A DNA stretch of 57,326 nt, from positions 1-57,326 of the forward strand of contig CAWJZV010000020.1 in NCBI GenBank assembly GCA_963847445.1, given 5' to 3'. This document shows, piece by piece, positions 1 to 57,326 of this stretch. This DNA is from an uncultured delta proteobacterium. Lineage in GTDB: Bacteria > Desulfobacterota > Binatia > UBA9968. A program made the position numbers and the translations under genes. A model generated the notes under the pieces. It was not told where the DNA came from. It worked only from the letters and a program-made list of their open reading frames with translations, and did no database searches. How positions within the stretch are numbered: the first letter of the stretch is position 1; every line of letters begins with the position of its first letter.

Positions 1-392
1 GGGCAACACCTACAGTGCTTACCAAGTTGCCCCATTATTCGTGCCATAATTATTTCCCTGTTTTGCCTCGCCCAGTGAGGCATAACATCTTCCCATGTCT
101 TATTTGAAGGGACATAGATTGTATGTGGGCGTCTCTTGAAATACAGCCTCAATTCGTTATTGCCTTCAACGTAAACTAAATCGCCGTCCTCAGCTCCGCC
201 TCTAATAAATGTATAGTACCCATCAATCAGACGACGAAAACGCTCGCCAAGAAAGATCACTAGGATAGAAAAACCAACAACTCCGAGACTTCCTAGTAGG
301 ATACGATCTGTCCAAGTGGGCAACTGCAAACAAAAAGCAAGAATTGAAACAACGCCAGAAAATAGCACAAGATTTCTTAGGCTATGATACAT
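1..392 (-). CDS. Putative immunity protein of the Rhs toxin (two N-terminal hydrophobic helices; 3' end runs off the window)
   Basis: Not in the ORF track. Read manually from ATG at 392: MYHSLRNLVLFSGVVSILAFCLQLPTWTDRILLGSLGVVGFSILVIFLGERFRRLIDGYYTFIRGGAEDGDLVYVEGNNELRLYFKRRPHTIYVPSNKTWEDVMPHWARQNREIIMARIMGQLGK..., open to the window edge. AT-rich and directly downstream of the Rhs C-terminal toxin. Confidence 0.7.
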   Translation of the reverse strand, partial: MYHSLRNLVLFSGVVSILAFCLQLPTWTDRILLGSLGVVGFSILVIFLGERFRRLIDGYYTFIRGGAEDGDLVYVEGNNELRLYFKRRPHTIYVPSNKTWEDVMPHWARQNREIIMARIMGQLGKHCRCC

Positions 393-476
393 TTTGATTT
401 CAAGTCTAAATTTTCACAACAACCGAGATACTTAATTCCGCTTACATTCATTTAGGATTTAAGCTGTTTCGGCCAT

Positions 477-989
477 TCATCTCAATACAATCTTTGTTGC
501 AGGACTACCACCGATGGCGGAGTGAATTTTGTTCATGATATCAAGTAACGGCTTTTCTACCGCGCTCCACGTTCTTGCTGAGTCCGAATTACGTAAGAAA
601 ATTTGCGCATCACCTTTTGCATTCAGGGAAAAAGTTCTCGAAACCCCATTCCATATACCCTCGGGAATCGGATAGTTTTTGTCAACAAAATTCAAAAGCT
701 TGCCACCCAACGTATCCTCTAATAGTCTTCCAGCGCCTTTGCCAGCACGGGCAGCATCGAGTGCTCCCTCCCCGGAGTAAAACACTGACCGCGCACCGCC
801 GCTAAACGCGCCAGCTCCACTAAACGCTAATTGATGAAACATGCCAGTCCACCACCCCGCAGAATAGGCGGTCGAGCATTGATCAACCACGTCATTCGTT
901 CCTAGTCTCCCACGAATATAATTCGTTATTCCAAAGGTCACCATATCTCCAAAGCCAGCCGCATAATTGGCGGCCGAATCTAGAGCGTC
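477..989 (-). other. Rhs C-terminal toxin domain, ADP-ribosyl cyclase (CD38-like / Tox-ARC) candidate
   Basis: 170 aa after the DPLGL autoproteolysis motif. Motifs VFYSG, LLEDTLGG, IWNGVSRTFSLNAKGD and TWSAVEKPLL parallel CD38 LLWS, TLEDTL, FWKTVSRRFAEAACD and TFGSVE. Confidence 0.7.
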
Positions 990-3900
990 CAAACCAAGGG
1001 GATCGACAAAATAGACGGGGTTGTTCCCGACATACGTATAGAAGTTGGTACCACCGGAAAAGCCAATGAGGTCTTGTTGGATAAATCTTCCAACTGAGGG
1101 ATCGTAGTATCTTGATCGGTAAAAATTCAAGCCACTCTCTGAGTCGGACTCCCTTGCCGTATAGCCGTATAGCTGCACAAAATTCGCATCCAACTGCGAT
1201 TCAATCTTGCCGAACGACGAATAGGCATAACGTTGAGCCACCGTCCCGGACTGGTTCGTCAGCTCAGTGATGCTGCCCAGCCCATCCGCATGATAGTAAG
1301 ACCGATTGGTTATTCTTCTCCATGATCAGAGGCTCATCGATGCCGGGACCATGAGTGTAGCGGGCGACGATTTGGATTGGCGCCGTTCAGTTCGAGGAGG
1401 ATGTCTTCGTTGTCGTAGACGTACTTGGTTATCGTCGCGGTGCCGGCGATCACTTCCTTCTCGACTCTTCTGCCTAGACCATCGTAACGATAGTTCGCCG
1501 TGTTGCTGGGTGACACAACGCGAACCAGTTTGTTGTCCGCATCGTACTCGTACTGCGTGATAGCGCCGCCCAACTTCGCAGTCTTGCGGGTCAGGTTCCC
1601 GTTGTTGTCGTACTGGTATGTGAAGTTTGCGTCTTCCAACAACTGGTTCGCCGGGTTGAATATCGACGCGCCGTTCTGGTTGGAGTCGGTCCGGTTACCG
1701 ACCGGATCGTAATTAAAAGTTTCGAGCGGATTCGTTGGCAGTGGATTCACCGCTTGCGTCAACCGGTTCAACACATCGTAGGTGTAGTTCGCAATGCCAG
1801 CATTGTCGCCCTTCGACTGCCGATTCCCTACCTTGTCATACGTGTAAGCGAACGCGTTGATCGTCACGCCGCTTCGCTGGTGTGTGAGGTTTAATAACTG
1901 CGACGCCGCATCGTAGGTGTAGTTCGGTGACAACACCATTGGCGTGCGTCATTGATGTTCGTCGACCTAACGCGTCGTACGTAAATGAAGTGACTCGCCC
2001 CTGATTGTTCGTGATCGAGGTCAACCGGTTCAGCGCGTCGTACGCGTACGTCGTTAGGCCAGTCGGATCGATCATTGACGTACGGTTGCCGTTGAGATCG
2101 TAAGTGTAGACGGGGTCGAGATCATCCAACTTTGGATTTTGGATTTCCGATTTTGGATTTGACGCCGAGATTTCGGAAATACCACTCCCCGCTGCATTAA
2201 CGCTGGATGTTGCGAAGGGTCGGAGTTTTCCTGCCGCAATCATGGCGAGATAAAGGTTCGCGTACTGTCGATCCGACGCCGAGTCCGTAACTGCGAGGAC
2301 CTCAGACGAAAACACTTTCCGTTGCTGCAAATCTGTGTCGGCGATAGGTGTTTGCACCGCAGTGCTGCCGATAACGGTATTCCCACTACTCAGAGAAGCG
2401 TTAGCTTGATCCATACCGGACACGACTGGACTGACAGTCCGCCGTACTCCTCGCAAACTTCCATTGCGCGGTCATCACCGGCATTGCGTCACCAAACGTC
2501 GGACTTAGCTTGGCGATCTGCTGTTGCAAATGGATCGTACCGCTCTGGCCGTTCGGTGCGCCGCTACCAATTCCGCCGTTTACTGTAATGTTAGAAAAAT
2601 TGAAACCAGTGGCGCTCCCGTAATAGACCGCAACTCTACCGCCCCCACCGCCACCACCGCCGGAAGGTGTACCGGGACTTCCGTTGGCGCCGATAACTCC
2701 GGTACCAGAAAGTGTACCGACATCAATACGGATTCCACCTCCGCTACCGCCGGCGCTGAATCCTTCGGCTAAACCTCCACCCGCGCGCACAGCTCCGTTG
2801 AGGACAAATGTTTGTGCCGCTATGCGTGCGAGACCACCACCATTTCCGGCAGGACTACCATTAAATCCACCTCCACCGCTGCCCACGTCATTTGGATTCG
2901 TGGCAACACCATACAATGGATTTGTCGAACCGCTGAATGCACCGCCTAATCCGCCATAGCTTCCAGCGGTACCCGAACCATTTACCGACTTGAACCCTAA
3001 AGTCATACCATTGGTAGAACTCGGGTTCCCCGGTCGTCCACCACCCAAAAACCCGATGCCAATGACATCGATCCGACTCGTTCCGTCGATTGTTAAATTT
3101 TCGGTCGCCAAATCAAGTTTGAACGCCGCGGTCCCGGTCGTCGCCGCGTGGGTGAGTACCGAGTTGTTGGTCAAGTTAGTGCTATTCGAGATAACCCGAA
3201 CACCCGATGCATATTCGCTATTGTTCGAGACTTCTAATGTTCCCGTAAGATTCAGAGTTCCATCGAATTTCGCCCGAGCATTGCGCCGAATTCGGAGGTG
3301 GCTGAACGAAAGTGTCGTCGATGACGCACCTTGAATTGGAGTCCTCGAAGCGGCCAGCAGCGTCAAATTATTATTGTCAATAACTAACTCGCCACTTTCA
3401 CTAGCCGGCCCTTGCAGGTAAACAGTACCCGCCCCTCCATTTGGAGAGCCGGCACCTAGAGCTCCGAATGAGTTAACATTATTAAAGGAAAAACTTGTTC
3501 CGTTTTGATAATAGATCGCTATCCGCCCACCACCGCCGCCGCCGCCACCCGCCGGCACGAATCCCGCACTTCCGTTGGCTGAAATTGTCCCGCTCCCTTG
3601 CAGCGTTCCAACATCGATCCTGATTCCGCCGCCACTCCCTCCAGCACCAGCACCATCTGCAGTTCCACCGTTCGCCCTAATAGACCCATTCACCGACATT
3701 GATTGTGCAACGATCCGCGCCAAGCCACCGCCATTACCGGCGGGGGCTCCTTGGAATCCACCGCCACCGCTACCAACTTCATTAGGATTCCTAAAGTCGC
3801 CGTACACGGGATTAGTTGCACCGGAAAAGTTACCGCCCAGGCCGCCATAGCTTCCCGCCGTTCCCGATTGGTTCGTCGATTGGAACCCTACCGTCATTCC

Positions 3901-6900
3901 ATTAGTCGTGCTTGGGTTTCCAGGTCGCCCACCAGCCAAGAAGCCTCGACCACTGACATCAATCCGGCTCGTGGCGTCGATATTAATGTTCTGGGCATTT
4001 ATGTCGAGTTTGAAGGTTTGGGCCGACGTTGTTGATGCGTGTCCCAGCTTGCCCCCGGTGATCAGCTCAATCGTATTGGCTGTAATACCATTACCGATCA
4101 CGAATTCGCCGTTAGTGGCAATTTCCAAGGCACCTGAAATATTTAACGTACTGTCCAGCTTCGCGAGAGCTGTTCGACGAACCCGCAAATGCGTTAATGA
4201 CAAAGTAGTGTTAGCAGCACCTAGTATCGGTGTCGTCGAGGTAACTGGAACCGTCAGGTTGTTATTGTCGACAACTAGCTCGCCGCTCTCTCTAGTCGGA
4301 CCCTGCAAATATACGGTTCCCGCGCCGCCATTGATCGAACTGCCACTGAAGGCCGCGCCAAAGGCCGTCACATTCGCAAAATTGAACGTTGCTGCGCTCT
4401 GATAATAAATAGCCACTCTGCCACCACCGCCACCACCTCCACCCGCAGGCACAAATGCCGGACTTCCGTTTGCGGCAATTGAACCCGTTCCCGAGATCGA
4501 TCCAACGTCGATCCTAATACCTCCGCCACTCCCGCCAGCGCCGGAACCATCCGCAGAACCTCCGTTAGCTCGAATGGATCCATTGAGCACAATTGATTGC
4601 GCAACGATCCGCGCTAAGCCACCGCCATTACCCGCAGGGGCGCCTTGGAATCCGCCACCACCGCTGCCAACTTCACTGGGATTCCTAAAGTCGCCGTATA
4701 CGGGATTCGTTGAACCGGAAGAGTTACCGCCCACGCCGCCATAGCCTCCCGCAGTTCCCGATTGGTTTGTCGCCTGGAATCCCACCGTCATTCCATTCGT
4801 CGTGCTGGGATTTCCCGGTCGCCCACCAGCCAAGAAGCCTCGACCACTCACATCAATCCGGCTCGCGGAGTCGATTTGGATCGTGCCTGTTACCACAAGA
4901 TCGAGCTTTCCGAGCGTGGCCTCCGTCGTTGGAGTATGGGTCAAGACGGCGCCGTTCAGCAGGACTACGTTCGCAAAGGTGTGTTGCCCGTTGACGGTCA
5001 ATGTTCGGCCGTTAACTTGTAACGTCTGGCCTTCAAACTGAAAATTGGTTGCGCTGATGGTTGTATCAACGTTTATAGGAACGACTGCCGTGGAGAGCGC
5101 CGATTCCGGGGTCGAGCTACTGGAAGCCAAGCGGTTGGCTGCGTCATAGGTATTGAAGACACCCGTCGCAGGATTGATCACGGACAAGAGATTGCCGACA
5201 GAATCATAGGCAAAATTCGTGACGTAAGGGTTAGTTTCCGTCGACGTCGGTGGACGCGTTTTGCTGATAAGACGGTTCAACGCGTCGTAGTTGAATACAA
5301 TTATCTGGCTGTTGCGGTTTGTCGTGGAAGTCAGATTACCATTACTGTCGTAGGTAAACGCTTCGGTAAACCCCAGCGGATTGGTTGCGGACGCGAGACG
5401 ATCTAGACCATCGTAAACGAAAGTTGACAGCTGATTCTTGGCGTCGCGGACCTGGATTAGGTTACCCTTCGGATCGTAGCCGTACTGGGTGGTTTTGAGA
5501 TCAGCGTCTAAAACCGTGATGAGCCGATTGCGCGCATCATAGGTAAACTGCGTGACACGATTCTCGGCGTCGGTGGAGGTACTGACGTTGCCGGCGCTGT
5601 TATAAGCCAACGTCGTCACGTCGCCTTTCGGATTTGTCGTCGTAACCAGATTACCGTTCCCGTTGTAAGCGAAACTTGTCGTCGTTTGAACGGCAGTTCC
5701 GACTGCGGAAGTAACTAACAATAGCAATCCGCGCGCGTCGTAGCTCATTTGAGTGCGATTGCTGAGCGCGTCGATGATCTCAATGGGATTGCCCTTCACG
5801 TCGTAGTTGATCGTAGTGGTATTGCCCTTGGGATCGCGGATCGTCTTGACCTGATTAAAAACCGGTTCGTAGGTAAAAATAGTCGTAGCGCCGACGGGGT
5901 CGGTTGTAGTCAGCAGATTTCCGTTCGCATCGTACGCCATGGTCGTGACCGCGCCGTTTGGTCGGGTGATCCGTGTCGGCAAGCCATTGGCGTCGCGCAC
6001 TGTAGTCGTTGTTTGACCGAGGGCGTCTGTTTGAGATGTCACTTGTCCGAGCGCGTCTAGAACAAATCTATTCTGGTTGCCTCTTCCATCGGTAAGCGAC
6101 GCTGTGGCGTTTTGGCTTGTCACAATCGGTGCCGGGTTGGTCGGCGTACCCTGGCCTACTGCGGTGTCGACAAGACCGCGAAGCTTGCTGGAAACTAGCG
6201 CGCGCGTCTCGCCGGTCGGACGGGTCGACTGGGCGAATCGCCCGGCGAAGTCGTACGCATATGTGGTGCTTTGCCCCCGCTCATCGGTCGCCTGTGTGAC
6301 ATGACCCTTGCCGTCGTAGGCATAGGCCATGAAGGTCGCATCTGGGTTGATAATCCGAAGCAGATTGCCCGCTGAGTCATGCTGGAAGATCGTTTGCCGT
6401 CCAGCGGGATCGGCGATGCTCTGGAGCTTGCCACCGCTATAGGTCAAAGTCGTCACCAATCCAGCCGGATCAGTGACGGCAAGCAGTCTAGCGCTGCCAT
6501 CGTAGGTAAACGTTGCCGTATTCAGGTTTCGATCGACGATCGAGGTCTGAAGGCCCTGGGTGTTGAAATTACTCTTAGTTCCGTCCTTGTACGTTCGCGT
6601 GTACGTGCCGTCTGCGGAGTTTCTGGCTAATGTCGAGAACTCGCGCGCGGGAGAAGTAAACGTATCAGGGCCTCCGGAGAAAAACAGCGCCGTGCCGTCG
6701 CCACTGGTGAGGAGGACACCGCCGCCGGGTTGGACATGGAGTTGCTGAAGATCGCTGATCGCCCAACCGGCGCCAATGGCACTGCTCTTTCGATTAAATA
6801 CAATCACACTACCGGTAGAAATCCCGCCGACGGATGAATTGAGATAGTTGCTAAAGACCGTCGCTTCAAACGGATAGCGCCCGGTCGCCAAATTCGACGC

Positions 6901-9900
6901 ATCGAACTGGACCGACATGCGCGAGGTGGAATCGGAGTCTTCCGGCAACGAACTACTGTTAGTGTGAATCTCGCCACCCTGCTGGACGCCGCCAACTTTG
7001 AGCCGAGTTGAAAATGAATTGGGTACCGCGGCACGGACACTCAACGTGCTGTCTAAGGAAATAATCGGCCTGGGGTCGGCAGTTATAGAACTGTAAGTGA
7101 GTGACAGGTTCCGGCTTTGTCCGAGCGAGCGATAGGAAGACAAACCATGTGAGAGGTATAAGCTACCTTCTTCCAAGTTGGCTTCTGATCCAACGGCAGT
7201 GCGGCAAGATCCGCAGAAATTGTTTCCCTGACTCGGGTTCGAAGTCGTACTTGAAGCGAGCGGGAAATGCCAAGCACTGGCGGACACGCCGCCTTCAACC
7301 GTGACAACGCTCACGCCATCGGCGGACACCGCGCTCTTGCCAACGATATTGAACTTTCCAGTGTCAGGGCTGAGCGACCAGAGATTGAACTCATTACCTG
7401 GCGGGACGCCATCGGCGTTCGGGAATGTGATCCGCGCGGGTGGGTTAAAGCGAATGCCTGCCGGCTGGATGGTCACCGCCATGCCAGGGCGCAATTCTTC
7501 AGGACGCGACTCGGGGCGGCCATAATCAGGGACCGGATTGATCGAGAGCTTGCCGGTAAACGGTGTACCATCCGCGTTGAATGCCGAGCCGCCAGCGATT
7601 TCAAGCATAGCGCCCGGCAGGTTGGGATTGGTAACCACGGTCTCAAAAACCGCACTGACCTGGACCTCGGCTTCCACGTCGACGTCAGGGAGTGAGATCG
7701 CTGAATTCAAATCGTTGAGCACACCGTCAATTAGCTCCACCGCCACAGCAATGATCGCAAACACGCCGAGGTTGGCGTTGCGGCCGTTAACGATGAGTTG
7801 CTGGGTTGCGGAAGGAACGCCAGTGATCGTGAAAATACCGTCAGCGTCGGTCACTCCCGTGTGACCGCTGGATCGCAGCGTCACTTGCACGTTGCTGAGC
7901 GGGACATTTTGCAGATTGACGACCTTGCCGCGAACTGCGGTGGTGCCGCCTGGCGGCGGATTGGGCACGGTGATGGTGATGGTTTCTGAGGCGGAATTTG
8001 ACCCGGCGGAAGCGGAGAAAGTGAGTTGATAGCTTCCCACCTGGGTCGTGCTCGGCCGGAAAGTGAACACACCCGTGGCGGCATTGAACGTCGCGTGGGT
8101 CATCAGCGGCAGCGGCGCGACGAACAAGCTTGCCGAACCGGTGGCGCTGATGGCGCTCACGGTAAAAGTCAACGTCTCGCCGAGATTGGCGGTCTTGTTG
8201 CCGATCGGGTTAAGCACCAATGCCGAACCGATGGTCGCCGTGGTTTGCGAAACCGCGCTCGTGCCAAATGTGTCGGTCACTGTCAAAGTGACGGTGTATA
8301 TGCCGGTCGCAGCGTAAGTGTAAGTCGGATTCGCTCCGGTGCCCGTGCCGCTGCCTGTGGTGAGCGGCGTCGAACCATCGCCAAATGTCCACGAGTAAGT
8401 AATCGGATTGCCATCCGGGTCGCTGCCGGTGCCATTGAATTGAATTGGTGTACCGACATTGCCGCTGTACGGACCGCCGGCATTGGCCGTGGGCGGTAGA
8501 TTGACGAGAATAACATTAATCGAAACCGTGGCGGTCGCGCTGGTGCTTAGGCCGTCGCTTGCGTTGAACGTGAAACTATCGGCGCCGAAATAATTGCTCG
8601 CCGGTGTGTAGCTCACAGTCGCCGTGCAGGTCACACCCTGGCCCTGAACCGCGCAGTTGGGCGCGCCTATATTGCCGAGGGTTCCGTTGCTCGGGGGGGT
8701 GGCGATGTTGAACGTTAGTACTTTGTGATCGATGTCGCTGGCACTGAGGGTGACAATCACCGGCGTGTTTTGATTGGTGCTGATCGACTGCGACTGCGCC
8801 ACCGGAGGATCGTTGACATTGACAACCGTGACCTGCGCCATCGCCACGTTGCCGTATAGGGTTCCATCGAAAACTCGATAAGTAAACGTATCGACGCCGT
8901 TAAAGTTGGCCTCGGGAATGTAATTGAACGAACCGTTGGCATTGAGACTAAAACTAGTCGCGTGAGTCGGCCCGGTGACCAGCTCAACGGTCAGAGTCTG
9001 GCCGACATTGAGATCGCTATCGTTTTCCAGCACGCCGGGCGCGGCGATACCCAGGACGCTATCTTCCGCCACACTGTAGTTATCGTTGTTGGCCACCGGC
9101 GCGTCGTTCACTGGATTCACCGCGATGGTCACCATCGCGAGATTGCTGTCGCTCGCGCCGTCGTTCGCCTTGTAAGTAAAACTATCCGCGCCATTGAAGG
9201 TGGCTGCCGGCGCGTAGCTAAACGAACCGTCGGGATTGAGGGTAAAAGATGCCGCATGACTCGGTCCGGTAACCAGAATTGCGGTGAGATTGGCCTGCGG
9301 CGAATCGATATCGTTGTCGTTGGCTAATACGCCGCGAGCCAGGACTTCCAGCGAGGTATCTTCGTCGGTATTGTAGATGTCATTGGTTGCCACCGGTGCG
9401 TCGTTCACCGGGTTAATTGCGATCGTCACCGTCGCATCGTTGCTGTCGGTGCTACCGTCGTTAACTTTGTAGGTAAACGTGTCTGTACCGTTATAATTGG
9501 CTGCCGGCGTGTAACTGAACGAACCATCGGAATTGAAGGTGAAAGACGCCGCGTGGCTGGGAGTTGAGACCAGAACCGCGCTTAAGTTCGCGGCCGGCGT
9601 ATCGATATCATTGTCGTTGCCCAAGACTCCGGGCGCGCCCGTGCTGAGCACCGTAACCTCATTGGTATTGTAGAAATCGGCGCTGGCCACCGGGGCATCG
9701 TCGATAACGTTGACGACGATGGAAATCGTCGCAGCATTGGAATCCACAGCGCCGTCGTTGACCCTGAATGTAAAACTATCCGAACCACCGGAGTTGGCGC
9801 CGGGGGTGTACGTGACCGTGGCGGTGCAGATGGTTCCTGGAGTGCCGGTGTTATTGGGCACAGCGGTACATGAGGTGCACCGATAGCGCTGAGGGAGCCG

Positions 9901-12161
9901 TTGCTCAGGCCGGTGACGATATTGAACATCAGGCCGGTGCTGTCGATATCGATAGCGCTGAGCGTGATGACTATGGGGTTGTCTTCGTTGGTCTGCGCGG
10001 TGCCGTTGCTGGCGACTGGCGCATCATTGACTGGCAGGACAGTGAGCGAAACCGTGACAACGGTGGAGTCCAAGGGATCGTCGTTGGCTTTGAAGGTGAA
10101 ATTGTCCGGGCCGTTGTAGTTGGCCACGGGAGTATAAGTCACCGTGGCGGTGCAATTTGACCCCGCGCCGCTGGCGACACAATTCGGCGATGAAACAGCG
10201 CCGAGTGTGCCGTTGGTTGGAGCGGCGACGAAACTGAAGCTCAAGCTCGCGCTGTCGACGTCGCTCGCCGCGAGCGTTATAGCTACCGGCACATCTTCGT
10301 CGGTGGATACAGTGGCGCCGTTAGCGGTTGGCGCGTCAGCGACAGAACCCACCGAAATCGAGGCGGTGGTTACGTTGCTGGTGGCGAGGCCGTCAGTGAC
10401 CGCGAATGTGAAGCTGTCCGCGCCATTGAAGTTGGCCGCCGGGGTGTAGGTAACGCTGCCTGTACAATTACCGCTCGAACAGGTGAGCGTGCCGCTGTTG
10501 GCATTTAGCGTGCCGTTACTCGGAGCAGCGACGACGTTGAAACTCAAAGTCGCATCGTCGAGATCGATAGCGCTGAGCGAGACAATGACGGGCGTGTCTT
10601 CGTTGGTAGTTGCGCTAATATTGTTGGCCGTGGGTGGATGGTTGATGGCCGTAACGGTCACCGTGGCTGGCGCACTATTGAATTGCCCGTCGTTGACTAC
10701 CAACCGAAGGATATAATCGCCTATGACCAGCGGCGTGAATGTCGGGTTAGCCGTGTTGGCGCCGGTGAGCGTGATGTTGCTGCCAGCGGCCTGGGAGACA
10801 ATCGTCCAGAGAAATCCCAGCGGCGCGCCTTCGGGATCGCTGCTCTGAGTGCCATTGAGTGTAACGATCTCGCCCGTCGGCACGGTCTCAATGGCACCAG
10901 CGTCGGCCACCGGCGGTGCATTGGAAAACTCGAAAGCACCGGCATCGAAAGCTGGAACACGGTTGGCGTTGCCGTCGGCCGGTCGGATGCCTTCAACGGC
11001 AAAGTCAGCTTCGAAGATCGGATTGAACGACGGATTGAAGCCAAGAGTGCGCGGGTCCATGCCGGCGTCGATGGCGAGGGAATTGGGCTTCAAGCTAAAA
11101 TCGTCGTCCACCGTGTTCGCCCGCTTGTCGTGACCGTTCTTGTTGGCGAACAGATTTGCCGGCAGCTGGCAGCCCGGCAGTGCGCCAACGCCGGCGCCTT
11201 CGCTGCCCGTCGGCGTGAAATTGCCGGAGTCTGTGGCATCGAGTAATTGCGTCGAGATCTGGCCCTGGGTGTTGCCGCAGACAAGATTGTTCAACAGCCG
11301 GATATTTTGTGGTTGGGGTGTGCTGGAGCTTTCTCTTCTGACTCCAAACCGGCCACCGGTGGTCCCCGATGCGGTGCCGTTGCCATTGACGATATTGTTG
11401 GCGAGCAGAACCGTCTGGCCGCGCGCGACGTTTATGCCATTTCTTCGATTGCCGTAGACCGTGTTGTTTATGACGTAATGCGGACCGCTGCCGCTGCCCT
11501 CAAAGGCAATGCCGTTAAGACCATTGGCATAAATTAAATTGTTGACGATCAGCGTCTCGCGGTTGCCGGCACTCACGACGACGGCACCGTTGCAGGTGCT
11601 GCTAACGTTCCCGTAAATCCGGTTGAGCTCGATGTGAATAGCCACGTTGTTCACCTTGCCGCCGCCGTCAGTGTCGTCGCCATCCCCGCTTGGGGCAAGC
11701 CAAATCGCTGGTCCGGCAACGTTGGTAATGATGAGATCGCGGATGGTGATATAGCGGCTGTTGCGCAGTCTAATACCATAGCTTGGCCCGTCATCGTCGC
11801 CGCACCCGCTGTCATCATCACCGCCACCTCCTCCTGTTCCACGAACTATGACACTCCCCACCGGGCTGTTGGGGTCGGACTCGATGACGATGCGGTGCAT
11901 CTCGGTGGAACTGGCGATTCTATTCTTATTAGAAACTCTGACCTGTTCCGTATAGATGCCTGACTGAATCCGCACGATGTTGCCGGGGCCGGCGGCGTTA
12001 ACCGCCGCCTGAATCGTCGTGTAACAGAGAGTATGCCCGCCGCAAGTGGGATCGGTGCGGTTGACGTAGCGAATGGTCTGGGCTTGTGCTGTACTTATAT
12101 GAAGATTGATAAGAAAAAACAGAGACAGGGAAAGGACGGTAAACCGTTCATGTTTAACCAT
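477..12161 (-). CDS. Giant secreted Rhs/YD-repeat polymorphic toxin/adhesin (~3,890 aa after joining frameshifts near 9875, 2400-2480, 1925 and 1375)
   Basis: ORFs 9582-12185, 2401-9861, 1836-2456, 1334-1939 and 477-1241 join into one protein. Order: signal peptide (MVKHERFTVLSLSLFFLINLHISTAQA), parallel beta-helix (NNLIYAN/NNTVYGN), PKD and seven ~95-aa Ig-like repeats (NDAPVA...YTP), carboxypeptidase-regulatory-like domain, YD repeats, Rhs core (YGYTARESDSESGLNFYRSRYYDPSVGRFIQQD...NPVYFVDPLGL), variable C-terminus. Confidence 0.88.
2131..2162. repeat. Heptamer tandem repeat (TTTTGGA/TTTCCGA) in frame within the Rhs linker
   Basis: tttgga-ttttgga-tttccga-ttttgga-tttga, translated as SNPKSEIQNPK. 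Same unit as the intergenic repeats at 14645 and 24031. Confidence 0.75.
2510..5110 (-). repeat. Three tandem ~297-aa glycine-rich repeats inside the Rhs protein
   Basis: RIDVSGRGFLAGGRPGNPSTTNGMTVGF...GSGGGG...GNGGGLARIVAQ...GGSGGGIRIDVG...GGGGGGGRVAIYY...GGAGTVYLQ recurs at spacings of 894 and 891 nt (anchors near 4832, 3938, 3047). Confidence 0.9.
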
Positions 12162-12175
12162 CGTTGCGCCACGGC

Positions 12176-12673
12176 TCACAAGCACCGTTGCTCAACCTGT
12201 TCCTGAAGCTTTTCGTAGGCTTTGAGTAGATCCGTGGAAGTCAGAATGCCGGCGACCCGGCCGTCGGGTCCGATCACCGGTAAGCAGTTGACGCGCTTTT
12301 CGAGCATCAAGCGCACCGCGGCGGAAATCGCGATCTCGGGCGTGGTCGTGATCGAATCGGGGTTCATGATCTCGGCCACGCTCCTCTTGCTCCAGTCCGG
12401 CGTGCGCGACAGCGCGCGCAGCACGTCGCGATCGGAAATCACGCCGTGAAGGCGTTCGTCCTCATCGACGACCAGCATATGATGGAAGGAGCGGGTCGCC
12501 ATCATGCCGACCACCTCAGCGAAACTTTGATCCGGCAGCATGGTCCGGACGTCTTTGGTCATGATGTCGCCCACCTGTGCAGGAGCGTTTATCGAAACGT
12601 GCAGAGTTGTTGGCATTTGAGTTTGTGTACTTGTCGTTTTATCCACGGCTATTCTCCTTCCTTGGCGTTCCAC
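12176..12673 (-). CDS. CBS-pair domain protein
   Basis: VGDIMTKDV...HHMLVVD...GVISDRD...VAEIMNPD...CLPVI...GILTSTDLL. Abuts the cheY stop and ends just upstream of the Rhs ATG. Confidence 0.85.
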   Translation of the reverse strand: MERQGRRIAVDKTTSTQTQMPTTLHVSINAPAQVGDIMTKDVRTMLPDQSFAEVVGMMATRSFHHMLVVDEDERLHGVISDRDVLRALSRTPDWSKRSVAEIMNPDSITTTPEIAISAAVRLMLEKRVNCLPVIGPDGRVAGILTSTDLLKAYEKLQEQVEQRCL

Positions 12674-13052
12674 TCACGGCAATATCTTGTTCAACTACTC
12701 CTGGAGCGTCGCCGCGTTGAACGGCTTAGCGATGTAATTGCTAACCCCGGCCTGGGCCGCTCCGAGGATGTTTTCCTGTTTGGCTTTCGCAGTCACCATC
12801 AGCACCAGCGTGGTCTTCAAGCCGTCTGCGGCGCGGATGCCTTCAACAGCTCGATCCCGGTCATCCCCGGCATGTTCCAGTCGGAGACCACGAAGTCGGC
12901 TTTTGGCGTTTTCAGTTCATCCAACGCCAACTCACCTTTTCCGCGTCGCGCAACTTTTTGAAATCGAGATCCTTCAACAAACCGCGCCCGATGCGGCGTA
13001 TCGCCGAAGCGTCGTCGACGATCAACAGGTCCATATCAGGATCAACAGCCAT
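12674..13052 (-). pseudogene. cheY: cheY pseudogene
   Basis: Manual translation [112 protein letters not shown]. Two 1-nt deletions plus an in-frame TAG at 12695-12697. Confidence 0.85.
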
Positions 13053-13148
13053 TTCGATTCTCTTTCAGTCTTCCGTCGTTTCACTGTGTACTCGATCGCG
13101 GATCGCCAGGCGGCGGGCGCTCAACAAATCACTCGGTGCACTTTAAAT

Positions 13149-13175
13149 TCATCGGAAAGATAAGCCGGTTCTTTA
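13149..13175 (-). promoter_or_regulatory. sigma28 (FliA)-type promoter
   Basis: Minus strand TAAA-GAACCGGCTTATCTT(15 nt)-TCCGATGA versus consensus TAAA-N15-GCCGATAA, ~100 nt upstream of cheY. Confidence 0.7.
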
Positions 13176-13259
13176 ACCGAAATTCACCGGCGGCGAGGTT
13201 AAACCGAGATCCCTTCTGGCATTTGAGAAGACACTGGACGGCTCAACCTTACCGAGCGC

Positions 13260-13292
13260 AAAAAAGGCGCGGGAGCCGAAAGGCTCCCGCGC
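13260..13292 (-). terminator. Rho-independent terminator of the flagellar operon
   Basis: 11-bp stem GCGCGGGAGCC-GAAA-GGCTCCCGCGC with an A6 tract on the left (U-tract on minus strand), just after the flgE stop. Confidence 0.85.
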
Positions 13293-13329
13293 AGAAATAA
13301 TAATGATAATCGTCGTCAGGCGTCGTCGA

Positions 13330-14625
13330 TTATCGTTTCAGGTTGGACACTTCCTCGAGTAGTGAATCGGTCACGGTGATGGTTCGCGACGAGGCTTGGA
13401 AGCCGCGCTGGGTGGTCACCATCTTGACGAACTCGGTGGCCAAATCGACGGTCGAAAGTTCCAGCGAGCCGGATAGGACGGTACCGAAACTGCCGTCGCC
13501 GGGATTGCCGTTGAGCGCAAGCCCGGACTCGGGCGACTGGAGATAAAGCGAATTGCCGACATGGGCGAGCCCCTGGGGGTTGGCGAAGTCGGCTAACGCG
13601 ACGCGAAACAGCGGTTGGTTGCCGCCGGAAGTAAACTGGCCGGAGATCACACCGTCGGTGCCGATGCTGATGCCCTTGAGAATGCCTGATTGCGCGCCGT
13701 TCTGATTGATTTGGCTCACCGAGGAGGGCAGGGCAAATTGGGTCGTGCCGGTGAAGTCCATATCGACCGCGGCGACGGTTTGCGGGTTGGCGCCGTTGTT
13801 CCACGCGATCGCGGCGACATTGGTGATGTTCGAGTTTGCCGTATCCAGCGAACCGTCGGGATTGAAAGCCAACAAGCCGCCCGCGCCGTTAATCTGCTGG
13901 AGACTTCCCGCCGTGCCGCCGGTAATTTCGCTGGCGTTGGCGACCACGCGATAGTCCCATTCGTTCGCGGTCGCGGTCTTGCTAAACAGATAAGTCAGGT
14001 CATGCCCCTGGCCGAGCGAATCGAATACAGTCACCACCGTGGAAAAGTTGGCGCCGGCAAACCAATTGCCGGCGGTGTCCTCGGTGCCGGCCGCATCTGC
14101 CGGCAGCGCCGCGGTCGGCACCGTCTTGGTGGCGTCAAGATTGAGAGCGAGATCGATCTCGGTGGTTTCCACCGGCGACACCACCAACTGACTGATGACG
14201 ATATTGGTCAGGCCGCTGATCGGATTGCCATTGGCGTCCAACTCGGTTCCCTGGACTCTCAGACCGCCGGGGTTGACGAGATTGCCGTCCGCGTCGACGC
14301 TGAACTGTCCGGCGCGGCTGTAAAAGGTCCCGCCCTGAAGGTCGCGCAGAACGAACAGCCCTTTGCCTTGAACCGCCAGATCGGTGGTGCTGTTGGTGGT
14401 CTCGACGCCGCCCTGAACAAACAGCCGGTTGGAATCCGCCAAGCGCGACCCCAGACCGATCTTGGTGCCGCCGACATCGGCGCTCAAGAGATCGAAAAAC
14501 ACCGCGCGGCTCGATTTGAAACCGATCGTATTGGCGTTGGCGATGTTGTCACCGATGATATTCATCGCGTTACCGTTGCTGTTGATGCCGCTGACGCCCG
14601 CGAACAATGCTCCTGTTAATGCCAT
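13330..14625 (-). CDS. flgE: Flagellar hook protein FlgE (copy 2)
   Basis: ALFAGVSGI...IGDNIANANTIGFK, TDLAVQGKGLF, YSRAGQF, LELSTVDLATEFVKMVTTQRGFQASSRTIT. Confidence 0.92.
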   Translation of the reverse strand: MALTGALFAGVSGINSNGNAMNIIGDNIANANTIGFKSSRAVFFDLLSADVGGTKIGLGSRLADSNRLFVQGGVETTNSTTDLAVQGKGLFVLRDLQGGTFYSRAGQFSVDADGNLVNPGGLRVQGTELDANGNPISGLTNIVISQLVVSPVETTEIDLALNLDATKTVPTAALPADAAGTEDTAGNWFAGANFSTVVTVFDSLGQGHDLTYLFSKTATANEWDYRVVANASEITGGTAGSLQQINGAGGLLAFNPDGSLDTANSNITNVAAIAWNNGANPQTVAAVDMDFTGTTQFALPSSVSQINQNGAQSGILKGISIGTDGVISGQFTSGGNQPLFRVALADFANPQGLAHVGNSLYLQSPESGLALNGNPGDGSFGTVLSGSLELSTVDLATEFVKMVTTQRGFQASSRTITVTDSLLEEVSNLKR

Positions 14626-14644
14626 GAAGAACCTCCTTGAAGTA

Positions 14645-14754
14645 TTTTGGATTTTCGATTTTGGATTTTCGATTGCCGGATATTTAGCGCCATCATTGCG
14701 CTGTTTGTTTTCTGCCTTTCTTAATTTGTCATTTTGAATTTGGAATTTTTAATT
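14645..14754. repeat. Heptamer tandem repeats between the two flgE genes
   Basis: (TTTTGGA-TTTTCGA)x2 at 14645-14672 and degenerate TTTTGAA-TTTGGAA-TTTTTAA at 14732-14752. Confidence 0.7.
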
Positions 14755-16009
14755 ACCCTTTCAGCTCCGCCGCGATGCTGTACATCTGCTCGGCGGTGGT
14801 GATCACTCGTGAATTGACCTGAAACGCCCGCTGTAAACTGATCAGCGAAACAAACTCCCGCGCTAGCTCAACGGTCGATAGCTCGAGGCTGCCCGCCACC
14901 AGGCTGCCAAAACCATTTTGACCGGGAGTACCGGCTAGCGCGGCGCCGGATTCGAAGTTCGGGGCGAACAGCGTATTGCCGAGCGGGTCGAGATCGTCAA
15001 TGTCGTTGAAGTTAGCCATGGTGATTGACGCGAGTTGCTGCGTGAGACCATTGGTAAATTGGCCATTGACGTTTCCTTGCGAGTCGACGCTCACCGCATT
15101 CAAGGTACCGGCGGCGTAACCATCCTGGTCGAAACTAAAAAGAAACGATGGCTGAGCGAATTGCACGGTGCCGGCAAAATCAATGGCGCCGGCAGGAATC
15201 GTCTGGGCCGCCCCATTGGTCCAGTTGAGTCCGCTAATGTCGCCGATCGTGCTGGCGGCGCCATTGAGCTGCCCGGTGGCAGTAAAAACGAAAGTCCCCG
15301 GCACACCCACTTGGCGCAGATCGGTGCTGGACGGCGCCGTGCCATCGAGTTCGCTGCGCGGCGCCACCACCTGGTAGTCCCAGGTATTGGGCGCGCTCAG
15401 ACGAAACAGGAATGTCAGATCATGGCTGGCGCCCTGACTATCGTAGATGGTCGCCACCGTGGAGAAATTGCTCGACGCGACCCATTGCGCCGGACTGGCA
15501 TCGGGCCCTGCGGGAAATGGCGTACTCGGGGTGGTCGATGACGCATCGAGATTGAGTTGCATGGCGAGATTGCCGGTGGCCTGCGCCGGGATCGCGAGCG
15601 CGCTATTGATAACGATATCGCCGGCAGAGCCTTGAAGAATCTGCCCGCCCGGATTGACCATCTGGCCGGCGCCGTCGAGGTGGAACTCGCCGGCCCGCGT
15701 ATAGCGCAGGCTATTTGACAGCGGGTCGCGCACGACGAAAAAACCGTTGCCGGATATCGCCAGATCCAACGCCCCATTGGTGGTTTCAAGGGCGCCCTGT
15801 TGGAATGGTTTGCCGACATCGGCCAAGCGCGCGCCATTGCCAGTTTCGATTTCACCCCACACCGTCGGCATGACATCGTCGAAGGTGAAGCGGCTGGATC
15901 TGAAGCTCACGGTATTGAGATTGGCGATATTGTCGCCGGTGATCTGCATGGCGTTACTGAACATCTCCATGGCGTTGCCGGCGACTTGCATGGGTCCGAT
16001 TATCGACAT
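14753..16009 (-). CDS. flgE: Flagellar hook protein FlgE (copy 1)
   Basis: GDNIANLNTVSF, LDLAISGNGFF, YTRAGEF, LELSTVELAREFVSLISLQRAFQVNSRVITT. Start reset to ATG 16009 after a GGAGG RBS. Confidence 0.88.
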   Translation of the reverse strand: MSIIGPMQVAGNAMEMFSNAMQITGDNIANLNTVSFRSSRFTFDDVMPTVWGEIETGNGARLADVGKPFQQGALETTNGALDLAISGNGFFVVRDPLSNSLRYTRAGEFHLDGAGQMVNPGGQILQGSAGDIVINSALAIPAQATGNLAMQLNLDASSTTPSTPFPAGPDASPAQWVASSNFSTVATIYDSQGASHDLTFLFRLSAPNTWDYQVVAPRSELDGTAPSSTDLRQVGVPGTFVFTATGQLNGAASTIGDISGLNWTNGAAQTIPAGAIDFAGTVQFAQPSFLFSFDQDGYAAGTLNAVSVDSQGNVNGQFTNGLTQQLASITMANFNDIDDLDPLGNTLFAPNFESGAALAGTPGQNGFGSLVAGSLELSTVELAREFVSLISLQRAFQVNSRVITTAEQMYSIAAELKG

Positions 16010-16022
16010 CGAATTTCCTCCG

Positions 16023-16688
16023 TTAGCGTGACGCCCGCACCGCGATGACACTGCTGAGCGGCACATCGACACCGTTCACTTCCAACACCGGCTCGGTGCC
16101 GTCGAGCCGCACACCGGTAACCAATCCCTGGAGTTTGCCGGATGCGGCGATTTTCTTGCCATTGACATCGACTGCATTGATGTCGAAGCCGTACACGCCC
16201 GGGCGCGCGCTTTTACCGGTGCTGTCTTTGCCGTCCCACACCAAGGTTTGTTCGCCGGCACTGCGCGCGCCGGCATCGAGACGCCGGACGATCTCGCCAT
16301 TGGCGTCGAACACAGTGATGACGACCTTGGTCGCGTTGGCGCCCAACTGATAGCCGATGTTCGACGCTGCGCCGGCGCTGACACCGACTTGATTGCCGGC
16401 GGAGGTGATCTGCTTGCCGATCAAGGAAGCCGCGTTGTACTGATTCATCGAGCCTTGACCATTGTTCATCGCGCCGAGCTTGTCATTGATTTCGATCAAC
16501 TGGCCGAGGCTGTTGAAGGTCGCCAACTGCGCCGCGAATTCTTGATTGTCCATCGGCTGCAGCGGATCTTGATTCTGCAATTGCGTGATCAAGAGCTTGA
16601 GAAAATCGTCCTGGCTGGCGACTTGGTTCTTGAGCGGATTCGTCGCAGTGCTGGCAGCCGCGGCGGCGTTGACATTTTGTACGGCCAT
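16023..16688 (-). CDS. flgD: Flagellar hook capping protein FlgD
   Basis: DDFLKLLITQLQNQDPLQPMDNQEFAAQLATF and WDGKD motifs. Confidence 0.95.
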   Translation of the reverse strand: MAVQNVNAAAAASTATNPLKNQVASQDDFLKLLITQLQNQDPLQPMDNQEFAAQLATFNSLGQLIEINDKLGAMNNGQGSMNQYNAASLIGKQITSAGNQVGVSAGAASNIGYQLGANATKVVITVFDANGEIVRRLDAGARSAGEQTLVWDGKDSTGKSARPGVYGFDINAVDVNGKKIAASGKLQGLVTGVRLDGTEPVLEVNGVDVPLSSVIAVRASR

Positions 16689-16717
16689 GTTCGATCCTTA
16701 TAATAGTTATAGAGTTG

Positions 16718-18477
16718 CTACGCCCACATGCTGACGCGTCCATCGGAGTTGCCCACAGGTTGCGCCAAAGGTTCTGTCATCGCCTCGTCAGCGACCCCGG
16801 AGTTAGCCACGCCTCGAGAAGATTCCTGCCGACCGTGCGGCGATTGGCTAAAGTCTTGCGCCAGCGCGCCGCCACCGTTCCATTCGCCCTGGGTCACCCG
16901 CACTTCACCGAAGTCCATCTGGCCGGCGCGCAAAGCCTGATGCAATTCGGGCAGATGATGCTCAATCAACGCATGTGATTCCTGGCCTTCGGCGGCGATG
17001 CGGACGTGCAGTTGGCCGTCTTCGATGCGCAGTTCGATTTTCACCTTGCCCAGTTCGGGCGGATCCAATTGCAGTACCGCTTGTCGTTCGCCGACGCGAA
17101 AATGCTCGCCAATATCCCGCGCCAGCCGCTCCACCATGGGACGCCAAGCTGGTGCCGCGGTTGCACCGCGGTAGGATTCGTCAAGCCGCGCCGGCGCCGC
17201 GCCGGCAACCATGGACGGATTCGCTTGGCCATCGCCTTCGCGCGGCTGACCTTGCCAACCATCCTTGGCGGCGCTGTGTTCGTCGCCAGGCGACGCTGCG
17301 GCCATGGCGGGTTGGCTGTGCTCGCCATCCCGCATAACCGTGCTGGCATCCGCTAAGCCGAAGGTCGCGGGATTCGCCTCGGGATCGATCTCCAGCGGCC
17401 GCTCCGTGAAGGGGGAACGGTGCATCCCGTCCGACTGTTTCAGCGCAGCCGTAGCGTTAGCCAAAAAAGAATCGTTGAGGGTCATCGACACACGGTTTTC
17501 ACTACGCAAGGATTGCGCTTTGAGGTTATCGCGATCATCCGACCTTGACGGAGCTTTCGTTGCGGAAATCGGCAATGCAACCTGTTGCTTGGTCGTCAAG
17601 TCATCGTTTGCTTGGTTGAGAAGTTCTAGGGGCTGTCTCTCCACGGCTGTGGCCATCTCACTGGCGAGCGAAGTCCGCATATCGACGATCGGCGATCGCG
17701 GCATGGCACTGCCATCGAGTCCAGTGGATTTATTGAGTGGCGATGCGCTCTGTCGCATGTCAGTACCCACGTCGCTTTTGGCCGAAGCCTCGAACATAGC
17801 TGGCAGCGCGGTGCCGATCAGCGGCTGAGTTAACGTCATCTGCGGCGTTCCAGCCAAGCCAGTCTCGGCTAACTCATTGACCGGCGGCTCGTCATCGCGC
17901 CGCGGGCGGTGCTCCATGGTCACCGGCGCAGCGTCAACGGCATCAGTAGATTGCGTATCTCGGCGCTTGATCTGCCAGCATCGTCTTGGCGTTCGACCGC
18001 GGCAAGGGTCGGCGTGTGGCGGCAGATTCGACAATCGTGCGGACATCGCTGTGGCACTCGGCAAATGGCAACCTGGCGACTTCGATCTCGCTGGAGTAGC
18101 TCGCGCGGCAAGGGTCGGCGGCAGATTCAACAATCGTGAAACCGGCGGTTCGCTGGCTGGCAACGCCGGCAAATCACGAATACCGAGAGATTTTTCTGTC
18201 TAGGCGAATGAGCTTCGGCGCCGATAGGATTTGCCGGTTCGCTTGCCGACGCCGGCGCTGCGGCTGGCAACATCGAGGGTTCAGTACTCGCGGCTGAATC
18301 TGCCGGCGCCGGCGGCGCGATTTGGGCCGCTGGCGCCGGCGCCAAAAACATATTGAACAGTTGCGCGAAAACATTGACCGGTGCGGCTTCCTCGGACTCA
18401 TCCGGTAAACTTGGCAGCGGCAGCAGAGATGTTGATTGGGTATCGTGGACGATCATGCCGGACAGCGACATGAGCAA
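16718..18477 (-). CDS. fliK: Flagellar hook-length control protein FliK (frameshifted)
   Basis: C-terminal LQLDPPELGKVKIEL...LPELHQAL motif and Pro/Ala-rich N-terminus in a second frame (18127-18477). Located between fliJ and flgD. Confidence 0.8.
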
Positions 18478-18611
18478 GAGGGAGGCCAGAGAGAAATCCG
18501 CCGTAAAACCATCGGCACGAACGAAAAACTCTTTAGCCTAGGCAACCCACGCAGTAGGACACGGAGAAATGGCATCAAGGCGGCTAGGCAGATGTTGCTC
18601 GAACCGGGAAA

Positions 18612-19064
18612 TTATTTCCGACTTGGACCGACAACGAATTTTCGCTGCGCCATTTCGTCGGTGAACTTTTGCTCGGCACTATCCTGTTCACGGCGGAATT
18701 TATTCGTTTGGCGTTCGCGTAGCCGCTCCAGAGACTTAACCCCGCGCAGTGCTTCGACGAGTTCGCCGCGCTTGCCGGCGATCGCCGCATCGAGCTTGGT
18801 CATCGTCGCGGCTTTGGCTTTAATGCCTTGGTCGATGCGCTGGGTATATTGGCTGGCAAGCTTTAAGTCGATGACCGAGAGAATCTCGCCGATGCCGGCG
18901 CCTAGGACTTCGTCCATAGTCCGGAGTTCCTGTTCCAGGGCGGCGATTTCCGTCTCCAGAGAATGCCTCGCTTGGTTGAGTGCCAGCAGTTCCCCCTCCT
19001 TTTCTTCCTTGAAACGCTGGCGCAGACGCAGCACCGCCTCGAGACGAAATTTGAACACGGCCAT
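18612..19064 (-). CDS. fliJ: Flagellar export protein FliJ
   Basis: FKFRLEAVLRLR...KSLERLRE...EQKFTDE, directly after fliI. Confidence 0.9.
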   Translation of the reverse strand: MAVFKFRLEAVLRLRQRFKEEKEGELLALNQARHSLETEIAALEQELRTMDEVLGAGIGEILSVIDLKLASQYTQRIDQGIKAKAATMTKLDAAIAGKRGELVEALRGVKSLERLRERQTNKFRREQDSAEQKFTDEMAQRKFVVGPSRK

Positions 19065-19074
19065 AAATTATCGT

Positions 19075-20391
19075 TTACAAGCTCAGGAGGTCGGAAAGCG
19101 CGGCGGCACTGTCGTTGAGCGTGGCGTCTTCGCCGCGCTCCTGGCACAAGTAGGCACGAATCCGCGGCAGCAGTTCCAGGGCGCGATCGACATCCGCGTT
19201 GCGCCCTTTGGCATAGGCGCCGATCTGGATCAGATCCTCGGCATCGCGATAGGCCGCCATGATGCGCGTAAACTCGTTGACGGCACTCTGATGTTCGGCG
19301 GAGGTCACCTGATTGCGCAAGCGGCTGACCGATGAGAGCACGTCGATGGCGGGGAATTGCCCCTGTTCGGCGAGCCGGCGTGACAGATGGATATGGCCGT
19401 CGCTGAGCGAGCGCACGGCGTCGGCGATCGGTTCATGGGGGTCATCCCCTTCCATCAGTACGGTATAGAGCCCGGTGATACTGCCCTTGCCCTTCCAACT
19501 GCCGGCGCGTTCGAGCAAGCGGGGCAAGAGCGCGAACACCGACGGCGTGTAACCTTTAGTCGAGGGCGGCTCGCCGGCGGCTAAGCCGGCTTCACGCTGG
19601 GCCATGGCGAAACGGCTGAGCGAGTCGAGCAACAGCAATACATGCTGGCCGCGGTCGCGAAAATATTCGGCAATGGCGGTGGCGATGAAGGCGCCACGGA
19701 CGCGCACCAACGCCGGCGCTTCGGAGGTGGCAGCGACCACGATCATGCGCTCACGTTCTGCGGCCGGCAGCGTGCGGGTGACGAAGTCTTCGACTTCGCG
19801 GCCGCGCTCGCCGATCAGCGCGATGATTTTCACATCGGCGCGGGTGTTGCGCGCGATCATGGACAGCAGCGTGCTCTTACCGACGCCGGCGCCGGCCATG
19901 ATCGCCACCCGCTGGCCCCTTCCCAATGTCACCAAGCCGTTGACCGCGCGGATGCCGATGTCGAGCGGTTCGCTAATCTCCTGGCGATCGAGCGGATTCG
20001 AATTGGCGACGTAGATGGGATAGGAATGCGCCGCGACTATGGCCTTGCCATCGATCGGCCGTCCCAAACCATCGAGCACGCGGCCCAGCAGTTTTTCGCT
20101 TACCGGCAAATGCGCTTCCTTGGTCAGGGCGACGACCTTGCTGCCCGGACCGATGCCGCGCAGGTCGCTGAGCGGCATTAACAAGATGCGTTCGTCGCGA
20201 AAACCTACCACTTCGGCAAGCACCGGCTTGGCGCCGCCGCTCGGATAAATATGGCAAACCCCGCCGACCGGGAGCCAGGGACCGCGGCTGACAATCAACA
20301 GGCCGGTGATCTCGGTCACCGTGCCGCACAGACGATAAGGCGAAATCGACTTCAGCCGCTCGCGATACGATGCCAGCAGATTTTCGCTCAT
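19075..20391 (-). CDS. fliI: Flagellar export ATPase FliI
   Basis: Walker A AGAGVGKS, IGERGREV, LLLDSLSRFAMAQRE, GEPPSTKGY. Start reset to MSENLL because the upstream extension lies in a repeat element. Confidence 0.95.
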   Translation of the reverse strand: MSENLLASYRERLKSISPYRLCGTVTEITGLLIVSRGPWLPVGGVCHIYPSGGAKPVLAEVVGFRDERILLMPLSDLRGIGPGSKVVALTKEAHLPVSEKLLGRVLDGLGRPIDGKAIVAAHSYPIYVANSNPLDRQEISEPLDIGIRAVNGLVTLGRGQRVAIMAGAGVGKSTLLSMIARNTRADVKIIALIGERGREVEDFVTRTLPAAERERMIVVAATSEAPALVRVRGAFIATAIAEYFRDRGQHVLLLLDSLSRFAMAQREAGLAAGEPPSTKGYTPSVFALLPRLLERAGSWKGKGSITGLYTVLMEGDDPHEPIADAVRSLSDGHIHLSRRLAEQGQFPAIDVLSSVSRLRNQVTSAEHQSAVNEFTRIMAAYRDAEDLIQIGAYAKGRNADVDRALELLPRIRAYLCQERGEDATLNDSAAALSDLLSL

Positions 20392-20418
20392 GTTGAAGAC
20401 TCTCGGATTCCGAACTTC

Positions 20419-20528
20419 CTCGCGCAAAGGCGCAAAGACGCCAAGTTCGGAGACAAAATATTAAAACGATGACGAATGATTTTCATCCCCTATTCTCCGA
20501 CCTTTGCGGCCTCGGCGCCTTTGCGAGA
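20419..20528. repeat. Imperfect inverted-repeat (REP/MITE-like) element between fliH and fliI
   Basis: ctcgcgcaaaggcgcaaagacgccaagttcggaga ... tctccgacctttgcggcctcggcgcctttgcgagag are approximate reverse complements around an AT-rich spacer. Confidence 0.7.
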
Positions 20529-20619
20529 GATGTTCCGAGTTTCACTTGCGGCCACGTGGGTTGGGATCCCCGTGGTGAAAAATCATCCACAGTAAGCCCC
20601 AAGCTTCTCCGGCACTGAC

Positions 20620-21345
20620 TTACAGCTCAGTTTCCAATAGTTGCCGGCGAATCTCATCTATCTGAGTCGGTAGAGTGGCTTCGACGATGCCTGATTCGGT
20701 CTCCAACCGGCACCCGCCGCGGGCGATCTCCGCGCTGGCGAAAACCTCGATGGTGCGCTTGCCGTCGTTGCCGATTTTGACCAAGTCCGGCCTGAGTTCA
20801 GCGAGCAGCTGGTGGTCGGTCGGGTTGAGCCAAATGCGCAGCTGTTTGGCGTCGAGGGCCTCGCGTTCGGCGCGCTCGAGAACCGAAGCAACGATCTCGG
20901 CGTCAGCGTCGACCGCCTTGGCGATCACCTTGGCCGCGATCTGCAGCGCCAAGTCTACGATCTGCGGCGCGCAACGCGAGATCAATTGCTCCTCGAAGAC
21001 AAGCAGCGATTGGCCGGCGCTGGCAAACGCGACCAGCGACGGCATGAGATCCCGCAGCGCTTGCTCGCGCCCCGCCGCGGCGTTGTCACATAACGCTTGC
21101 TGGCGCAGCTGGTCCGCCTGCACGTTTGCCTGGGCGATGATCTCGACGGCCTGTTCCTGGGCGGACTGAAGGATCCACCATGGGGCGAGCTCGAGCGCGT
21201 CGAGCGACTCTAACTCAAACCCGCGATACTCTGTGTCGGCGTCGCCGGCCGGTGCCGGCGCCATCGTATCGCCGTCCAGATCCGCTTGCCGGTAGAGTTG
21301 AACTTCCGCCGCCCGTAAGTCGTCGCGCGCGACCAGCCTAGACAA
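20620..21345 (-). CDS. fliH: Flagellar assembly protein FliH
   Basis: LALQIAAKVI...IWLNPTD...IARGGCRLETESGIVEA. TTG start overlaps the fliG stop. Confidence 0.85.
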   Translation of the reverse strand: MSRLVARDDLRAAEVQLYRQADLDGDTMAPAPAGDADTEYRGFELESLDALELAPWWILQSAQEQAVEIIAQANVQADQLRQQALCDNAAAGREQALRDLMPSLVAFASAGQSLLVFEEQLISRCAPQIVDLALQIAAKVIAKAVDADAEIVASVLERAEREALDAKQLRIWLNPTDHQLLAELRPDLVKIGNDGKRTIEVFASAEIARGGCRLETESGIVEATLPTQIDEIRRQLLETEL

Positions 21346-22366
21346 GCAGATCCTCCTTGCTCTTGCCGCTGGAGAGAAACACTTTTCCCTCGCCTTCGAG
21401 TTGGCGCGCGCGGTCGATGACTTCGCGTTGGACGCCTTCGACGTCGCGCAGCCGCACCGGCCCCATGTTCTCGATTTCTTCTTTGAGCAAGGTACCGGCG
21501 CGCTCCGACATGTTGGCGAAAAGTTTCTTTTTGAGGGCGGGACTCGCCGTGCGCATGGCCATGACCCATTTGTCTTTTTCGATTTCCCGGACCAGCACCT
21601 GCATGCTGGCATCGTCGATTTTGCCCAAGTCTTCGAAGGTGAACATCAACTGGCGAATGCCGTCGGCTAACTGAGGTTCGTATTCGCCCAACCCAGCCAT
21701 CACCCGCTCTTCGGTGGCTTTGTCGACAAAGTTTAAGATTTCCGCCACCGGGCGGACGCCGCCCACTTGCTTGCCCTGGACTTGACGCACGGCGTTGCGC
21801 AGGACTTTGCTGATCTCCTCGATGGCGCCCGGAGAGGTGCTACCGAGACTGGTAATGCGATAGGCGACCTCCGCCTGTTTGTCTTCCGAAAGCGTCCCGA
21901 AGACCTCGCCGGCATGGGCCGGGTAGAGGTGGGCCAATACAAACGCGATGGTCTGCGGGTGTTCCTCTTGGAGAAACTGGCCAAGGACTTTGGCGTCCAT
22001 CTCGTGCAGCGAATCGATACCGTAGGATTCATCGCCTTCCTCGGTAAAAATACGGCTCAATACCGTCGCGGCCTTCTCCGCCCCCATTGCTTTGGTCAAT
22101 ACCCGCTGCAGATAATCGTTGGTGCCTTCAGCGAAGATATTGGCCTTCTTGAGAATCTTGCAGGTTTCTTCAAAGACCTCGTCGATATGCTCGGTTTCGA
22201 TCTGTGCCATGCGATGGACGCCCTGGCGCAGCATGACAATCTCTTTTTCCTGCAACTCGCCGGCGATGGCGCCGGCGAGCTCTTCGCCGACCAAGGCCAA
22301 GAAAATCGCCGCCTTCTCGGGACCGGTTAAAGTTGGTTTTTTCTTCGCTCTGCCGTCGTCAGCCAT
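21338..22366 (-). CDS. fliG: Flagellar motor switch protein FliG
   Basis: LTGPEKAAIFL, EHPQTIA, MFTFEDL, NMSERA, GPVRLRDVE. Confidence 0.95.
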   Translation of the reverse strand: MADDGRAKKKPTLTGPEKAAIFLALVGEELAGAIAGELQEKEIVMLRQGVHRMAQIETEHIDEVFEETCKILKKANIFAEGTNDYLQRVLTKAMGAEKAATVLSRIFTEEGDESYGIDSLHEMDAKVLGQFLQEEHPQTIAFVLAHLYPAHAGEVFGTLSEDKQAEVAYRITSLGSTSPGAIEEISKVLRNAVRQVQGKQVGGVRPVAEILNFVDKATEERVMAGLGEYEPQLADGIRQLMFTFEDLGKIDDASMQVLVREIEKDKWVMAMRTASPALKKKLFANMSERAGTLLKEEIENMGPVRLRDVEGVQREVIDRARQLEGEGKVFLSSGKSKEDLLV

Positions 22367-22373
22367 ATTTCAT

Positions 22374-24005
22374 TTACGGGTTGGCAATGATGCCGCCACT
22401 AGTCGCGGCCGCACGAGCCTTCGCCGCGTCCTCTTGTAACCAGGTTCGAATGATCCGTACCGAGGCGTCATGATAGTCATGGGCGATCTGCGACAACTGC
22501 TCTTTGCGCGGATCTTCCGACACGATGATCTTTTGCGCCGCTGCCGCCACCTCTTCCTGCATTGCCGCCGCGCTGGCGGAGGGTTCGGTCGGCAACACGG
22601 CCACCTCCGCCGCCGGTTCGGCGGCGCTCATCGCCGGTTTTTTACGCCGGAGCATGAAGAAGGCCAAGGCGCCCAATACCAAGAGCGCGCCACCGCCGGC
22701 GGCCATGCCCATTGGGGTTTGCGCCATATCCTTCAAGGTCGGTGCCACCAGCGGATTGAGCGGGCTCGCCGGTTGGATCTTAAACGGCACATTGGCGATT
22801 TCGATCTCATCGCCACGCTCGGTGTCAAAGCCGACGGCGCGCTTGACGATACCCTTGATGACTTCCATCTCTTCGGCGCTGCGCGCGAGATACTTTTCGT
22901 TGTCATATTTGCCGTCGACCATGACGGCCACCGAGAGCTTCTGGATCTGGCCGCGCGGCTCCATGATCCGGCTGGTGGTGCGCCCGATTTCGTAGGTGGT
23001 CATTTCGCTGCTGCGTTTCGTGCCGCCGTCATTGGCTTTGGTGGCGTCGCCGCCGGGCAAGTTAGCTTGCACGCCGGGATTGCCTCCCTTGGCGCCATTG
23101 TCGTCGCTCGATTGGCGCTGGCTGCGCACGACTTTATTGTCCGGATCGAACTCTTCTTTAGTCATCAGGGTTTCCTGAAGACTGACCTGCACGTTGGCGC
23201 GGACGATCACTTTGCCGGCGCCGAGCACCGGGTCGAGCATGGTTTCGACCCGCCGTTGCAACTCGGTTTCATGCTTGAGCTTGAGCGCGGCGACTTTCTC
23301 CGCCTCGGTGCTGGCCACGGCCGCGACGATTTCTTTGAGCGGACGTCCCGAGCCATCGATGACCGTGACCTTGTCGCTGCTGAGCTTGGGCACCGAACCG
23401 GCGACCAAATTGACGATGCCCTGAACCTGATCGGGACTGAGATGGTAACCCGGCCGCAGTTCGACGACCACCGATGCCGACGGTTTCTCTTCCGGACCGA
23501 GGAAGTTCGTGCGCGACGGGATCGCCAGGTGGATCCGGCTCGACTGCACCGCGGTGATCGAATTGATCGTCCGCGATAACTCGCCCTGCTGGGCGCGCAG
23601 AAAATTGACCTGCTGGGTAAATTCGCTGGCGCCGAACTGGTTTTTTTCGAAGATCTCAAAACCCACGCCGCCACCGGCGGGTATGCCTTTGCCGGCGAGC
23701 TTCAAGCGCGTCTGGTAGAGCACGCCGCGCGGCACTTCAATGACCGTGCCGCCGTTGGTGATCGCGTACGGAATCTTGGCGGCATCGAGTTCCTTGACCA
23801 CGGCGGAACCGTCCTGGGGCGCGAGATTGGTGTAGAGCGGACCGTAATTCATCTGCTCGAAAGCAAAATTGCCAGCATAGGCAAGCGCGCCAAAGACCGG
23901 GAGGCCAATGAAGATCAGCCGTTTCTGCTGCGGCGTGAGAAACGCCAGCAGACGGGCCAGCATCTGGCGCAGATCGCCGAGAAATTTTTCCAGTTGTTCA
24001 GGCAC
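22374..24005 (-). CDS. fliF: Flagellar M-ring protein FliF
   Basis: LYTNL, GFEIFE, RAQQGELSRTI, PSASV, KLSVAVMVDG, GFDTERGD and two TM segments. Confidence 0.93.
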   Translation of the reverse strand: MPEQLEKFLGDLRQMLARLLAFLTPQQKRLIFIGLPVFGALAYAGNFAFEQMNYGPLYTNLAPQDGSAVVKELDAAKIPYAITNGGTVIEVPRGVLYQTRLKLAGKGIPAGGGVGFEIFEKNQFGASEFTQQVNFLRAQQGELSRTINSITAVQSSRIHLAIPSRTNFLGPEEKPSASVVVELRPGYHLSPDQVQGIVNLVAGSVPKLSSDKVTVIDGSGRPLKEIVAAVASTEAEKVAALKLKHETELQRRVETMLDPVLGAGKVIVRANVQVSLQETLMTKEEFDPDNKVVRSQRQSSDDNGAKGGNPGVQANLPGGDATKANDGGTKRSSEMTTYEIGRTTSRIMEPRGQIQKLSVAVMVDGKYDNEKYLARSAEEMEVIKGIVKRAVGFDTERGDEIEIANVPFKIQPASPLNPLVAPTLKDMAQTPMGMAAGGGALLVLGALAFFMLRRKKPAMSAAEPAAEVAVLPTEPSASAAAMQEEVAAAAQKIIVSEDPRKEQLSQIAHDYHDASVRIIRTWLQEDAAKARAAATSGGIIANP

Positions 24006-24030
24006 GAATCATCCCAATCGTCACAAAGAC

Positions 24031-24190
24031 AAAATTCGAAATCCGAAATTCGAAACAAACGCAGTCAAATTGAACTCAAACTCGGAAAATCCAAAACGCT
24101 GAATTCGCTCCGATCTGTTTGGAGCATTAGGGTTTTTGGTCATTTAAATTTGTTTCGGTTCGCGGGGCCGCTTTTGGATTTCGAGTTTTC
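24031..24190. repeat. Heptamer/inverted repeat element between fliE and fliF
   Basis: AAATTCG-AAATCCG-AAATTCG-AAAC at 24032-24056, with degenerate inverse copies (TTTGTTTCGG, TTTTGGATTTCGAG) at 24148-24185. Confidence 0.6.
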
Positions 24191-24211
24191 TTTCGGCTTT
24201 CAGCCATCGAT

Positions 24212-24511
24212 TCACACCTGCATGCGCATGATCTCCTGGTAGGCGTCGAGGACTTTGTTACGGATTTGCATCATCAGTTTGAATGATACGTCCGCCTTCT
24301 CGAGAGCGATCATGGTTTCCTGAAGATCGCCCTTGCCCTCGCCGACCATTTGTTGAATCGACTGATTGGCTTTCTCCTGCAACTCGCCGACTTCGCCCAT
24401 GGCGCTCTTGAGCACATTGTTGAAGTCGCCCTTGGCTGGCTCATCGAGGTTCTTAACGTTGGCGAGGGGCGCCGGACGGTAGACCAGATCGACGTTTTTG
24501 ACGATGCTCAT
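24212..24511 (-). CDS. fliE: Flagellar hook-basal body protein FliE
   Basis: MIALEKADVSFKLMMQIRNKVLDAYQEIMRMQV. Confidence 0.95.
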   Translation of the reverse strand: MSIVKNVDLVYRPAPLANVKNLDEPAKGDFNNVLKSAMGEVGELQEKANQSIQQMVGEGKGDLQETMIALEKADVSFKLMMQIRNKVLDAYQEIMRMQV

Positions 24512-24545
24512 GGCGATAGTTTCTCCTTAAGCAAACAGTTCGCGA

Positions 24546-24995
24546 TTACTGGTATCGGCCCATATCCAAGATTTTTCTAATCAATGACTTGGTGGTGTTG
24601 AATGCCGATAAATTGGCCTCGTAGGAACGCACCGCCGAGAGCATGTCGACCATTTCTTCCATTGGGTTGATATCCGGCATCGCGACATAACCCTCGCTGC
24701 TGGCATCGGGATGGCTGGGATCGAAGATTCGGCGCGGCGGCCGGTTGCTTTGCTTGACGCCAACCACCTCCACGCCCTGGGCGCGCTCGCGATCTGCCGC
24801 GATGTCATTGAGTTCGTCAGTAAATTCACCGGGGGGCGGCGCCGCCTGAAAAATCACGTCGCGGCGGCGGTAGGGGCCACCGTCGACGGTGCGCGTCGAT
24901 TCGCTATTGGCCAAGTTGCCGGCGACAACAGTCATGCGGCTCTTCTGAGCCGCCATGCCGGAGCCGCTGATGGAGAATATTTTAAACAGATCCAT
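24546..24995 (-). CDS. flgC: Flagellar basal-body rod protein FlgC
   Basis: GMAAQKSRM..NLAN..GPYRRR, FDPSHPDA..GYVAMPDIN..EMVDM..RSYEAN. Confidence 0.95.
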   Translation of the reverse strand: MDLFKIFSISGSGMAAQKSRMTVVAGNLANSESTRTVDGGPYRRRDVIFQAAPPPGEFTDELNDIAADRERAQGVEVVGVKQSNRPPRRIFDPSHPDASSEGYVAMPDINPMEEMVDMLSAVRSYEANLSAFNTTKSLIRKILDMGRYQ

Positions 24996-24997
24996 GG

Positions 24998-25426
24998 TTA
25001 CCTTCGTCCTTCGCTGATGGCGTAGCGCAGCCCAGCCAGCGCCCGCGACAAGAAAGTTAGAGAGGTTTCGTAAGCCAGTGAGTTTTCGGTGATCAGCGCC
25101 ATTTGCCGGTCGATGCTGACGGCGTTGCCGTCGAGCCGGTCTTCGCCGTGGCGGCTATCGGGATACTCCGGCTCGTAAATCGCCGACGCTAGGTCCAGCC
25201 CGGCGGTGGCCGATACGTCGCCGCGCTGGGGAGTTTCGCTGGAGCCTAGGGCGCCGCTCTCCGCGGCGGAGCGCATCGCGGCGTTGAAGTCCAAATCGCG
25301 CGGCCGGTAACCGGGGGTATCGGCGTTGGCGATGTTGGCACTGAGCACTTCATGGCGTGCCGCGCGCCCGCGCAGGGACAACTCGAGTAACTGGTGCGTC
25401 GTACCGAAAAGCCTTAGTCCGGCCAT
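24998..25426 (-). CDS. flgB: Flagellar basal-body rod protein FlgB
   Basis: RHEVLSANIANADTPGYRPRD, RLDGNAVSID. Confidence 0.95.
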   Translation of the reverse strand: MAGLRLFGTTHQLLELSLRGRAARHEVLSANIANADTPGYRPRDLDFNAAMRSAAESGALGSSETPQRGDVSATAGLDLASAIYEPEYPDSRHGEDRLDGNAVSIDRQMALITENSLAYETSLTFLSRALAGLRYAISEGRR

Positions 25427-25427
25427 T

Positions 25428-26813
25428 TCATGCCTCCACCAATTGGATTCGTTCGCGATAACTCTTCAATTTGTTACGCAGCGTGCGCACGCTGATGCCC
25501 AATAGCTTGGCCGCCTGCGTGCGGTTGTTGTTGGCTTGCTTGAGGGTTTGAAAAATCAGTTGTTCTTCCATCTCGCGCACCGAGCGTTGCCGGCTGCCGG
25601 CGTAATCCAGGCTCGCCCGTGGCAGCGCACTGTCGGCAACCGGCCAGGCTTCAGGCAGCGCTGCCGCCGGAGCGGCAATCCGGCTCCACGACGGCAGTTC
25701 ATCTTCGAGGAGTAAGTGTTCCGGTAAGATCGCGCCATCTTCGGCCATGATCGCGGCTCGTTCGAGCACGTTAAACAGCTCGCGCACGTTGCCGCGCCAG
25801 GGATTCTCTTGTAACCGCGCCAAAGTCGACGGCGCTAAGGACAGCCCCGGATAGCCGCGCTTGAAGAAAAATGAAGCTGCCAGCGGCGCGATGTCGTCGA
25901 GCCGTTCACGCAGCGGAATAATCCGCGTGGGCACGACGTTGATGCGGTAAAACAAATCCTCGCGAAAACTGCCGGCGCGAATCATTTCGCGGAGCTCCCG
26001 ATTGGTCGTGGAAATCACCCGAATATCGATCGGCAGCGGCTTCTTGCCGCCCAAGCGGTCGACCTCCCGTTCCTGCAGGACGCGCAAGAGCTTGGCCTGC
26101 AGCGCGAGCGGCATTTCGCTGATCTCGTCGAGCAGCAGTGTGCCGTCATGGGCGAGTTCGAATTTTCCCGCTTTGCCGGTGACCGCGCCGGTAAAGGCGC
26201 CGCGCTCGTAACCGAACAGCTCGGACTCCAAGAGCCCCTCGGGCAACGCCGCGCAATTGACCGCGACGAAGGGGCCGGCATGGCGCCGACTATGACTGTG
26301 CAGATAGCGCGCCAACAGTTCCTTGCCCGTGCCGCTTTCACCTTGGATCAAGATCGAAGCCTGGGACTTGGCTACCTGACGGGCAAATTCGAGCAAGCCT
26401 CGCATGCGCGGGTTGGCGGTGACGAACTCGTCGGCGGCGCGGCCGCTCGGGTTATCGGCGGTTTTGCCCTCCAGGGCCGTTTCGACCAGGGAAATCAATT
26501 CACGGTGCGAAAACGGCTTGACGAGGAAATCGTAAGCCCCCAGTTTCATGGCATCGACGGCTTGCGGCACGGTGGCAAAACCGCTGATGAGAATAAATCG
26601 CAGCTGGTGGAAGCGCTTCAATAACTCGAGGCCGCTCAACCCCGGCATGCGCACGTCGCTGATGACCAGATCGGCGCCCTCGCGGAGCAAGTGCGCTTGG
26701 GCCTCGTCGCCATTGGCAAAAATTTCTACCCCATGGCCAAGCCCGCCGAGCGCCTCGCCGAGCGCCACGCGCATGGTCGGGTCGTCGTCGACGACGGCGA
26801 TACGCTTCAACAT
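25428..26813 (-). CDS. sigma54-dependent response regulator (FleR/FlgR-like)
   Basis: REC domain (VVDDD, SDVRMP, KPF), AAA+ GESGTGKE and GAFTGA, Fis-type HTH LGISVRTLRNKL. Abuts flgB. Confidence 0.9.
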   Translation of the reverse strand: MLKRIAVVDDDPTMRVALGEALGGLGHGVEIFANGDEAQAHLLREGADLVISDVRMPGLSGLELLKRFHQLRFILISGFATVPQAVDAMKLGAYDFLVKPFSHRELISLVETALEGKTADNPSGRAADEFVTANPRMRGLLEFARQVAKSQASILIQGESGTGKELLARYLHSHSRRHAGPFVAVNCAALPEGLLESELFGYERGAFTGAVTGKAGKFELAHDGTLLLDEISEMPLALQAKLLRVLQEREVDRLGGKKPLPIDIRVISTTNRELREMIRAGSFREDLFYRINVVPTRIIPLRERLDDIAPLAASFFFKRGYPGLSLAPSTLARLQENPWRGNVRELFNVLERAAIMAEDGAILPEHLLLEDELPSWSRIAAPAAALPEAWPVADSALPRASLDYAGSRQRSVREMEEQLIFQTLKQANNNRTQAAKLLGISVRTLRNKLKSYRERIQLVEA

Positions 26814-28048
26814 GCGGTGCCAATCTCCTCGGCGGCTGCCAAACCGATGGTAAATTCGCTGCCTGCCTGGGGCGCAGAGGTAATTTCAATGGAGCCGCGG
26901 TGAGCGCTGATAATCTTATGAGCGAATGCCAATCCGAGGCCGGTTCCCTGGCTCTTGGTGCTGAAAAACGGATCGAAAATATGCTCGCGATCTTCCGCCG
27001 CGATGCCGACGCCGTGATCGCGCACCTTGATTTCAACAGCCTTGTGGATCTGCCCGTTGAGCGTCGAGAACGGTGACAGCCGCGCCTTCAAGCACACCCG
27101 GCCACCCTTGGGCATCGCTTCCTTGGCGTTGACGATCAGGTTGACCAAAGCTTGCACGAGCAGACCGCGATCGCCCCACACCGGCGGCAATTCGCGCTCG
27201 ATGTCGACAACGATGGACCACGCGGGATCGTCGAACAGGGCGACGCACTCTTGCAAGACATCTTTCATCAGGGTGGCAACCGATAAAACATCCGACGCGA
27301 TCGCGGGCTCCGCGGCGAAAGCTAACAGCTTGGACACCGTCGTCGACAGACGTCGAGTAGCGCCGAGGATTTCACCGGCGAGCCGTTGCGGGTCGCCGGT
27401 CGACTTTTCCTTCAAGAGCGAGGCGCACAGCTCGATGCCGCCAAGGGGATTTTTCACTTGATGCGCCAACTCGGATGCCATCATGCCGAGGGATGCCAAC
27501 CGGCGCGTGCGCGCCGCCTCCGCCTCCATGCGCTTCAACGTCGTGACATCTTGAAACACCAGCACATAATGGCTTGCCGGATCGCCGGTGGCGACCTCGG
27601 CAACGGAGAAATGCACCGGCACCATCACACCGTCCGGTCCCTGGACTACTTTTTCGCATTCGAAAGGCAGAAAGCGGTTGTCACCGCCCTGGAGGCTTGC
27701 AACCAATTTGTCGCCCAGCCATTGGCGGATGCGCTGATCGTTGACCTTGCCGGCGAGCTCGGTCAGACGGCGATTGACGAAGGTTGGATGGAGTTCGTGG
27801 TCGAGCACCGCGACCCCGCCCTTGAGACTCTCGAGTACTGACAGCAAGTACGCCCGCGCTTGTTCACGCGCTTGCAAACTTTTCTCGAGTTCGCGATTCT
27901 TTACCTCCAACTGATTTTTTAAGTAATCCAGTCGCTCTTCAAGCCGGCGATACTCATCGATCAGTTCGACGCTGTTGTGGTTGAACCAGCCGATCAAACT
28001 GTTGAGCGATTCGACATTGCCTGCGGGATGGGCCAGCGGCGTTACCAT
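26807..28048 (-). CDS. Cytoplasmic sensor histidine kinase (FleS/FlgS-like)
   Basis: Coiled coil and PAS-like region, H-box LAHQVKNPLGGI, NLIVNA, DHGVG, GTGLGL. Start reset to ATG 28048 (RBS CAGGAG) downstream of a sigma54 promoter. Confidence 0.88.
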   Translation of the reverse strand: MVTPLAHPAGNVESLNSLIGWFNHNSVELIDEYRRLEERLDYLKNQLEVKNRELEKSLQAREQARAYLLSVLESLKGGVAVLDHELHPTFVNRRLTELAGKVNDQRIRQWLGDKLVASLQGGDNRFLPFECEKVVQGPDGVMVPVHFSVAEVATGDPASHYVLVFQDVTTLKRMEAEAARTRRLASLGMMASELAHQVKNPLGGIELCASLLKEKSTGDPQRLAGEILGATRRLSTTVSKLLAFAAEPAIASDVLSVATLMKDVLQECVALFDDPAWSIVVDIERELPPVWGDRGLLVQALVNLIVNAKEAMPKGGRVCLKARLSPFSTLNGQIHKAVEIKVRDHGVGIAAEDREHIFDPFFSTKSQGTGLGLAFAHKIISAHRGSIEITSAPQAGSEFTIGLAAAEEIGTAC

Positions 28049-28104
28049 GGAGTTACTCCTGTGAGAATCTATGATCGGTCCAAGCGTCATTGTTTCACCG
28101 TTGC

Positions 28105-28119
28105 GCAAGCGTTATGCCA
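28105..28119 (-). promoter_or_regulatory. sigma54 -24/-12 promoter for fleS-fleR-flgB operon
   Basis: TGGCATAACGCTTGC (GG-N10-GC). Confidence 0.8.
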
Positions 28120-28160
28120 GTGGATATTGTATCTTGACCCCGGCTACAACGCTGACTTTG

Positions 28161-29300
28161 CTAGGCTTCCGCCGGCATGGGCACTGGCAAATTCCAGTTG
28201 GGAAAGAGCGGTGCGGTCAATGAAATATTCGCCTCCGCCATTTTCCCGACGCTCTCGGAGCGCATCACGGCGGGGCGCGCCGGTTGCAGCATGCCCTTCT
28301 TACGCAGCCGTTCGATGAAAGTGGTGCGGTTCAAGCGTAACAATTCGGCGGCCATGGTTTTGTTGCCGCGCGCGCGTTCGAGCGCCCGCTCGATAAAGCC
28401 GTTCTCGATTTTCTCCAGAACGCCGTCGAGATCGACGCCTTCCGAAGGCAACGCGACTTGGGTCGTCTGCTGATGCTGCGGCACGCTATTAGTGAGAATA
28501 TAGTCGGGCAGATCGCTCGGACGGATGACCCCATCGTCGTTGAGCACTACCAAGCGCTCGACCAAGTTTTCCAGCTCGCGGACGTTACCCGGCCAGCTGT
28601 AGCGCTCTAGCGCGCTCATGGCGGTGTTTTCGACCTGCAAAATTTTTTTGTTTTTCCGGCGCCCTTGCACATCCAGGAAATAACCGATTAACAGAGCGAC
28701 ATCGCCCTCCCGTTCGCGCAGCGAAGGCAACTCCAGGGGCAGGACGTTCAAGCGATAAAACAAATCTTCGCGAAACCGCCCCTCACGCACGGCGAGCCGC
28801 AGATCGCGATGGGTCGCGGTCACCACCCGAACGTCAACTTGCACCGCGTGGTCGCTGCCCACGGGTTCGCACTCATGTTCCTGCAAGACGCGCAGGAGCT
28901 TGACCTGAAGCTTAGGGCTCATCTCGCCGATCTCATCGAGAAATAGCGTGCCGCCGTTGGCGAGTTGGAAACGGCCCTGGCGGCCATTGACGGCGCCGGT
29001 AAACGCGCCGCGCACATGGCCGAACAATTCACTCTCCAACAATTCTTCTGGAATCGCGCCGCAATTCACCGGAACGAATGCTTGCTCGCGGCGACAGCTC
29101 AAATTATGGATCGCCCGGGCTGCGAGCTCCTTACCCGTGCCGCTCTCACCCGTGATCAACACGGTGGAATCGTTCGCCGCAACTTTTGCGATCAAGGCCC
29201 GGGCCATACCCATGCGTGGGCTGGCACCGATCAATTGATTGGCCAGGTCAGTTAAGCCTTGCGGCGCCGCCGTGGTCTCGAGCCTAGTTTCTAAGTGCAT
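28161..29300 (-). CDS. sigma54 activator without N-terminal regulatory domain (FleQ-like AAA+/HTH)
   Basis: [44 protein letters not shown]. Start ATG 29300 with AAGGAG RBS; only ~25 aa precede the AAA+ domain. Confidence 0.85.
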
Positions 29301-29356
29301 CGTTTCTCCTTCGACCAACATTGGGGTTAAGAATGCGCATTCCATTGGATCATGGA

Positions 29357-29371
29357 GCAATGCCAGTGCCA
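29357..29371 (-). promoter_or_regulatory. sigma54 -24/-12 promoter
   Basis: TGGCACTGGCATTGC, near-consensus. Confidence 0.85.
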
Positions 29372-29424
29372 GCTCGGCAATTCTGCGAACAACCGCAGCT
29401 AACGCGTTGGAATCACGTTCGAAT

Positions 29425-29507
29425 CGTCGATGAATTGACGGCACTGGGCAAATCTTTCCAGGCGTCGAAAAATTAACGCTTTGCGCTTTGGCGTTAAAAT
29501 ATTGGCG
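29425..29507. promoter_or_regulatory. Three FleQ-box-like upstream activator sites
   Basis: CGTCGATGAATTGACG (29425-29440), CGTCGAAAAATTAACG (29463-29478), CGTTAAAATATTGGCG (29492-29507). They resemble the Pseudomonas FleQ box GTCaNTAAAtTGAC and lie ~55-135 nt upstream of the -24 element. Confidence 0.6.
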
Positions 29508-30039
29508 CTGAGATTTCGCCGCTTGGCCTGCGATCAGGTTCAGTTAGAGCGGGAAATACGAATTAACCACGCTATTTCGCCGCAAGTGGCGACAAGCGAA
29601 CGCAACCATCGAACGAATCTTGACGTAGCGCCACAGCGGTGCCGGTTGGCGGATCGACGAACGCGCCATCGCGGCGCCAGAACCACGCCGCTATGCCGAT
29701 GCTCACTGTCAACAATCCCACTGCGGTTAGTAGGACTCGGAGTTTGGCCGGATACAGCAACGCCAGCCTCTCTCGCAGAATCAATCCACTGGACTGCCTT
29801 GACCGATTAATCGAGCAACCCAAGAAGTAGCCGCCGTGGTTGTCCGCAGATGAAGGCTAACGCAGTTGGGTTACGGCCCCCAGCCGAGACTATTCAGACA
29901 GCAAAGCTCGGAAAATTACCACCAAATAGGTACAGGCTTTACCCGATAGTGTGTTCGCTGCCATTCAGTGTAACATTCAAAATTAGATCGATCAGACACA
30001 TTAAGACGAAGCAACAATAGTCATGAGGATCTGGCGCAT

Positions 30040-31143
30040 TTGATTGAAAACCCCGCATACCTAAATCCTGCTCAAGCGCGTGACGCTTCGAGAAAACCAC
30101 CGGAAAAGTTTGCTAGCTTGGATCGGTCGAGTGTGGTGCCAAGCGCCTCTCTCCCGGGGTTTATCATTGGCGAGCATCCTTTGATGCAGCGCATCAATGC
30201 CTTGATAGCGCGGGTCGCCAACACCGACGCCACCGTCTTGATCACCGGAGAAAGCGGCACCGGGAAAGAGGTCGTCGCCCGGGCCATCCACAGTCTGAGC
30301 CAGCGAGTGCACCGTCCCTTTGTGCCAATCAACTGTGCGGCGATTCCCCACGAGTTGTTGGAGAGTGAGCTGTTCGGCCATGCCCGTGGCGCGTTTACCG
30401 GCGCCCATTCGGCCCGCGCCGGCATGTTTCAATTGGCCGAGGGCGGCACGATCTTTCTCGACGAGGTGGGCGAGATTCCACTCACTTTGCAGCCTAAACT
30501 CTTGCGCGTATTGCAATGCGGCGAAGTACGCCCGGTAGGCTCCGATCAAACGACGGCGATCGATGTGCGCGTGATCGCCGCCACCAACAAAGATCTATCC
30601 AAAGAGCTTCAGGCCGGCACTTTTCGCGAGGATCTCTTTTACCGGCTACAGGTCATTCCCCTCCACCTGCCGCCGCTGCGTTCGCGCCGCTCCGATGTGC
30701 CATTGCTGCTCGCCCACTTTTTGGAAAAATCGAACCGCAAGTATGCTGCCTCGGCCATGATCTCGGAGGAGGCGAGCGTTTATCTGTGGGAATATGACTG
30801 GCCGGGCAACGTCCGCGAACTGGAAAACGTCGTAGAACGGCTCGTGGTTCTCTGCGACAACGGCCAAATCGGCCTCAACGATTTACCGGCTAATGTTGCT
30901 TCTTTCGTATCGGAAAAAAAACTTCCCCAACCGACGCTGATCAACAATGACCTTGACTTTCGCTCGGCGCTTAAGCAATTCGAACAGCGTCTGATCGACG
31001 AAGCCCTAAGACTTGCCAACGGCAATAAAGCGATGGCGGCGCGGATGTTAAAGATCAAGCGCACGACGCTGGTCGCCAAACTACACAACCGGTCGACCAA
31101 GAAGGAAGACGATGAGTACCCAATCATGCGTATCACCAACTAA
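30040..31143 (+). CDS. Second receiver-less FleQ-like sigma54 activator
   Basis: [35 protein letters not shown]. Only ~40 aa precede the AAA+ domain. Confidence 0.88.
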   Translation: MIENPAYLNPAQARDASRKPPEKFASLDRSSVVPSASLPGFIIGEHPLMQRINALIARVANTDATVLITGESGTGKEVVARAIHSLSQRVHRPFVPINCAAIPHELLESELFGHARGAFTGAHSARAGMFQLAEGGTIFLDEVGEIPLTLQPKLLRVLQCGEVRPVGSDQTTAIDVRVIAATNKDLSKELQAGTFREDLFYRLQVIPLHLPPLRSRRSDVPLLLAHFLEKSNRKYAASAMISEEASVYLWEYDWPGNVRELENVVERLVVLCDNGQIGLNDLPANVASFVSEKKLPQPTLINNDLDFRSALKQFEQRLIDEALRLANGNKAMAARMLKIKRTTLVAKLHNRSTKKEDDEYPIMRITN

Positions 31144-31591
31144 GCCGCCGTCCGCTGATTTTAAGATTCTCATCGTCGACGACAACCGCGATTTCGTCGA
31201 ATTTATCAGGCTTTTGCTCGCCCACCACGGCTACGCCGTGCGCTCGGCTTTCAGCGGCCGGGAATGCCTTGAAGGTGTGCGCCTTGAGCCCGTCGATCTC
31301 GTCATCCTCGACGTGATGATGCCACAAATGGACGGCTTGACCGTGTGCCGTGAATTGAAACAGTTTCATCCGGCATTGCCGGTCATCCTATTGACCGCTA
31401 AGGACGACATGGCAACACGGGCTGCCGCCATGGCTTTAGGCGTTAGCGAGTTTCTCGCCAAACCCGTCAATATCGCCGATTTCCTTACCCGCGTGCGCAC
31501 GCAACACGACAATCGGCAGTGGGACGAAGTTCTAAACGCCACCCTAAGTGGAAGTACCGAGGCAAACAATCTCACGCCGCTCAATACCTGA
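31112..31591 (+). CDS. Stand-alone response regulator receiver protein
   Basis: ILIVDDN, LDVMMP, LLTA, KP. Confidence 0.88.
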   Translation: MSTQSCVSPTKPPSADFKILIVDDNRDFVEFIRLLLAHHGYAVRSAFSGRECLEGVRLEPVDLVILDVMMPQMDGLTVCRELKQFHPALPVILLTAKDDMATRAAAMALGVSEFLAKPVNIADFLTRVRTQHDNRQWDEVLNATLSGSTEANNLTPLNT

Positions 31592-31835
31592 CTGCTTTCC
31601 TACCGTTTTCCGTTCCCCTTTGCGGAACTAGATCCCCGAAATAATCCCATCGAAGCCGATGGGTGATCACTGAGTCTCCACCAAGTGGCAATTCGGACAT
31701 CCCGCGCCACAGCTCAGATTTGGTGCATTATCGCCACCGATTGGCAATCAACACGTTTGACCCTAGACAAAAACATGGGCAAAATAAGTCACTTGGAAAG
31801 CTCCCAGTCTGTAATTTTGTAATAACTGGCAGGTA

Positions 31836-31850
31836 TGGTATGACTTTGGC
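31836..31850 (+). promoter_or_regulatory. Possible sigma54 promoter
   Basis: TGGTATGACTTTGGC (GG-N10-GC, imperfect), ~400 nt upstream of the LuxR-type regulator. Confidence 0.35.
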
Positions 31851-32247
31851 GTGCTTGGTCAAGGATTGCCATTAAGGGACAAGATATGACGTCAATTCTG
31901 GGGTTCACCGCAAAGAGCATGTGTAGAGTCGGCAGTCAGCAGAAGTAAGCAGGTGCAGGCAACTCAATGTCACTGCGATCTTCACTTACGGTAGTTCAGT
32001 CTAGCCCGCCTGGTTCCGCTCCCTGTCTTTATTCATCATTGACGCCGAACCGATGGACAACCAATGCTGTCCGGGCGATGGGCTTTTGTCGGCTCAGATC
32101 GCAGCTGGCAACCATAGGCCGCGTAGGCAAATTGCCAGGTGGTTGCCGTTCACGGTCAGCACATCAGATTGCACGAAAACGCGACCGCGGAACGCGTTTA
32201 TTGCCAGAGACTCTAAAGCCTGACGGCGTTCATCGCAACGTAAACTG

Positions 32248-32910
32248 ATGGCAAACATCGATGCCGAGGGGAAAAACCCGTCGACACGGGTGTTGTTGGC
32301 TGACGACCATCTAGTCGTTCGCAGCGGATTGAAGAGCCTGCTGGTTGCCGAAGGCTTCGAAATCGTCGCCGAGGCATCCAATGGCCAGGAGGCCGTTGAG
32401 ATGGTGAATAGGCTTGGCCCCGACGTCGCGGTACTCGACATCACCATGCCACTGCTCAACGGCATCGACGCCGCCCGGCAAATCTGCGCGGCGAGTCCGC
32501 GAACCAAACTAATACTTCTGACTCAGCATAAGGAGGAACAATACGCGCTCGAAGCGCTGCGCTCAGGGGTCAAAGGCTATGTACTGAAGAGCCAAGCCAC
32601 CGCCGACTTGGTGCAAGCGATCCGAACAACTTTGTTAGGCGATATTTACCTGAGCCCGGGCATCTCCGAAAGCGTGGTCAACGCTGCGCTAGCCAAAGGC
32701 ATCGGGAAAGCCGATCCCTTGACGCAACGGGAACGACAAATCTTACAACTCATCGCCGAAGGCAAGAGCAACAAAGAATGCGCGCAGCAGCTTGACCTGA
32801 GCGTCAAAACCGTGGAGTCCCATCGCTCCAACCTGATGAAAAAACTCGATGTCCACGAGACTGCAGGACTGGTCCGTCACGCCATTAGAATCGGTTTAAT
32901 TGAACCGTGA
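32248..32910 (+). CDS. NarL/LuxR family DNA-binding response regulator
   Basis: VLLADDH, LDITMP, LTQRERQILQLIAEGKSNKE..LSVKTVESHR. Confidence 0.93.
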   Translation: MANIDAEGKNPSTRVLLADDHLVVRSGLKSLLVAEGFEIVAEASNGQEAVEMVNRLGPDVAVLDITMPLLNGIDAARQICAASPRTKLILLTQHKEEQYALEALRSGVKGYVLKSQATADLVQAIRTTLLGDIYLSPGISESVVNAALAKGIGKADPLTQRERQILQLIAEGKSNKECAQQLDLSVKTVESHRSNLMKKLDVHETAGLVRHAIRIGLIEP

Positions 32911-33049
32911 TATACGGCGGCTGCGAAAGCTGAACAGTCGGGACTCCGCAGTCGAACATAGTCCCTTAACCGAGAAATCTCACTTGTCCAATCGATTTTG
33001 TCTGATTGAAGAAAACTGATCAGGGCGGCGCGGAATCGGTCGAGGAACT

Positions 33050-33585
33050 CTATCCTCTGCCCTTGTGACTGAAGTCGGTCAACCGAGCACTGATCGTTTC
33101 GCTCAGATGTTCTACGGAAATCTTAGCGGGAAGCGGTTCGAGTGAGACACCGAGGCCGGTCAAGTTTTGGTTGAGCGGTATCGAGGTCGGCGTAGCGATT
33201 CTGATATTCCTCCAGACCCGCGAGGCACTGCAAGACGCTCCGATCTATTTGGCCCAGACAGTCGCGCAAAGCCGCCATTTTCTCATCAGACTGTCCGCGC
33301 AATTGGTCGACTTGGTTTTGCACGACCAGCTGCACGGCGGGACGCACACGTTGCTCGATTTGCGTCTGCATCTCTTGCAGCGCTTGCAACAAGCGGCGGT
33401 AATGCGCGTCGACTACCGTTGCTGCGGCGTCTAGCGAGTCGTTGGGAGCTGACTGCAAAGTCGACGAAGATGGTGGGTCGCCGTCGAAGCGAACCGAGCG
33501 TGGAGTGAATGCTGGTGATCTTCTCCAGCATCCCGCCGCGTTCGTCCAAAAAACTTTGCAGTTGCTTGATTGGATCTTGGTCCAT
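33050..33585 (-). CDS. Hypothetical coiled-coil protein (two frameshifts)
   Basis: ORFs 33286-33585 and 33123-33458 plus a third frame ending ...TDFSHKGRG* at 33050 join into a ~180-aa helical protein downstream of the HTH gene. Confidence 0.5.
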
Positions 33586-33612
33586 CGAGCAAATTTGAGC
33601 TATCGGACGAAG

Positions 33613-33831
33613 TTATTTGTCGTTTGCAGCGATTTTCATGTCGCCATCGCCCGAGTCGGCAAGGTTCATCGATTTGGTCGACACCAATTCCAACACATCA
33701 CCACGGCTGAAGCGCCAGCTGCGGCCAATGCGGTTACCAGGGATGACGCCCTTTTCGGCGAGCTTGTAGACCGTCTTTAGATGAATCTTAAGCAGCGCAG
33801 CGACTTCCGACGGTGTCATAATTTCTTCCAT
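33613..33831 (-). CDS. Excisionase/BldC-like (HTH_17) DNA-binding protein
   Basis: IMTPSEVAALLKIHLKTVYKLAEKGVIPGNRIGRSWRF, with AAGGAG RBS. Confidence 0.9.
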   Translation of the reverse strand: MEEIMTPSEVAALLKIHLKTVYKLAEKGVIPGNRIGRSWRFSRGDVLELVSTKSMNLADSGDGDMKIAANDK

Positions 33832-33895
33832 CGCTATTTACTCCTTTTTCCTTGTCGAAATACCTTATGGACTTCCTGTTACGGGTCTGGCATCA

Positions 33896-33910
33896 GCACG
33901 AATTATGCCA
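33896..33910 (-). promoter_or_regulatory. sigma54 -24/-12 promoter
   Basis: TGGCATAATTCGTGC upstream of the HTH_17 gene. Confidence 0.7.
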
Positions 33911-34185
33911 ATTGCCATTTGACCCTGCTAACGACGGATAAAGCCTGATATTTCCAAAGAATTCCCCAGCGCGGCGGCAGTCACCAGGGGTCACGAGGGA
34001 TCGGTAATCATGGACAATATTGCTCAATCAATGCGCTTTTCGCCCAACTCGAGGCGTCGTTTGCCGCAACAAAAAGCCAGAATTGACAATTAGCGGGAAT
34101 CACCGAAAGATTGCCGCGTAAAGAGTCAGTCACGCGGATATTTAGTGGCACGAAGTGGACGTCACTGAAGCACTGAATCGCTGGA

Positions 34186-35680
34186 TCAATCGCCGCGATA
34201 ACGCGCCTGAGTATGGCGGGCCTGGACTTGGGCCAGCTGGTTCTGCCATTTGGATGAATAAAGATTGCGGGTTTCGTCAGTGATCGCACTGGTGGCGGGA
34301 AATTTATCGCGCCACTCCCAGGGCCGGACCGCCTCGATGATCATGCGCGAGTTGAAACCCTTTTGCCCCGGTTGAATGATTGGATCGAGGGGACCGCTCC
34401 AACAGCGCCGCAACAGATCCACCGAGGTCGCCGGATCGGATGCGGGTGCAGATCGCCCACAGCACTTCGTCGGTGTTGGTGATATCGATGTCGTCGTCGA
34501 CGACGACGACATAACGGCCCAGGTAAGCGCCGGCATGGCACTGGCTGGCGACCAATGCGGCTTGCTTGGCGTGACCGGGATAACGCTGGGTGATGGCGAC
34601 GACGATCATGAAGCGCTGCGCCGGCGGCGGCAGATAGACGCCCTTGATATCCGGCACTCCGGCTTGCTCCATGCCGTTCCACACCGTCGCCGCGCGCAGG
34701 CAAGAACGGTACATGCCGTGAATCGTCGGTTTGAACGGCGCCGCGCCGGTGATGATCGGATCGTTGCGATAGTACAGCGCCTTGACCCGGACGAACGGTT
34801 CGGCGCGCCGGGCGCTGGCATAATATCCCGGCCATTCGCCGAAGGGACCTTCCTGCATCGATTCGCCGGGCACGATCTCACCTTCGATGACGATCTCGGA
34901 GTTAGCTGGGAAGCGTAAACCGGTGACCGGCCCTTCAATCACCTCCACCGGCTGGCCGATCAGTCCACCGGCCCAATCATATTCGCTGACGCCGAAGGGC
35001 ACCGCCTGCGAGGCTGCGATGTAGAGCAAAGGATGCTGGCCGAAGGCCATCACCACCGGGAAAGTTTTGCCGGCCTTCATCGCCTTCTCGTAGTGAATCT
35101 TGCCATGCTTGCCGGGCGAAATGTACAAGCCCGACCTTGTCTTTGTCCTGGAGCATGACCCGGTAGCAGCCGATATTTTCGACGCCGGTTTCGGGATCGC
35201 GGGTCACCACCAGATGAGCCGTGCCGAGATAGCGTCCACCGTCACCGGCGTGCCAGCGCGGCACGGGAAACTTGGTCAGATCGATTTGATCGCCATGGGC
35301 GATATTTTCGAACACCGGGCCGGTCTTCACCACGTTGGCCGGAATCGGCTGCATGGCGCGCAAGCGCGCGCGCAGGGCATCGATCAATGGAATGATCTTC
35401 AGATCTAGCGGCAGGTTGAGCGTCAGCGCGGTGCGCTCCAAAGTCTCCAGCATGTTGACCAACACCCGGCGGTTCGGTTCCGAACCGGGGACATTGTCAA
35501 AAGTCACCGCCGGCGGCGTGGCGATGCGCTCGAGAATGATCTCGGTCAGCGCGCCCAGCTCTAAATCCCAATGGGCGCCGGAGATGGTTTCCAACTGCTC
35601 AAGCCGTTTGACCTCTTTGAGCCAATCGCGCAGGTCGATATTGCCGTTCGCATTGATATTGATCGCGGCGCCGTGGACAT
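34186..35680 (-). CDS. UbiD family (prFMN-dependent) decarboxylase, frameshifted
   Basis: DLRDW.., DGGRYLGT, NIGCYR, EGPFGEWPGYY, YVVVVDDDID, WAICTR, spread over ORFs 34977-35594, 34304-35128 and 34186-34536. Confidence 0.85.
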
Positions 35681-35711
35681 GGGAACTCCTTTTAGGTCGG
35701 ATTCGATGAAA

Positions 35712-36724
35712 TTACTCGCTCAGCTTGAGCGTACTCGGATGGAAAATCTCTTCGATCGCGATAGCTGCGGCCCGATATCCCCTGCGCATGGCAGTAGGCG
35801 AAGAACTTCTCGAGCACATGACGGTTCGCCTCCAGACCATAAGCCCAGGGATCGCAATTGAAATATTTCGTTGCTCGTCGCTGAGATACTGATTGGGCCA
35901 GGCTTCGACCAAGACTCGGGATCGCCCGGCGCCAGCGCTGCGCCCAACGTTTGGCGTCAACGTAAAGGCGAAACAGCTGCGCCGGCAAATCGGGATGCCG
36001 ATCGATCAATTGCTTCTGCACCGCCAGCACATGCATGATCGGCAGAGATCTTGCTGCTGCGGAAATAACTGGCTTCGACTTCCCGGGGATTCTCGAAGAG
36101 CCTTCTCACATTGTGGTTTGCCAGCAGCGTCGGCAACTGCGATTCGGTAACGCCCAAAGCATCGACTTGGCCGTCGAACAAAGCCAGGCAAGCGCGCTCG
36201 GAAGTATTCTTGCCGCGGTTTTCGATCATGCGGATCGCCGAACCATCACGCGGCACCACGGTCGCATCAGGGTCGTGGTCGTCCCAATGATGCATCGAGG
36301 CGACATGCCACTCGGAATGTGTCGCCGAAACGCCGTATTCGATCGACCAGCATGCCGCGCATCCAGATCGCCGCAGTCTGCACCCAACGGAGAAAGCCGA
36401 TCTTGCGACCGCTCAGATGCGACGGCTGGGTTATCCCTGAATCTTTGCGGCAAAAAATGAAACCATGACGAAACATCCGCGACGGGAAACACCGGGATCG
36501 CGACGAAGCTCGGCTTTGCCGCGCGAGGTGTAAGAAATCAATTCGCCAAGGGACATTTCCGAAACATCGTACAGACCTTTGTACATGCCGGCGAACATGC
36601 CAGGCACGTCCTCGGTCTCGGTGATGTCGAATACAAATCCAGGAATCCTCATCTGGCCGCGCAGGATCGGCAAGATACCGTCGTAAGCGCGGCTAGCGAG
36701 GCGAATCTTTAAGGTTTCAGCCAT
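35712..36724 (-). CDS. 4,5-dihydroxyphthalate decarboxylase-like protein (periplasmic-binding fold), multiply frameshifted
   Basis: YDVSEMSLGE, MFRHGFIF, QTAAIWMRGML, VRRLFENPREVEASYF, MHVLAV, DPWAYGLEANR, FHPST, in successive frames. Confidence 0.7.
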
Positions 36725-36758
36725 GAAAGTGAACGTTGCGAAAGAATGTGAGAAGACT

Positions 36759-37759
36759 CTAATTGCCAGCTTCTTCCCGATACAGCTGCAGCGCTTCCAT
36801 TACCGGCCGGTCGTTCATCGAGAACAAGATTGCCTCGTCACCGCCGAGATTCTCATGGGCGTGCCATTGCCAGAGCGGTACGACGAAAGAGTCGCCCTTT
36901 TTCCATTCAAGAAACCCTTCTCCGACTTTGGTGCGTCCCTGCCCTTTGAAAACATGGTAGAGCGCCGTACTGGTGTGTCGATGGGCCTGAGTCGCTTCTT
37001 TGGCTTTAAAGAGCTGAATCTCGCACGACATGGTCGGATACGTGTAGCCGCCGGTAGCCGGGTTGATGTAGCGCAGCAACGTGCCGTCATAGGCGATCGC
37101 GATCAGCAGCGCCCATCGCTTTGAGCGCCTTGTAGGTATCCTTAAACGTAAAGCGAAAAGGCACACCACGCCGAGAAGCTCTCTTCCTGCTTGGGCGTGC
37201 GGGCAAATCCCAAGCGGGCAAGCGACTCACCGGTCTGCCGAGTAATCTCCTGTTCCGGTTTTTCCGAATCTTCGAAGAACAAAACATTGAGAGATTGAAT
37301 CAGCGGGCCGTCCAAGCCATCGAGCCAGATGATCGGATCCTCCGACTCGTTATGGTGGTCATGCCAAGTCCAGTTGGGCGTGAGAATCAGATCGCCCTCT
37401 TCCATATAGAACTTCTCACCGTTAACCGCCGTATAGGCACCCTTGCCTTGGACGACAAAACGAATCGCCGCCATGTTATGGCGGTGCGCCTTGGCGACTT
37501 CGCCGGGATTGACGATGGAAAACGTGATCTGCAAAGTATGCGAAGTCGACTTGATCGGCAGGTGCGGGCTGACCAGGCGAATCGCCCGGCGCTCGGCCTG
37601 ATCGATGCCGATGGTCTCGCTCGCCTTGAGCAAGCCATCGAGAAGCGGCTCCCACTTCCACAGATAGGGCGCCTCGGCAGCATGCGACGGTACGCGGGTG
37701 CGCCAGAAACCGGAGAGTTGATTTTTTTCCAGCTGGCTATCGAGTTCTTCGAGCTTCAT
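36759..37759 (-). CDS. Gentisate 1,2-dioxygenase-like bicupin (frameshifted)
   Basis: PYLWKW, AERRAI, AHRHNMAAIRF, LTPNWTWHDH, WLDGLD, YINPATGG, HRHTS, VVPLWQWHAH. Confidence 0.85.
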
Positions 37760-37772
37760 CGCCACTGCCAAC

Positions 37773-38480
37773 TCAGTTGGCTTTCTCCATCGCTTGGGCC
37801 ATGCCGCCGAAGTAGGCACGATGAATATCCATGGACTCCTTGGCGGTCTTGAGTACGTCCTGTTCTCGTCCCGGCACGACATATTTTTCCAAAACATCGA
37901 TGAACATGTCGGAATGTTTCACGTCGGCTTTGCTATGCGCCGTGAAGTTCGGCATTTGCGCATCGGACAAATTTAGATCGCGCTTCCAGTTCTTATAGAG
38001 CCGGGTGCAATTGCCGCCGCCCAGATCGCCGAGCAAACGATCGTCGTTGGTCCATTCCGCGATGGTCGAAGCCGCCACCGACTCCTGCCAACTGCGAGTG
38101 CGCGCGATCCACCACCAGGCATAGACCGACGCCGTGGTTGTCGGTAGCGGCTCGGCGGCAAGAATATCGTCGATGCTCAGGCCAACTTCCTTGCCTTGAC
38201 GGAAGATCAGATCCAAGTGGCCATGCTTGGAGTGTTCGTCTTCGATCAACTCTTCGTATTCATGGGACATGATGCGCTGCTTGACGTCGAACTCCGGACA
38301 GTTCGCCGCCACCTGTGGCCAGAAATCGCGCCGTTTGCGGACGTAGAGACTCAGTTGCAAAAGATAAATCTGCGCGCGCTTCTCGGACAGCTTCACCGAG
38401 TAGAATTGTTCCATCTCCGGCGAGCGAAACAAATCGCGCACACACTCGCCCAATTGCTGGCGCCATTCTTGTGGATTCAT
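37773..38480 (-). CDS. Heme-oxygenase-like diiron redox enzyme (CADD/PqqC-like)
   Basis: HEYEEL...HGHL, AEW and FTAHSKADVKHS give an E/H/E/HxxxDxxH ligand pattern. GGAGG RBS before ATG 38480. Confidence 0.75.
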   Translation of the reverse strand: MNPQEWRQQLGECVRDLFRSPEMEQFYSVKLSEKRAQIYLLQLSLYVRKRRDFWPQVAANCPEFDVKQRIMSHEYEELIEDEHSKHGHLDLIFRQGKEVGLSIDDILAAEPLPTTTASVYAWWWIARTRSWQESVAASTIAEWTNDDRLLGDLGGGNCTRLYKNWKRDLNLSDAQMPNFTAHSKADVKHSDMFIDVLEKYVVPGREQDVLKTAKESMDIHRAYFGGMAQAMEKAN

Positions 38481-38731
38481 GATAATTCCTCCTATCCGCT
38501 CGCTACTCGAGTCAGCCATTGGCCCGACTGCCCGGGTTCGACGCGGAGTCCTTAAGTGCAATGGGATTGCGCTACTTTTGTAGACCTAACTGATCGGCCA
38601 AAGGGTTGTCAAGATAGCGCGGCACAAACGTACTAGAAAATTCTTCCGTTGCACGAAGGATTGGCAACCGTGCAAGGCCCGCCAGTGAAGCTCAACAGCA
38701 CCGAGCGGCGCCGCTGGAATGTGCCGTATGG

Positions 38732-39124
38732 CTACTGCACGTCGGTGGGCATGCTGGGAATCGGAATATAGCGCAGGAGAATTCTTTGTAGCTCGTCAAA
38801 TGAGATCGGCTTGTTGACGACCTCATGGGCGCCGCATTGCAGCGCCGCATCGCGGTACTTCTCACCCATCCACGCCGTGCAGATAACAATCGGCGTGTTT
38901 TTCGTCACGGCGCTGCCTCGCAAGCAAGAGATCGCCTCCATGCCGTTCATGTTGGGCATGCCGATGTCCATGAATATCAGATCGGGTATTTCGCTCAACG
39001 CTTTTTGCACGCCCAATTCGCCGTCATCCGCCTGCAAGACTTCGCAGCCCAAATGCCGCACCATCATCGCGAACAGCTCGCGGCAGTCGGTGTTATCTTC
39101 GATGACTAAAACTCGGTATGCCAT
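38732..39124 (-). CDS. Single-domain response regulator (DivK/CheY-like)
   Basis: VLVIEDN, FMDIGMP, CTA, KP. Start reset to MAYRVL. Confidence 0.88.
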   Translation of the reverse strand: MAYRVLVIEDNTDCRELFAMMVRHLGCEVLQADDGELGVQKALSEIPDLIFMDIGMPNMNGMEAISCLRGSAVTKNTPIVICTAWMGEKYRDAALQCGAHEVVNKPISFDELQRILLRYIPIPSMPTDVQ

Positions 39125-39150
39125 GTACGAAGCTCCAGAACGGGTATAGA

Positions 39151-39165
39151 GCAGGTCCCATGCCA
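39151..39165 (-). promoter_or_regulatory. sigma54 -24/-12 promoter
   Basis: TGGCATGGGACCTGC. Confidence 0.65.
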
Positions 39166-39510
39166 ATATTTTATTGTCTATGTCGGTAGTTTTGGCGAGT
39201 TTGGCTGACAAACTTGCAGTCGTTGGCGCGGCAAGAAACAAACTGAAAGATTTGAGATTACAAAATTGGACACAATTGGCAATCGATCTACCATGGTTAC
39301 AGCTTGTCAATCCTCGATCCTTTCGGCTCCTGAGCCGAGCTTTAACCATCGCTCCAACGTTGCGTCTCTTCCTAGCTCCGTAAAATTTACCGGTACCGAG
39401 CGTTTTCTACTTTCCCCATGGAACCTTGCGACCGGCGAAACTCACCGCTAAACGTCTGCGGATGGCGTCCACGCGGGAGGAACTGCCTTTAAGCCGAAGA
39501 ATCTCCGAGC

Positions 39511-39525
39511 CGGCACCCTTCGTGC
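39511..39525 (+). promoter_or_regulatory. sigma54 -24/-12 promoter
   Basis: CGGCACCCTTCGTGC, 14 nt before the ATG at 39540. Confidence 0.55.
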
Positions 39526-39539
39526 TCTAGCTATCAACC

Positions 39540-39929
39540 ATGCAGATCACCAACAAGAAAGTTTTAATCGTCGACGGTAACGACGCCTTTCGCGCATCCC
39601 TCGGGAGCTTTATCAAAGGTTTGGGACATCAGGTCTTCGAAGGCGCCACGGGCCAGGAGGCCCTCGACAAGGCTTCCAGCATCCATCCGGATTTGATCAT
39701 GATGGACGTGCGCTTGCCGGGAATAAACGGTGACGAGGTCACCGCCCGACTAAAGTCGCATCGGGCCACTCGCAACATCCCTGTCGTGATCAACACCGGC
39801 TGGACTACCGCCTGTAATATCGAAGACCGCATCGACCGCGCCCGCAACGCCGGCGCGGTCGAGATTCTCTACAAACCGCTGCAATTTCCCATGCTACGCG
39901 ATGTATTGCGTACCTATTTGATGGTCTAG
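39540..39929 (+). CDS. Single-domain response regulator (DivK-like)
   Basis: VLIVDGND, MMDVRLP, NTG, KP. Confidence 0.88.
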   Translation: MQITNKKVLIVDGNDAFRASLGSFIKGLGHQVFEGATGQEALDKASSIHPDLIMMDVRLPGINGDEVTARLKSHRATRNIPVVINTGWTTACNIEDRIDRARNAGAVEILYKPLQFPMLRDVLRTYLMV

Positions 39930-40335
39930 AGCGACAGAGCTTGCTAGAGGGAACCAGGGACTAAACGCCATAACTTTGACGCTCCCCGCGTCGGCCGGTC
40001 ACGCGCAGGTCATAGCCGGCTGCGTCCGAATTAATTCTCCGGTCTTTTGAGTCTTCCTTACCCCAAGCACAGTTTCGATTCCTGTCGAATGCACGACGCG
40101 CCGAAAATTCAGATCCCCTGTCAAATCCGGCGCTGAAACTTTGGCGCTTCAGAAACATCACTTGAGAATTGCCACCGAAATCAGGTCCATCTAAAGTGTT
40201 TTAGTGTCAATACATCGTGCTCATGGAAAGTCTCGCGGTCAACATTGAGCTCAGGCAGCGAGGTTCGAGGCCATCGCTTAGCGGTAGGCCGACTGGTTCC
40301 TTGAAAACACCGCTGCAGAAGCTTAGTAAGAAACG

Positions 40336-43075
40336 GTGGCATCTGTTCGTCCTCATTTTGTGCCGATCCCAACCCAGGATGCGCCGGAGTCCGGCCGGTT
40401 GATCTTGCGCGACGGCACGACGGCTTCAATTCGCGTTGCCCATTCGAACGACGAAGCGGCGATGACCCAGTTCTTTGCTTCACTGTCGAACGAATCGCGA
40501 CGGCATCGGTTCTTTTCGCAGGCGGTTCCAGATGGCAAATTGGTCAGCTCCTTTTGCGACGCCAGCGATCCGCGTAAGCGGCTGACTCTAATCGTCACAC
40601 AACTAACCGGAGGCGTGGAGAGAGTCATCGCCGTTGGCACTTACATGGCTAGGGACGCCACTGCAGCAGAGATCGGCCTGGCGGTCGCCGACGCTTGCCA
40701 AGGCAAGGGCATCGGCACGCTGATGCTCGAGCGTTTAGCGCTCATCGCCGCCGCCAACGGCATTCGCCATTTTTGGGCGATGACGATGTTCGAAAACCAA
40801 CAGATGCTCGACGTGTTTCGCGAGTCAGGTTTTGATTGCCGGACTAAAACCGACCGGGGCGTTGTCGAAATCGATCTGTCTCTGGTTCCGAGCGCGGCAA
40901 GTGTCGCGCACGCCGAATTGTGCGACCGGGTTGCCACCGCGGCTTCCCTGCGGCCGTTCTTCCATCCCAACGCCGTCGCAATCGTCGGCGCCTCGCGCAA
41001 TCCGGCCAACATCGGCACGAGACTTCTGCAAGCGGCCATCGATGCCGGCTTTCAAGGGACACTTTATCCGATCAATCCAAAGACCGCGGCCATCGGTTCG
41101 CTGCGCGCCTATCCGTCGGTGCGCGATCTCCCGGAAGCGCCGGATCTCACGGTGATTGTCGTGCCGCGCGATGCAGTCTTGGAAGTCGTCGACGACTGCG
41201 CCGCGCGCGGCGTGCGAGCTGTCGTCGTCATCACCGCGGGATTTGCCGAGATCGGCGCTGAGGGGCGGGAACTGCAACGCCAGCTCGTCGATAAAGTGCG
41301 CGGCCACGGCATGCGCATGGTCGGACCGAATTGTCTCGGTCTGTTGAATACCGACCCGGCGGTGCGGTTGAACGCTTCGTTCGCGCCCGACTTTCCACCG
41401 CCCGGGCGCATCGCTTTCTCATCTCAAAGCGGCGCGCTTGGGCTGGCGATCATTTCGCTGGCGCGTCAGCGCGGACTCGGCTTGTCGAAGTTTGTTAGCG
41501 TCGGCAACAAAGCGGATGTCTCGGGCAACGACCTGCTGCAATACTGGGAGCAAGATGGGCAAACCGATGTCATCCTTCTCTATCTAGAATCCTTCGGCAA
41601 TCCCAGACGCTTTGCCCGCATCGCCAGCCGTGTCAGCCGGCACAAACCGATCGTTGCTGTCAAAGCGGGGCGAACCGGCGCGGGCAAACGGGCCGCCAGC
41701 TCGCACACCGCAGCCTTGGCCGCCAGCGATGTCGCGGTCGACGCGCTGTTTCATCAGACGGGCGTGATCCGCGCGGAATCTCTGGACGAAATGTTCGATC
41801 TCGCCGCGGCGTTGAGCGCGCAACCGCTGCCCAATGGCCGCCGCGTCGCGCATGCTCACCAACGCCGGCGGCTTGGGCATCCTGTGCGCCGACACCTGCG
41901 AAGCCAACGGTCTGCTAGTTCAAGAGCTGAGCGAAGCAACCAAAAATCATCTCAAGGAATTTTTGCCGGCGGCGGCGAGCGTGATGAATCCCATCGACAT
42001 GATCGCGTCGGCTAGCGCCGAAAATTTCTGCCACGGCGACAGAGATTTTACTTTGCGATAATCAAGTGGATTCGCTGATCGTTCTGACCATCCACGTCGG
42101 CCTCGCCGACATCTCAGCGATCGCCCGTGGCATAGCTGGCGGTGTTGCTGCCGCGCGCGCCCAGGGCGGTGCCGGGAAACCGGTGCTCACCTGCATCATG
42201 GATGGCGACAAGCTGAGCGCTGCCAGCGCATTGAATGGCGAGCGCTTGCCCAATTACGCCTTTCCGGAAAACGCCGCCCGTGTGCTCGGCAAACTGGCAA
42301 ACTATGCCGACTGGCGCAAACAGCCACAGGGAATGATTCCCGAATTCGACGATATTCAACCACAGGCCGCCCGCGCGCTTTGCCAGTCCATTGTACAAGG
42401 AACGCGGTACGGGTTGGCTTGACGCCGAAGAGGTTCGCCAAGTCCTCAAAGACTTTTCTCTGCCGGTGTCGCCGCAGCGCAATCGGCCGTAGCGCTGACG
42501 CCGCCGCGCAAGCCGCGCGCGACATCGGCTTTCCAGTGGCGCTCAAACTGGCGTCGCGCCAGATCGTCCACAAAACCGAGTTCGGCGGGGTACAATTGAA
42601 TCTGCAAGATGAAATAGCGGTCCGCGCCGCCTTTGCGACCATTCACGAACGGCTCGCCGATGCGAATCGACTCGATGCCTTCGACGGCGTGCTGGTGCAA
42701 CCGATGATCGGCGGCGGTGTCGAGCTTATGGTTGGAATTACCCAAGACCCGTCCTTCGGACCCTTAATCGCCTTCGGCCTGGGCGGAATTCATGTGGAGA
42801 TTTTGCAGGACGTTTGCTTCCGCGTCACACCGATCACCGATCGCGATGCCAAGGAGATGGTCCGCGCCATTCACGGCTCTCGCTTGCTCGAAGGCTACCG
42901 CGGCCATCCGCCGGCAGACATCACGGCCATCGAGGATCTTTTGCTGCGCGTCGCCCGCCTCGTTGAAGAAATACCCGAGATCACGGAATTAGATTTGAAC
43001 CCGGTCATCGCCCTGCCGCCCGGCCAAGGCTGTTGCATCGTCGACGCGCGCATCCGCGTTTCGTCATTCGAGTAG
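40336..43075 (+). CDS. GNAT + NDP-forming acyl-CoA synthetase fusion (Pat-type protein acetyltransferase with N-terminal GNAT), frameshifted
   Basis: GNAT QGKGIG, CoA-binding AIVGASR, GPNCLG, SQSGA, YLESF, ASSHT, LTNAGG, ATP-grasp HKTEFGGV and LDLNPV, across ORFs 40336-42015, 41834-42061, 42066-42422 and 42380-43075. Confidence 0.85.
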
Positions 43076-43098
43076 GAGCGCCCCGGCGGTCGCCCTAC
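43072..43098. repeat. GTAG-type REP-like palindrome spanning two convergent stop codons
   Basis: GTAGGAGCG-CCCCGGCGGT-CGCCCTAC contains the TAG of the GNAT fusion (43073-43075) and the minus-strand TAG of the USP gene (43095-43097). Confidence 0.55.
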
Positions 43099-43523
43099 TT
43101 CACGATCAGCACCGGACAATCGGCATAGCGCAGCGTCCGCTCCGCCACACTGCCCAAGAGAAACCGCCGCAAGCCGGTCCGGCCATGACAACCCATGACG
43201 ATCATCGCGGCGCGTAATTTTTTGGCCTGACGAACGATCACATCCGCGAAGTCGGTGCCGCGTGCCAAGACGAGCCGGCACTCTGCCGGTTTGACGCCTT
43301 TGCGCTTCGCCAACTTGGCAAAGCGATCGCGCGCATCGCGCTCCATCAGACCGTAGAAGTCGAATTGTCCGCCGGTGGGCGGATAGATCAACTCTGCCGG
43401 CACGACGTTTAGCGCTACCAGCTTGGCTCTATTTTCGCGCGCCAGCCCGCGCGCGTAATCGAAGGCGCGCTCCGAGCCACGAGAAAAATCCACCGGCACG
43501 AGAAATATTTTTGAACTTGCCAT
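43095..43523 (-). CDS. Universal stress protein
   Basis: [42 protein letters not shown]. Confidence 0.95.
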   Translation of the reverse strand: [142 protein letters not shown]

Positions 43524-43544
43524 AACACCCCCTCATTGCCGTCA

Positions 43545-45240
43545 TCAGCGCAATCCCGCCAGCTCCTGGAGCAGGCGCCAGTTCTTCACCCGGTCCGCTT
43601 GGGCATGCAACAGCGTCTCCGACGGTGCGCCATCGGCGCCAAACTGCTTGGCGAACCGTCCCTCGGTGCGGGCAAAGTCGACAAATTGAAACGGCTTGTC
43701 GCCATTGGGCGGCGTCCACCAATCCTGTTTCTGCGCCGGATTGCCGACCAAGCTCAAGCGCTCGCGCAGCTTATCGCCTTTGCGCGGATCGTAGATAAAC
43801 AGCGGAAACGCGCGGCTCTCCACCGCCAGTTTGGCTTGACGCGAAGAATTGCAGTCCGGCACGCCATGCTCGGGCTGGCAGGTGGTGTAAACATTGACCA
43901 CCGCCGGTCCGGGATATTCGTTGGCTTCGATGATCGCTTTGTAGAAATGATTGATATGCGCCGCGGTGGTCTGGGCGACAAAAATATCGGGATGCATCAT
44001 GCAAATCTGCGCCAGCTCCTTGCGCCGCTCGCGCTTGCCCGGTGACGCCTTGCCGAAGGACGCCATCTTGGCGTCCTGCCCGGGAAACGACGCCGTGGAC
44101 GCCTGGCCGCCGGTGTTGGAATAGACTTGGGTGTCGAGCACCAGCACGTTGATGTCCATGCCGCTGGCCAGCATGCGGCTCAAGCTTTGAAAACCGATGT
44201 CGTACATCGCGCCGTCGCCGCCGATCACCCAGAGCTTGCTGCTGCTGCCAGCCCATTTGATCCCAGCGCGCGCGAATGCCCATGGCGTCCGCCGGCGCGT
44301 TTTCAAATAGCGAATTGGTCCACGGCACGAGATACGGGTTGTACGGATAGGTCGAGCCATAAACGGTGTTGCATCCGGTCGACGCGACGATGCCGATGTT
44401 CTCCGGCCGATAGACGAAACCGGTCGCCGCCAGCATCATGCGGATCGCCGTCGCCTCGCCGCAGCCCATGCACGAGCCGGCGCCGCCGACATAGAGCAGC
44501 GCCGCTGTTCGTCGAGCATGAAGTCCGCCAAGCGCTTTCTCATTGATATAGCGCCTCGGTGTCGGGCCGATCTGGCGAAACAGATTGAACGCGGCGCGAT
44601 AGCGCGGCAAGGTTGTGCTCATCCTTCGGCACCATCTTGAGCGCGTGATAGTCGAGTTCGTCGCACACCTGCACGCACTCCGCGCAGCCTTTGCACTTGG
44701 TCGGGTCGATGAAGATGCCGAAGAGCGCGCCATCCTCGCCTTTTTTCTCCGGCAGGTCGAAATATTTGCTGCGTGCGCGCCCAATGGGAACCCACCCACG
44801 CGCGTTCCTGCTCGTCGTCGATCTCGGCGAGAGCGCGCTCGACTCTCGCGGCGGGAATCGCTTTGCCGAGGATCGCCGTGTCGGGGCATTCGGTAACGCA
44901 GCTCATGCAACCGACGCACTTGGCTAAATCGAACTCGGGAATCTCCGGCGCGATATAGCTAAAATCGCGCAACGCGCCGGTGCCGGGCGGAATCAAACTG
45001 CGCGCCACGCCGAGATCGGCCGGCAACACCGCCGAACCCTTGCCCTCTTGATAGGCGCCGATCACGCGCCGGTTGAAGTCGTCGACATACTTATCGAGAT
45101 CGAGCTCGATCAGATGGCTGTCGGCGTAGGTCGCCTCATGGCTCTCCATCGCCGTCGCCCGGCCGTTTCATGCCGGGCGCCGGCGCAGTCTCCTGACTCT
45201 CCGTCTCAAGGGGATTAAACAGTGTTTCTTGTTCCGCCAT
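43545..45240 (-). CDS. Pyruvate/2-oxoacid:ferredoxin oxidoreductase, ferredoxin + TPP-binding (delta-beta) half, frameshifted
   Basis: CVGCMSCVTECP, CKGCAECVQVC, GSCMGCGE, STGCNTVY, GGDGAMYDIG, DTQVYSNTGGQ. Start is either 45149 or 45240. Confidence 0.85.
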
Positions 45241-45283
45241 AACGATATCTCACAGCAAACCGGGCTTATTAATTTTTGAATTC

Positions 45284-45692
45284 TTAATTGTCCTCATCCA
45301 CATGTTTCGCCAAATCGGTCACCGACAATATACCGACCGGTTTGATATGCCCGTCGACTCGCTCCGCGACCACGCAGCCGATGAATGTGCTTTTCATTGA
45401 GCAGCAGCACCGCTTCGCGAATGGTCGTGTCCGCCGTGACACTAACCACCGGTTTGGTCATCAAGTGCTCCGCCCCCATGCCGTGCCAGTGCCTAAAGTA
45501 AGGCTGGATGAAACGCGAATTGACCAAGTCCGTGCGCGAGATCACACCGACCGCCTCGCCGGCATCGTTAACCACCACCAGCGCGCTGATATCCTGCGCG
45601 TCCATGGTCTGCGCCACTTCTTCCACCGGTGTCTCGGGATGGCAGGTAACCACCCCACGGTGCATCCAGTCACGGACAGTTTTTTCGCTCAT
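45284..45692 (-). CDS. CBS-pair domain protein (one frameshift)
   Basis: VRDWMHRGVV..ISALVVV..GVISRTDL..LMTKPVV..IHRL/..GILSVTDL. Confidence 0.8.
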
Positions 45693-45704
45693 GCTAAATC
45701 CTTC

Positions 45705-45776
45705 GTTCAAGGTTCAAGAATTCAAGGGTTTAATCGGCGCTCCGACCTTGAAGATTGAACTTTTGCAGCTTGAACA
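45705..45776. repeat. Heptamer inverted repeat element (GTTCAAG...CTTGAAC)
   Basis: gttcaag-gttcaag-aattcaag ... cttgaag-attgaac ... cttgaac, between the PFOR alpha gene and the CBS gene. Confidence 0.55.
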
Positions 45777-45784
45777 GTCTATTT

Positions 45785-47727
45785 TTACGCCGCGGCCACC
45801 ATGACTTCGCGCGGAATCTCAAATACCTCGCTGCGCCCGCGCTTGACCGCCGCTAAATTTTCCTGCACCACCTTGTCGCCGCGCTTGCCAAAAAATTTGC
45901 GTAGCGACCGTTCGATTGCCGCGTACAGCTCGACATCGCCTAAGCCTCTGGCGGCGACGAACGGTGCGACTTGCAAAAACACTCCGAGCAGAACGATGCC
46001 CTGCATGCGCTGGCTTAGCTGCGCGTGGGAAGTGACCTCCTGGGCCACCTTCACCGCGTCAAGGGCGAACAGGTGAATCTGCTGGCGCCGGATGAAATCC
46101 CTGGCGTTGGCTGGGATCGATGCCCACACCTGGCTGCGGATTACGGCTCTGGTGTTGTACGAACACCGTGCCGCCGCGAATCAATCCACTCAGCGGATTG
46201 CCGAGATTAAAAGCATTGACGTTATTGAGCGGCACGAAGTCGACATGCTGCAACTCCGCGTGGGCGCGGATCGGCTCCTCGGCGACGGTCAGAAAGTAAG
46301 TCGTCGGCAAACCTTTTTTCTCCGAGCCGTACATCGGGTATGCCTGGACGCATAGGCCAAACAGATCACCGATGATGGTCGCGATCACTTTGTTGGTGGT
46401 CACCGAGCCATAGCCGCCCACCGAATGGCCGCGCATGGAAAACGCTCCCTTGGGGCGCACATCCGGTTCCTTTTCCGGGTTGAGCGCCAGCTCATGTTCG
46501 ATGCCGAGAACGAAAAATCTACGCTCACGCTTTTCGCGCATGTGATCGATGGCGGCGACAAAATCGCCGGGCCGCACATCCCGGCTGCCCAATCCAGCCG
46601 CGGCGGAATAGATCCGCGGCATCGATGCAACCTTCGGGTAGCCTGGCGCGCCGGCCAGCGCATCGGCAAAGGCCGACTTGATTTCCGCGGTCAGCGGATT
46701 TGACTGCGCCATGGGATTGTCCATGCGCTCGATCACCGCCAACGCTTTGACGATTTAAGCGCTGTCGACGATTGCCGGCCCGGGAAACGGTCGGAAACAG
46801 GTAATGTTGAGGGTGCCGACTTTGAGACCTTGCTGCTCTCGCAAATATTTCGCCGTCGCCGTCGCGGTCTCCAAGAAACTGCCCAAGCCGACGACGACAT
46901 ACTCCGCATCTAGCCAAACCGTAGCCGTCGACGGTGCCGTAGCGCCGGCCGGTGAGCCCGTAGAACTCGTCCATGACCCGGCCCATTGCGGCGGGAATGC
47001 GGTCGTAGAAATAACGCTGGGCGATCTTGCCTTTCATGTAGCTGTCTTGGTTCTGCACCACGCCGCTCATGATCGGATGGCCAGGGTGCATCAGGTTGCG
47101 CAGCCGATGTTTGCCGTTGGGATCGCCGACAAACTGTTTCATGAGCTCAGGTTCGGGCAGCTGCAAGCTCTCGATGGTGTGGGTTGTCAGAAAACCGTCT
47201 TGGATATTGAAGAACGGCGTCTCGGACTCTTCGGCGATGCGCCGGGCGATGAGCGCTAGATCCGCAGCCTCTTGGACATTGCGCGCGAACAGCATGCCCC
47301 AGCCGCAGTCCGCCACGCCCATGACGTCGTCGTGGCCGGCGTGAATATTCAAGCCTTGAGAAGTCAGCGCCCGCGCGCCAATATGAAACACCACCGGCAA
47401 ACGCTTGCCGGCGATGACGTAGAGCACTTCCTTCATGAGAATCAGCCCTTGCCCAGAGGTGAAGTTGGCGACGCGCCCGCCAGCGAGAGCGAATCCTTCG
47501 CAGGTGCTCGCCGAACTATGCTCGGATTCCAGTTCAAGAAATACTAGGGGTTCGCCCCAAAGATTTTTCTGGCCGTTGGCCACAGCCATTTGATAGCCAC
47601 CGCCCATGTTCGTGGACGGGGTGATCGGATAAGCACAAGCGCCTTGGGTGATCTGGGTTTCCACCCATACCACCGCTTCCGAACCATCGGCTGTGGTGGA
47701 AATGCCGGGAAAAGGAAATGCGCTCAT
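45785..47727 (-). CDS. Pyruvate/2-oxoacid:ferredoxin oxidoreductase, alpha + gamma half (NifJ-like N-terminus), frameshifted
   Basis: AYPITPS, ESEH, FTSGQGL, GHDD, QDGFLTTH, GLGSRD, HSVGGYG, YGSEKKG, VVQENLAAV. Confidence 0.88.
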
Positions 47728-47729
47728 AC

Positions 47730-47996
47730 TTAGTCCCGCCACCCATGCCAAAAATATTTACAACCGCGCAACAAGTCGCCCGCGGTCCACAGCGGCACCA
47801 GGTAGCCGCTATCATTGAGCACGACCATGGGTCCCAGACGAGGATTCGCCAAGTCACCGATCCACGGCAAAGATTGCCGTGGAGAATGGCGCTCCGGACG
47901 TTCGCTGGGCGGCGTCACGTCTTTCATCGCATCGACGCAAGCTTCAGCAACCAATTCCTCAGTGTCCACTTCCTGACCCTCTGTCACCGCAGTCAT
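47730..47996 (-). CDS. Small hypothetical protein heading the PFOR operon
   Basis: 88 aa, strong GGAGG RBS, stop 2 nt before the PFOR ATG. Acidic N-terminus and Trp-rich C-terminus. Confidence 0.65.
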   Translation of the reverse strand: MTAVTEGQEVDTEELVAEACVDAMKDVTPPSERPERHSPRQSLPWIGDLANPRLGPMVVLNDSGYLVPLWTAGDLLRGCKYFWHGWRD

Positions 47997-48554
47997 GCTC
48001 CACCTCCGATAATTTATCCACTCACAGACATTCGTTAACGCAATGGCGATGCCAGCTCTTTGGCGGGCATTAGCACCGGTTACGCGGTGATTTTTTCATT
48101 ACTGAGAAAATCGCCATCCGCGTCTGTCAGCACTGCAAATAATTTCTTGATGGTGGCCGAGGATTTAATTAATTGCGCGAAACCGCGCGGTAAAAATTAC
48201 CCCAGGCCTGGAAATATTCGGAACTGGGCAACATGATCGAGCAGGCTTGTATAATCGGAAGCAGAGGTGGTCGACATACAGGGTGTCACGACGGAGCTGC
48301 GCGGCGAGCCGCCGCCAGGAGAAGCGGTGGAGATTCGTTCGCTCCAGCTAGATGAACGGGAACGACTGCGGCTGGTTTTGCATATGCACGAAGGCTGCGG
48401 GACGGAAGCGGCAGCGAGACTCGGCATCAACGGGTCGCTTTAGCGTAGGCCCTTTCAACCCAATCTGCGCTGACAAGCCTTTGGCGATTTTTTTGTTATT
48501 GAGGCGGGAGCCAATGCGTAAGCGATCTGCGCGATTCAATGAAATTTGATTGGC

Positions 48555-49046
48555 CTATATATGTTTCTTCGCCGGTCGATTCGATCCTCTAGCTTTAGGC
48601 GCGGTTTTTTTGCAGTCCGGGCACAAGCCTTCAAGATAAACCGAGAAATCCACGATCTCGAATCCGGTCCGACGGGCATCGGGAAGCGGCAGCCGGCTGA
48701 GAACTGGATCGTCAAAATCGATTAGCTTATTGCACCGAACACATACCAGGTGGTGGTGATGATCCACATTGCCGTCGAAACGCGCCATCGCCGCAACATG
48801 ACTGGTTTTTCTAGAAACCCCGAGATCGACAAAAGTCTCTAAGGTGCGGTACACCGTGGTACGCGACACACCGGGGATTCGATCTTTGACGTCCTCATAG
48901 ACCTGATCGATGGTCGGATGATCTTGGCGGTCCAACAACGCCTCGAAAATCGCCCGGCGTTGCACCGTCATGGGTATGCCCCGCTCACGACACTTGGCCT
49001 CAAGACCGGCGATCTTCTCTAGTCTATCTAACTTGACCTTGCTCAT
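48555..49046 (-). CDS. Fur family transcriptional repressor (PerR/CatR-like)
   Basis: TVQRRAI, HPT, TVYRTL, HHHHLVCVRC, CPDC. Adjacent to katG. Confidence 0.9.
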   Translation of the reverse strand: MSKVKLDRLEKIAGLEAKCRERGIPMTVQRRAIFEALLDRQDHPTIDQVYEDVKDRIPGVSRTTVYRTLETFVDLGVSRKTSHVAAMARFDGNVDHHHHLVCVRCNKLIDFDDPVLSRLPLPDARRTGFEIVDFSVYLEGLCPDCKKTAPKARGSNRPAKKHI

Positions 49047-49364
49047 GATCCTCCATTGGAACCGACTACTTGCCTATCCAACTCTTCGAGCTGCTCGATT
49101 TAAAGGGACAATTTATACTATCAAGGCGGGCGACGGAATGGGTATAAAGCCAGTGCCATTTTAGACGTCGTCGCCATAGGTCGGATCGGACATGAAATAA
49201 TACTGGCGCTCCGGAATATTGTTTGGCATGTCCTCGAGTAGCCGTTGGATACGAAAAACGGTCCGGTTGGCGGACGGCCGAGTGCGCCGTCCGCCGGAAC
49301 CGGTTGTTAGCCGGCAGTTTTCTTGCCGACCCGTCAGAAGCCCTCGAAGACGATCATGTAGCGA

Positions 49365-51579
<2,215 letters not shown>

Positions 51580-51750
51580 CTATTCGTTGGCCATGCCTTG
51601 CGTAAACTTCGGTTGAGGGTCACCGAATACCGATGGCCGCGGACAATTGCCTTGACTTCATTCGCCACTGCTTTACCTCCTGTTTTTTGCTCTCAATCCG
51701 GACGGCGCCAAAGCCGTCCGGCCGGAGCGCTTAGTAAGTGTCGTTATTTT

Positions 51751-51788
51751 TTAGTTGCATAGATATTGCAACTAATAACTCTTGTCAA
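51751..51788 (-). promoter_or_regulatory. Perfect 9-7-9 inverted repeat overlapping a sigma70-like katG promoter
   Basis: TTAGTTGCA-TAGATAT-TGCAACTAA (51751-51775) and a minus-strand TTGACA at 51783-51788. Confidence 0.6.
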
Positions 51789-51951
51789 GTCTTACAAAAT
51801 AATTTGCATACTTTCCAACCGGGATTACTCAAGCGCATGGAGATAAACCGCGTGAACTCGCTTGATCGAAAAAAAATGCTTGACGTTCTTTCTGGTTTAT
51901 CCCGGCTATTGACACGCCGCTTCATCATCACGCATGGTTCAGCGAAAAGTG

Positions 51952-51987
51952 ACGGGGCCCGCGCCATCAAGCGCGAGCCCCGTTTTT
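51952..51987. terminator. Hairpin terminator after the DASS transporter
   Basis: ACGGGGCCCGCGC-CATCAA-GCGCGAGCCCCGT with a T-run on the right and an A-run shortly to the left. Confidence 0.55.
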
Positions 51988-52003
51988 GCGGCTGAGACTC
52001 GAA

Positions 52004-53498
52004 CTAGCTCAGGTAGTAACGAAGATAAGGAATACCGATCAAGAGTATCGCCGCCAGGTAGATCGCTCCAAAGATCAATCCGAGCCGCCAAAAATCTTTC
52101 CGGCTCACATACCCGCTGCCGTAATAAATCGGGCCGGGGCCCGTGGCATACGGAGAGATGATGCCCATCAATCCGAGGGTGTAGCAGAATAGCAGCGAGA
52201 TCAGCTTGACCGGCATATCGGGCACAGCGATCGCCGCGGTGAGCAGCACAGGAAGCAACGCGGTAGTGTGAGCGGTGAGGCTGGCAAACATATAGTGCAC
52301 GACGAAGTAGATAACCGTGAGTGCGATGACGATCGTCATTACCGAGTAGCCACTCAACGCGCCCGCCGAACCCACGGCAAACCACTTAAGGAACCCGACT
52401 TTGTTGAGTCCGTCAGCCATCGTCACCAGGGTGGCGAACCAAACGAGAACGTTCCACGCCTGTTTGTGCGCGAGCACGTCGTCCCATTCAACGATACGGG
52501 TCATGACCATCAATGAAAGCACCAGCAGCGCAACGGTGGTAGCGTTGATAAGATCGCCGCCGAAGATCCACAGACCCAGCGCCAGCAACGCGAGCAGCGC
52601 CATGGAAATCTCCTTGAAGCTCACCCGCCCCATCTTTTTAAGTTCTTCTCCGGCCCAGACTGGCACATCGGGACTGCTCTTCAGCTCGGGCGGATAGATT
52701 TTGTAGACGAGCCACGGCAAAAAGATGAACAGCAGCACGCCCACCGGCGCCATGCCCATGAACCATTCCGTCCAACTGATGTCGATCTTCGCGGTCGTCT
52801 TGACCAGCGACAAGGCCAAAAGGTTGGGCGCCAGATCCCGTCAGGAACATCGAGCTGGTTAAACAGGTCGTCGCAAAAGCGGTCCACATAAGGTAAGCAC
52901 CGATCTTGCGCGCCGTCGGACCCGGCTCCGAACCGTAGATCGGCGGAATATTTTTTATCACCGGGAAGATCGTGCCGCCGCTGCGAGCCGTATTGGACGG
53001 AGTGAATGGCGCAAGCACAAGATCCGCCAGGGCGACTGCATATCCTAAACCCAAAGTCTTCTTCCCCAGCCACCTGACCAAGTTCAAGGCGACGCGCCGG
53101 CCCAGGCCGGTCTTCTCGTAGCCCAAGGCAAACATGAAAGCGACGAAGATCAACCAGACCGTGCCGTCCTGAAATCCTGAGAGCGCCCACTTGATCGCGT
53201 CGGCGGGCTTCGGAACGACCAGCAGTGAAACCGTCGCAGCAGTGACTCCGATCAGTCCCACCGCCGCAGCAGGAATCGGTTCGAGGATCAAAGCAATAAT
53301 CACCGCGACAAACAGCGCGAAGTAGTACCAAGCATTCGGCTTTAGCCCTTCGGGGATCGGCAGTAGCAGAAGTATCGCGCCCACCACAACTGGCACCAAC
53401 GCCTTCCAGTACTTGCTCAAAGGGTGAGCTTCCTTTTCCGGACGCGTCAGATTGCCAACGGCAATCTGACCGGGGTTTGTCGTCATTGTCTTGCTCAT
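52004..53498 (-). CDS. DASS family dicarboxylate/anion permease (CitT/TtdT/YbhI-like), one frameshift
   Basis: LGYEKTGLGRRVAL, PFTPSNTARSGG, SSMFLT, HYMFASLTAH, PYATGPGPIYYGSGY. Confidence 0.9.
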
Positions 53499-53831
53499 AC
53501 ATTCCTCCTATTTCTCGCCATGCGAATCTACTTGGTCGCAACGCAACCGTTGTGCCGCCGCCTGGATGAGCATTTTCAGACGATTTTTAATTGTCGCCGC
53601 TGGTTTCTTTGCAGCGTTGCGAAGGTATCCGACTGGAATTACCAGTTTTCGGAAAATGATCGGCTCGACGAGTGATTATTGCGGGTCAACGTCACCAGCG
53701 GCACCGAGACTTGCAACCTGGGCACGCCATTGGGGAAAGCAGAAGGAGTCATTCGAGGCGGAGCTCAGTGTGGCTGAGCAGTCCGATAAAGTGGAACAGC
53801 CGAAAGAGAGAAATCAAACTGCCGGACGATG

Positions 53832-54575
53832 CTACTTCCACCCCACCGCAGCCATCTTCCGTCTCAGAAATGCAATCTGGGTCGACAGCGGCAGGTTTTT
53901 CGGGCAAACGTCGTGGCAGCCGAGCAGCGACAGACAACCGAACACGCCATCATCGTCGCCGATCAATTCGTAAAAATCTTTATCGCCTCGTCGATCGCGG
54001 GGATCGAGACGAAAACGGGCGATTTTGTTCAATCCCACCGCGCCGACAAAGTCCTCACGCATGCGCACTGTGCCGCAGCCGGCGATGCAGCAGCCGCACT
54101 CGATACAGCGGTCAAGCTCGTAGACTTTCTCCGCCAGCTCGGGCTCCATCTTTTCTTCCAGACGGGACAGATCGATTTCTTCTTTCTGCATGTGCACCCA
54201 AGCGTCCAGCCGTTCACTCATGTCGCGCATCCACTTGCCGGTATTGACCGAGAGGTCGGCAATCAGTTCGAAAACCGGCAACGGCGCCAGTGAGATTTCA
54301 GGTTCCAGGTCTTTTGTCAGTGTCCGGCAGGCGAGCGTCGGGCGGCCGTTAATCATCATGCCGCAACTGCCGCAGATACCGGCGCGACAGACAAAGTCGA
54401 ACTGGAGCGATGGATCTTGCTTCTCGCGAATTTCGTTGAGGGCGATGAACAGCGTCATACCGTCCGCTTCTTCTATCTCGTAGGTCTGCATACGCGGCAC
54501 GCTTCCGGGGTCCTGCGGATTGAAGCGCAGCACATTGATCTTCAGCTGGCGCCGGGCGGGAGTGGCATCTTTCAT
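53832..54575 (-). CDS. frdB: Fumarate reductase iron-sulfur subunit
   Basis: [33 protein letters not shown]. Confidence 0.93.
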
Positions 54576-56563
54576 CGCGCACCTTCCATCATTTCATCGA
54601 TCCGTTCATTCTTGCCGCGAAAGCGCTCGGGTAAAAGTTCCTCATAAGGCATTAATTTCTGTTGAATTGTGAAGCGATCGGCGCCATCGAGGTTTTTCTT
54701 CAATGTGTCGATTTCGGCGAGGCGCGCAGCCGTAGCGGGGTGATCGATATAATCCTTGGCGCCGTAACCGCGCCAGCCGGGGGGCAATTCCATTTTCTGC
54801 ACGTCCAAGTTCTCATACGCGAGCGACGGCAAGCTATCCGCTTCGCTTTTCCAGGTCGCAAGGGTGCGCTTCAGCCACCGGGCGTCATCGCGGCGCGGAA
54901 AGTCTTCGCGGAAATGCGCTCCCCGGCTTTCGCTGCGCTCGAGCGCGCCGAAGGCGACGCAGAGCGCCAGCTTGAGCATCTTTTGCACGCGATAGGCGGT
55001 GACGAGCTCCGGATTGGCGCCGCGCGCCTTGCAACGCAGGCCGATATTTCTGCTGCGCAGCAATAATTTCTGCAACGCGCCGACGGCTTCATCCAATCGA
55101 TTGCCGTTGCGGAATATGCCGACGTTCGCGGTCATGACGTGCTGCATCTCCGCCATCAGCAACGCGGGATTCTCCGTGCCCCTGCCGTCGATCAACACGT
55201 CGAGCTTCGCTTGCTCCCGCTGCAGCGTCTCATGAATCAACCGGGTTGGAATGCTCACATCGTTTTCCGATCGATCGCAGAAATCGGCGATGAATTCACC
55301 GACGATCATCCCGGCCACCACCGTCTCGGCCACAGAGTTGCCGCCCAGCCGGTTGAAACCGTGCATGTCCCAACAAGCCGCTTCGCCGGCGGAAAACAAA
55401 CCTCTGAGCGTCGGGCTTTCGCCGGTGTGATTCGTGCGCACGCCACCCATCGTGTAGTGCTGCGCCGGCCGCACCGGCACCCACTCCTTCACCGGATCGA
55501 TGCCGAGAAAATAGTGGCAGATCTCAAAAACTTCGCGCAGGTTGTGTTTGATGTGTTGCTCACCCAAAAGCGTAATGTCGAGCCACAGGTGATCGCCGAA
55601 GCGTGATCTCGCGCTTTTACCTTTCGCGATGTGCTCTTCCATGCGTCGCGAAACCACATCTCGAGATGCCAGCTCTTTTTTCTCCGGTTCATAATCGGGC
55701 ATGAAGCGATGACCATCGCCGTCGCGCAGCAACCCGCCGTCGCCGCGGGCGCCTTCGGTCAGAAGTATGCCGGCGGGGAACACAGGCGTCGGATGAAACT
55801 GCACCGCTTCCATGTTGCCGAGGGCGACGACTCCGGTCTCGAGAGCGATTGCGGTGCCGATACCCTCCGAAATCACGGCATTGGTCGTCACGCGATAAAG
55901 CCGTCCCGCGCCGCCTGCCGTGATGGCGGTGGCCTTGGCGACGTACGCAATTAATTCTCCGCTGACAAGATCACGCACCACCGCGCCGTAACAGCGCCCG
56001 CCGTCGTGGATCAAAGCGATCGCCTCAGTGCGTTCATGCACCGGAATCCCATTCGCGATCGCTTGATCGCTCATGGTGTAGAGCATCGCGTGGCCGGTGC
56101 CGTCGGACACGTAACAGGTGCGCCATTTTTTGGTTCCACCGAAGTCGCGCTGCGCTACCAGGCCGTGGGCTTCATCGCGCTCCGTGATCGTGACCTTCTG
56201 GCCGTTGATGATGACTTCGCGATCGCCCTTGCGCACCCGGCTCCATGGCACGCCCCAGGCCGCAAGTTCGCGAACCGCTTTGGGCGCGCTATTGACGAAC
56301 ATCCTGACGACTTGCTGGTCGGCGCCCCAATCGCTGCCGCGCACCGTGTCTTCAAAATGCACATCTTCGTTGTCGCCCTGGCCTTTGATGACGTTGCCCA
56401 GACTCGCCTGCATGCCGCCCTGCGCGGCGCAGGAGTGCGAGCGTTTGGGCGGCACCAGCGAAAGAATGATCACGTCATGACCGCGCCGCTTGGCGCCGAT
56501 CCCTATGCGCAGCCCGGCAAGCCCGCCGCCTATGACCAGGACGTCCGTGTAAATGATTTTCAC
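54572..56563 (-). CDS. frdA: Fumarate reductase flavoprotein subunit (Wolinella/epsilon-type)
   Basis: [55 protein letters not shown]. Confidence 0.95.
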
Positions 56564-56583
56564 GATTCAGACTTTCATCTCGG

Positions 56584-57326
56584 TTAGCGCCGCTCACCGG
56601 CCGGCGCTAGGGGTTGCAATTGCGCCGGAACATAGCGCTCGCCGGCGCGCTGTCGGTGTTCGTAGCCGACCTTCATTTCAGCCGCGAGCGTGAGCAGCCC
56701 CAGAGTCAAGAAAAATAAGATAACCCCGAACGCTGCCCGCTTGAGCAGAGCGCGCGTGCGCGCGGGATCATCGCCCTCGAACCATCCCCACTTGATCGCA
56801 AGACGATAGAGACCGACTCCGCCGTGAATTTCCACTGCAAAGAGCAGCACCAAATAGAGCGGCCACCAGCGCCCCGTCCACACTCGATCCGCTGATTCGT
56901 AAGGGCCGATATCGCCGGGGTGCATGAGCATTTGGTAAAGGTGCGCTGACGCGAAAAAGAGCAGCACAAAACCAGTTACGGCCTGAACCCACCAGAGTGT
57001 CGTATCCTCGTGGCCAAGCATTTTTCGATGGCCGGTGAACCTTGTGTACTCCTGAAAATTGGCGGGAACTTTGCGCATAGCGAGCGCGCCATGGAGCACG
57101 AATAAAATTGCCACCACGACGACAAAGCCAGAGACGATGGCGGGGTAACTCTTGCCAAAGACAAATTGCCCCTCGAACATCTTCGTGACCCACCACATGG
57201 CATCCTTGCTGATGAGGATGGTCGACACGAAGGCCATGTGGCCCCACATAAACAGGCTGAGCAGCAGACCGCTGGCGCTCTGCAGGACATCGAGTCGCGC
57301 TGGCCAATGGCTTTTCCGCGTGCTTC
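56584..57326 (-). CDS. frdC: Fumarate reductase diheme cytochrome b subunit (5' end outside window)
   Basis: Frame open to the edge: RKSHWPARLDVLQSASGLLLSLFMWGHMAFVSTIL..KMFE..VLHGALAMRK..DTTLWWVQ..SAHLY..AVEIHGGVGLYRL. Confidence 0.9.
   Translation of the reverse strand, partial: STRKSHWPARLDVLQSASGLLLSLFMWGHMAFVSTILISKDAMWWVTKMFEGQFVFGKSYPAIVSGFVVVVAILFVLHGALAMRKVPANFQEYTRFTGHRKMLGHEDTTLWWVQAVTGFVLLFFASAHLYQMLMHPGDIGPYESADRVWTGRWWPLYLVLLFAVEIHGGVGLYRLAIKWGWFEGDDPARTRALLKRAAFGVILFFLTLGLLTLAAEMKVGYEHRQRAGERYVPAQLQPLAPAGERR

Follow-up and report, generated by a model that had tools for sequence, protein, structure and literature searches.

A conserved sigma-28-type promoter beside a giant Rhs toxin gene in an uncultured delta proteobacterium: probably two neighbouring units

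Introduction

In the genome of an uncultured delta proteobacterium (G000; 7.19 Mb, 91.8% complete) a giant Rhs gene lies downstream of the flagellar hook gene flgE, with a motif resembling a late flagellar promoter and two small genes in between. In E. coli and Salmonella the class-3 flagellar and chemotaxis promoters read by FliA (sigma-28) have the consensus TAAA-N15-GCCGATAA, and the question raised by this locus is whether such a promoter governs the toxin gene. A first-pass annotation had proposed exactly this, a dedicated sigma-28-Rhs system appended to the flagellar cluster. The reading that we favour, at a probability of roughly 0.6, is that two separate units lie side by side: a FliA-driven chemotaxis remnant and a giant Rhs polymorphic toxin with its immunity gene.

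Results

The window, the whole stretch of DNA that was analysed, is one entire contig of 57,326 nucleotides, so the immunity-like ORF is cut off at the contig end. On the minus strand the order is flgE, a strong terminator, the sigma-28 motif, cheY, a CBS gene, the Rhs gene and a small ORF:

13330..14625, minus strand: flgE, hook protein (431-aa ORF), the second of two tandem FlgE-like genes and the last gene of the flagellar cluster
13267..13292, minus strand: intrinsic terminator 3' of flgE (11-bp stem with 10 G-C pairs, 4-nt loop, T run)
13149..13175, minus strand: sigma-28 (FliA)-type promoter TAAA-N15-TCCGATGA, letters read directly
12695..13052, minus strand: cheY, a single receiver domain of 119 aa after reading through two frame shifts
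12176..12673, or from a GTG at 12646, minus strand: CBS-pair gene (PF00571 twice, E 1.9e-30)
477..12161, minus strand: giant adhesin-like Rhs/YD toxin gene with a putative Sec signal (~3,893 codons in six frame pieces)
2464..4875, minus strand: three tandem ~298-aa glycine-rich beta-solenoid modules (894-nt self-similarity period)
480..1001, minus strand: C-terminal toxin, a linker and a predicted ADP-ribosyl-cyclase (CD38)-like domain (from homologues and a model)
3..392, minus strand: immunity candidate with two predicted membrane helices and a soluble domain, incomplete at the contig end

The promoter boxes occupy 13175-13172 (TAAA) and, after 15 bases, 13156-13149 (TCCGATGA). The cheY gene starts at 13052 and ends with the stop codon at 12697-12695; the CBS gene likely starts at GTG 12646, which AGGAG precedes; and the giant gene runs from ATG 12161 to its stop codon at 479-477. 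The gaps measure ~21-48 nt from cheY to CBS and 14 nt from the CBS stop to the Rhs ATG, and no credible terminator was found between the three genes, only weak 5-8-bp stems (13 observed, 17.5 expected from shuffles). The spaced motif 3' of the flgE terminator and the three same-strand, nearly abutting genes had been noticed in the first-pass annotation, and both descriptions were confirmed on rereading. Orthologues of flgE occur in 16 relatives at 66-92% identity, and its upstream paralogue (14753-16072) carries FlgE Pfam domains. Three related uncultured bacteria, G000, G003 and G004, have flgE beside a giant Rhs gene, and the latter two share the G000 hairpin after flgE.

The motif is rare and its position is kept. 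A loose pattern, TAAA-N15-NCCGATNA, has 21 matches on both strands of the whole 7.19-Mb genome, one of them in this contig. Among 17 related loci, a matching motif lies 87-357 nt past the flgE stop in 16, drawn from eight genera; across the loci there are 21 matches in 139,858 positions, 16 at the post-flgE spot, where shuffles give a mean of 1.4 and a maximum of 6. Around the motif the intergenic sequences cannot be aligned between loci, yet its placement is constant. G000 encodes FliA (224 bits, above the cut-off), and its flagellin gene has TAAAG-N14-GTCGAT upstream. These observations argue that TAAA-N15-TCCGATGA is a genuine sigma-28-type promoter, as the first-pass annotation held, and one that probably depends on FliA. 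It shares with the FliA class-3 promoters both boxes and their spacing, and a setting after the hook gene and before cheY and a CheZ-like gene in a FliA-encoding organism. It differs from them in that the -10 box begins with T or G and often ends with G or C, and in that a non-flagellar giant gene lies downstream in G000 with no intervening terminator.

In related loci the promoter heads a CheZ-like/cheY chemotaxis operon. After it, 14 further loci hold a full-length cheY (~125 aa, 10 loci), a remnant (3) or CBS alone (1), and the gene preceding cheY in relatives is CheZ-like (HAMP E 1e-5; CheZ 20 bits, under the cut-off). A congener keeps the CheZ-like gene, cheY, CBS, cheA and cheW, and in G068 Hpt/cheA and cheW come after cheY and CBS; the Rhs N-terminal query had no match in the G068 genome. 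A CBS orthologue stands behind cheY in G003 and G068, and behind the promoter in G057. G004 retains CBS and Rhs but only a 25-codon cheY relic, and has no sigma-28 motif. Judged from these gene contents, the operon of the G000/G003/G004 lineage is truly truncated, to cheY and CBS. The decay seen in the first pass therefore stands as a shortening relative to the congener, but most likely not as a cheY pseudogene.

That label rested on two single-base shifts, near 12936 and 12838. The three cheY pieces align to the intact 119-aa CheY of G003 (92 bits for PF00072), whose stop, common to both genomes, comes ~7 codons short of the end in other genera. The giant gene has five further single-base shifts, at about 9873, 2463, 1925, 1375 and 1300, which split it into six pieces and had escaped the first-pass annotation; its length of ~3,890 aa agrees with the 3,893 codons given by the coordinates but is right only when read across all five. 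Every shift is private to G000 against both G003 and G004. At six of the seven sites the length that restores the frame is present in independent public contigs, which come from three studies (the seventh, near 2463, is not among the sites listed in that comparison): in 3 of 3 covering runs at 1297, 1376 and 1923, in 2 of 2 at 9872-9875, and in the single covering run at 12838 and 12936, contig X4 having one extra base at each of these two cheY sites. Other G000 genes are broken as well, carB into 5 collinear pieces, the PFOR gene of the same contig into at least 5, and a UvrA copy and a DnaE-like copy into 4 each. The shifts are thus most likely assembly errors, and both cheY and Rhs are probably intact in the cell. 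Since rpoB, rpoC, dnaE and two uvrA copies are unbroken, the errors are not uniform, and a cluster of real lesions is conceivable.

The N-terminus of the giant protein is signal-peptide-like, and Pfam finds Beta_helix, PKD, Big_9/Cadherin (~9 times), He_PIG, CarboxypepD_reg and RHS repeats. The YD repeats form two blocks, at 6564-5110 and 2102-1499, with the solenoid modules inserted between them. The modules match no Pfam family; their AF2 model is all-beta (pLDDT 62.6), and its nearest solved folds are beta-helix adhesins with Z of only 6.7 or less. The corresponding stretch of G004 is open over 3,790 codons. The N-terminal piece gave neither a PAAR nor a VgrG domain, and no TssC/VipB was found in the G000 genome at its 91.8% completeness. 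The first-pass picture of an adhesin-like Rhs toxin without T6SS parts agrees with these features, and export through Sec is probable.

The toxin domain follows the DPLGL core end. DNA homology of the Rhs gene to G003 and G004 stops at 1117, and the toxin end is swapped between relatives. The domain has no Pfam family, but 17 of its 19 homologues carry RHS or YD-shell Pfam domains. Its model, of modest confidence (pLDDT 59.7), best matches the Pantoea ARC toxin 9ro8 (Z 9.0, 24% identity over 105 residues), followed by Aplysia cyclase, CD157 and CD38. Against porcine CD38 the motifs match and the sequence match is not significant (E 1.2), with a Tyr at the position of the first catalytic Trp. 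The domain is therefore predicted to be CD38/ADP-ribosyl-cyclase-like and may act as an NADase. The ORF behind it starts at 392 and runs off the contig at base 3. Its homologues in L052 (53% identity, E 7e-47) and L053 (40%) each stand immediately behind this toxin domain, and the immunity array of G004 includes a copy without the membrane part. The gene pair thus recurs, so that the immunity-like ORF of the first pass is retained as a conserved candidate, presumably protective.

At the CBS-Rhs junction G000 departs from its relatives. G003 and G004 have a common 335-bp spacer or leader before the Rhs ATG, with an AAGGAG Shine-Dalgarno sequence; this is missing from G000, where no Shine-Dalgarno precedes the ATG and no sigma-70-like site occurs on the minus strand from 13200 to 12100. 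With these and any terminator absent, transcription of the Rhs gene, if it is expressed, must come from upstream, a point on which the first-pass proposal agrees. No terminator is predicted in the G003 spacer, so read-through could predate the 335-bp deletion. No promoter was identified in the spacer; a sigma-54-like TGGCAC-N5-TTGG there is mismatched at the -12 GC, and none of the other relatives repeats it. Judging from the letters, read-through from the cheY promoter into the Rhs gene is plausible within G000. Exact-pattern scans of metagenome contigs for the G000 junction gave 0 matches, near-identical records possibly lying outside the set.

Among 90 related genomes, 26 carry the giant-gene family and 18 carry FlgE. 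Both occur in only 8, on different contigs in 5 of these, and 18 of the 26 family-carrying genomes have no FlgE match. The giant gene stands beside flgE only in the two closest relatives, G003 and G004, and elsewhere in 24 of 26 loci. Upstream of it, CBS occurs in 2 and cheY in 1 of the 26 loci, and a sigma-28-like site within 700 nt in 0 of 22 loci scanned. The first-pass annotation had itself named linkage in relatives as a test of its proposal, and the dedicated system does not survive this distribution, nor the loss of cheY and the promoter in G004. Because the gene lies beside flgE in two relatives only, one without the promoter and both with the leader, the coupling is not a conserved system, and the two seem to have become neighbours recently and by chance.

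Discussion

In the two-unit reading, a FliA-dependent late flagellar promoter after the flgE terminator would drive a small chemotaxis operon across the bacterial family, made up of the CheZ-like gene and cheY and, in this genus, CBS followed by cheA and cheW; in the G000/G003/G004 lineage it has been reduced to cheY and CBS. The second unit would be a Rhs/YD toxin exported to the periplasm through a cleavable Sec signal, with a stalk of beta-helix, Ig-like, PKD and TTR-like domains and then a YD shell enclosing a CD38-like, NAD(P)+-consuming toxin, to be released at the DPLGL site; the next gene would encode the protecting immunity protein. The Rhs gene would ancestrally have had its own 335-bp leader, lost in G000, and with the leader gone the cheY promoter may supply transcripts that extend into the gene. 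Such read-through would be a side effect of gene order and not a conserved regulatory design.

The bare junction can be explained in other ways. If a ~335-bp deletion had joined Rhs to the FliA-dependent cheY-CBS transcript, the toxin/adhesin would be made in flagellated cells alone, which narrows the first-pass idea to a single lineage. This draws on the 14-nt gap without terminator, promoter-like site or Shine-Dalgarno in G000 where G003 and G004 have the spacer, and on a genuine promoter with FliA present. We nevertheless consider it unlikely, as the junction comes from a single error-prone assembly and was found in no other contig, a gene that had lost its ribosome-binding site would be translated less and not tuned, and relatives that lack the promoter (G004) or FlgE still retain the family. 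The abutment might instead be an artefact in which the assembly dropped the spacer, G000 being organised exactly like G003. Error patches in the assembly, the spacer in both nearest relatives and the want of an independent sighting fit this improbable account, but the documented errors are single-base and not 335-bp losses, and depth over 12070-12516 is recorded for a public run whose contigs are near-identical (from a depth table only).

A very unlikely alternative takes the shifts as real, with cheY and Rhs decaying as pseudogenes after loss of the chemotaxis operon and nothing functional expressed. It would be favoured by the density of shifts here, seven within 12 kb where the neighbouring 18 kb of flagellar genes show one at most (fliK), and likewise by intact rpoB and rpoC, a truly truncated che operon, deletion of cheY in G004 and the early cheY stop common to G000 and G003. 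What weighs against it is that the shifts are all single-base and private to the G000 assembly, that the 11.7-kb gene holds no nonsense or larger lesions, that X1 contigs from another run, 98-99.8% identical, lack the shifts, that carB and PFOR are equally dense in them, and that G003 has different shifts of its own, flagellar genes included.

The predicted toxin resembles the Tox-ARC family, described as usually paired with Imm74 (predicted by Zhang et al. 2012, PMC3482391). ARC toxins deplete NAD(P)+ through two catalytic Trp and two Glu (PMC12356396, PMC12605009), as described for Tac1/Tci1 of Streptococcus parasanguinis (PMC12356396) and ARCtox of Pantoea ananatis (PMC12605009, PDB 9RO8). 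Shared features are the predicted fold, a LEDTL-like box, a W..S..FA.NA.G.VQVFL stretch, an invariant late Glu and the position at the C-terminus of a Rhs protein, and Imm74 genes follow toxin homologues in L054, L055 and G004. In contrast, the G000 domain has no Pfam match and the Tyr substitution, its carrier bears a Sec signal in place of PAAR, LXG or TPS, and its immunity candidate is membrane-anchored and not demonstrably Imm74.

The whole protein also resembles the bacterial teneurin-like proteins, among which BiTLP (PDB 9PT5/9IFO) is the best solved match to the core end (E 1e-24). The features that it shares with them, as described in PMC13018210, are a Sec signal, N-terminal Ig-like adhesion domains, a TTR/CarboxypepD_reg-like domain, a YD shell with a DPxG cleavage motif, and a small polymorphic C-terminal toxin with an adjacent immunity gene. 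The G000 protein departs from them in that the interval from its TTR-like domain to the YD repeats showed no FN-plug or NHL propeller, ~1,000 residues with the three solenoid modules interrupt the YD region, and the signal peptide is SPI-like and not of lipoprotein type. The T6SS Rhs effectors (Tse15, RhsA and Tre23 among them) share the YD shell, DPxGL autoproteolysis motif, swappable toxin end and downstream immunity gene, but the G000 protein begins with a Sec signal and not with a PAAR or VgrG-binding N-terminus, and no TssC was found in the genome. WapA of Bacillus subtilis and Streptococcus suis, reportedly a Sec-exported, wall-associated Rhs toxin, likewise combines an N-terminal Sec signal with the lack of a T6SS and an expected role in contact-dependent competition. 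WapA is wall-anchored in monoderms, whereas G000 has the L-ring gene FlgH and is therefore a diderm, so that its giant protein, ~1.6 times the length of WapA, would need an outer-membrane step.

Organization of the locus

What the first-pass annotation had put forward as a new sigma-28-coupled adhesin–Rhs toxin operon behind the flagellar cluster resolves into two known things, which are neighbours in three species only: a conserved FliA-type promoter that heads a reduced che operon and, adjoining it, the gene of a Sec-signal Rhs toxin. Most of the original observation is correct, but its reading as a new system is not supported, and the coupling itself is not a system. The source genome is an assembly of 7.19 Mb in 48 contigs (91.8% complete, 6.9% contamination), of which the window is the entire contig C20, and the public contigs that nearly match it in sequence derive from metagenomes of biofilter, sediment and soil. 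The presence of the L-ring gene FlgH indicates that the organism is a diderm. All parts of the locus lie on the minus strand.

Features of the locus, in order of transcription
14625-13330, minus: flgE, ORF
13292-13267, minus: strong terminator after flgE
13175-13149, minus: sigma-28 motif, TAAA-N15-TCCGATGA
13052-12695, minus: cheY, with two frame shifts in this assembly
End at 12176, minus: gene with two CBS domains
12161 (ATG) to 477 (end), minus: giant Rhs gene, 14 nt after the CBS gene
From 392, running off the contig end, minus: downstream ORF (immunity candidate), 84 nt after the Rhs gene

The short same-strand gaps described earlier are indeed there (21-48 nt between cheY and CBS, 14 nt between CBS and Rhs, 84 nt between Rhs and the ORF) and contain no credible terminator, an arrangement found in the source genome only. 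The earlier length of ~3,890 aa for the Rhs protein holds if the gene is read through (about 3,893 codons), but the assembly carries it as six frame pieces and not as one frame. Upstream, window positions 13330-16072 (minus strand) hold tandem FlgE-like genes of 431 and 439 aa that are 44% identical, and the pair is kept in most flagellated relatives.

Distribution of the giant gene and its neighbours

A search with the N-terminal 420 residues of the giant protein against the 90 family genomes (a count that includes the unpublished G062, whose omission changes nothing) found the giant-gene family in 26 genomes and 9 of 23 genera, with several open frames of 3,000-3,900 codons. At 26 loci in 25 relatives, a CBS gene lies upstream in two, those of the two closest relatives, G003 and G004, and cheY in one; the genes upstream of the remaining loci are mutually unrelated. 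The synteny of flgE, cheY, CBS and Rhs expected of a system is therefore missing: the order is not conserved, G004 lacks the promoter, and a 335-bp spacer separates CBS from Rhs in both G003 and G004. No sigma-28-like site was found within 700 nt upstream of the giant gene at any of the 22 loci scanned (a set without L048-L051, which are short or partial), the site of G003 lying further up. Of the 90 genomes, 18 have FlgE (4 of the 31 within the genus), and FlgE is unmatched in 18 of the genomes that carry the giant gene; both genes are found in eight genomes, on different contigs in five. This patchiness of hook genes across the family suggests that motility has been repeatedly lost or gained.

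A sigma-28-type promoter ahead of a shrunken che operon

The sigma-28-type promoter proposed behind the flgE terminator has stood up well, as its boxes fit, FliA is encoded, and its position is kept in 16 of 17 loci. With a -35 box TAAA and a -10 box (G/T)CCGAT(A/G)A set 15 (±1) nt apart as the criterion, TAAA-N15-TCCGATGA at 13175-13149 is a full match. The genome encodes FliA on contig C14 (TIGR02479, 223.9 bits against a cut-off of 189.6), and TAAAG-N14-GTCGAT stands upstream of the flagellin gene. For comparison we took the best FlgE locus from 17 of the 18 FlgE-bearing family genomes, omitting G053, whose copy is at a contig end. A TAAA(G)-N14-16-N(C/T)CGAT motif lies 87-357 nt past the flgE stop in 16 of these loci, with G004 as the sole exception, usually behind a hairpin and within DNA that is otherwise unalignable between genera. 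Across the 139,858 positions of the 17 loci the motif matches 21 times, 16 of them at the post-flgE spot, compared with 1.4 on average, and never more than 6, in shuffles. By these sequence comparisons the motif is a genuine sigma-28-type promoter, with predicted FliA dependence, and it supplies, for a bacterial family that is uncultured and for the most part lacks flagella, a well-footprinted promoter and a FliA consensus.

The genes behind the motif in relatives indicate what this promoter serves. Nine of 14 further loci have a CheZ-like gene (~200-240 aa or shorter) followed by cheY, and the downstream cheY of these 14 is full-length in ten and a remnant in three, the last having CBS alone. 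In the congener G068 the series runs CheZ-like, cheY, CBS, Hpt/cheA, cheW and chemoreceptors. The post-flgE site is thus a promoter that serves a late chemotaxis operon. Among the papers listed on FliA/sigma-28 and Rhs, judged by title or abstract, there was no case of an Rhs gene under FliA control, and the main text of an E. coli SELEX study does not place rhs loci with FliA but under the heat-shock and extra-(cytoplasmic) sigma factors.

The transcript had also been called a decayed chemotaxis transcript with a pseudogene of cheY. The operon is truncated relative to its relatives, and it is this comparison, not the frame shifts, that carries the point; the 'pseudo' status of cheY is probably an artefact. 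The CheZ-like gene is absent from both the source genome and G003, which also have in common a TAG that ends cheY ~7 codons early (window 12695-12700; about 15165-15170 in L011, the G003 locus). The reference for this early stop is the end of cheY in other genera, and the codons past the TAG still resemble the lost C-terminus. No cheA follows CBS in either genome, and tblastn of the spacer found no cheA remnant. In G004, cheY is reduced to a 25-codon relic and the sigma-28 motif is absent.

Frame shifts in cheY and the Rhs gene

The giant gene is cut into its six pieces by five single-base shifts, near 9873, 2463, 1925, 1375 and 1300, and cheY carries two more, near 12936 and 12838. Every one of these breaks is a one-base length difference private to the source genome in comparison with G003 (93% DNA identity) and G004 (83%); the Rhs frame of G004 is open over 3,790 codons, and the breaks of G003 differ from those described here, some falling in flagellar genes. 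We compared the listed sites, which do not include the one near 2463, with public contigs from three runs of three studies. The frame-restoring length was present at 1297, 1376 and 1923 in all three runs, at 9872-9875 in both runs that cover it, and at 12838 and 12936 in the single covering run; contigs of one public run, X1, are 98-99.8% identical to the window across the listed pieces. On this evidence the frame shifts in cheY and the Rhs gene are probably not real biological breaks.

That they are instead real lesions is very unlikely, and what speaks for it is that the error rate is not uniform across the genome, rpoB, rpoC, dnaE and two other uvrA copies being unbroken. Other genes are densely broken: carB lies in five collinear frame pieces (contig C2, 35842-39004, minus strand), and one UvrA copy (C25, 79476-81931) and a DnaE-like copy (C30, 221674-224394) lie in four each, so that, next to the intact genes, the errors appear to come in patches. 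Within the window, a PFOR-type gene (43749-47694, minus strand) consists of five collinear pieces, each in another frame and two with stops inside, and represents either indels clustered by the assembly or a central-metabolism gene that is broken. A Na/sulfate symporter (52004-53498, minus strand) is divided between two overlapping ORFs, which cover Pfam positions 2-197 and 201-465, and a fliK-like gene (16718-18477, minus strand) falls into two frames when compared with G004. Clustered single-base errors in such assemblies can imitate pseudogenes. Counting frameshifts across the genome by way of overlapping ORF pairs with high GC3 gave 19.2 per 100 kb on the window's contig against 14.4 overall, but normal gene pairs dominate this measure and it is uninformative.

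The CBS–Rhs junction

In G003 and G004 the 335-bp spacer carries AAGGAG before the Rhs ATG, whereas the 14 nt of the source genome have no ribosome-binding site. By parsimony the spacer is ancestral and was lost in the source genome. Exact-pattern scans of metagenome contigs gave no match to the shortened junction within the set scanned, outside which near-identical records may fall. Since nothing stands between the sigma-28 promoter and the Rhs gene in the source genome, and no other promoter-like site was found between them, read-through into the Rhs gene is plausible there on sequence grounds; no terminator is predicted in the G003 spacer.

Whether such read-through amounts to anything functional is doubtful. 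It would be a case of one or two species capturing a promoter opportunistically, and as a functional arrangement we consider it improbable. We rate equally low its more specific form, in which a 335-bp deletion in one lineage would have removed the own leader of a 3,893-codon Sec-exported Rhs NADase toxin/adhesin and fused the gene to the FliA-dependent cheY-CBS remnant. Contact-dependent killing or adhesion would in that case be turned on in motile cells only, a natural promoter capture that ties motility to interbacterial competition. If that deletion is real, it would offer a convenient natural test of the rewiring of a toxin gene to the motility regulon. The reading we prefer is that of a conserved promoter and a toxin gene that happen to adjoin.

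The leader of the relatives (L011, 14300-14640; L012, the G004 locus, 17204-17570; minus strand) has a conserved 10-nt inverted repeat, in which CTGACTCCTT pairs with the AAGGAGTCAG ribosome-binding site, and a TGGCAC-N5-TTGG box. These may point to translational or sigma-54 control, neither of which is statistically supported. The box recurs in none of 20 other upstream regions scanned, where one variant with 4-nt spacing was seen, and the anti-SD/SD hairpin of the G003 leader folds, but its 136-nt stretch is no stabler than shuffles (z 0.01).

The giant Rhs protein

The giant gene adds a new member to the giant Rhs toxins that have a Sec signal, with a predicted CD38-like NADase end. Its N-terminus, read by eye, opens with basic residues, continues with a hydrophobic stretch and has AQA ahead of Q, and is a predicted Sec-type signal.

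Parts of the giant protein, from the N-terminus
N-terminal part: right-handed beta-helix, PKD, about nine Big_9/cadherin-like domains, second PKD, He_PIG, CarboxypepD_reg (TTR-like)
About 400 residues preceding the YD repeats: unmatched by sequence in Pfam and among solved chains
6564-5110, minus: first block of YD repeats
2464-4875, minus: three tandem 298-aa glycine-rich beta-solenoid modules, inside the ~1,000 residues between the YD blocks
2102-1499, minus: second block of YD repeats, then the DPLGL core end

The RHS repeats are matched by PF05593 (E 2.9e-74), with matches in further pieces, and a PxxxxDPxGL-type core motif, ...NNPVYFVDPLGL, stands ahead of the variable end. An insertion of ~1,000 residues within an Rhs shell is unusual. 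Its beta-solenoid modules also occur in G003, G004 and L056 (a locus of a 'Deltaproteobacteria' MAG); they match no Pfam family, bear a weak likeness to beta-helix adhesins and fall in unnamed ESM Atlas clusters. Bacterial teneurin-like proteins have a superfold of FN-plug, NHL propeller and YD shell. The YD shell is present here; the ~400 residues ahead of it match nothing in Pfam or among solved chains at the sequence level.

The giant protein has no PAAR or VgrG domain in Pfam searches, and VipB/TssC was not found in the 91.8%-complete genome, which together argue against delivery by a T6SS. Sec-signal giant Rhs proteins (~400 kDa) with predicted CD38-like NADase toxins occur in a diderm without a T6SS, in which they have an outer membrane to cross. 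A second, smaller Rhs gene with an open frame of 1,357 codons is found on contig C46 of the source genome (287900-290401, plus strand).

The toxin end and its immunity candidate

DNA homology to G003 (93%) and G004 (83%) ends at window base 1117, beyond which the toxin ends are related but diverged, the classic sign of toxin exchange in an Rhs gene. Of the 19 homologues of the 174-residue end, 17 carry RHS or YD-shell Pfam domains, and genomic copies lie in Blastocatellia, Pyrinomonadaceae, Verrucomicrobia and 'Deltaproteobacteria' MAGs. No Pfam family matches it at E up to 5, and the ESM Atlas returned unnamed clusters only (best score 0.90), with MafB, TNT and EndoU as weak leads.

[quoted passage not shown] The four best solved matches to the model are all ADP-ribosyl cyclases, led by the Pantoea T6SS ARC toxin 9RO8 (Z 9.0, rmsd 3.0 over 105 residues, 24% identity) and continuing with the Aplysia cyclase (Z 7.2), CD157 (7.0) and CD38 (6.8); TIR domains and deoxyribosyltransferases come after them. 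A profile search against solved chains returned porcine CD38 alone, at a non-significant E of 1.2. In that non-significant alignment, TV(F/L)YSG...LLEDTLGG of the toxin lies against TVFWS...LENTLLG, and W..S..FA.NAKG.VQVFL against W..S..FAENACGMVQVFL. The ARC toxin active site has two Trp and two Glu (PMC12605009). In the 15 sequences W117 and E149 are invariant and an acidic residue occupies position 95 or 96, while Y75 takes the place of the first Trp, a residue mapping that rests on the non-significant alignment and on spacing. The resulting acid-22-Trp-32-Glu resembles the E299-24-W323-33-E356 given for the Pantoea toxin in that paper.

Imm74 is the usual partner of Tox-ARC (PMC3482391, PMC12356396). 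Imm74 genes follow toxin homologues at two loci, L054 and L055, and another lies in the G004 array; their presence beside homologues lends the ARC assignment independent support. The downstream ORF of the window, a fragment at the contig end, is itself an immunity candidate by sequence and position. It encodes two hydrophobic helices followed by a soluble portion, and homologues directly follow the same toxin at L052 (53% identity) and L053 (40%). It has no hit to Imm74 (PF15603) and does not demonstrably belong to that family: BLASTP gave an E of 0.24, and hhalign against the Imm74-type neighbours a probability of 1.2%. A bona fide Imm74 gene is present in G004 (L012, 4387-4683; 37.5 bits, above the PF15603 cut-off). 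Besides this Imm74 gene, the array after the Rhs gene of G004 (L012, 4384-5920) comprises a toxin end with a frame shift, an ORF of 86 aa and a copy of the immunity candidate that lacks the membrane part.

Follow-up and report, generated by a model that had tools for sequence, protein, structure and literature searches.

A giant Rhs/YD-repeat gene with an interrupted shell

The window, by which we mean the whole 57,326-nt stretch analysed, carries on its minus strand (12185..477) a single Rhs/YD-repeat gene of ~3,900 aa; the nearest named relatives of the source organism are 'Candidatus Binatia' MAGs. The gene product appears to be an Rhs/YD-repeat polymorphic toxin and a candidate for Sec export, composed, in order, of a signal peptide, a long beta-helix/PKD/cadherin stalk, a YD cocoon, an Rhs core (DPLGL) and a variable, presumably toxic C-terminal domain of 170 aa; a small candidate immunity gene lies downstream. 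Residue numbers below refer to P0001, the minus-strand frame 2401..9861 (2,486 aa), or to the homologue P0002. The features are as follows:

9582..12185, minus strand: N-terminal piece, beginning like a signal peptide and containing a right-handed beta-helix (PF13229) as well as PKD and bacterial cadherin/Big_9 domains
6865..9861, minus strand: stalk and pre-shell region (P0001 residues 1-999), tandem-95/cadherin-like, PKD, He_PIG and CarboxypepD_reg-like
5119..6864, minus strand: YD/RHS shell, N-terminal ~60% (P0001 residues ~1000-1581), last residues YDAANRLASS
4165..5118, minus strand: unit A with its lead-in, Gly-rich predicted beta-solenoid (P0001 residues 1582-1899)
3271..4164, minus strand: unit B, Gly-rich predicted beta-solenoid (P0001 residues 1900-2197; model pLDDT 93, pTM 0.92)
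2518..3270, minus strand: unit C, Gly-rich predicted beta-solenoid (P0001 residues 2198-2448), ending in TIHLQQQ, without the ~45-aa inter-unit connector
2109..2517, minus strand: low-complexity return linker (~136 aa) in which the short motifs NLYLA, L.PFA and DDLDP are conserved; frame break 2463/2464 inside
1242..2108, minus strand: YD shell, C-terminal ~40%, first residues YTYDLNGNR; frame breaks 1923, 1376 and 1297
990..1241, minus strand: RHS repeat-associated core domain (TIGR03696, E 8.1e-23), DPLGL end at 990-1004
477..989, minus strand: polymorphic C-terminal domain, 170 aa plus stop, presumed toxin
3..392, minus strand: hydrophobic ORF of 130 aa directly downstream, candidate immunity protein, continuing past the contig start

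The signal peptide was called by eye, from MVKHERFTVLSLSLFFLINLHISTAQAQ. Between the piece that carries it and the next one the reading frame changes, the two frames overlapping at 9582-9861. P0001 matches RHS_repeat (E 2.9e-74) in 10 stretches and YD_repeat_2x in 11 (PF05593, TIGR01643), the repeats extending as far as FNTYDAANRLASS, with its end at window position 5119. They restart at YTYDLNGNR (2082-2108) in the overlapping frame 1836..2456, and additional YD/RHS repeats lie in frames 1836-2456 and 1334-1939. The core domain, with its DPxGL end, scores 80.7 bits against a cut-off of 32.5 in frame 477-1241. In PDB alignments the solved RhsA shell (7q97) covers both parts, P0002 residues 2-357 corresponding to 436-790 and 1408-1779 to 902-1290. 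The N-terminal PAAR or VgrG-binding domain of T6SS-delivered Rhs effectors is absent from frames 9582-12185 and 2401-9861, in which Pfam found no PAAR domain and matched Beta_helix, PKD, cadherin-like and Big_9 domains.

Neither the 170-aa tip (GC3 0.44) nor the 130-aa downstream ORF (GC3 0.385) matched any family, and the latter is a candidate immunity gene by position alone. The core and tip segment (P0002 residues 1677-1949, tblastn) is 77.7% identical to P0002, compared with ~98% upstream.

Three tandem glycine-rich units between two YD repeats

The YD repeats are interrupted from 5119 to 2108, and the interval holds three tandem ~298-aa Gly-rich repeats and the ~136-aa linker. An initial annotation of this DNA had placed a ~1,000-aa glycine-rich triple repeat in the middle of the YD shell, at 2115-5110. 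These coordinates are correct to within about 10 nt, and the description is confirmed by the motif SRIDV, which recurs at P0001 residues 1667, 1965 and 2262 (periods of 298 and 297 aa), by the identity of units B and C to the first unit (69% and 57%) and by the YD repeats on both sides. At the DNA level, a 300-nt stretch recurs at a spacing of 894 nt with 75% identity, and translated searches of unit against unit gave E values of 1e-87 to 1e-118, far above chance. The module itself is a Gly-rich segment of ~255 aa with five Gly-rich runs per unit, its copies being joined by ~45-aa connectors. The whole ~1,000-aa cassette takes the place of a short loop, rich in S/T/P, that would otherwise connect two YD repeats ~60% into the cocoon. 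Shell and insert together come to ~2,050 aa. The return linker of the cassette is 85% identical to P0002 and the flanks 98%. In some relatives, the units inside one gene are homogenised.

The insert had also been described as richer in AT-ending codons and, on that ground, as a recombined cassette. The low GC3 is real: the units have values of 0.44-0.55, compared with 0.63-0.75 for the Ig region and both shell parts and 0.72 for nine further genes of the window. The dip is, however, common to the loci of all six relatives examined and is therefore no proof of recent recombination; it seems to be a property of the module itself and not a trace of recent transfer.

The module represents an unnamed, widespread family. 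Searches of the three window units against Pfam returned nothing at E <= 10 except two chance-level matches, and specifically no match to the ALK/LTK glycine-rich domain (PF12810); 21 units gave none at E <= 1 beyond chance level. No NCBIfam model falls on P0001 residues 1590-2486, and the named families of beta-helix adhesins (Fil_haemagg, Beta_helix, Pectate_lyase) were not matched in Pfam or NCBIfam. Among PDB sequences, no family matches the module, and a unit profile search retrieved no ALK, LTK or gp38 chain. By contrast, phmmer found the module in 6,178 protein clusters (representatives) at E <= 1e-3 and in 1,215 at E <= 1e-30, mostly in giant surface proteins with arrays of 2-12 copies alongside Ig-like, LamG or TSP3 domains. 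Some Rhs proteins, for example P0020, carry 4-6 units N-terminal to the shell.

Frame breaks near the contig end

Within the window the gene is distributed over at least five frames, with breaks near 9840-9861, 2463/4, 1923, 1376 and 1297, whereas relatives are uninterrupted: both P0002 (98% identical, 1,949 aa) and P0006 (78%, 3,849 aa) are open across every break. The assembly has four single extra bases inside 1.2 kb, none of them in a homopolymer. In short-read contigs from four studies, the extra base is missing at 1297 and 1376 in four of four runs, and at 1923 and 2463/4 in both covering runs. The break at 2400-2480, which the initial annotation had entertained as a possible gene boundary, turned out to be none, since it comes down to one such base, missing in the other runs, and since P0002 and P0006 read straight through it.

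The frameshifts are thus most likely assembly indel errors and not biology. Should all five be real, the window copy would be a decaying pseudogene and the protein lost in this organism, which we consider possible, if rather unlikely. The clustering of four extra bases within 1.2 kb outside homopolymers would fit such decay, as would the absence of the exact sequence from public runs (best 31-mer share 0.55) and the copy in a related genome, G003, which is also fragmented and contains TAG. Nevertheless, unrelated genes of housekeeping type in this window, those for UbiD and a Na/sulfate symporter, show the same kind of splitting, and each of the four differences is an added base on the window's side. 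The broken C-terminal shell translation is still ~98% identical to the intact P0002, which argues against long decay, and the breaks are grouped at the contig end; consensus quality is usually lowest at contig ends.

Presence, absence and copy number of the units among relatives

From 218 homologues, we considered the 69 in which both flanks are at least 45% identical to P0002. The units are missing from 35 of these, among which the flanks are contiguous (gap of 7-10 aa) and joined only by a 10-17-aa loop ('TASSPSxPAKTIS'); thirty contain three units (flank gap 921-1,059 aa), three contain one (360-500 aa) and a single one, P0068, has four module matches, with the third unit split. Hence, exactly the same loop is the site of three units, one unit or none in closely related shells. 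The short loop at this very point in 35 homologues bears out the proposal that the block is an insertion in an otherwise continuous YD shell, and answers the search for insert-less homologues which the initial annotation had suggested. That search was also to cover other domains at this position; LamG domains are indeed inserted in the shells of close relatives, but at other sites. The one-unit variants keep linkers of ~105 aa, and linker length is not simply proportional to arm length.

In a quick, midpoint-rooted tree of the C-terminal shell part, 28 of 28 three-unit sequences fall within one clade of 34 (SH-aLRT 93), which additionally contains five insert-less sequences and one with a single unit, and the well-supported branches of the tree demand at least three changes of state. 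Because of this presence/absence pattern on the shell tree, the notion that the insert is gained and lost in a cassette-like manner is supported.

Predicted fold of the insert

AlphaFold modelled a single unit with a pLDDT of 93 and a pTM of 0.92, and the whole insert (897 aa, three units together) with a pLDDT of 85.7 and a pTM of 0.82. According to DSSP, both models are all-beta, with long and short strands alternating periodically, and each unit is predicted to be a beta-solenoid, the stacked rungs being seen in predicted models only. Of the five Gly runs, three continue directly into long rung strands, and unit positions ~70-147 (~75 residues) are nearly devoid of DSSP strand or helix. The Gly runs would shape arcs entering the rung strands, and the ~75-residue Gly-rich stretch would be an extra excursion sitting on the solenoid. 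The best VIA matches of the single unit are EtpA (Z 10.7 over 181 aligned residues), HMW1 (10.2) and FHA (9.5), and that of the whole insert is EtpA (12.0), Z values of 10-12 among beta-helices denoting a common fold class and neither homology nor function. Long autotransporter passengers align over model residues 1-884 with a superposition rmsd of ~15 A, and the three modelled units may be kinked or packed instead of collinear.

A putative arm on the toxin container

On balance, we lean slightly towards the view that the insert is an external, adhesin-like arm for surface binding or target recognition, looped from the YD cocoon and made of three unnamed beta-solenoid modules. The arm would lie outside the cocoon because, at ~100 kDa, it is too big for the lumen; it would form an elongated adhesin-like rod, or a segmented one, with the flexible linker as a return tether leading the chain back to the shell, and might serve as an appendage that binds surfaces or recognises targets, comparable to the receptor domains in other YD shells. 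An adhesin or receptor-binding role is plausible, the function being suggested by fold class and analogy, the orientation by size, and the model data consisting of DSSP strings and alignment ranges. If this is true, gain and loss of the cassette would alter what the toxin container sticks to, leaving the cocoon undisturbed.

The arm might instead be passive and structural: a spacer or outrigger, or a surface for self-association, which, for example, holds the cocoon off the cell surface, packs cocoons side by side or braces the stalk. The occurrence of the module in 4-12-copy arrays of giant surface proteins resembles that of a fibre building block, conservation is highest at glycines and core residues, without an obvious ligand site, and the homogenised units of some relatives are more in keeping with a structural repeat than with a binding surface that diversifies. 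We nonetheless regard a passive role as unlikely: close relatives do without the insert, which is therefore not required for cocoon integrity, an Ig/cadherin stalk of ~2,000 aa is already available as a spacer, and the top fold matches are adhesins.

It is very improbable that the GGxGGG arrays are packed as a bundle of polyglycine-II helices, as the initial annotation had suggested by reference to ALK. The ALK/LTK glycine-rich domain and phage gp38 are polyglycine-II bundle or sandwich folds, and the five Gly-rich runs per unit, together with the ~75 residues nearly free of assigned structure (DSSP being blind to polyglycine-II helices), would be compatible with this fold; a gp38 receptor-binding domain (9v85) appears among weak Foldseek matches (E 3.5-4.4, probability 0.02-0.04), and phage 'glycine-rich domain' proteins were found in BFVD at E 0.25-0.5. 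However, two confident AlphaFold models are beta-solenoids, in which three of the five runs enter long rung strands, their top structural matches are beta-helix adhesins, and the best 50 matches of either whole-PDB structural search include no ALK, LTK or gp38 chain, in line with the outcome of the PDB profile and Pfam searches.

Finally, a chimeric mis-assembly, or a pair of genes (a shell half with repeats and a second YD protein), might be imagined from the stop at 2401-2403, the fresh frame from 2456 and the breaks of short-read assemblies inside the repeats, yet it is exceedingly improbable, given that 30 independent homologues, the most distant at ~50% identity, have the three-unit architecture too, that three units lie in one open frame (2,908-3,864 aa) in six of the seven relatives' genomes with a match and that contigs of independent studies bridge 2338-3514, 2155-2604 and 4819-5300, spanning both junctions.

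Comparison with known systems

Viewed as a putative external arm, the insert can be set beside several known systems. With the ALK/LTK glycine-rich domain and gp38, it has in common GGxGGG-type runs in an extracellular protein, but here a beta-solenoid is predicted, and no sequence match, nor any structural match among those listed, links them. The best structural matches are EtpA, HMW1, FHA, HxuA and autotransporter passengers (Z 9.5-12.0, 130-191 residues, rmsd 2.9-5.1 A). Unlike these two-partner-secretion adhesins, the module belongs outside their sequence families, its predicted coils exceed theirs in length and have Gly-rich arcs, each unit bears a Gly-rich excursion of ~75 residues, and it occurs within a YD shell instead of being exported via TpsB or a beta-barrel partner.

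The T6SS Rhs effectors (RhsA 7q97, Tre23 7pq5, Tse5 8cp6, Tse15 8uy4 and the Rhs-family protein 8h8a) share the YD shell, the DPxGL core and a variable C-terminal domain, here a presumed toxin, and sequence matches to their solved cocoons reach E values of 1e-36 to 1e-55; the insert aligns to no solved Rhs chain among the matches listed. In place of a PAAR/VgrG-type N-terminus, the present protein begins with a signal-peptide-like stretch, followed by ~2,000 aa of beta-helix, PKD and cadherin domains. WapA of Gram-positive bacteria, which is Sec-dependent and T6SS-independent, combines a signal peptide with a YD shell and a C-terminal toxin of polymorphic type. The present protein resembles it in all three, its signal peptide and toxin being candidates; by contrast, it comes from a relative of 'Candidatus Binatia' MAGs, its stalk is far larger and its shell bears an inserted arm.

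The closest parallel concerns mosquito SGS1 (PDB 8fjp), in which, according to the pertinent passage of PMC9935623, segments between YD repeats encode extra domains on the outer surface, taken as receptor domains; the beta-propeller of TcB, a subunit of Tc toxins, is cited in the same passage as the SGS1 shell decorations. In these proteins, as here, the coding segments of the extra domains lie between YD repeats, with the shell carrying on to either side. By the residue ranges in the paper, the inserted domains of SGS1 measure ~80-510 aa each, compared with ~1,000 aa here, and SGS1 residue 2466, just past the wedge domain, corresponds to P0002 residue 1533, ~130 residues downstream of the present junction, so that the sites differ. 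Domain insertions on YD shells are thus already known, and what is new here is a variant from an undescribed module: three tandem predicted beta-solenoids with a long linker, present or absent as a polymorphism among close relatives.

The Rhs gene and its surroundings

The glycine-rich stretch is part of one very large minus-strand gene (window 477-12185), which encodes an Rhs polymorphic toxin of ~3,900 aa and appears as several overlapping frames:

9582-12185, minus: frame of 867 aa with Beta_helix, PKD and cadherin-like domains
2401-9861, minus: frame P0001 of 2,486 aa with Pfam and NCBIfam domains
1836-2456, minus: frame with further YD repeats
1334-1939, minus: frame with further YD repeats, besides a short third-frame piece
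477-1241, minus: frame with the RHS repeat-associated core, then a tail

P0001 combines tandem-95/cadherin-like, PKD, He_PIG and CarboxypepD_reg-like domains (Pfam, NCBIfam) with RHS/YD repeats, which follow the stalk-type domains from about residue 1000 to residue 1581. Judged by eye, the gene product begins with what looks like a Sec signal peptide. The RHS repeat-associated core TIGR03696 (E 8.1e-23) is found in the last frame, with its DPLGL end at window 990-1004, and is followed by a 170-aa C-terminal tip (477-989, minus) without a family match in Pfam or NCBIfam. Directly downstream of the toxin gene lies a hydrophobic ORF of 130 aa (3-392, minus), cut by the contig start and also without a match in Pfam or NCBIfam. 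Because of the lack of family matches and the lowest GC3 (G+C share at third codon positions) of the locus (0.44 and 0.385, respectively), the tip and the ORF fit an exchangeable toxin/immunity pair.

The window represents the first 57 kb of its contig, in a genome of 7.19 Mb and 48 contigs. Upstream of the toxin gene (12176-24005, minus) are a CBS-domain gene and a flagellar cluster comprising two FlgE-like hook genes, FlgD, FliK, a FliI-type ATPase, FliH and FliG; this neighbourhood shows no evident secretion system that could serve the Rhs protein. The named homologues closest to it are from MAGs that bear the label 'Candidatus Binatia'. A second Rhs core is present in the genome (G000:C46:290696-290935, locus L013), in an open frame of 1,357 aa without glycine-rich units, and within the genome such units are confined to the one gene on contig C20.

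A triple repeat interrupts the YD shell

The initial annotation described a ~1,000-aa glycine-rich triple repeat in the middle of the YD shell, and the analysis bears this out at the positions given there: YD repeats stop at ...FNTYDAANRLASS (window 5119) and restart at YTYDLNGNR (window 2108). Between the two YD blocks lie three tandem units of ~298 aa (A, B and C), with the motif SRIDV at P0001 residues 1667, 1965 and 2262. Identity to the first unit is 69% for the second and 57% for the third, the repetition is visible in the DNA (75% identity, spacing 894 nt), glycine makes up 20-25% of the units, and a linker of about 136 residues follows the third.

Contigs of four sequencing runs from four studies were compared with window 400-5300. 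The exact window sequence is absent from public runs (best word share 0.55), so the compared contigs belong to close relatives rather than to the source sample; in runs X1 and X5, contig cover is absent over about 2200-3500, gaps that carry no information. A chimeric assembly is excluded, since independent contigs bridge both insert junctions (e.g. 4819-5300 in three runs, 2338-3514 and 2155-2604). Contig joints that skip 864-873 or go back 894, with sides of 18-22 nt in all but one, were rejected as natural variants and represent short-read assembly collapses between units.

Nor is the break at 2400-2480 a gene boundary separating two proteins: P0002 (a 1,949-aa homologue, 98% identical, from another assembly) and P0006 (78%, 3,849 aa) read straight through this break and the three later ones. 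One base fewer than in the window was found at 1297 and at 1376 in all four runs, and at 1923 and 2463/2464 in both covering runs; the window therefore has four single extra bases, the contexts of which are not homopolymers. A fifth break, near 9840-9861, lies outside the compared stretch. UbiD (34304-35594, minus; Pfam profile positions 3-79 and 72-203 in adjacent overlapping frames) and a Na/sulfate symporter (52004-53498, minus; profile positions 2-197 and 201-465 in overlapping frames) are split likewise, which implies that assembly indel errors, or else many pseudogenes, extend far outside the Rhs gene. The broken C-terminal shell translation is still ~98% identical to P0002, and assembly errors are probably the source of the frame breaks, real pseudogenisation being the less probable account.

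The cassette is toggled at one shell loop

The insert is a conserved, in-frame cassette carried at one loop and toggled among relatives. A search with the insert yielded 1,533 proteins among 8,000 scored candidates and one with the C-terminal shell 7,756 proteins; 218 listed proteins were pooled, and the two 160-aa flanks as well as the units were located. The compared set comprises the 69 proteins in which both flanks are at least 45% identical to P0002. Homologues lacking the insert, a search for which had been suggested in the initial annotation, are frequent among them.

Insert state and flank-to-flank distance in the 69 compared proteins
No unit: 35/69 proteins, 7-10 aa
One unit: 3/69 proteins (P0132, P0137, P0166), 360-500 aa
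Three units: 30/69 proteins, 921-1,059 aa
Third unit interrupted: 1/69 proteins (P0068), 1,217 aa

The insert-less junction reads ...YDLANRLTST / TASSPSxPAKTIS / YTYDLNGNR..., an S/T/P-rich loop of 10-17 aa. P0122, likewise a tandem-95 protein of 'Candidatus Binatia', belongs to this insert-less group; its flanks show 68% and 74% identity. The C-terminal shell part was placed in a quick maximum-likelihood tree (66 rows, rooted at the midpoint), where all 28 three-unit rows fall into one 34-row clade (SH-aLRT 93), which also includes five insert-less rows and one one-unit row. Well-supported branches require at least three changes of insert state; accordingly, the cassette has been repeatedly lost or gained, and the shell is independent of it. 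Units occur in 7 of 40 relatives' genomes (6/24 in the genus, 1/5 in a second family, 0/11 in a third), and in six of these seven the three units are encoded in a single open frame of 2,908-3,864 aa.

In sequence alignments to solved cocoons, the pre-insert shell matches residues 436-790 of RhsA (7q97) and the post-insert shell residues 902-1290. The two parts make up a single shell of ordinary length with the cut at about 60% of it; given the periodicity of YD repeats, the register may be shifted by one or two repeats. The TcB/TcC boundary and the wedge site of SGS1 were rejected as equivalent positions, the junction mapping elsewhere in the alignments. In close relatives, LamG/concanavalin-like domains (PF13385) are found at varied positions relative to the YD junction:

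P0122, 2275-2430
P0123, 890-1041
P0130, 1345-1520
P0137, 278-450, ~500 residues upstream of the junction, which itself carries one glycine-rich unit
P0176, 1202-1365, about 100 residues past the junction studied here

Predicted fold of the units

The units match no sequence family in Pfam, NCBIfam or PDB sequences. Against Pfam, unit A gave only chance-level DUF4369 (E 0.17) and Glucodextran_B (E 0.51) at E <= 10, and 21 units gave nothing real at E <= 1; no NCBIfam model fell on the insert, and PDB sequences returned only chance rows for the units (superoxide dismutase, E 2.2; plant PHR2, E 3.4) and for the unit profile (PstS, E 0.042). AlphaFold2 modelled the 897-aa block (37 orthologues) as all-beta, with mean pLDDT 85.7 and pTM 0.82, the linker start alone being unconfident and the last ~20 query residues representing out-of-frame translation. 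One unit modelled from 35 diverse rows reached pLDDT 93 and pTM 0.92.

Because beta-helix proteins top the structural alignments against the whole PDB, the predicted fold class of the units is a beta-solenoid: EtpA ranks first both for the single unit (Z 10.7, 181 aligned, rmsd 4.4) and for the whole insert (Z 12.0, 191 aligned, rmsd 3.3), although Z of such size among solenoids does not demonstrate homology. The next single-unit matches are HMW1 (Z 10.2), FHA (9.5), Awp3b (9.1), HxuA (9.1) and VacA (8.5), with tailspikes, pectate lyases, autotransporters and left-handed beta-helices lower down; long passengers (Hbp, Hap, Pet, Ag43) align over model residues 1-884 at rmsd ~15 A. With either model, a Foldseek search of the PDB returned nothing at E <= 0.001. 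Superposition on known beta-helices takes in about 180 of the 301 residues, and the strand count would suggest about nine rungs per unit, or roughly 40 A for each unit. Of the five Gly runs, three (...NGGGL-ARIVAQ..., ...GSGGGI-RIDVG..., ...GGGGGGGGR-IAIYY...) pass directly into long rung strands and can therefore be regarded as coil arcs. A stretch of ~75 residues in each unit (positions ~70-147) shows hardly any regular DSSP structure and makes up an additional Gly-rich excursion.

Nothing supports the ALK-type polyglycine-II bundle originally proposed for these repeats: the models are beta-solenoids, and ALK, LTK and gp38 are absent from the top 50 structural matches of both, an absence that is in itself no proof of a different fold. 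Locally, the Gly arcs of the predicted model could adopt a polyglycine-II conformation.

The single-unit model also matched nine predicted viral proteins in BFVD (E <= 0.001, 16-22% identity, TMq 0.25-0.46), among them 'collagen-like', PA14 and uncharacterised proteins of Pandoravirus, Orpheovirus and Ostreococcus and Bathycoccus viruses; a similar Gly-rich solenoid may be present in giant viruses.

A widespread module family

A phmmer search with one unit against 1.84 billion representatives retrieved 6,178 proteins at E <= 1e-3, 3,630 at E <= 1e-10 and 1,215 at E <= 1e-30. At the shell loop, the compared proteins carry three units or, rarely, one; arrays of 4-12 units occur in other proteins, giants of up to ~7,000 aa with Big_5, Big_7, Big_2, LamG, TSP3 and similar domains, and some Rhs proteins, such as P0020, have 4-6 units N-terminal to the shell. 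The last unit of every array ends at model position ~250-255; hence, the final ~45 residues are an inter-unit connector.

Neighbours in the ESM Atlas are unnamed clusters from Verrucomicrobiota, Myxococcota and Lentisphaerota, one of which, as a lead only, has a G8 domain on 41% of its members. The three unnamed clusters nearest to unit B include two with labels of 50-67% Eukaryota (e.g. Mollusca) on very few records, probably due to bacterial contamination of eukaryotic assemblies. In two relatives' loci, L007 (640-3138, genome G018) and L010 (655-3111, genome G029), the three units of one gene share near-identical Gly-rich stretches that set them apart from their orthologues in other genomes, a pattern that points to intragenic gene conversion (concerted evolution). 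With 6,178 representative proteins, confident beta-solenoid models and no Pfam or NCBIfam model, this large putative solenoid family appears to be new and deserves a family definition.

Codon composition

GC3 along the locus
Ig stalk: 0.66-0.75
N-terminal shell: 0.63-0.67
Three units: 0.44-0.55
Linker: 0.57
C-terminal shell: 0.75
Rhs core: 0.54
C-terminal toxin tip: 0.44
Downstream ORF: 0.385
Nine other window genes: 0.72

The AT-ending codon usage ascribed to the insert in the initial annotation is real, and it is not merely a glycine-codon effect, since Val, Ala and Pro codons dip too. The recombined cassette that it was taken to suggest fares less well as a recent event: the dip is common to all six relatives' loci examined, down to ~52% protein identity, and is a long-standing property of the module rather than a scar of recent transfer. 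GC3 was accordingly rejected as evidence of a recent horizontal origin.

Proposed role and comparison with known systems

In Tc and Rhs structures, the toxin domain enclosed in the cocoon lumen measures a few tens of kDa. Because an insert of ~100 kDa, with its three predicted solenoid units, is too big for such a lumen, the arm would project outward from the shell loop, and because the solenoid ends lie at opposite poles, the chain would have to return to the shell, presumably through the ~136-aa linker. The linker is poorly conserved (85% identical to P0002, versus 98% in the flanks), but short conserved motifs (NLYLA, L.PFA, DDLDP) may dock it. We are highly confident of the anatomy, as distinct from the function of the arm.

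By analogy, we tentatively favour an arm that acts externally, either like an adhesin or in target recognition; its main competitor is a passive role in structure or self-association. A more specific and rather unlikely version of the targeting role casts the putative triple beta-helix as the targeting or entry device of Sec-exported, T6SS-independent Rhs cocoons, that is, a CdiA/TPS-like contact filament grafted via one shell loop. In this version, exchange of the cassette (0, 1 or 3 units; LamG at other loops) would direct the container to a new target, as tail-fibre tip swaps do in phages. If this were true, the unnamed Gly-rich module (6,178 clusters) would rank as an overlooked adhesin building block of major importance in the surface proteins of the PVC group, myxobacteria and Binatia.

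Rhs cocoons have been studied mostly as T6SS cargo, and the locus bears on the question of how stalked, apparently Sec-exported Rhs proteins of uncultured soil and sediment bacteria locate their targets and get into them. As the possible targeting part of such toxins, the arm is a concrete candidate open to testing, and alleles with and without it constitute a natural experiment. One defined YD-shell loop tolerates an appendage of ~100 kDa while the shell is retained, the appendage being toggled among close relatives, and structural biologists could use this permissive site to understand cocoon decoration. The open-access full-text literature searched contained no description of a Gly-rich or beta-helix insert in an Rhs shell, of the exact toggled site, the return linker or the Gly-rich solenoid family, and no paper on Rhs proteins of Binatia.

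Decorated YD shells as such are already known; what appears to be new is the kind of insert and its size, the exact site at which it is toggled, and the return linker. The nearest precedent is mosquito SGS1, for which the pertinent passages of PMC9935623 place inserted domains, putatively receptor domains, on the shell exterior and cite the TcB propeller beside these decorations; the extra domains of SGS1 decorate the outside of a YD shell as is proposed for the arm here. Close relatives of the Rhs protein, with LamG domains inserted at other shell sites, are likewise decorated shells.
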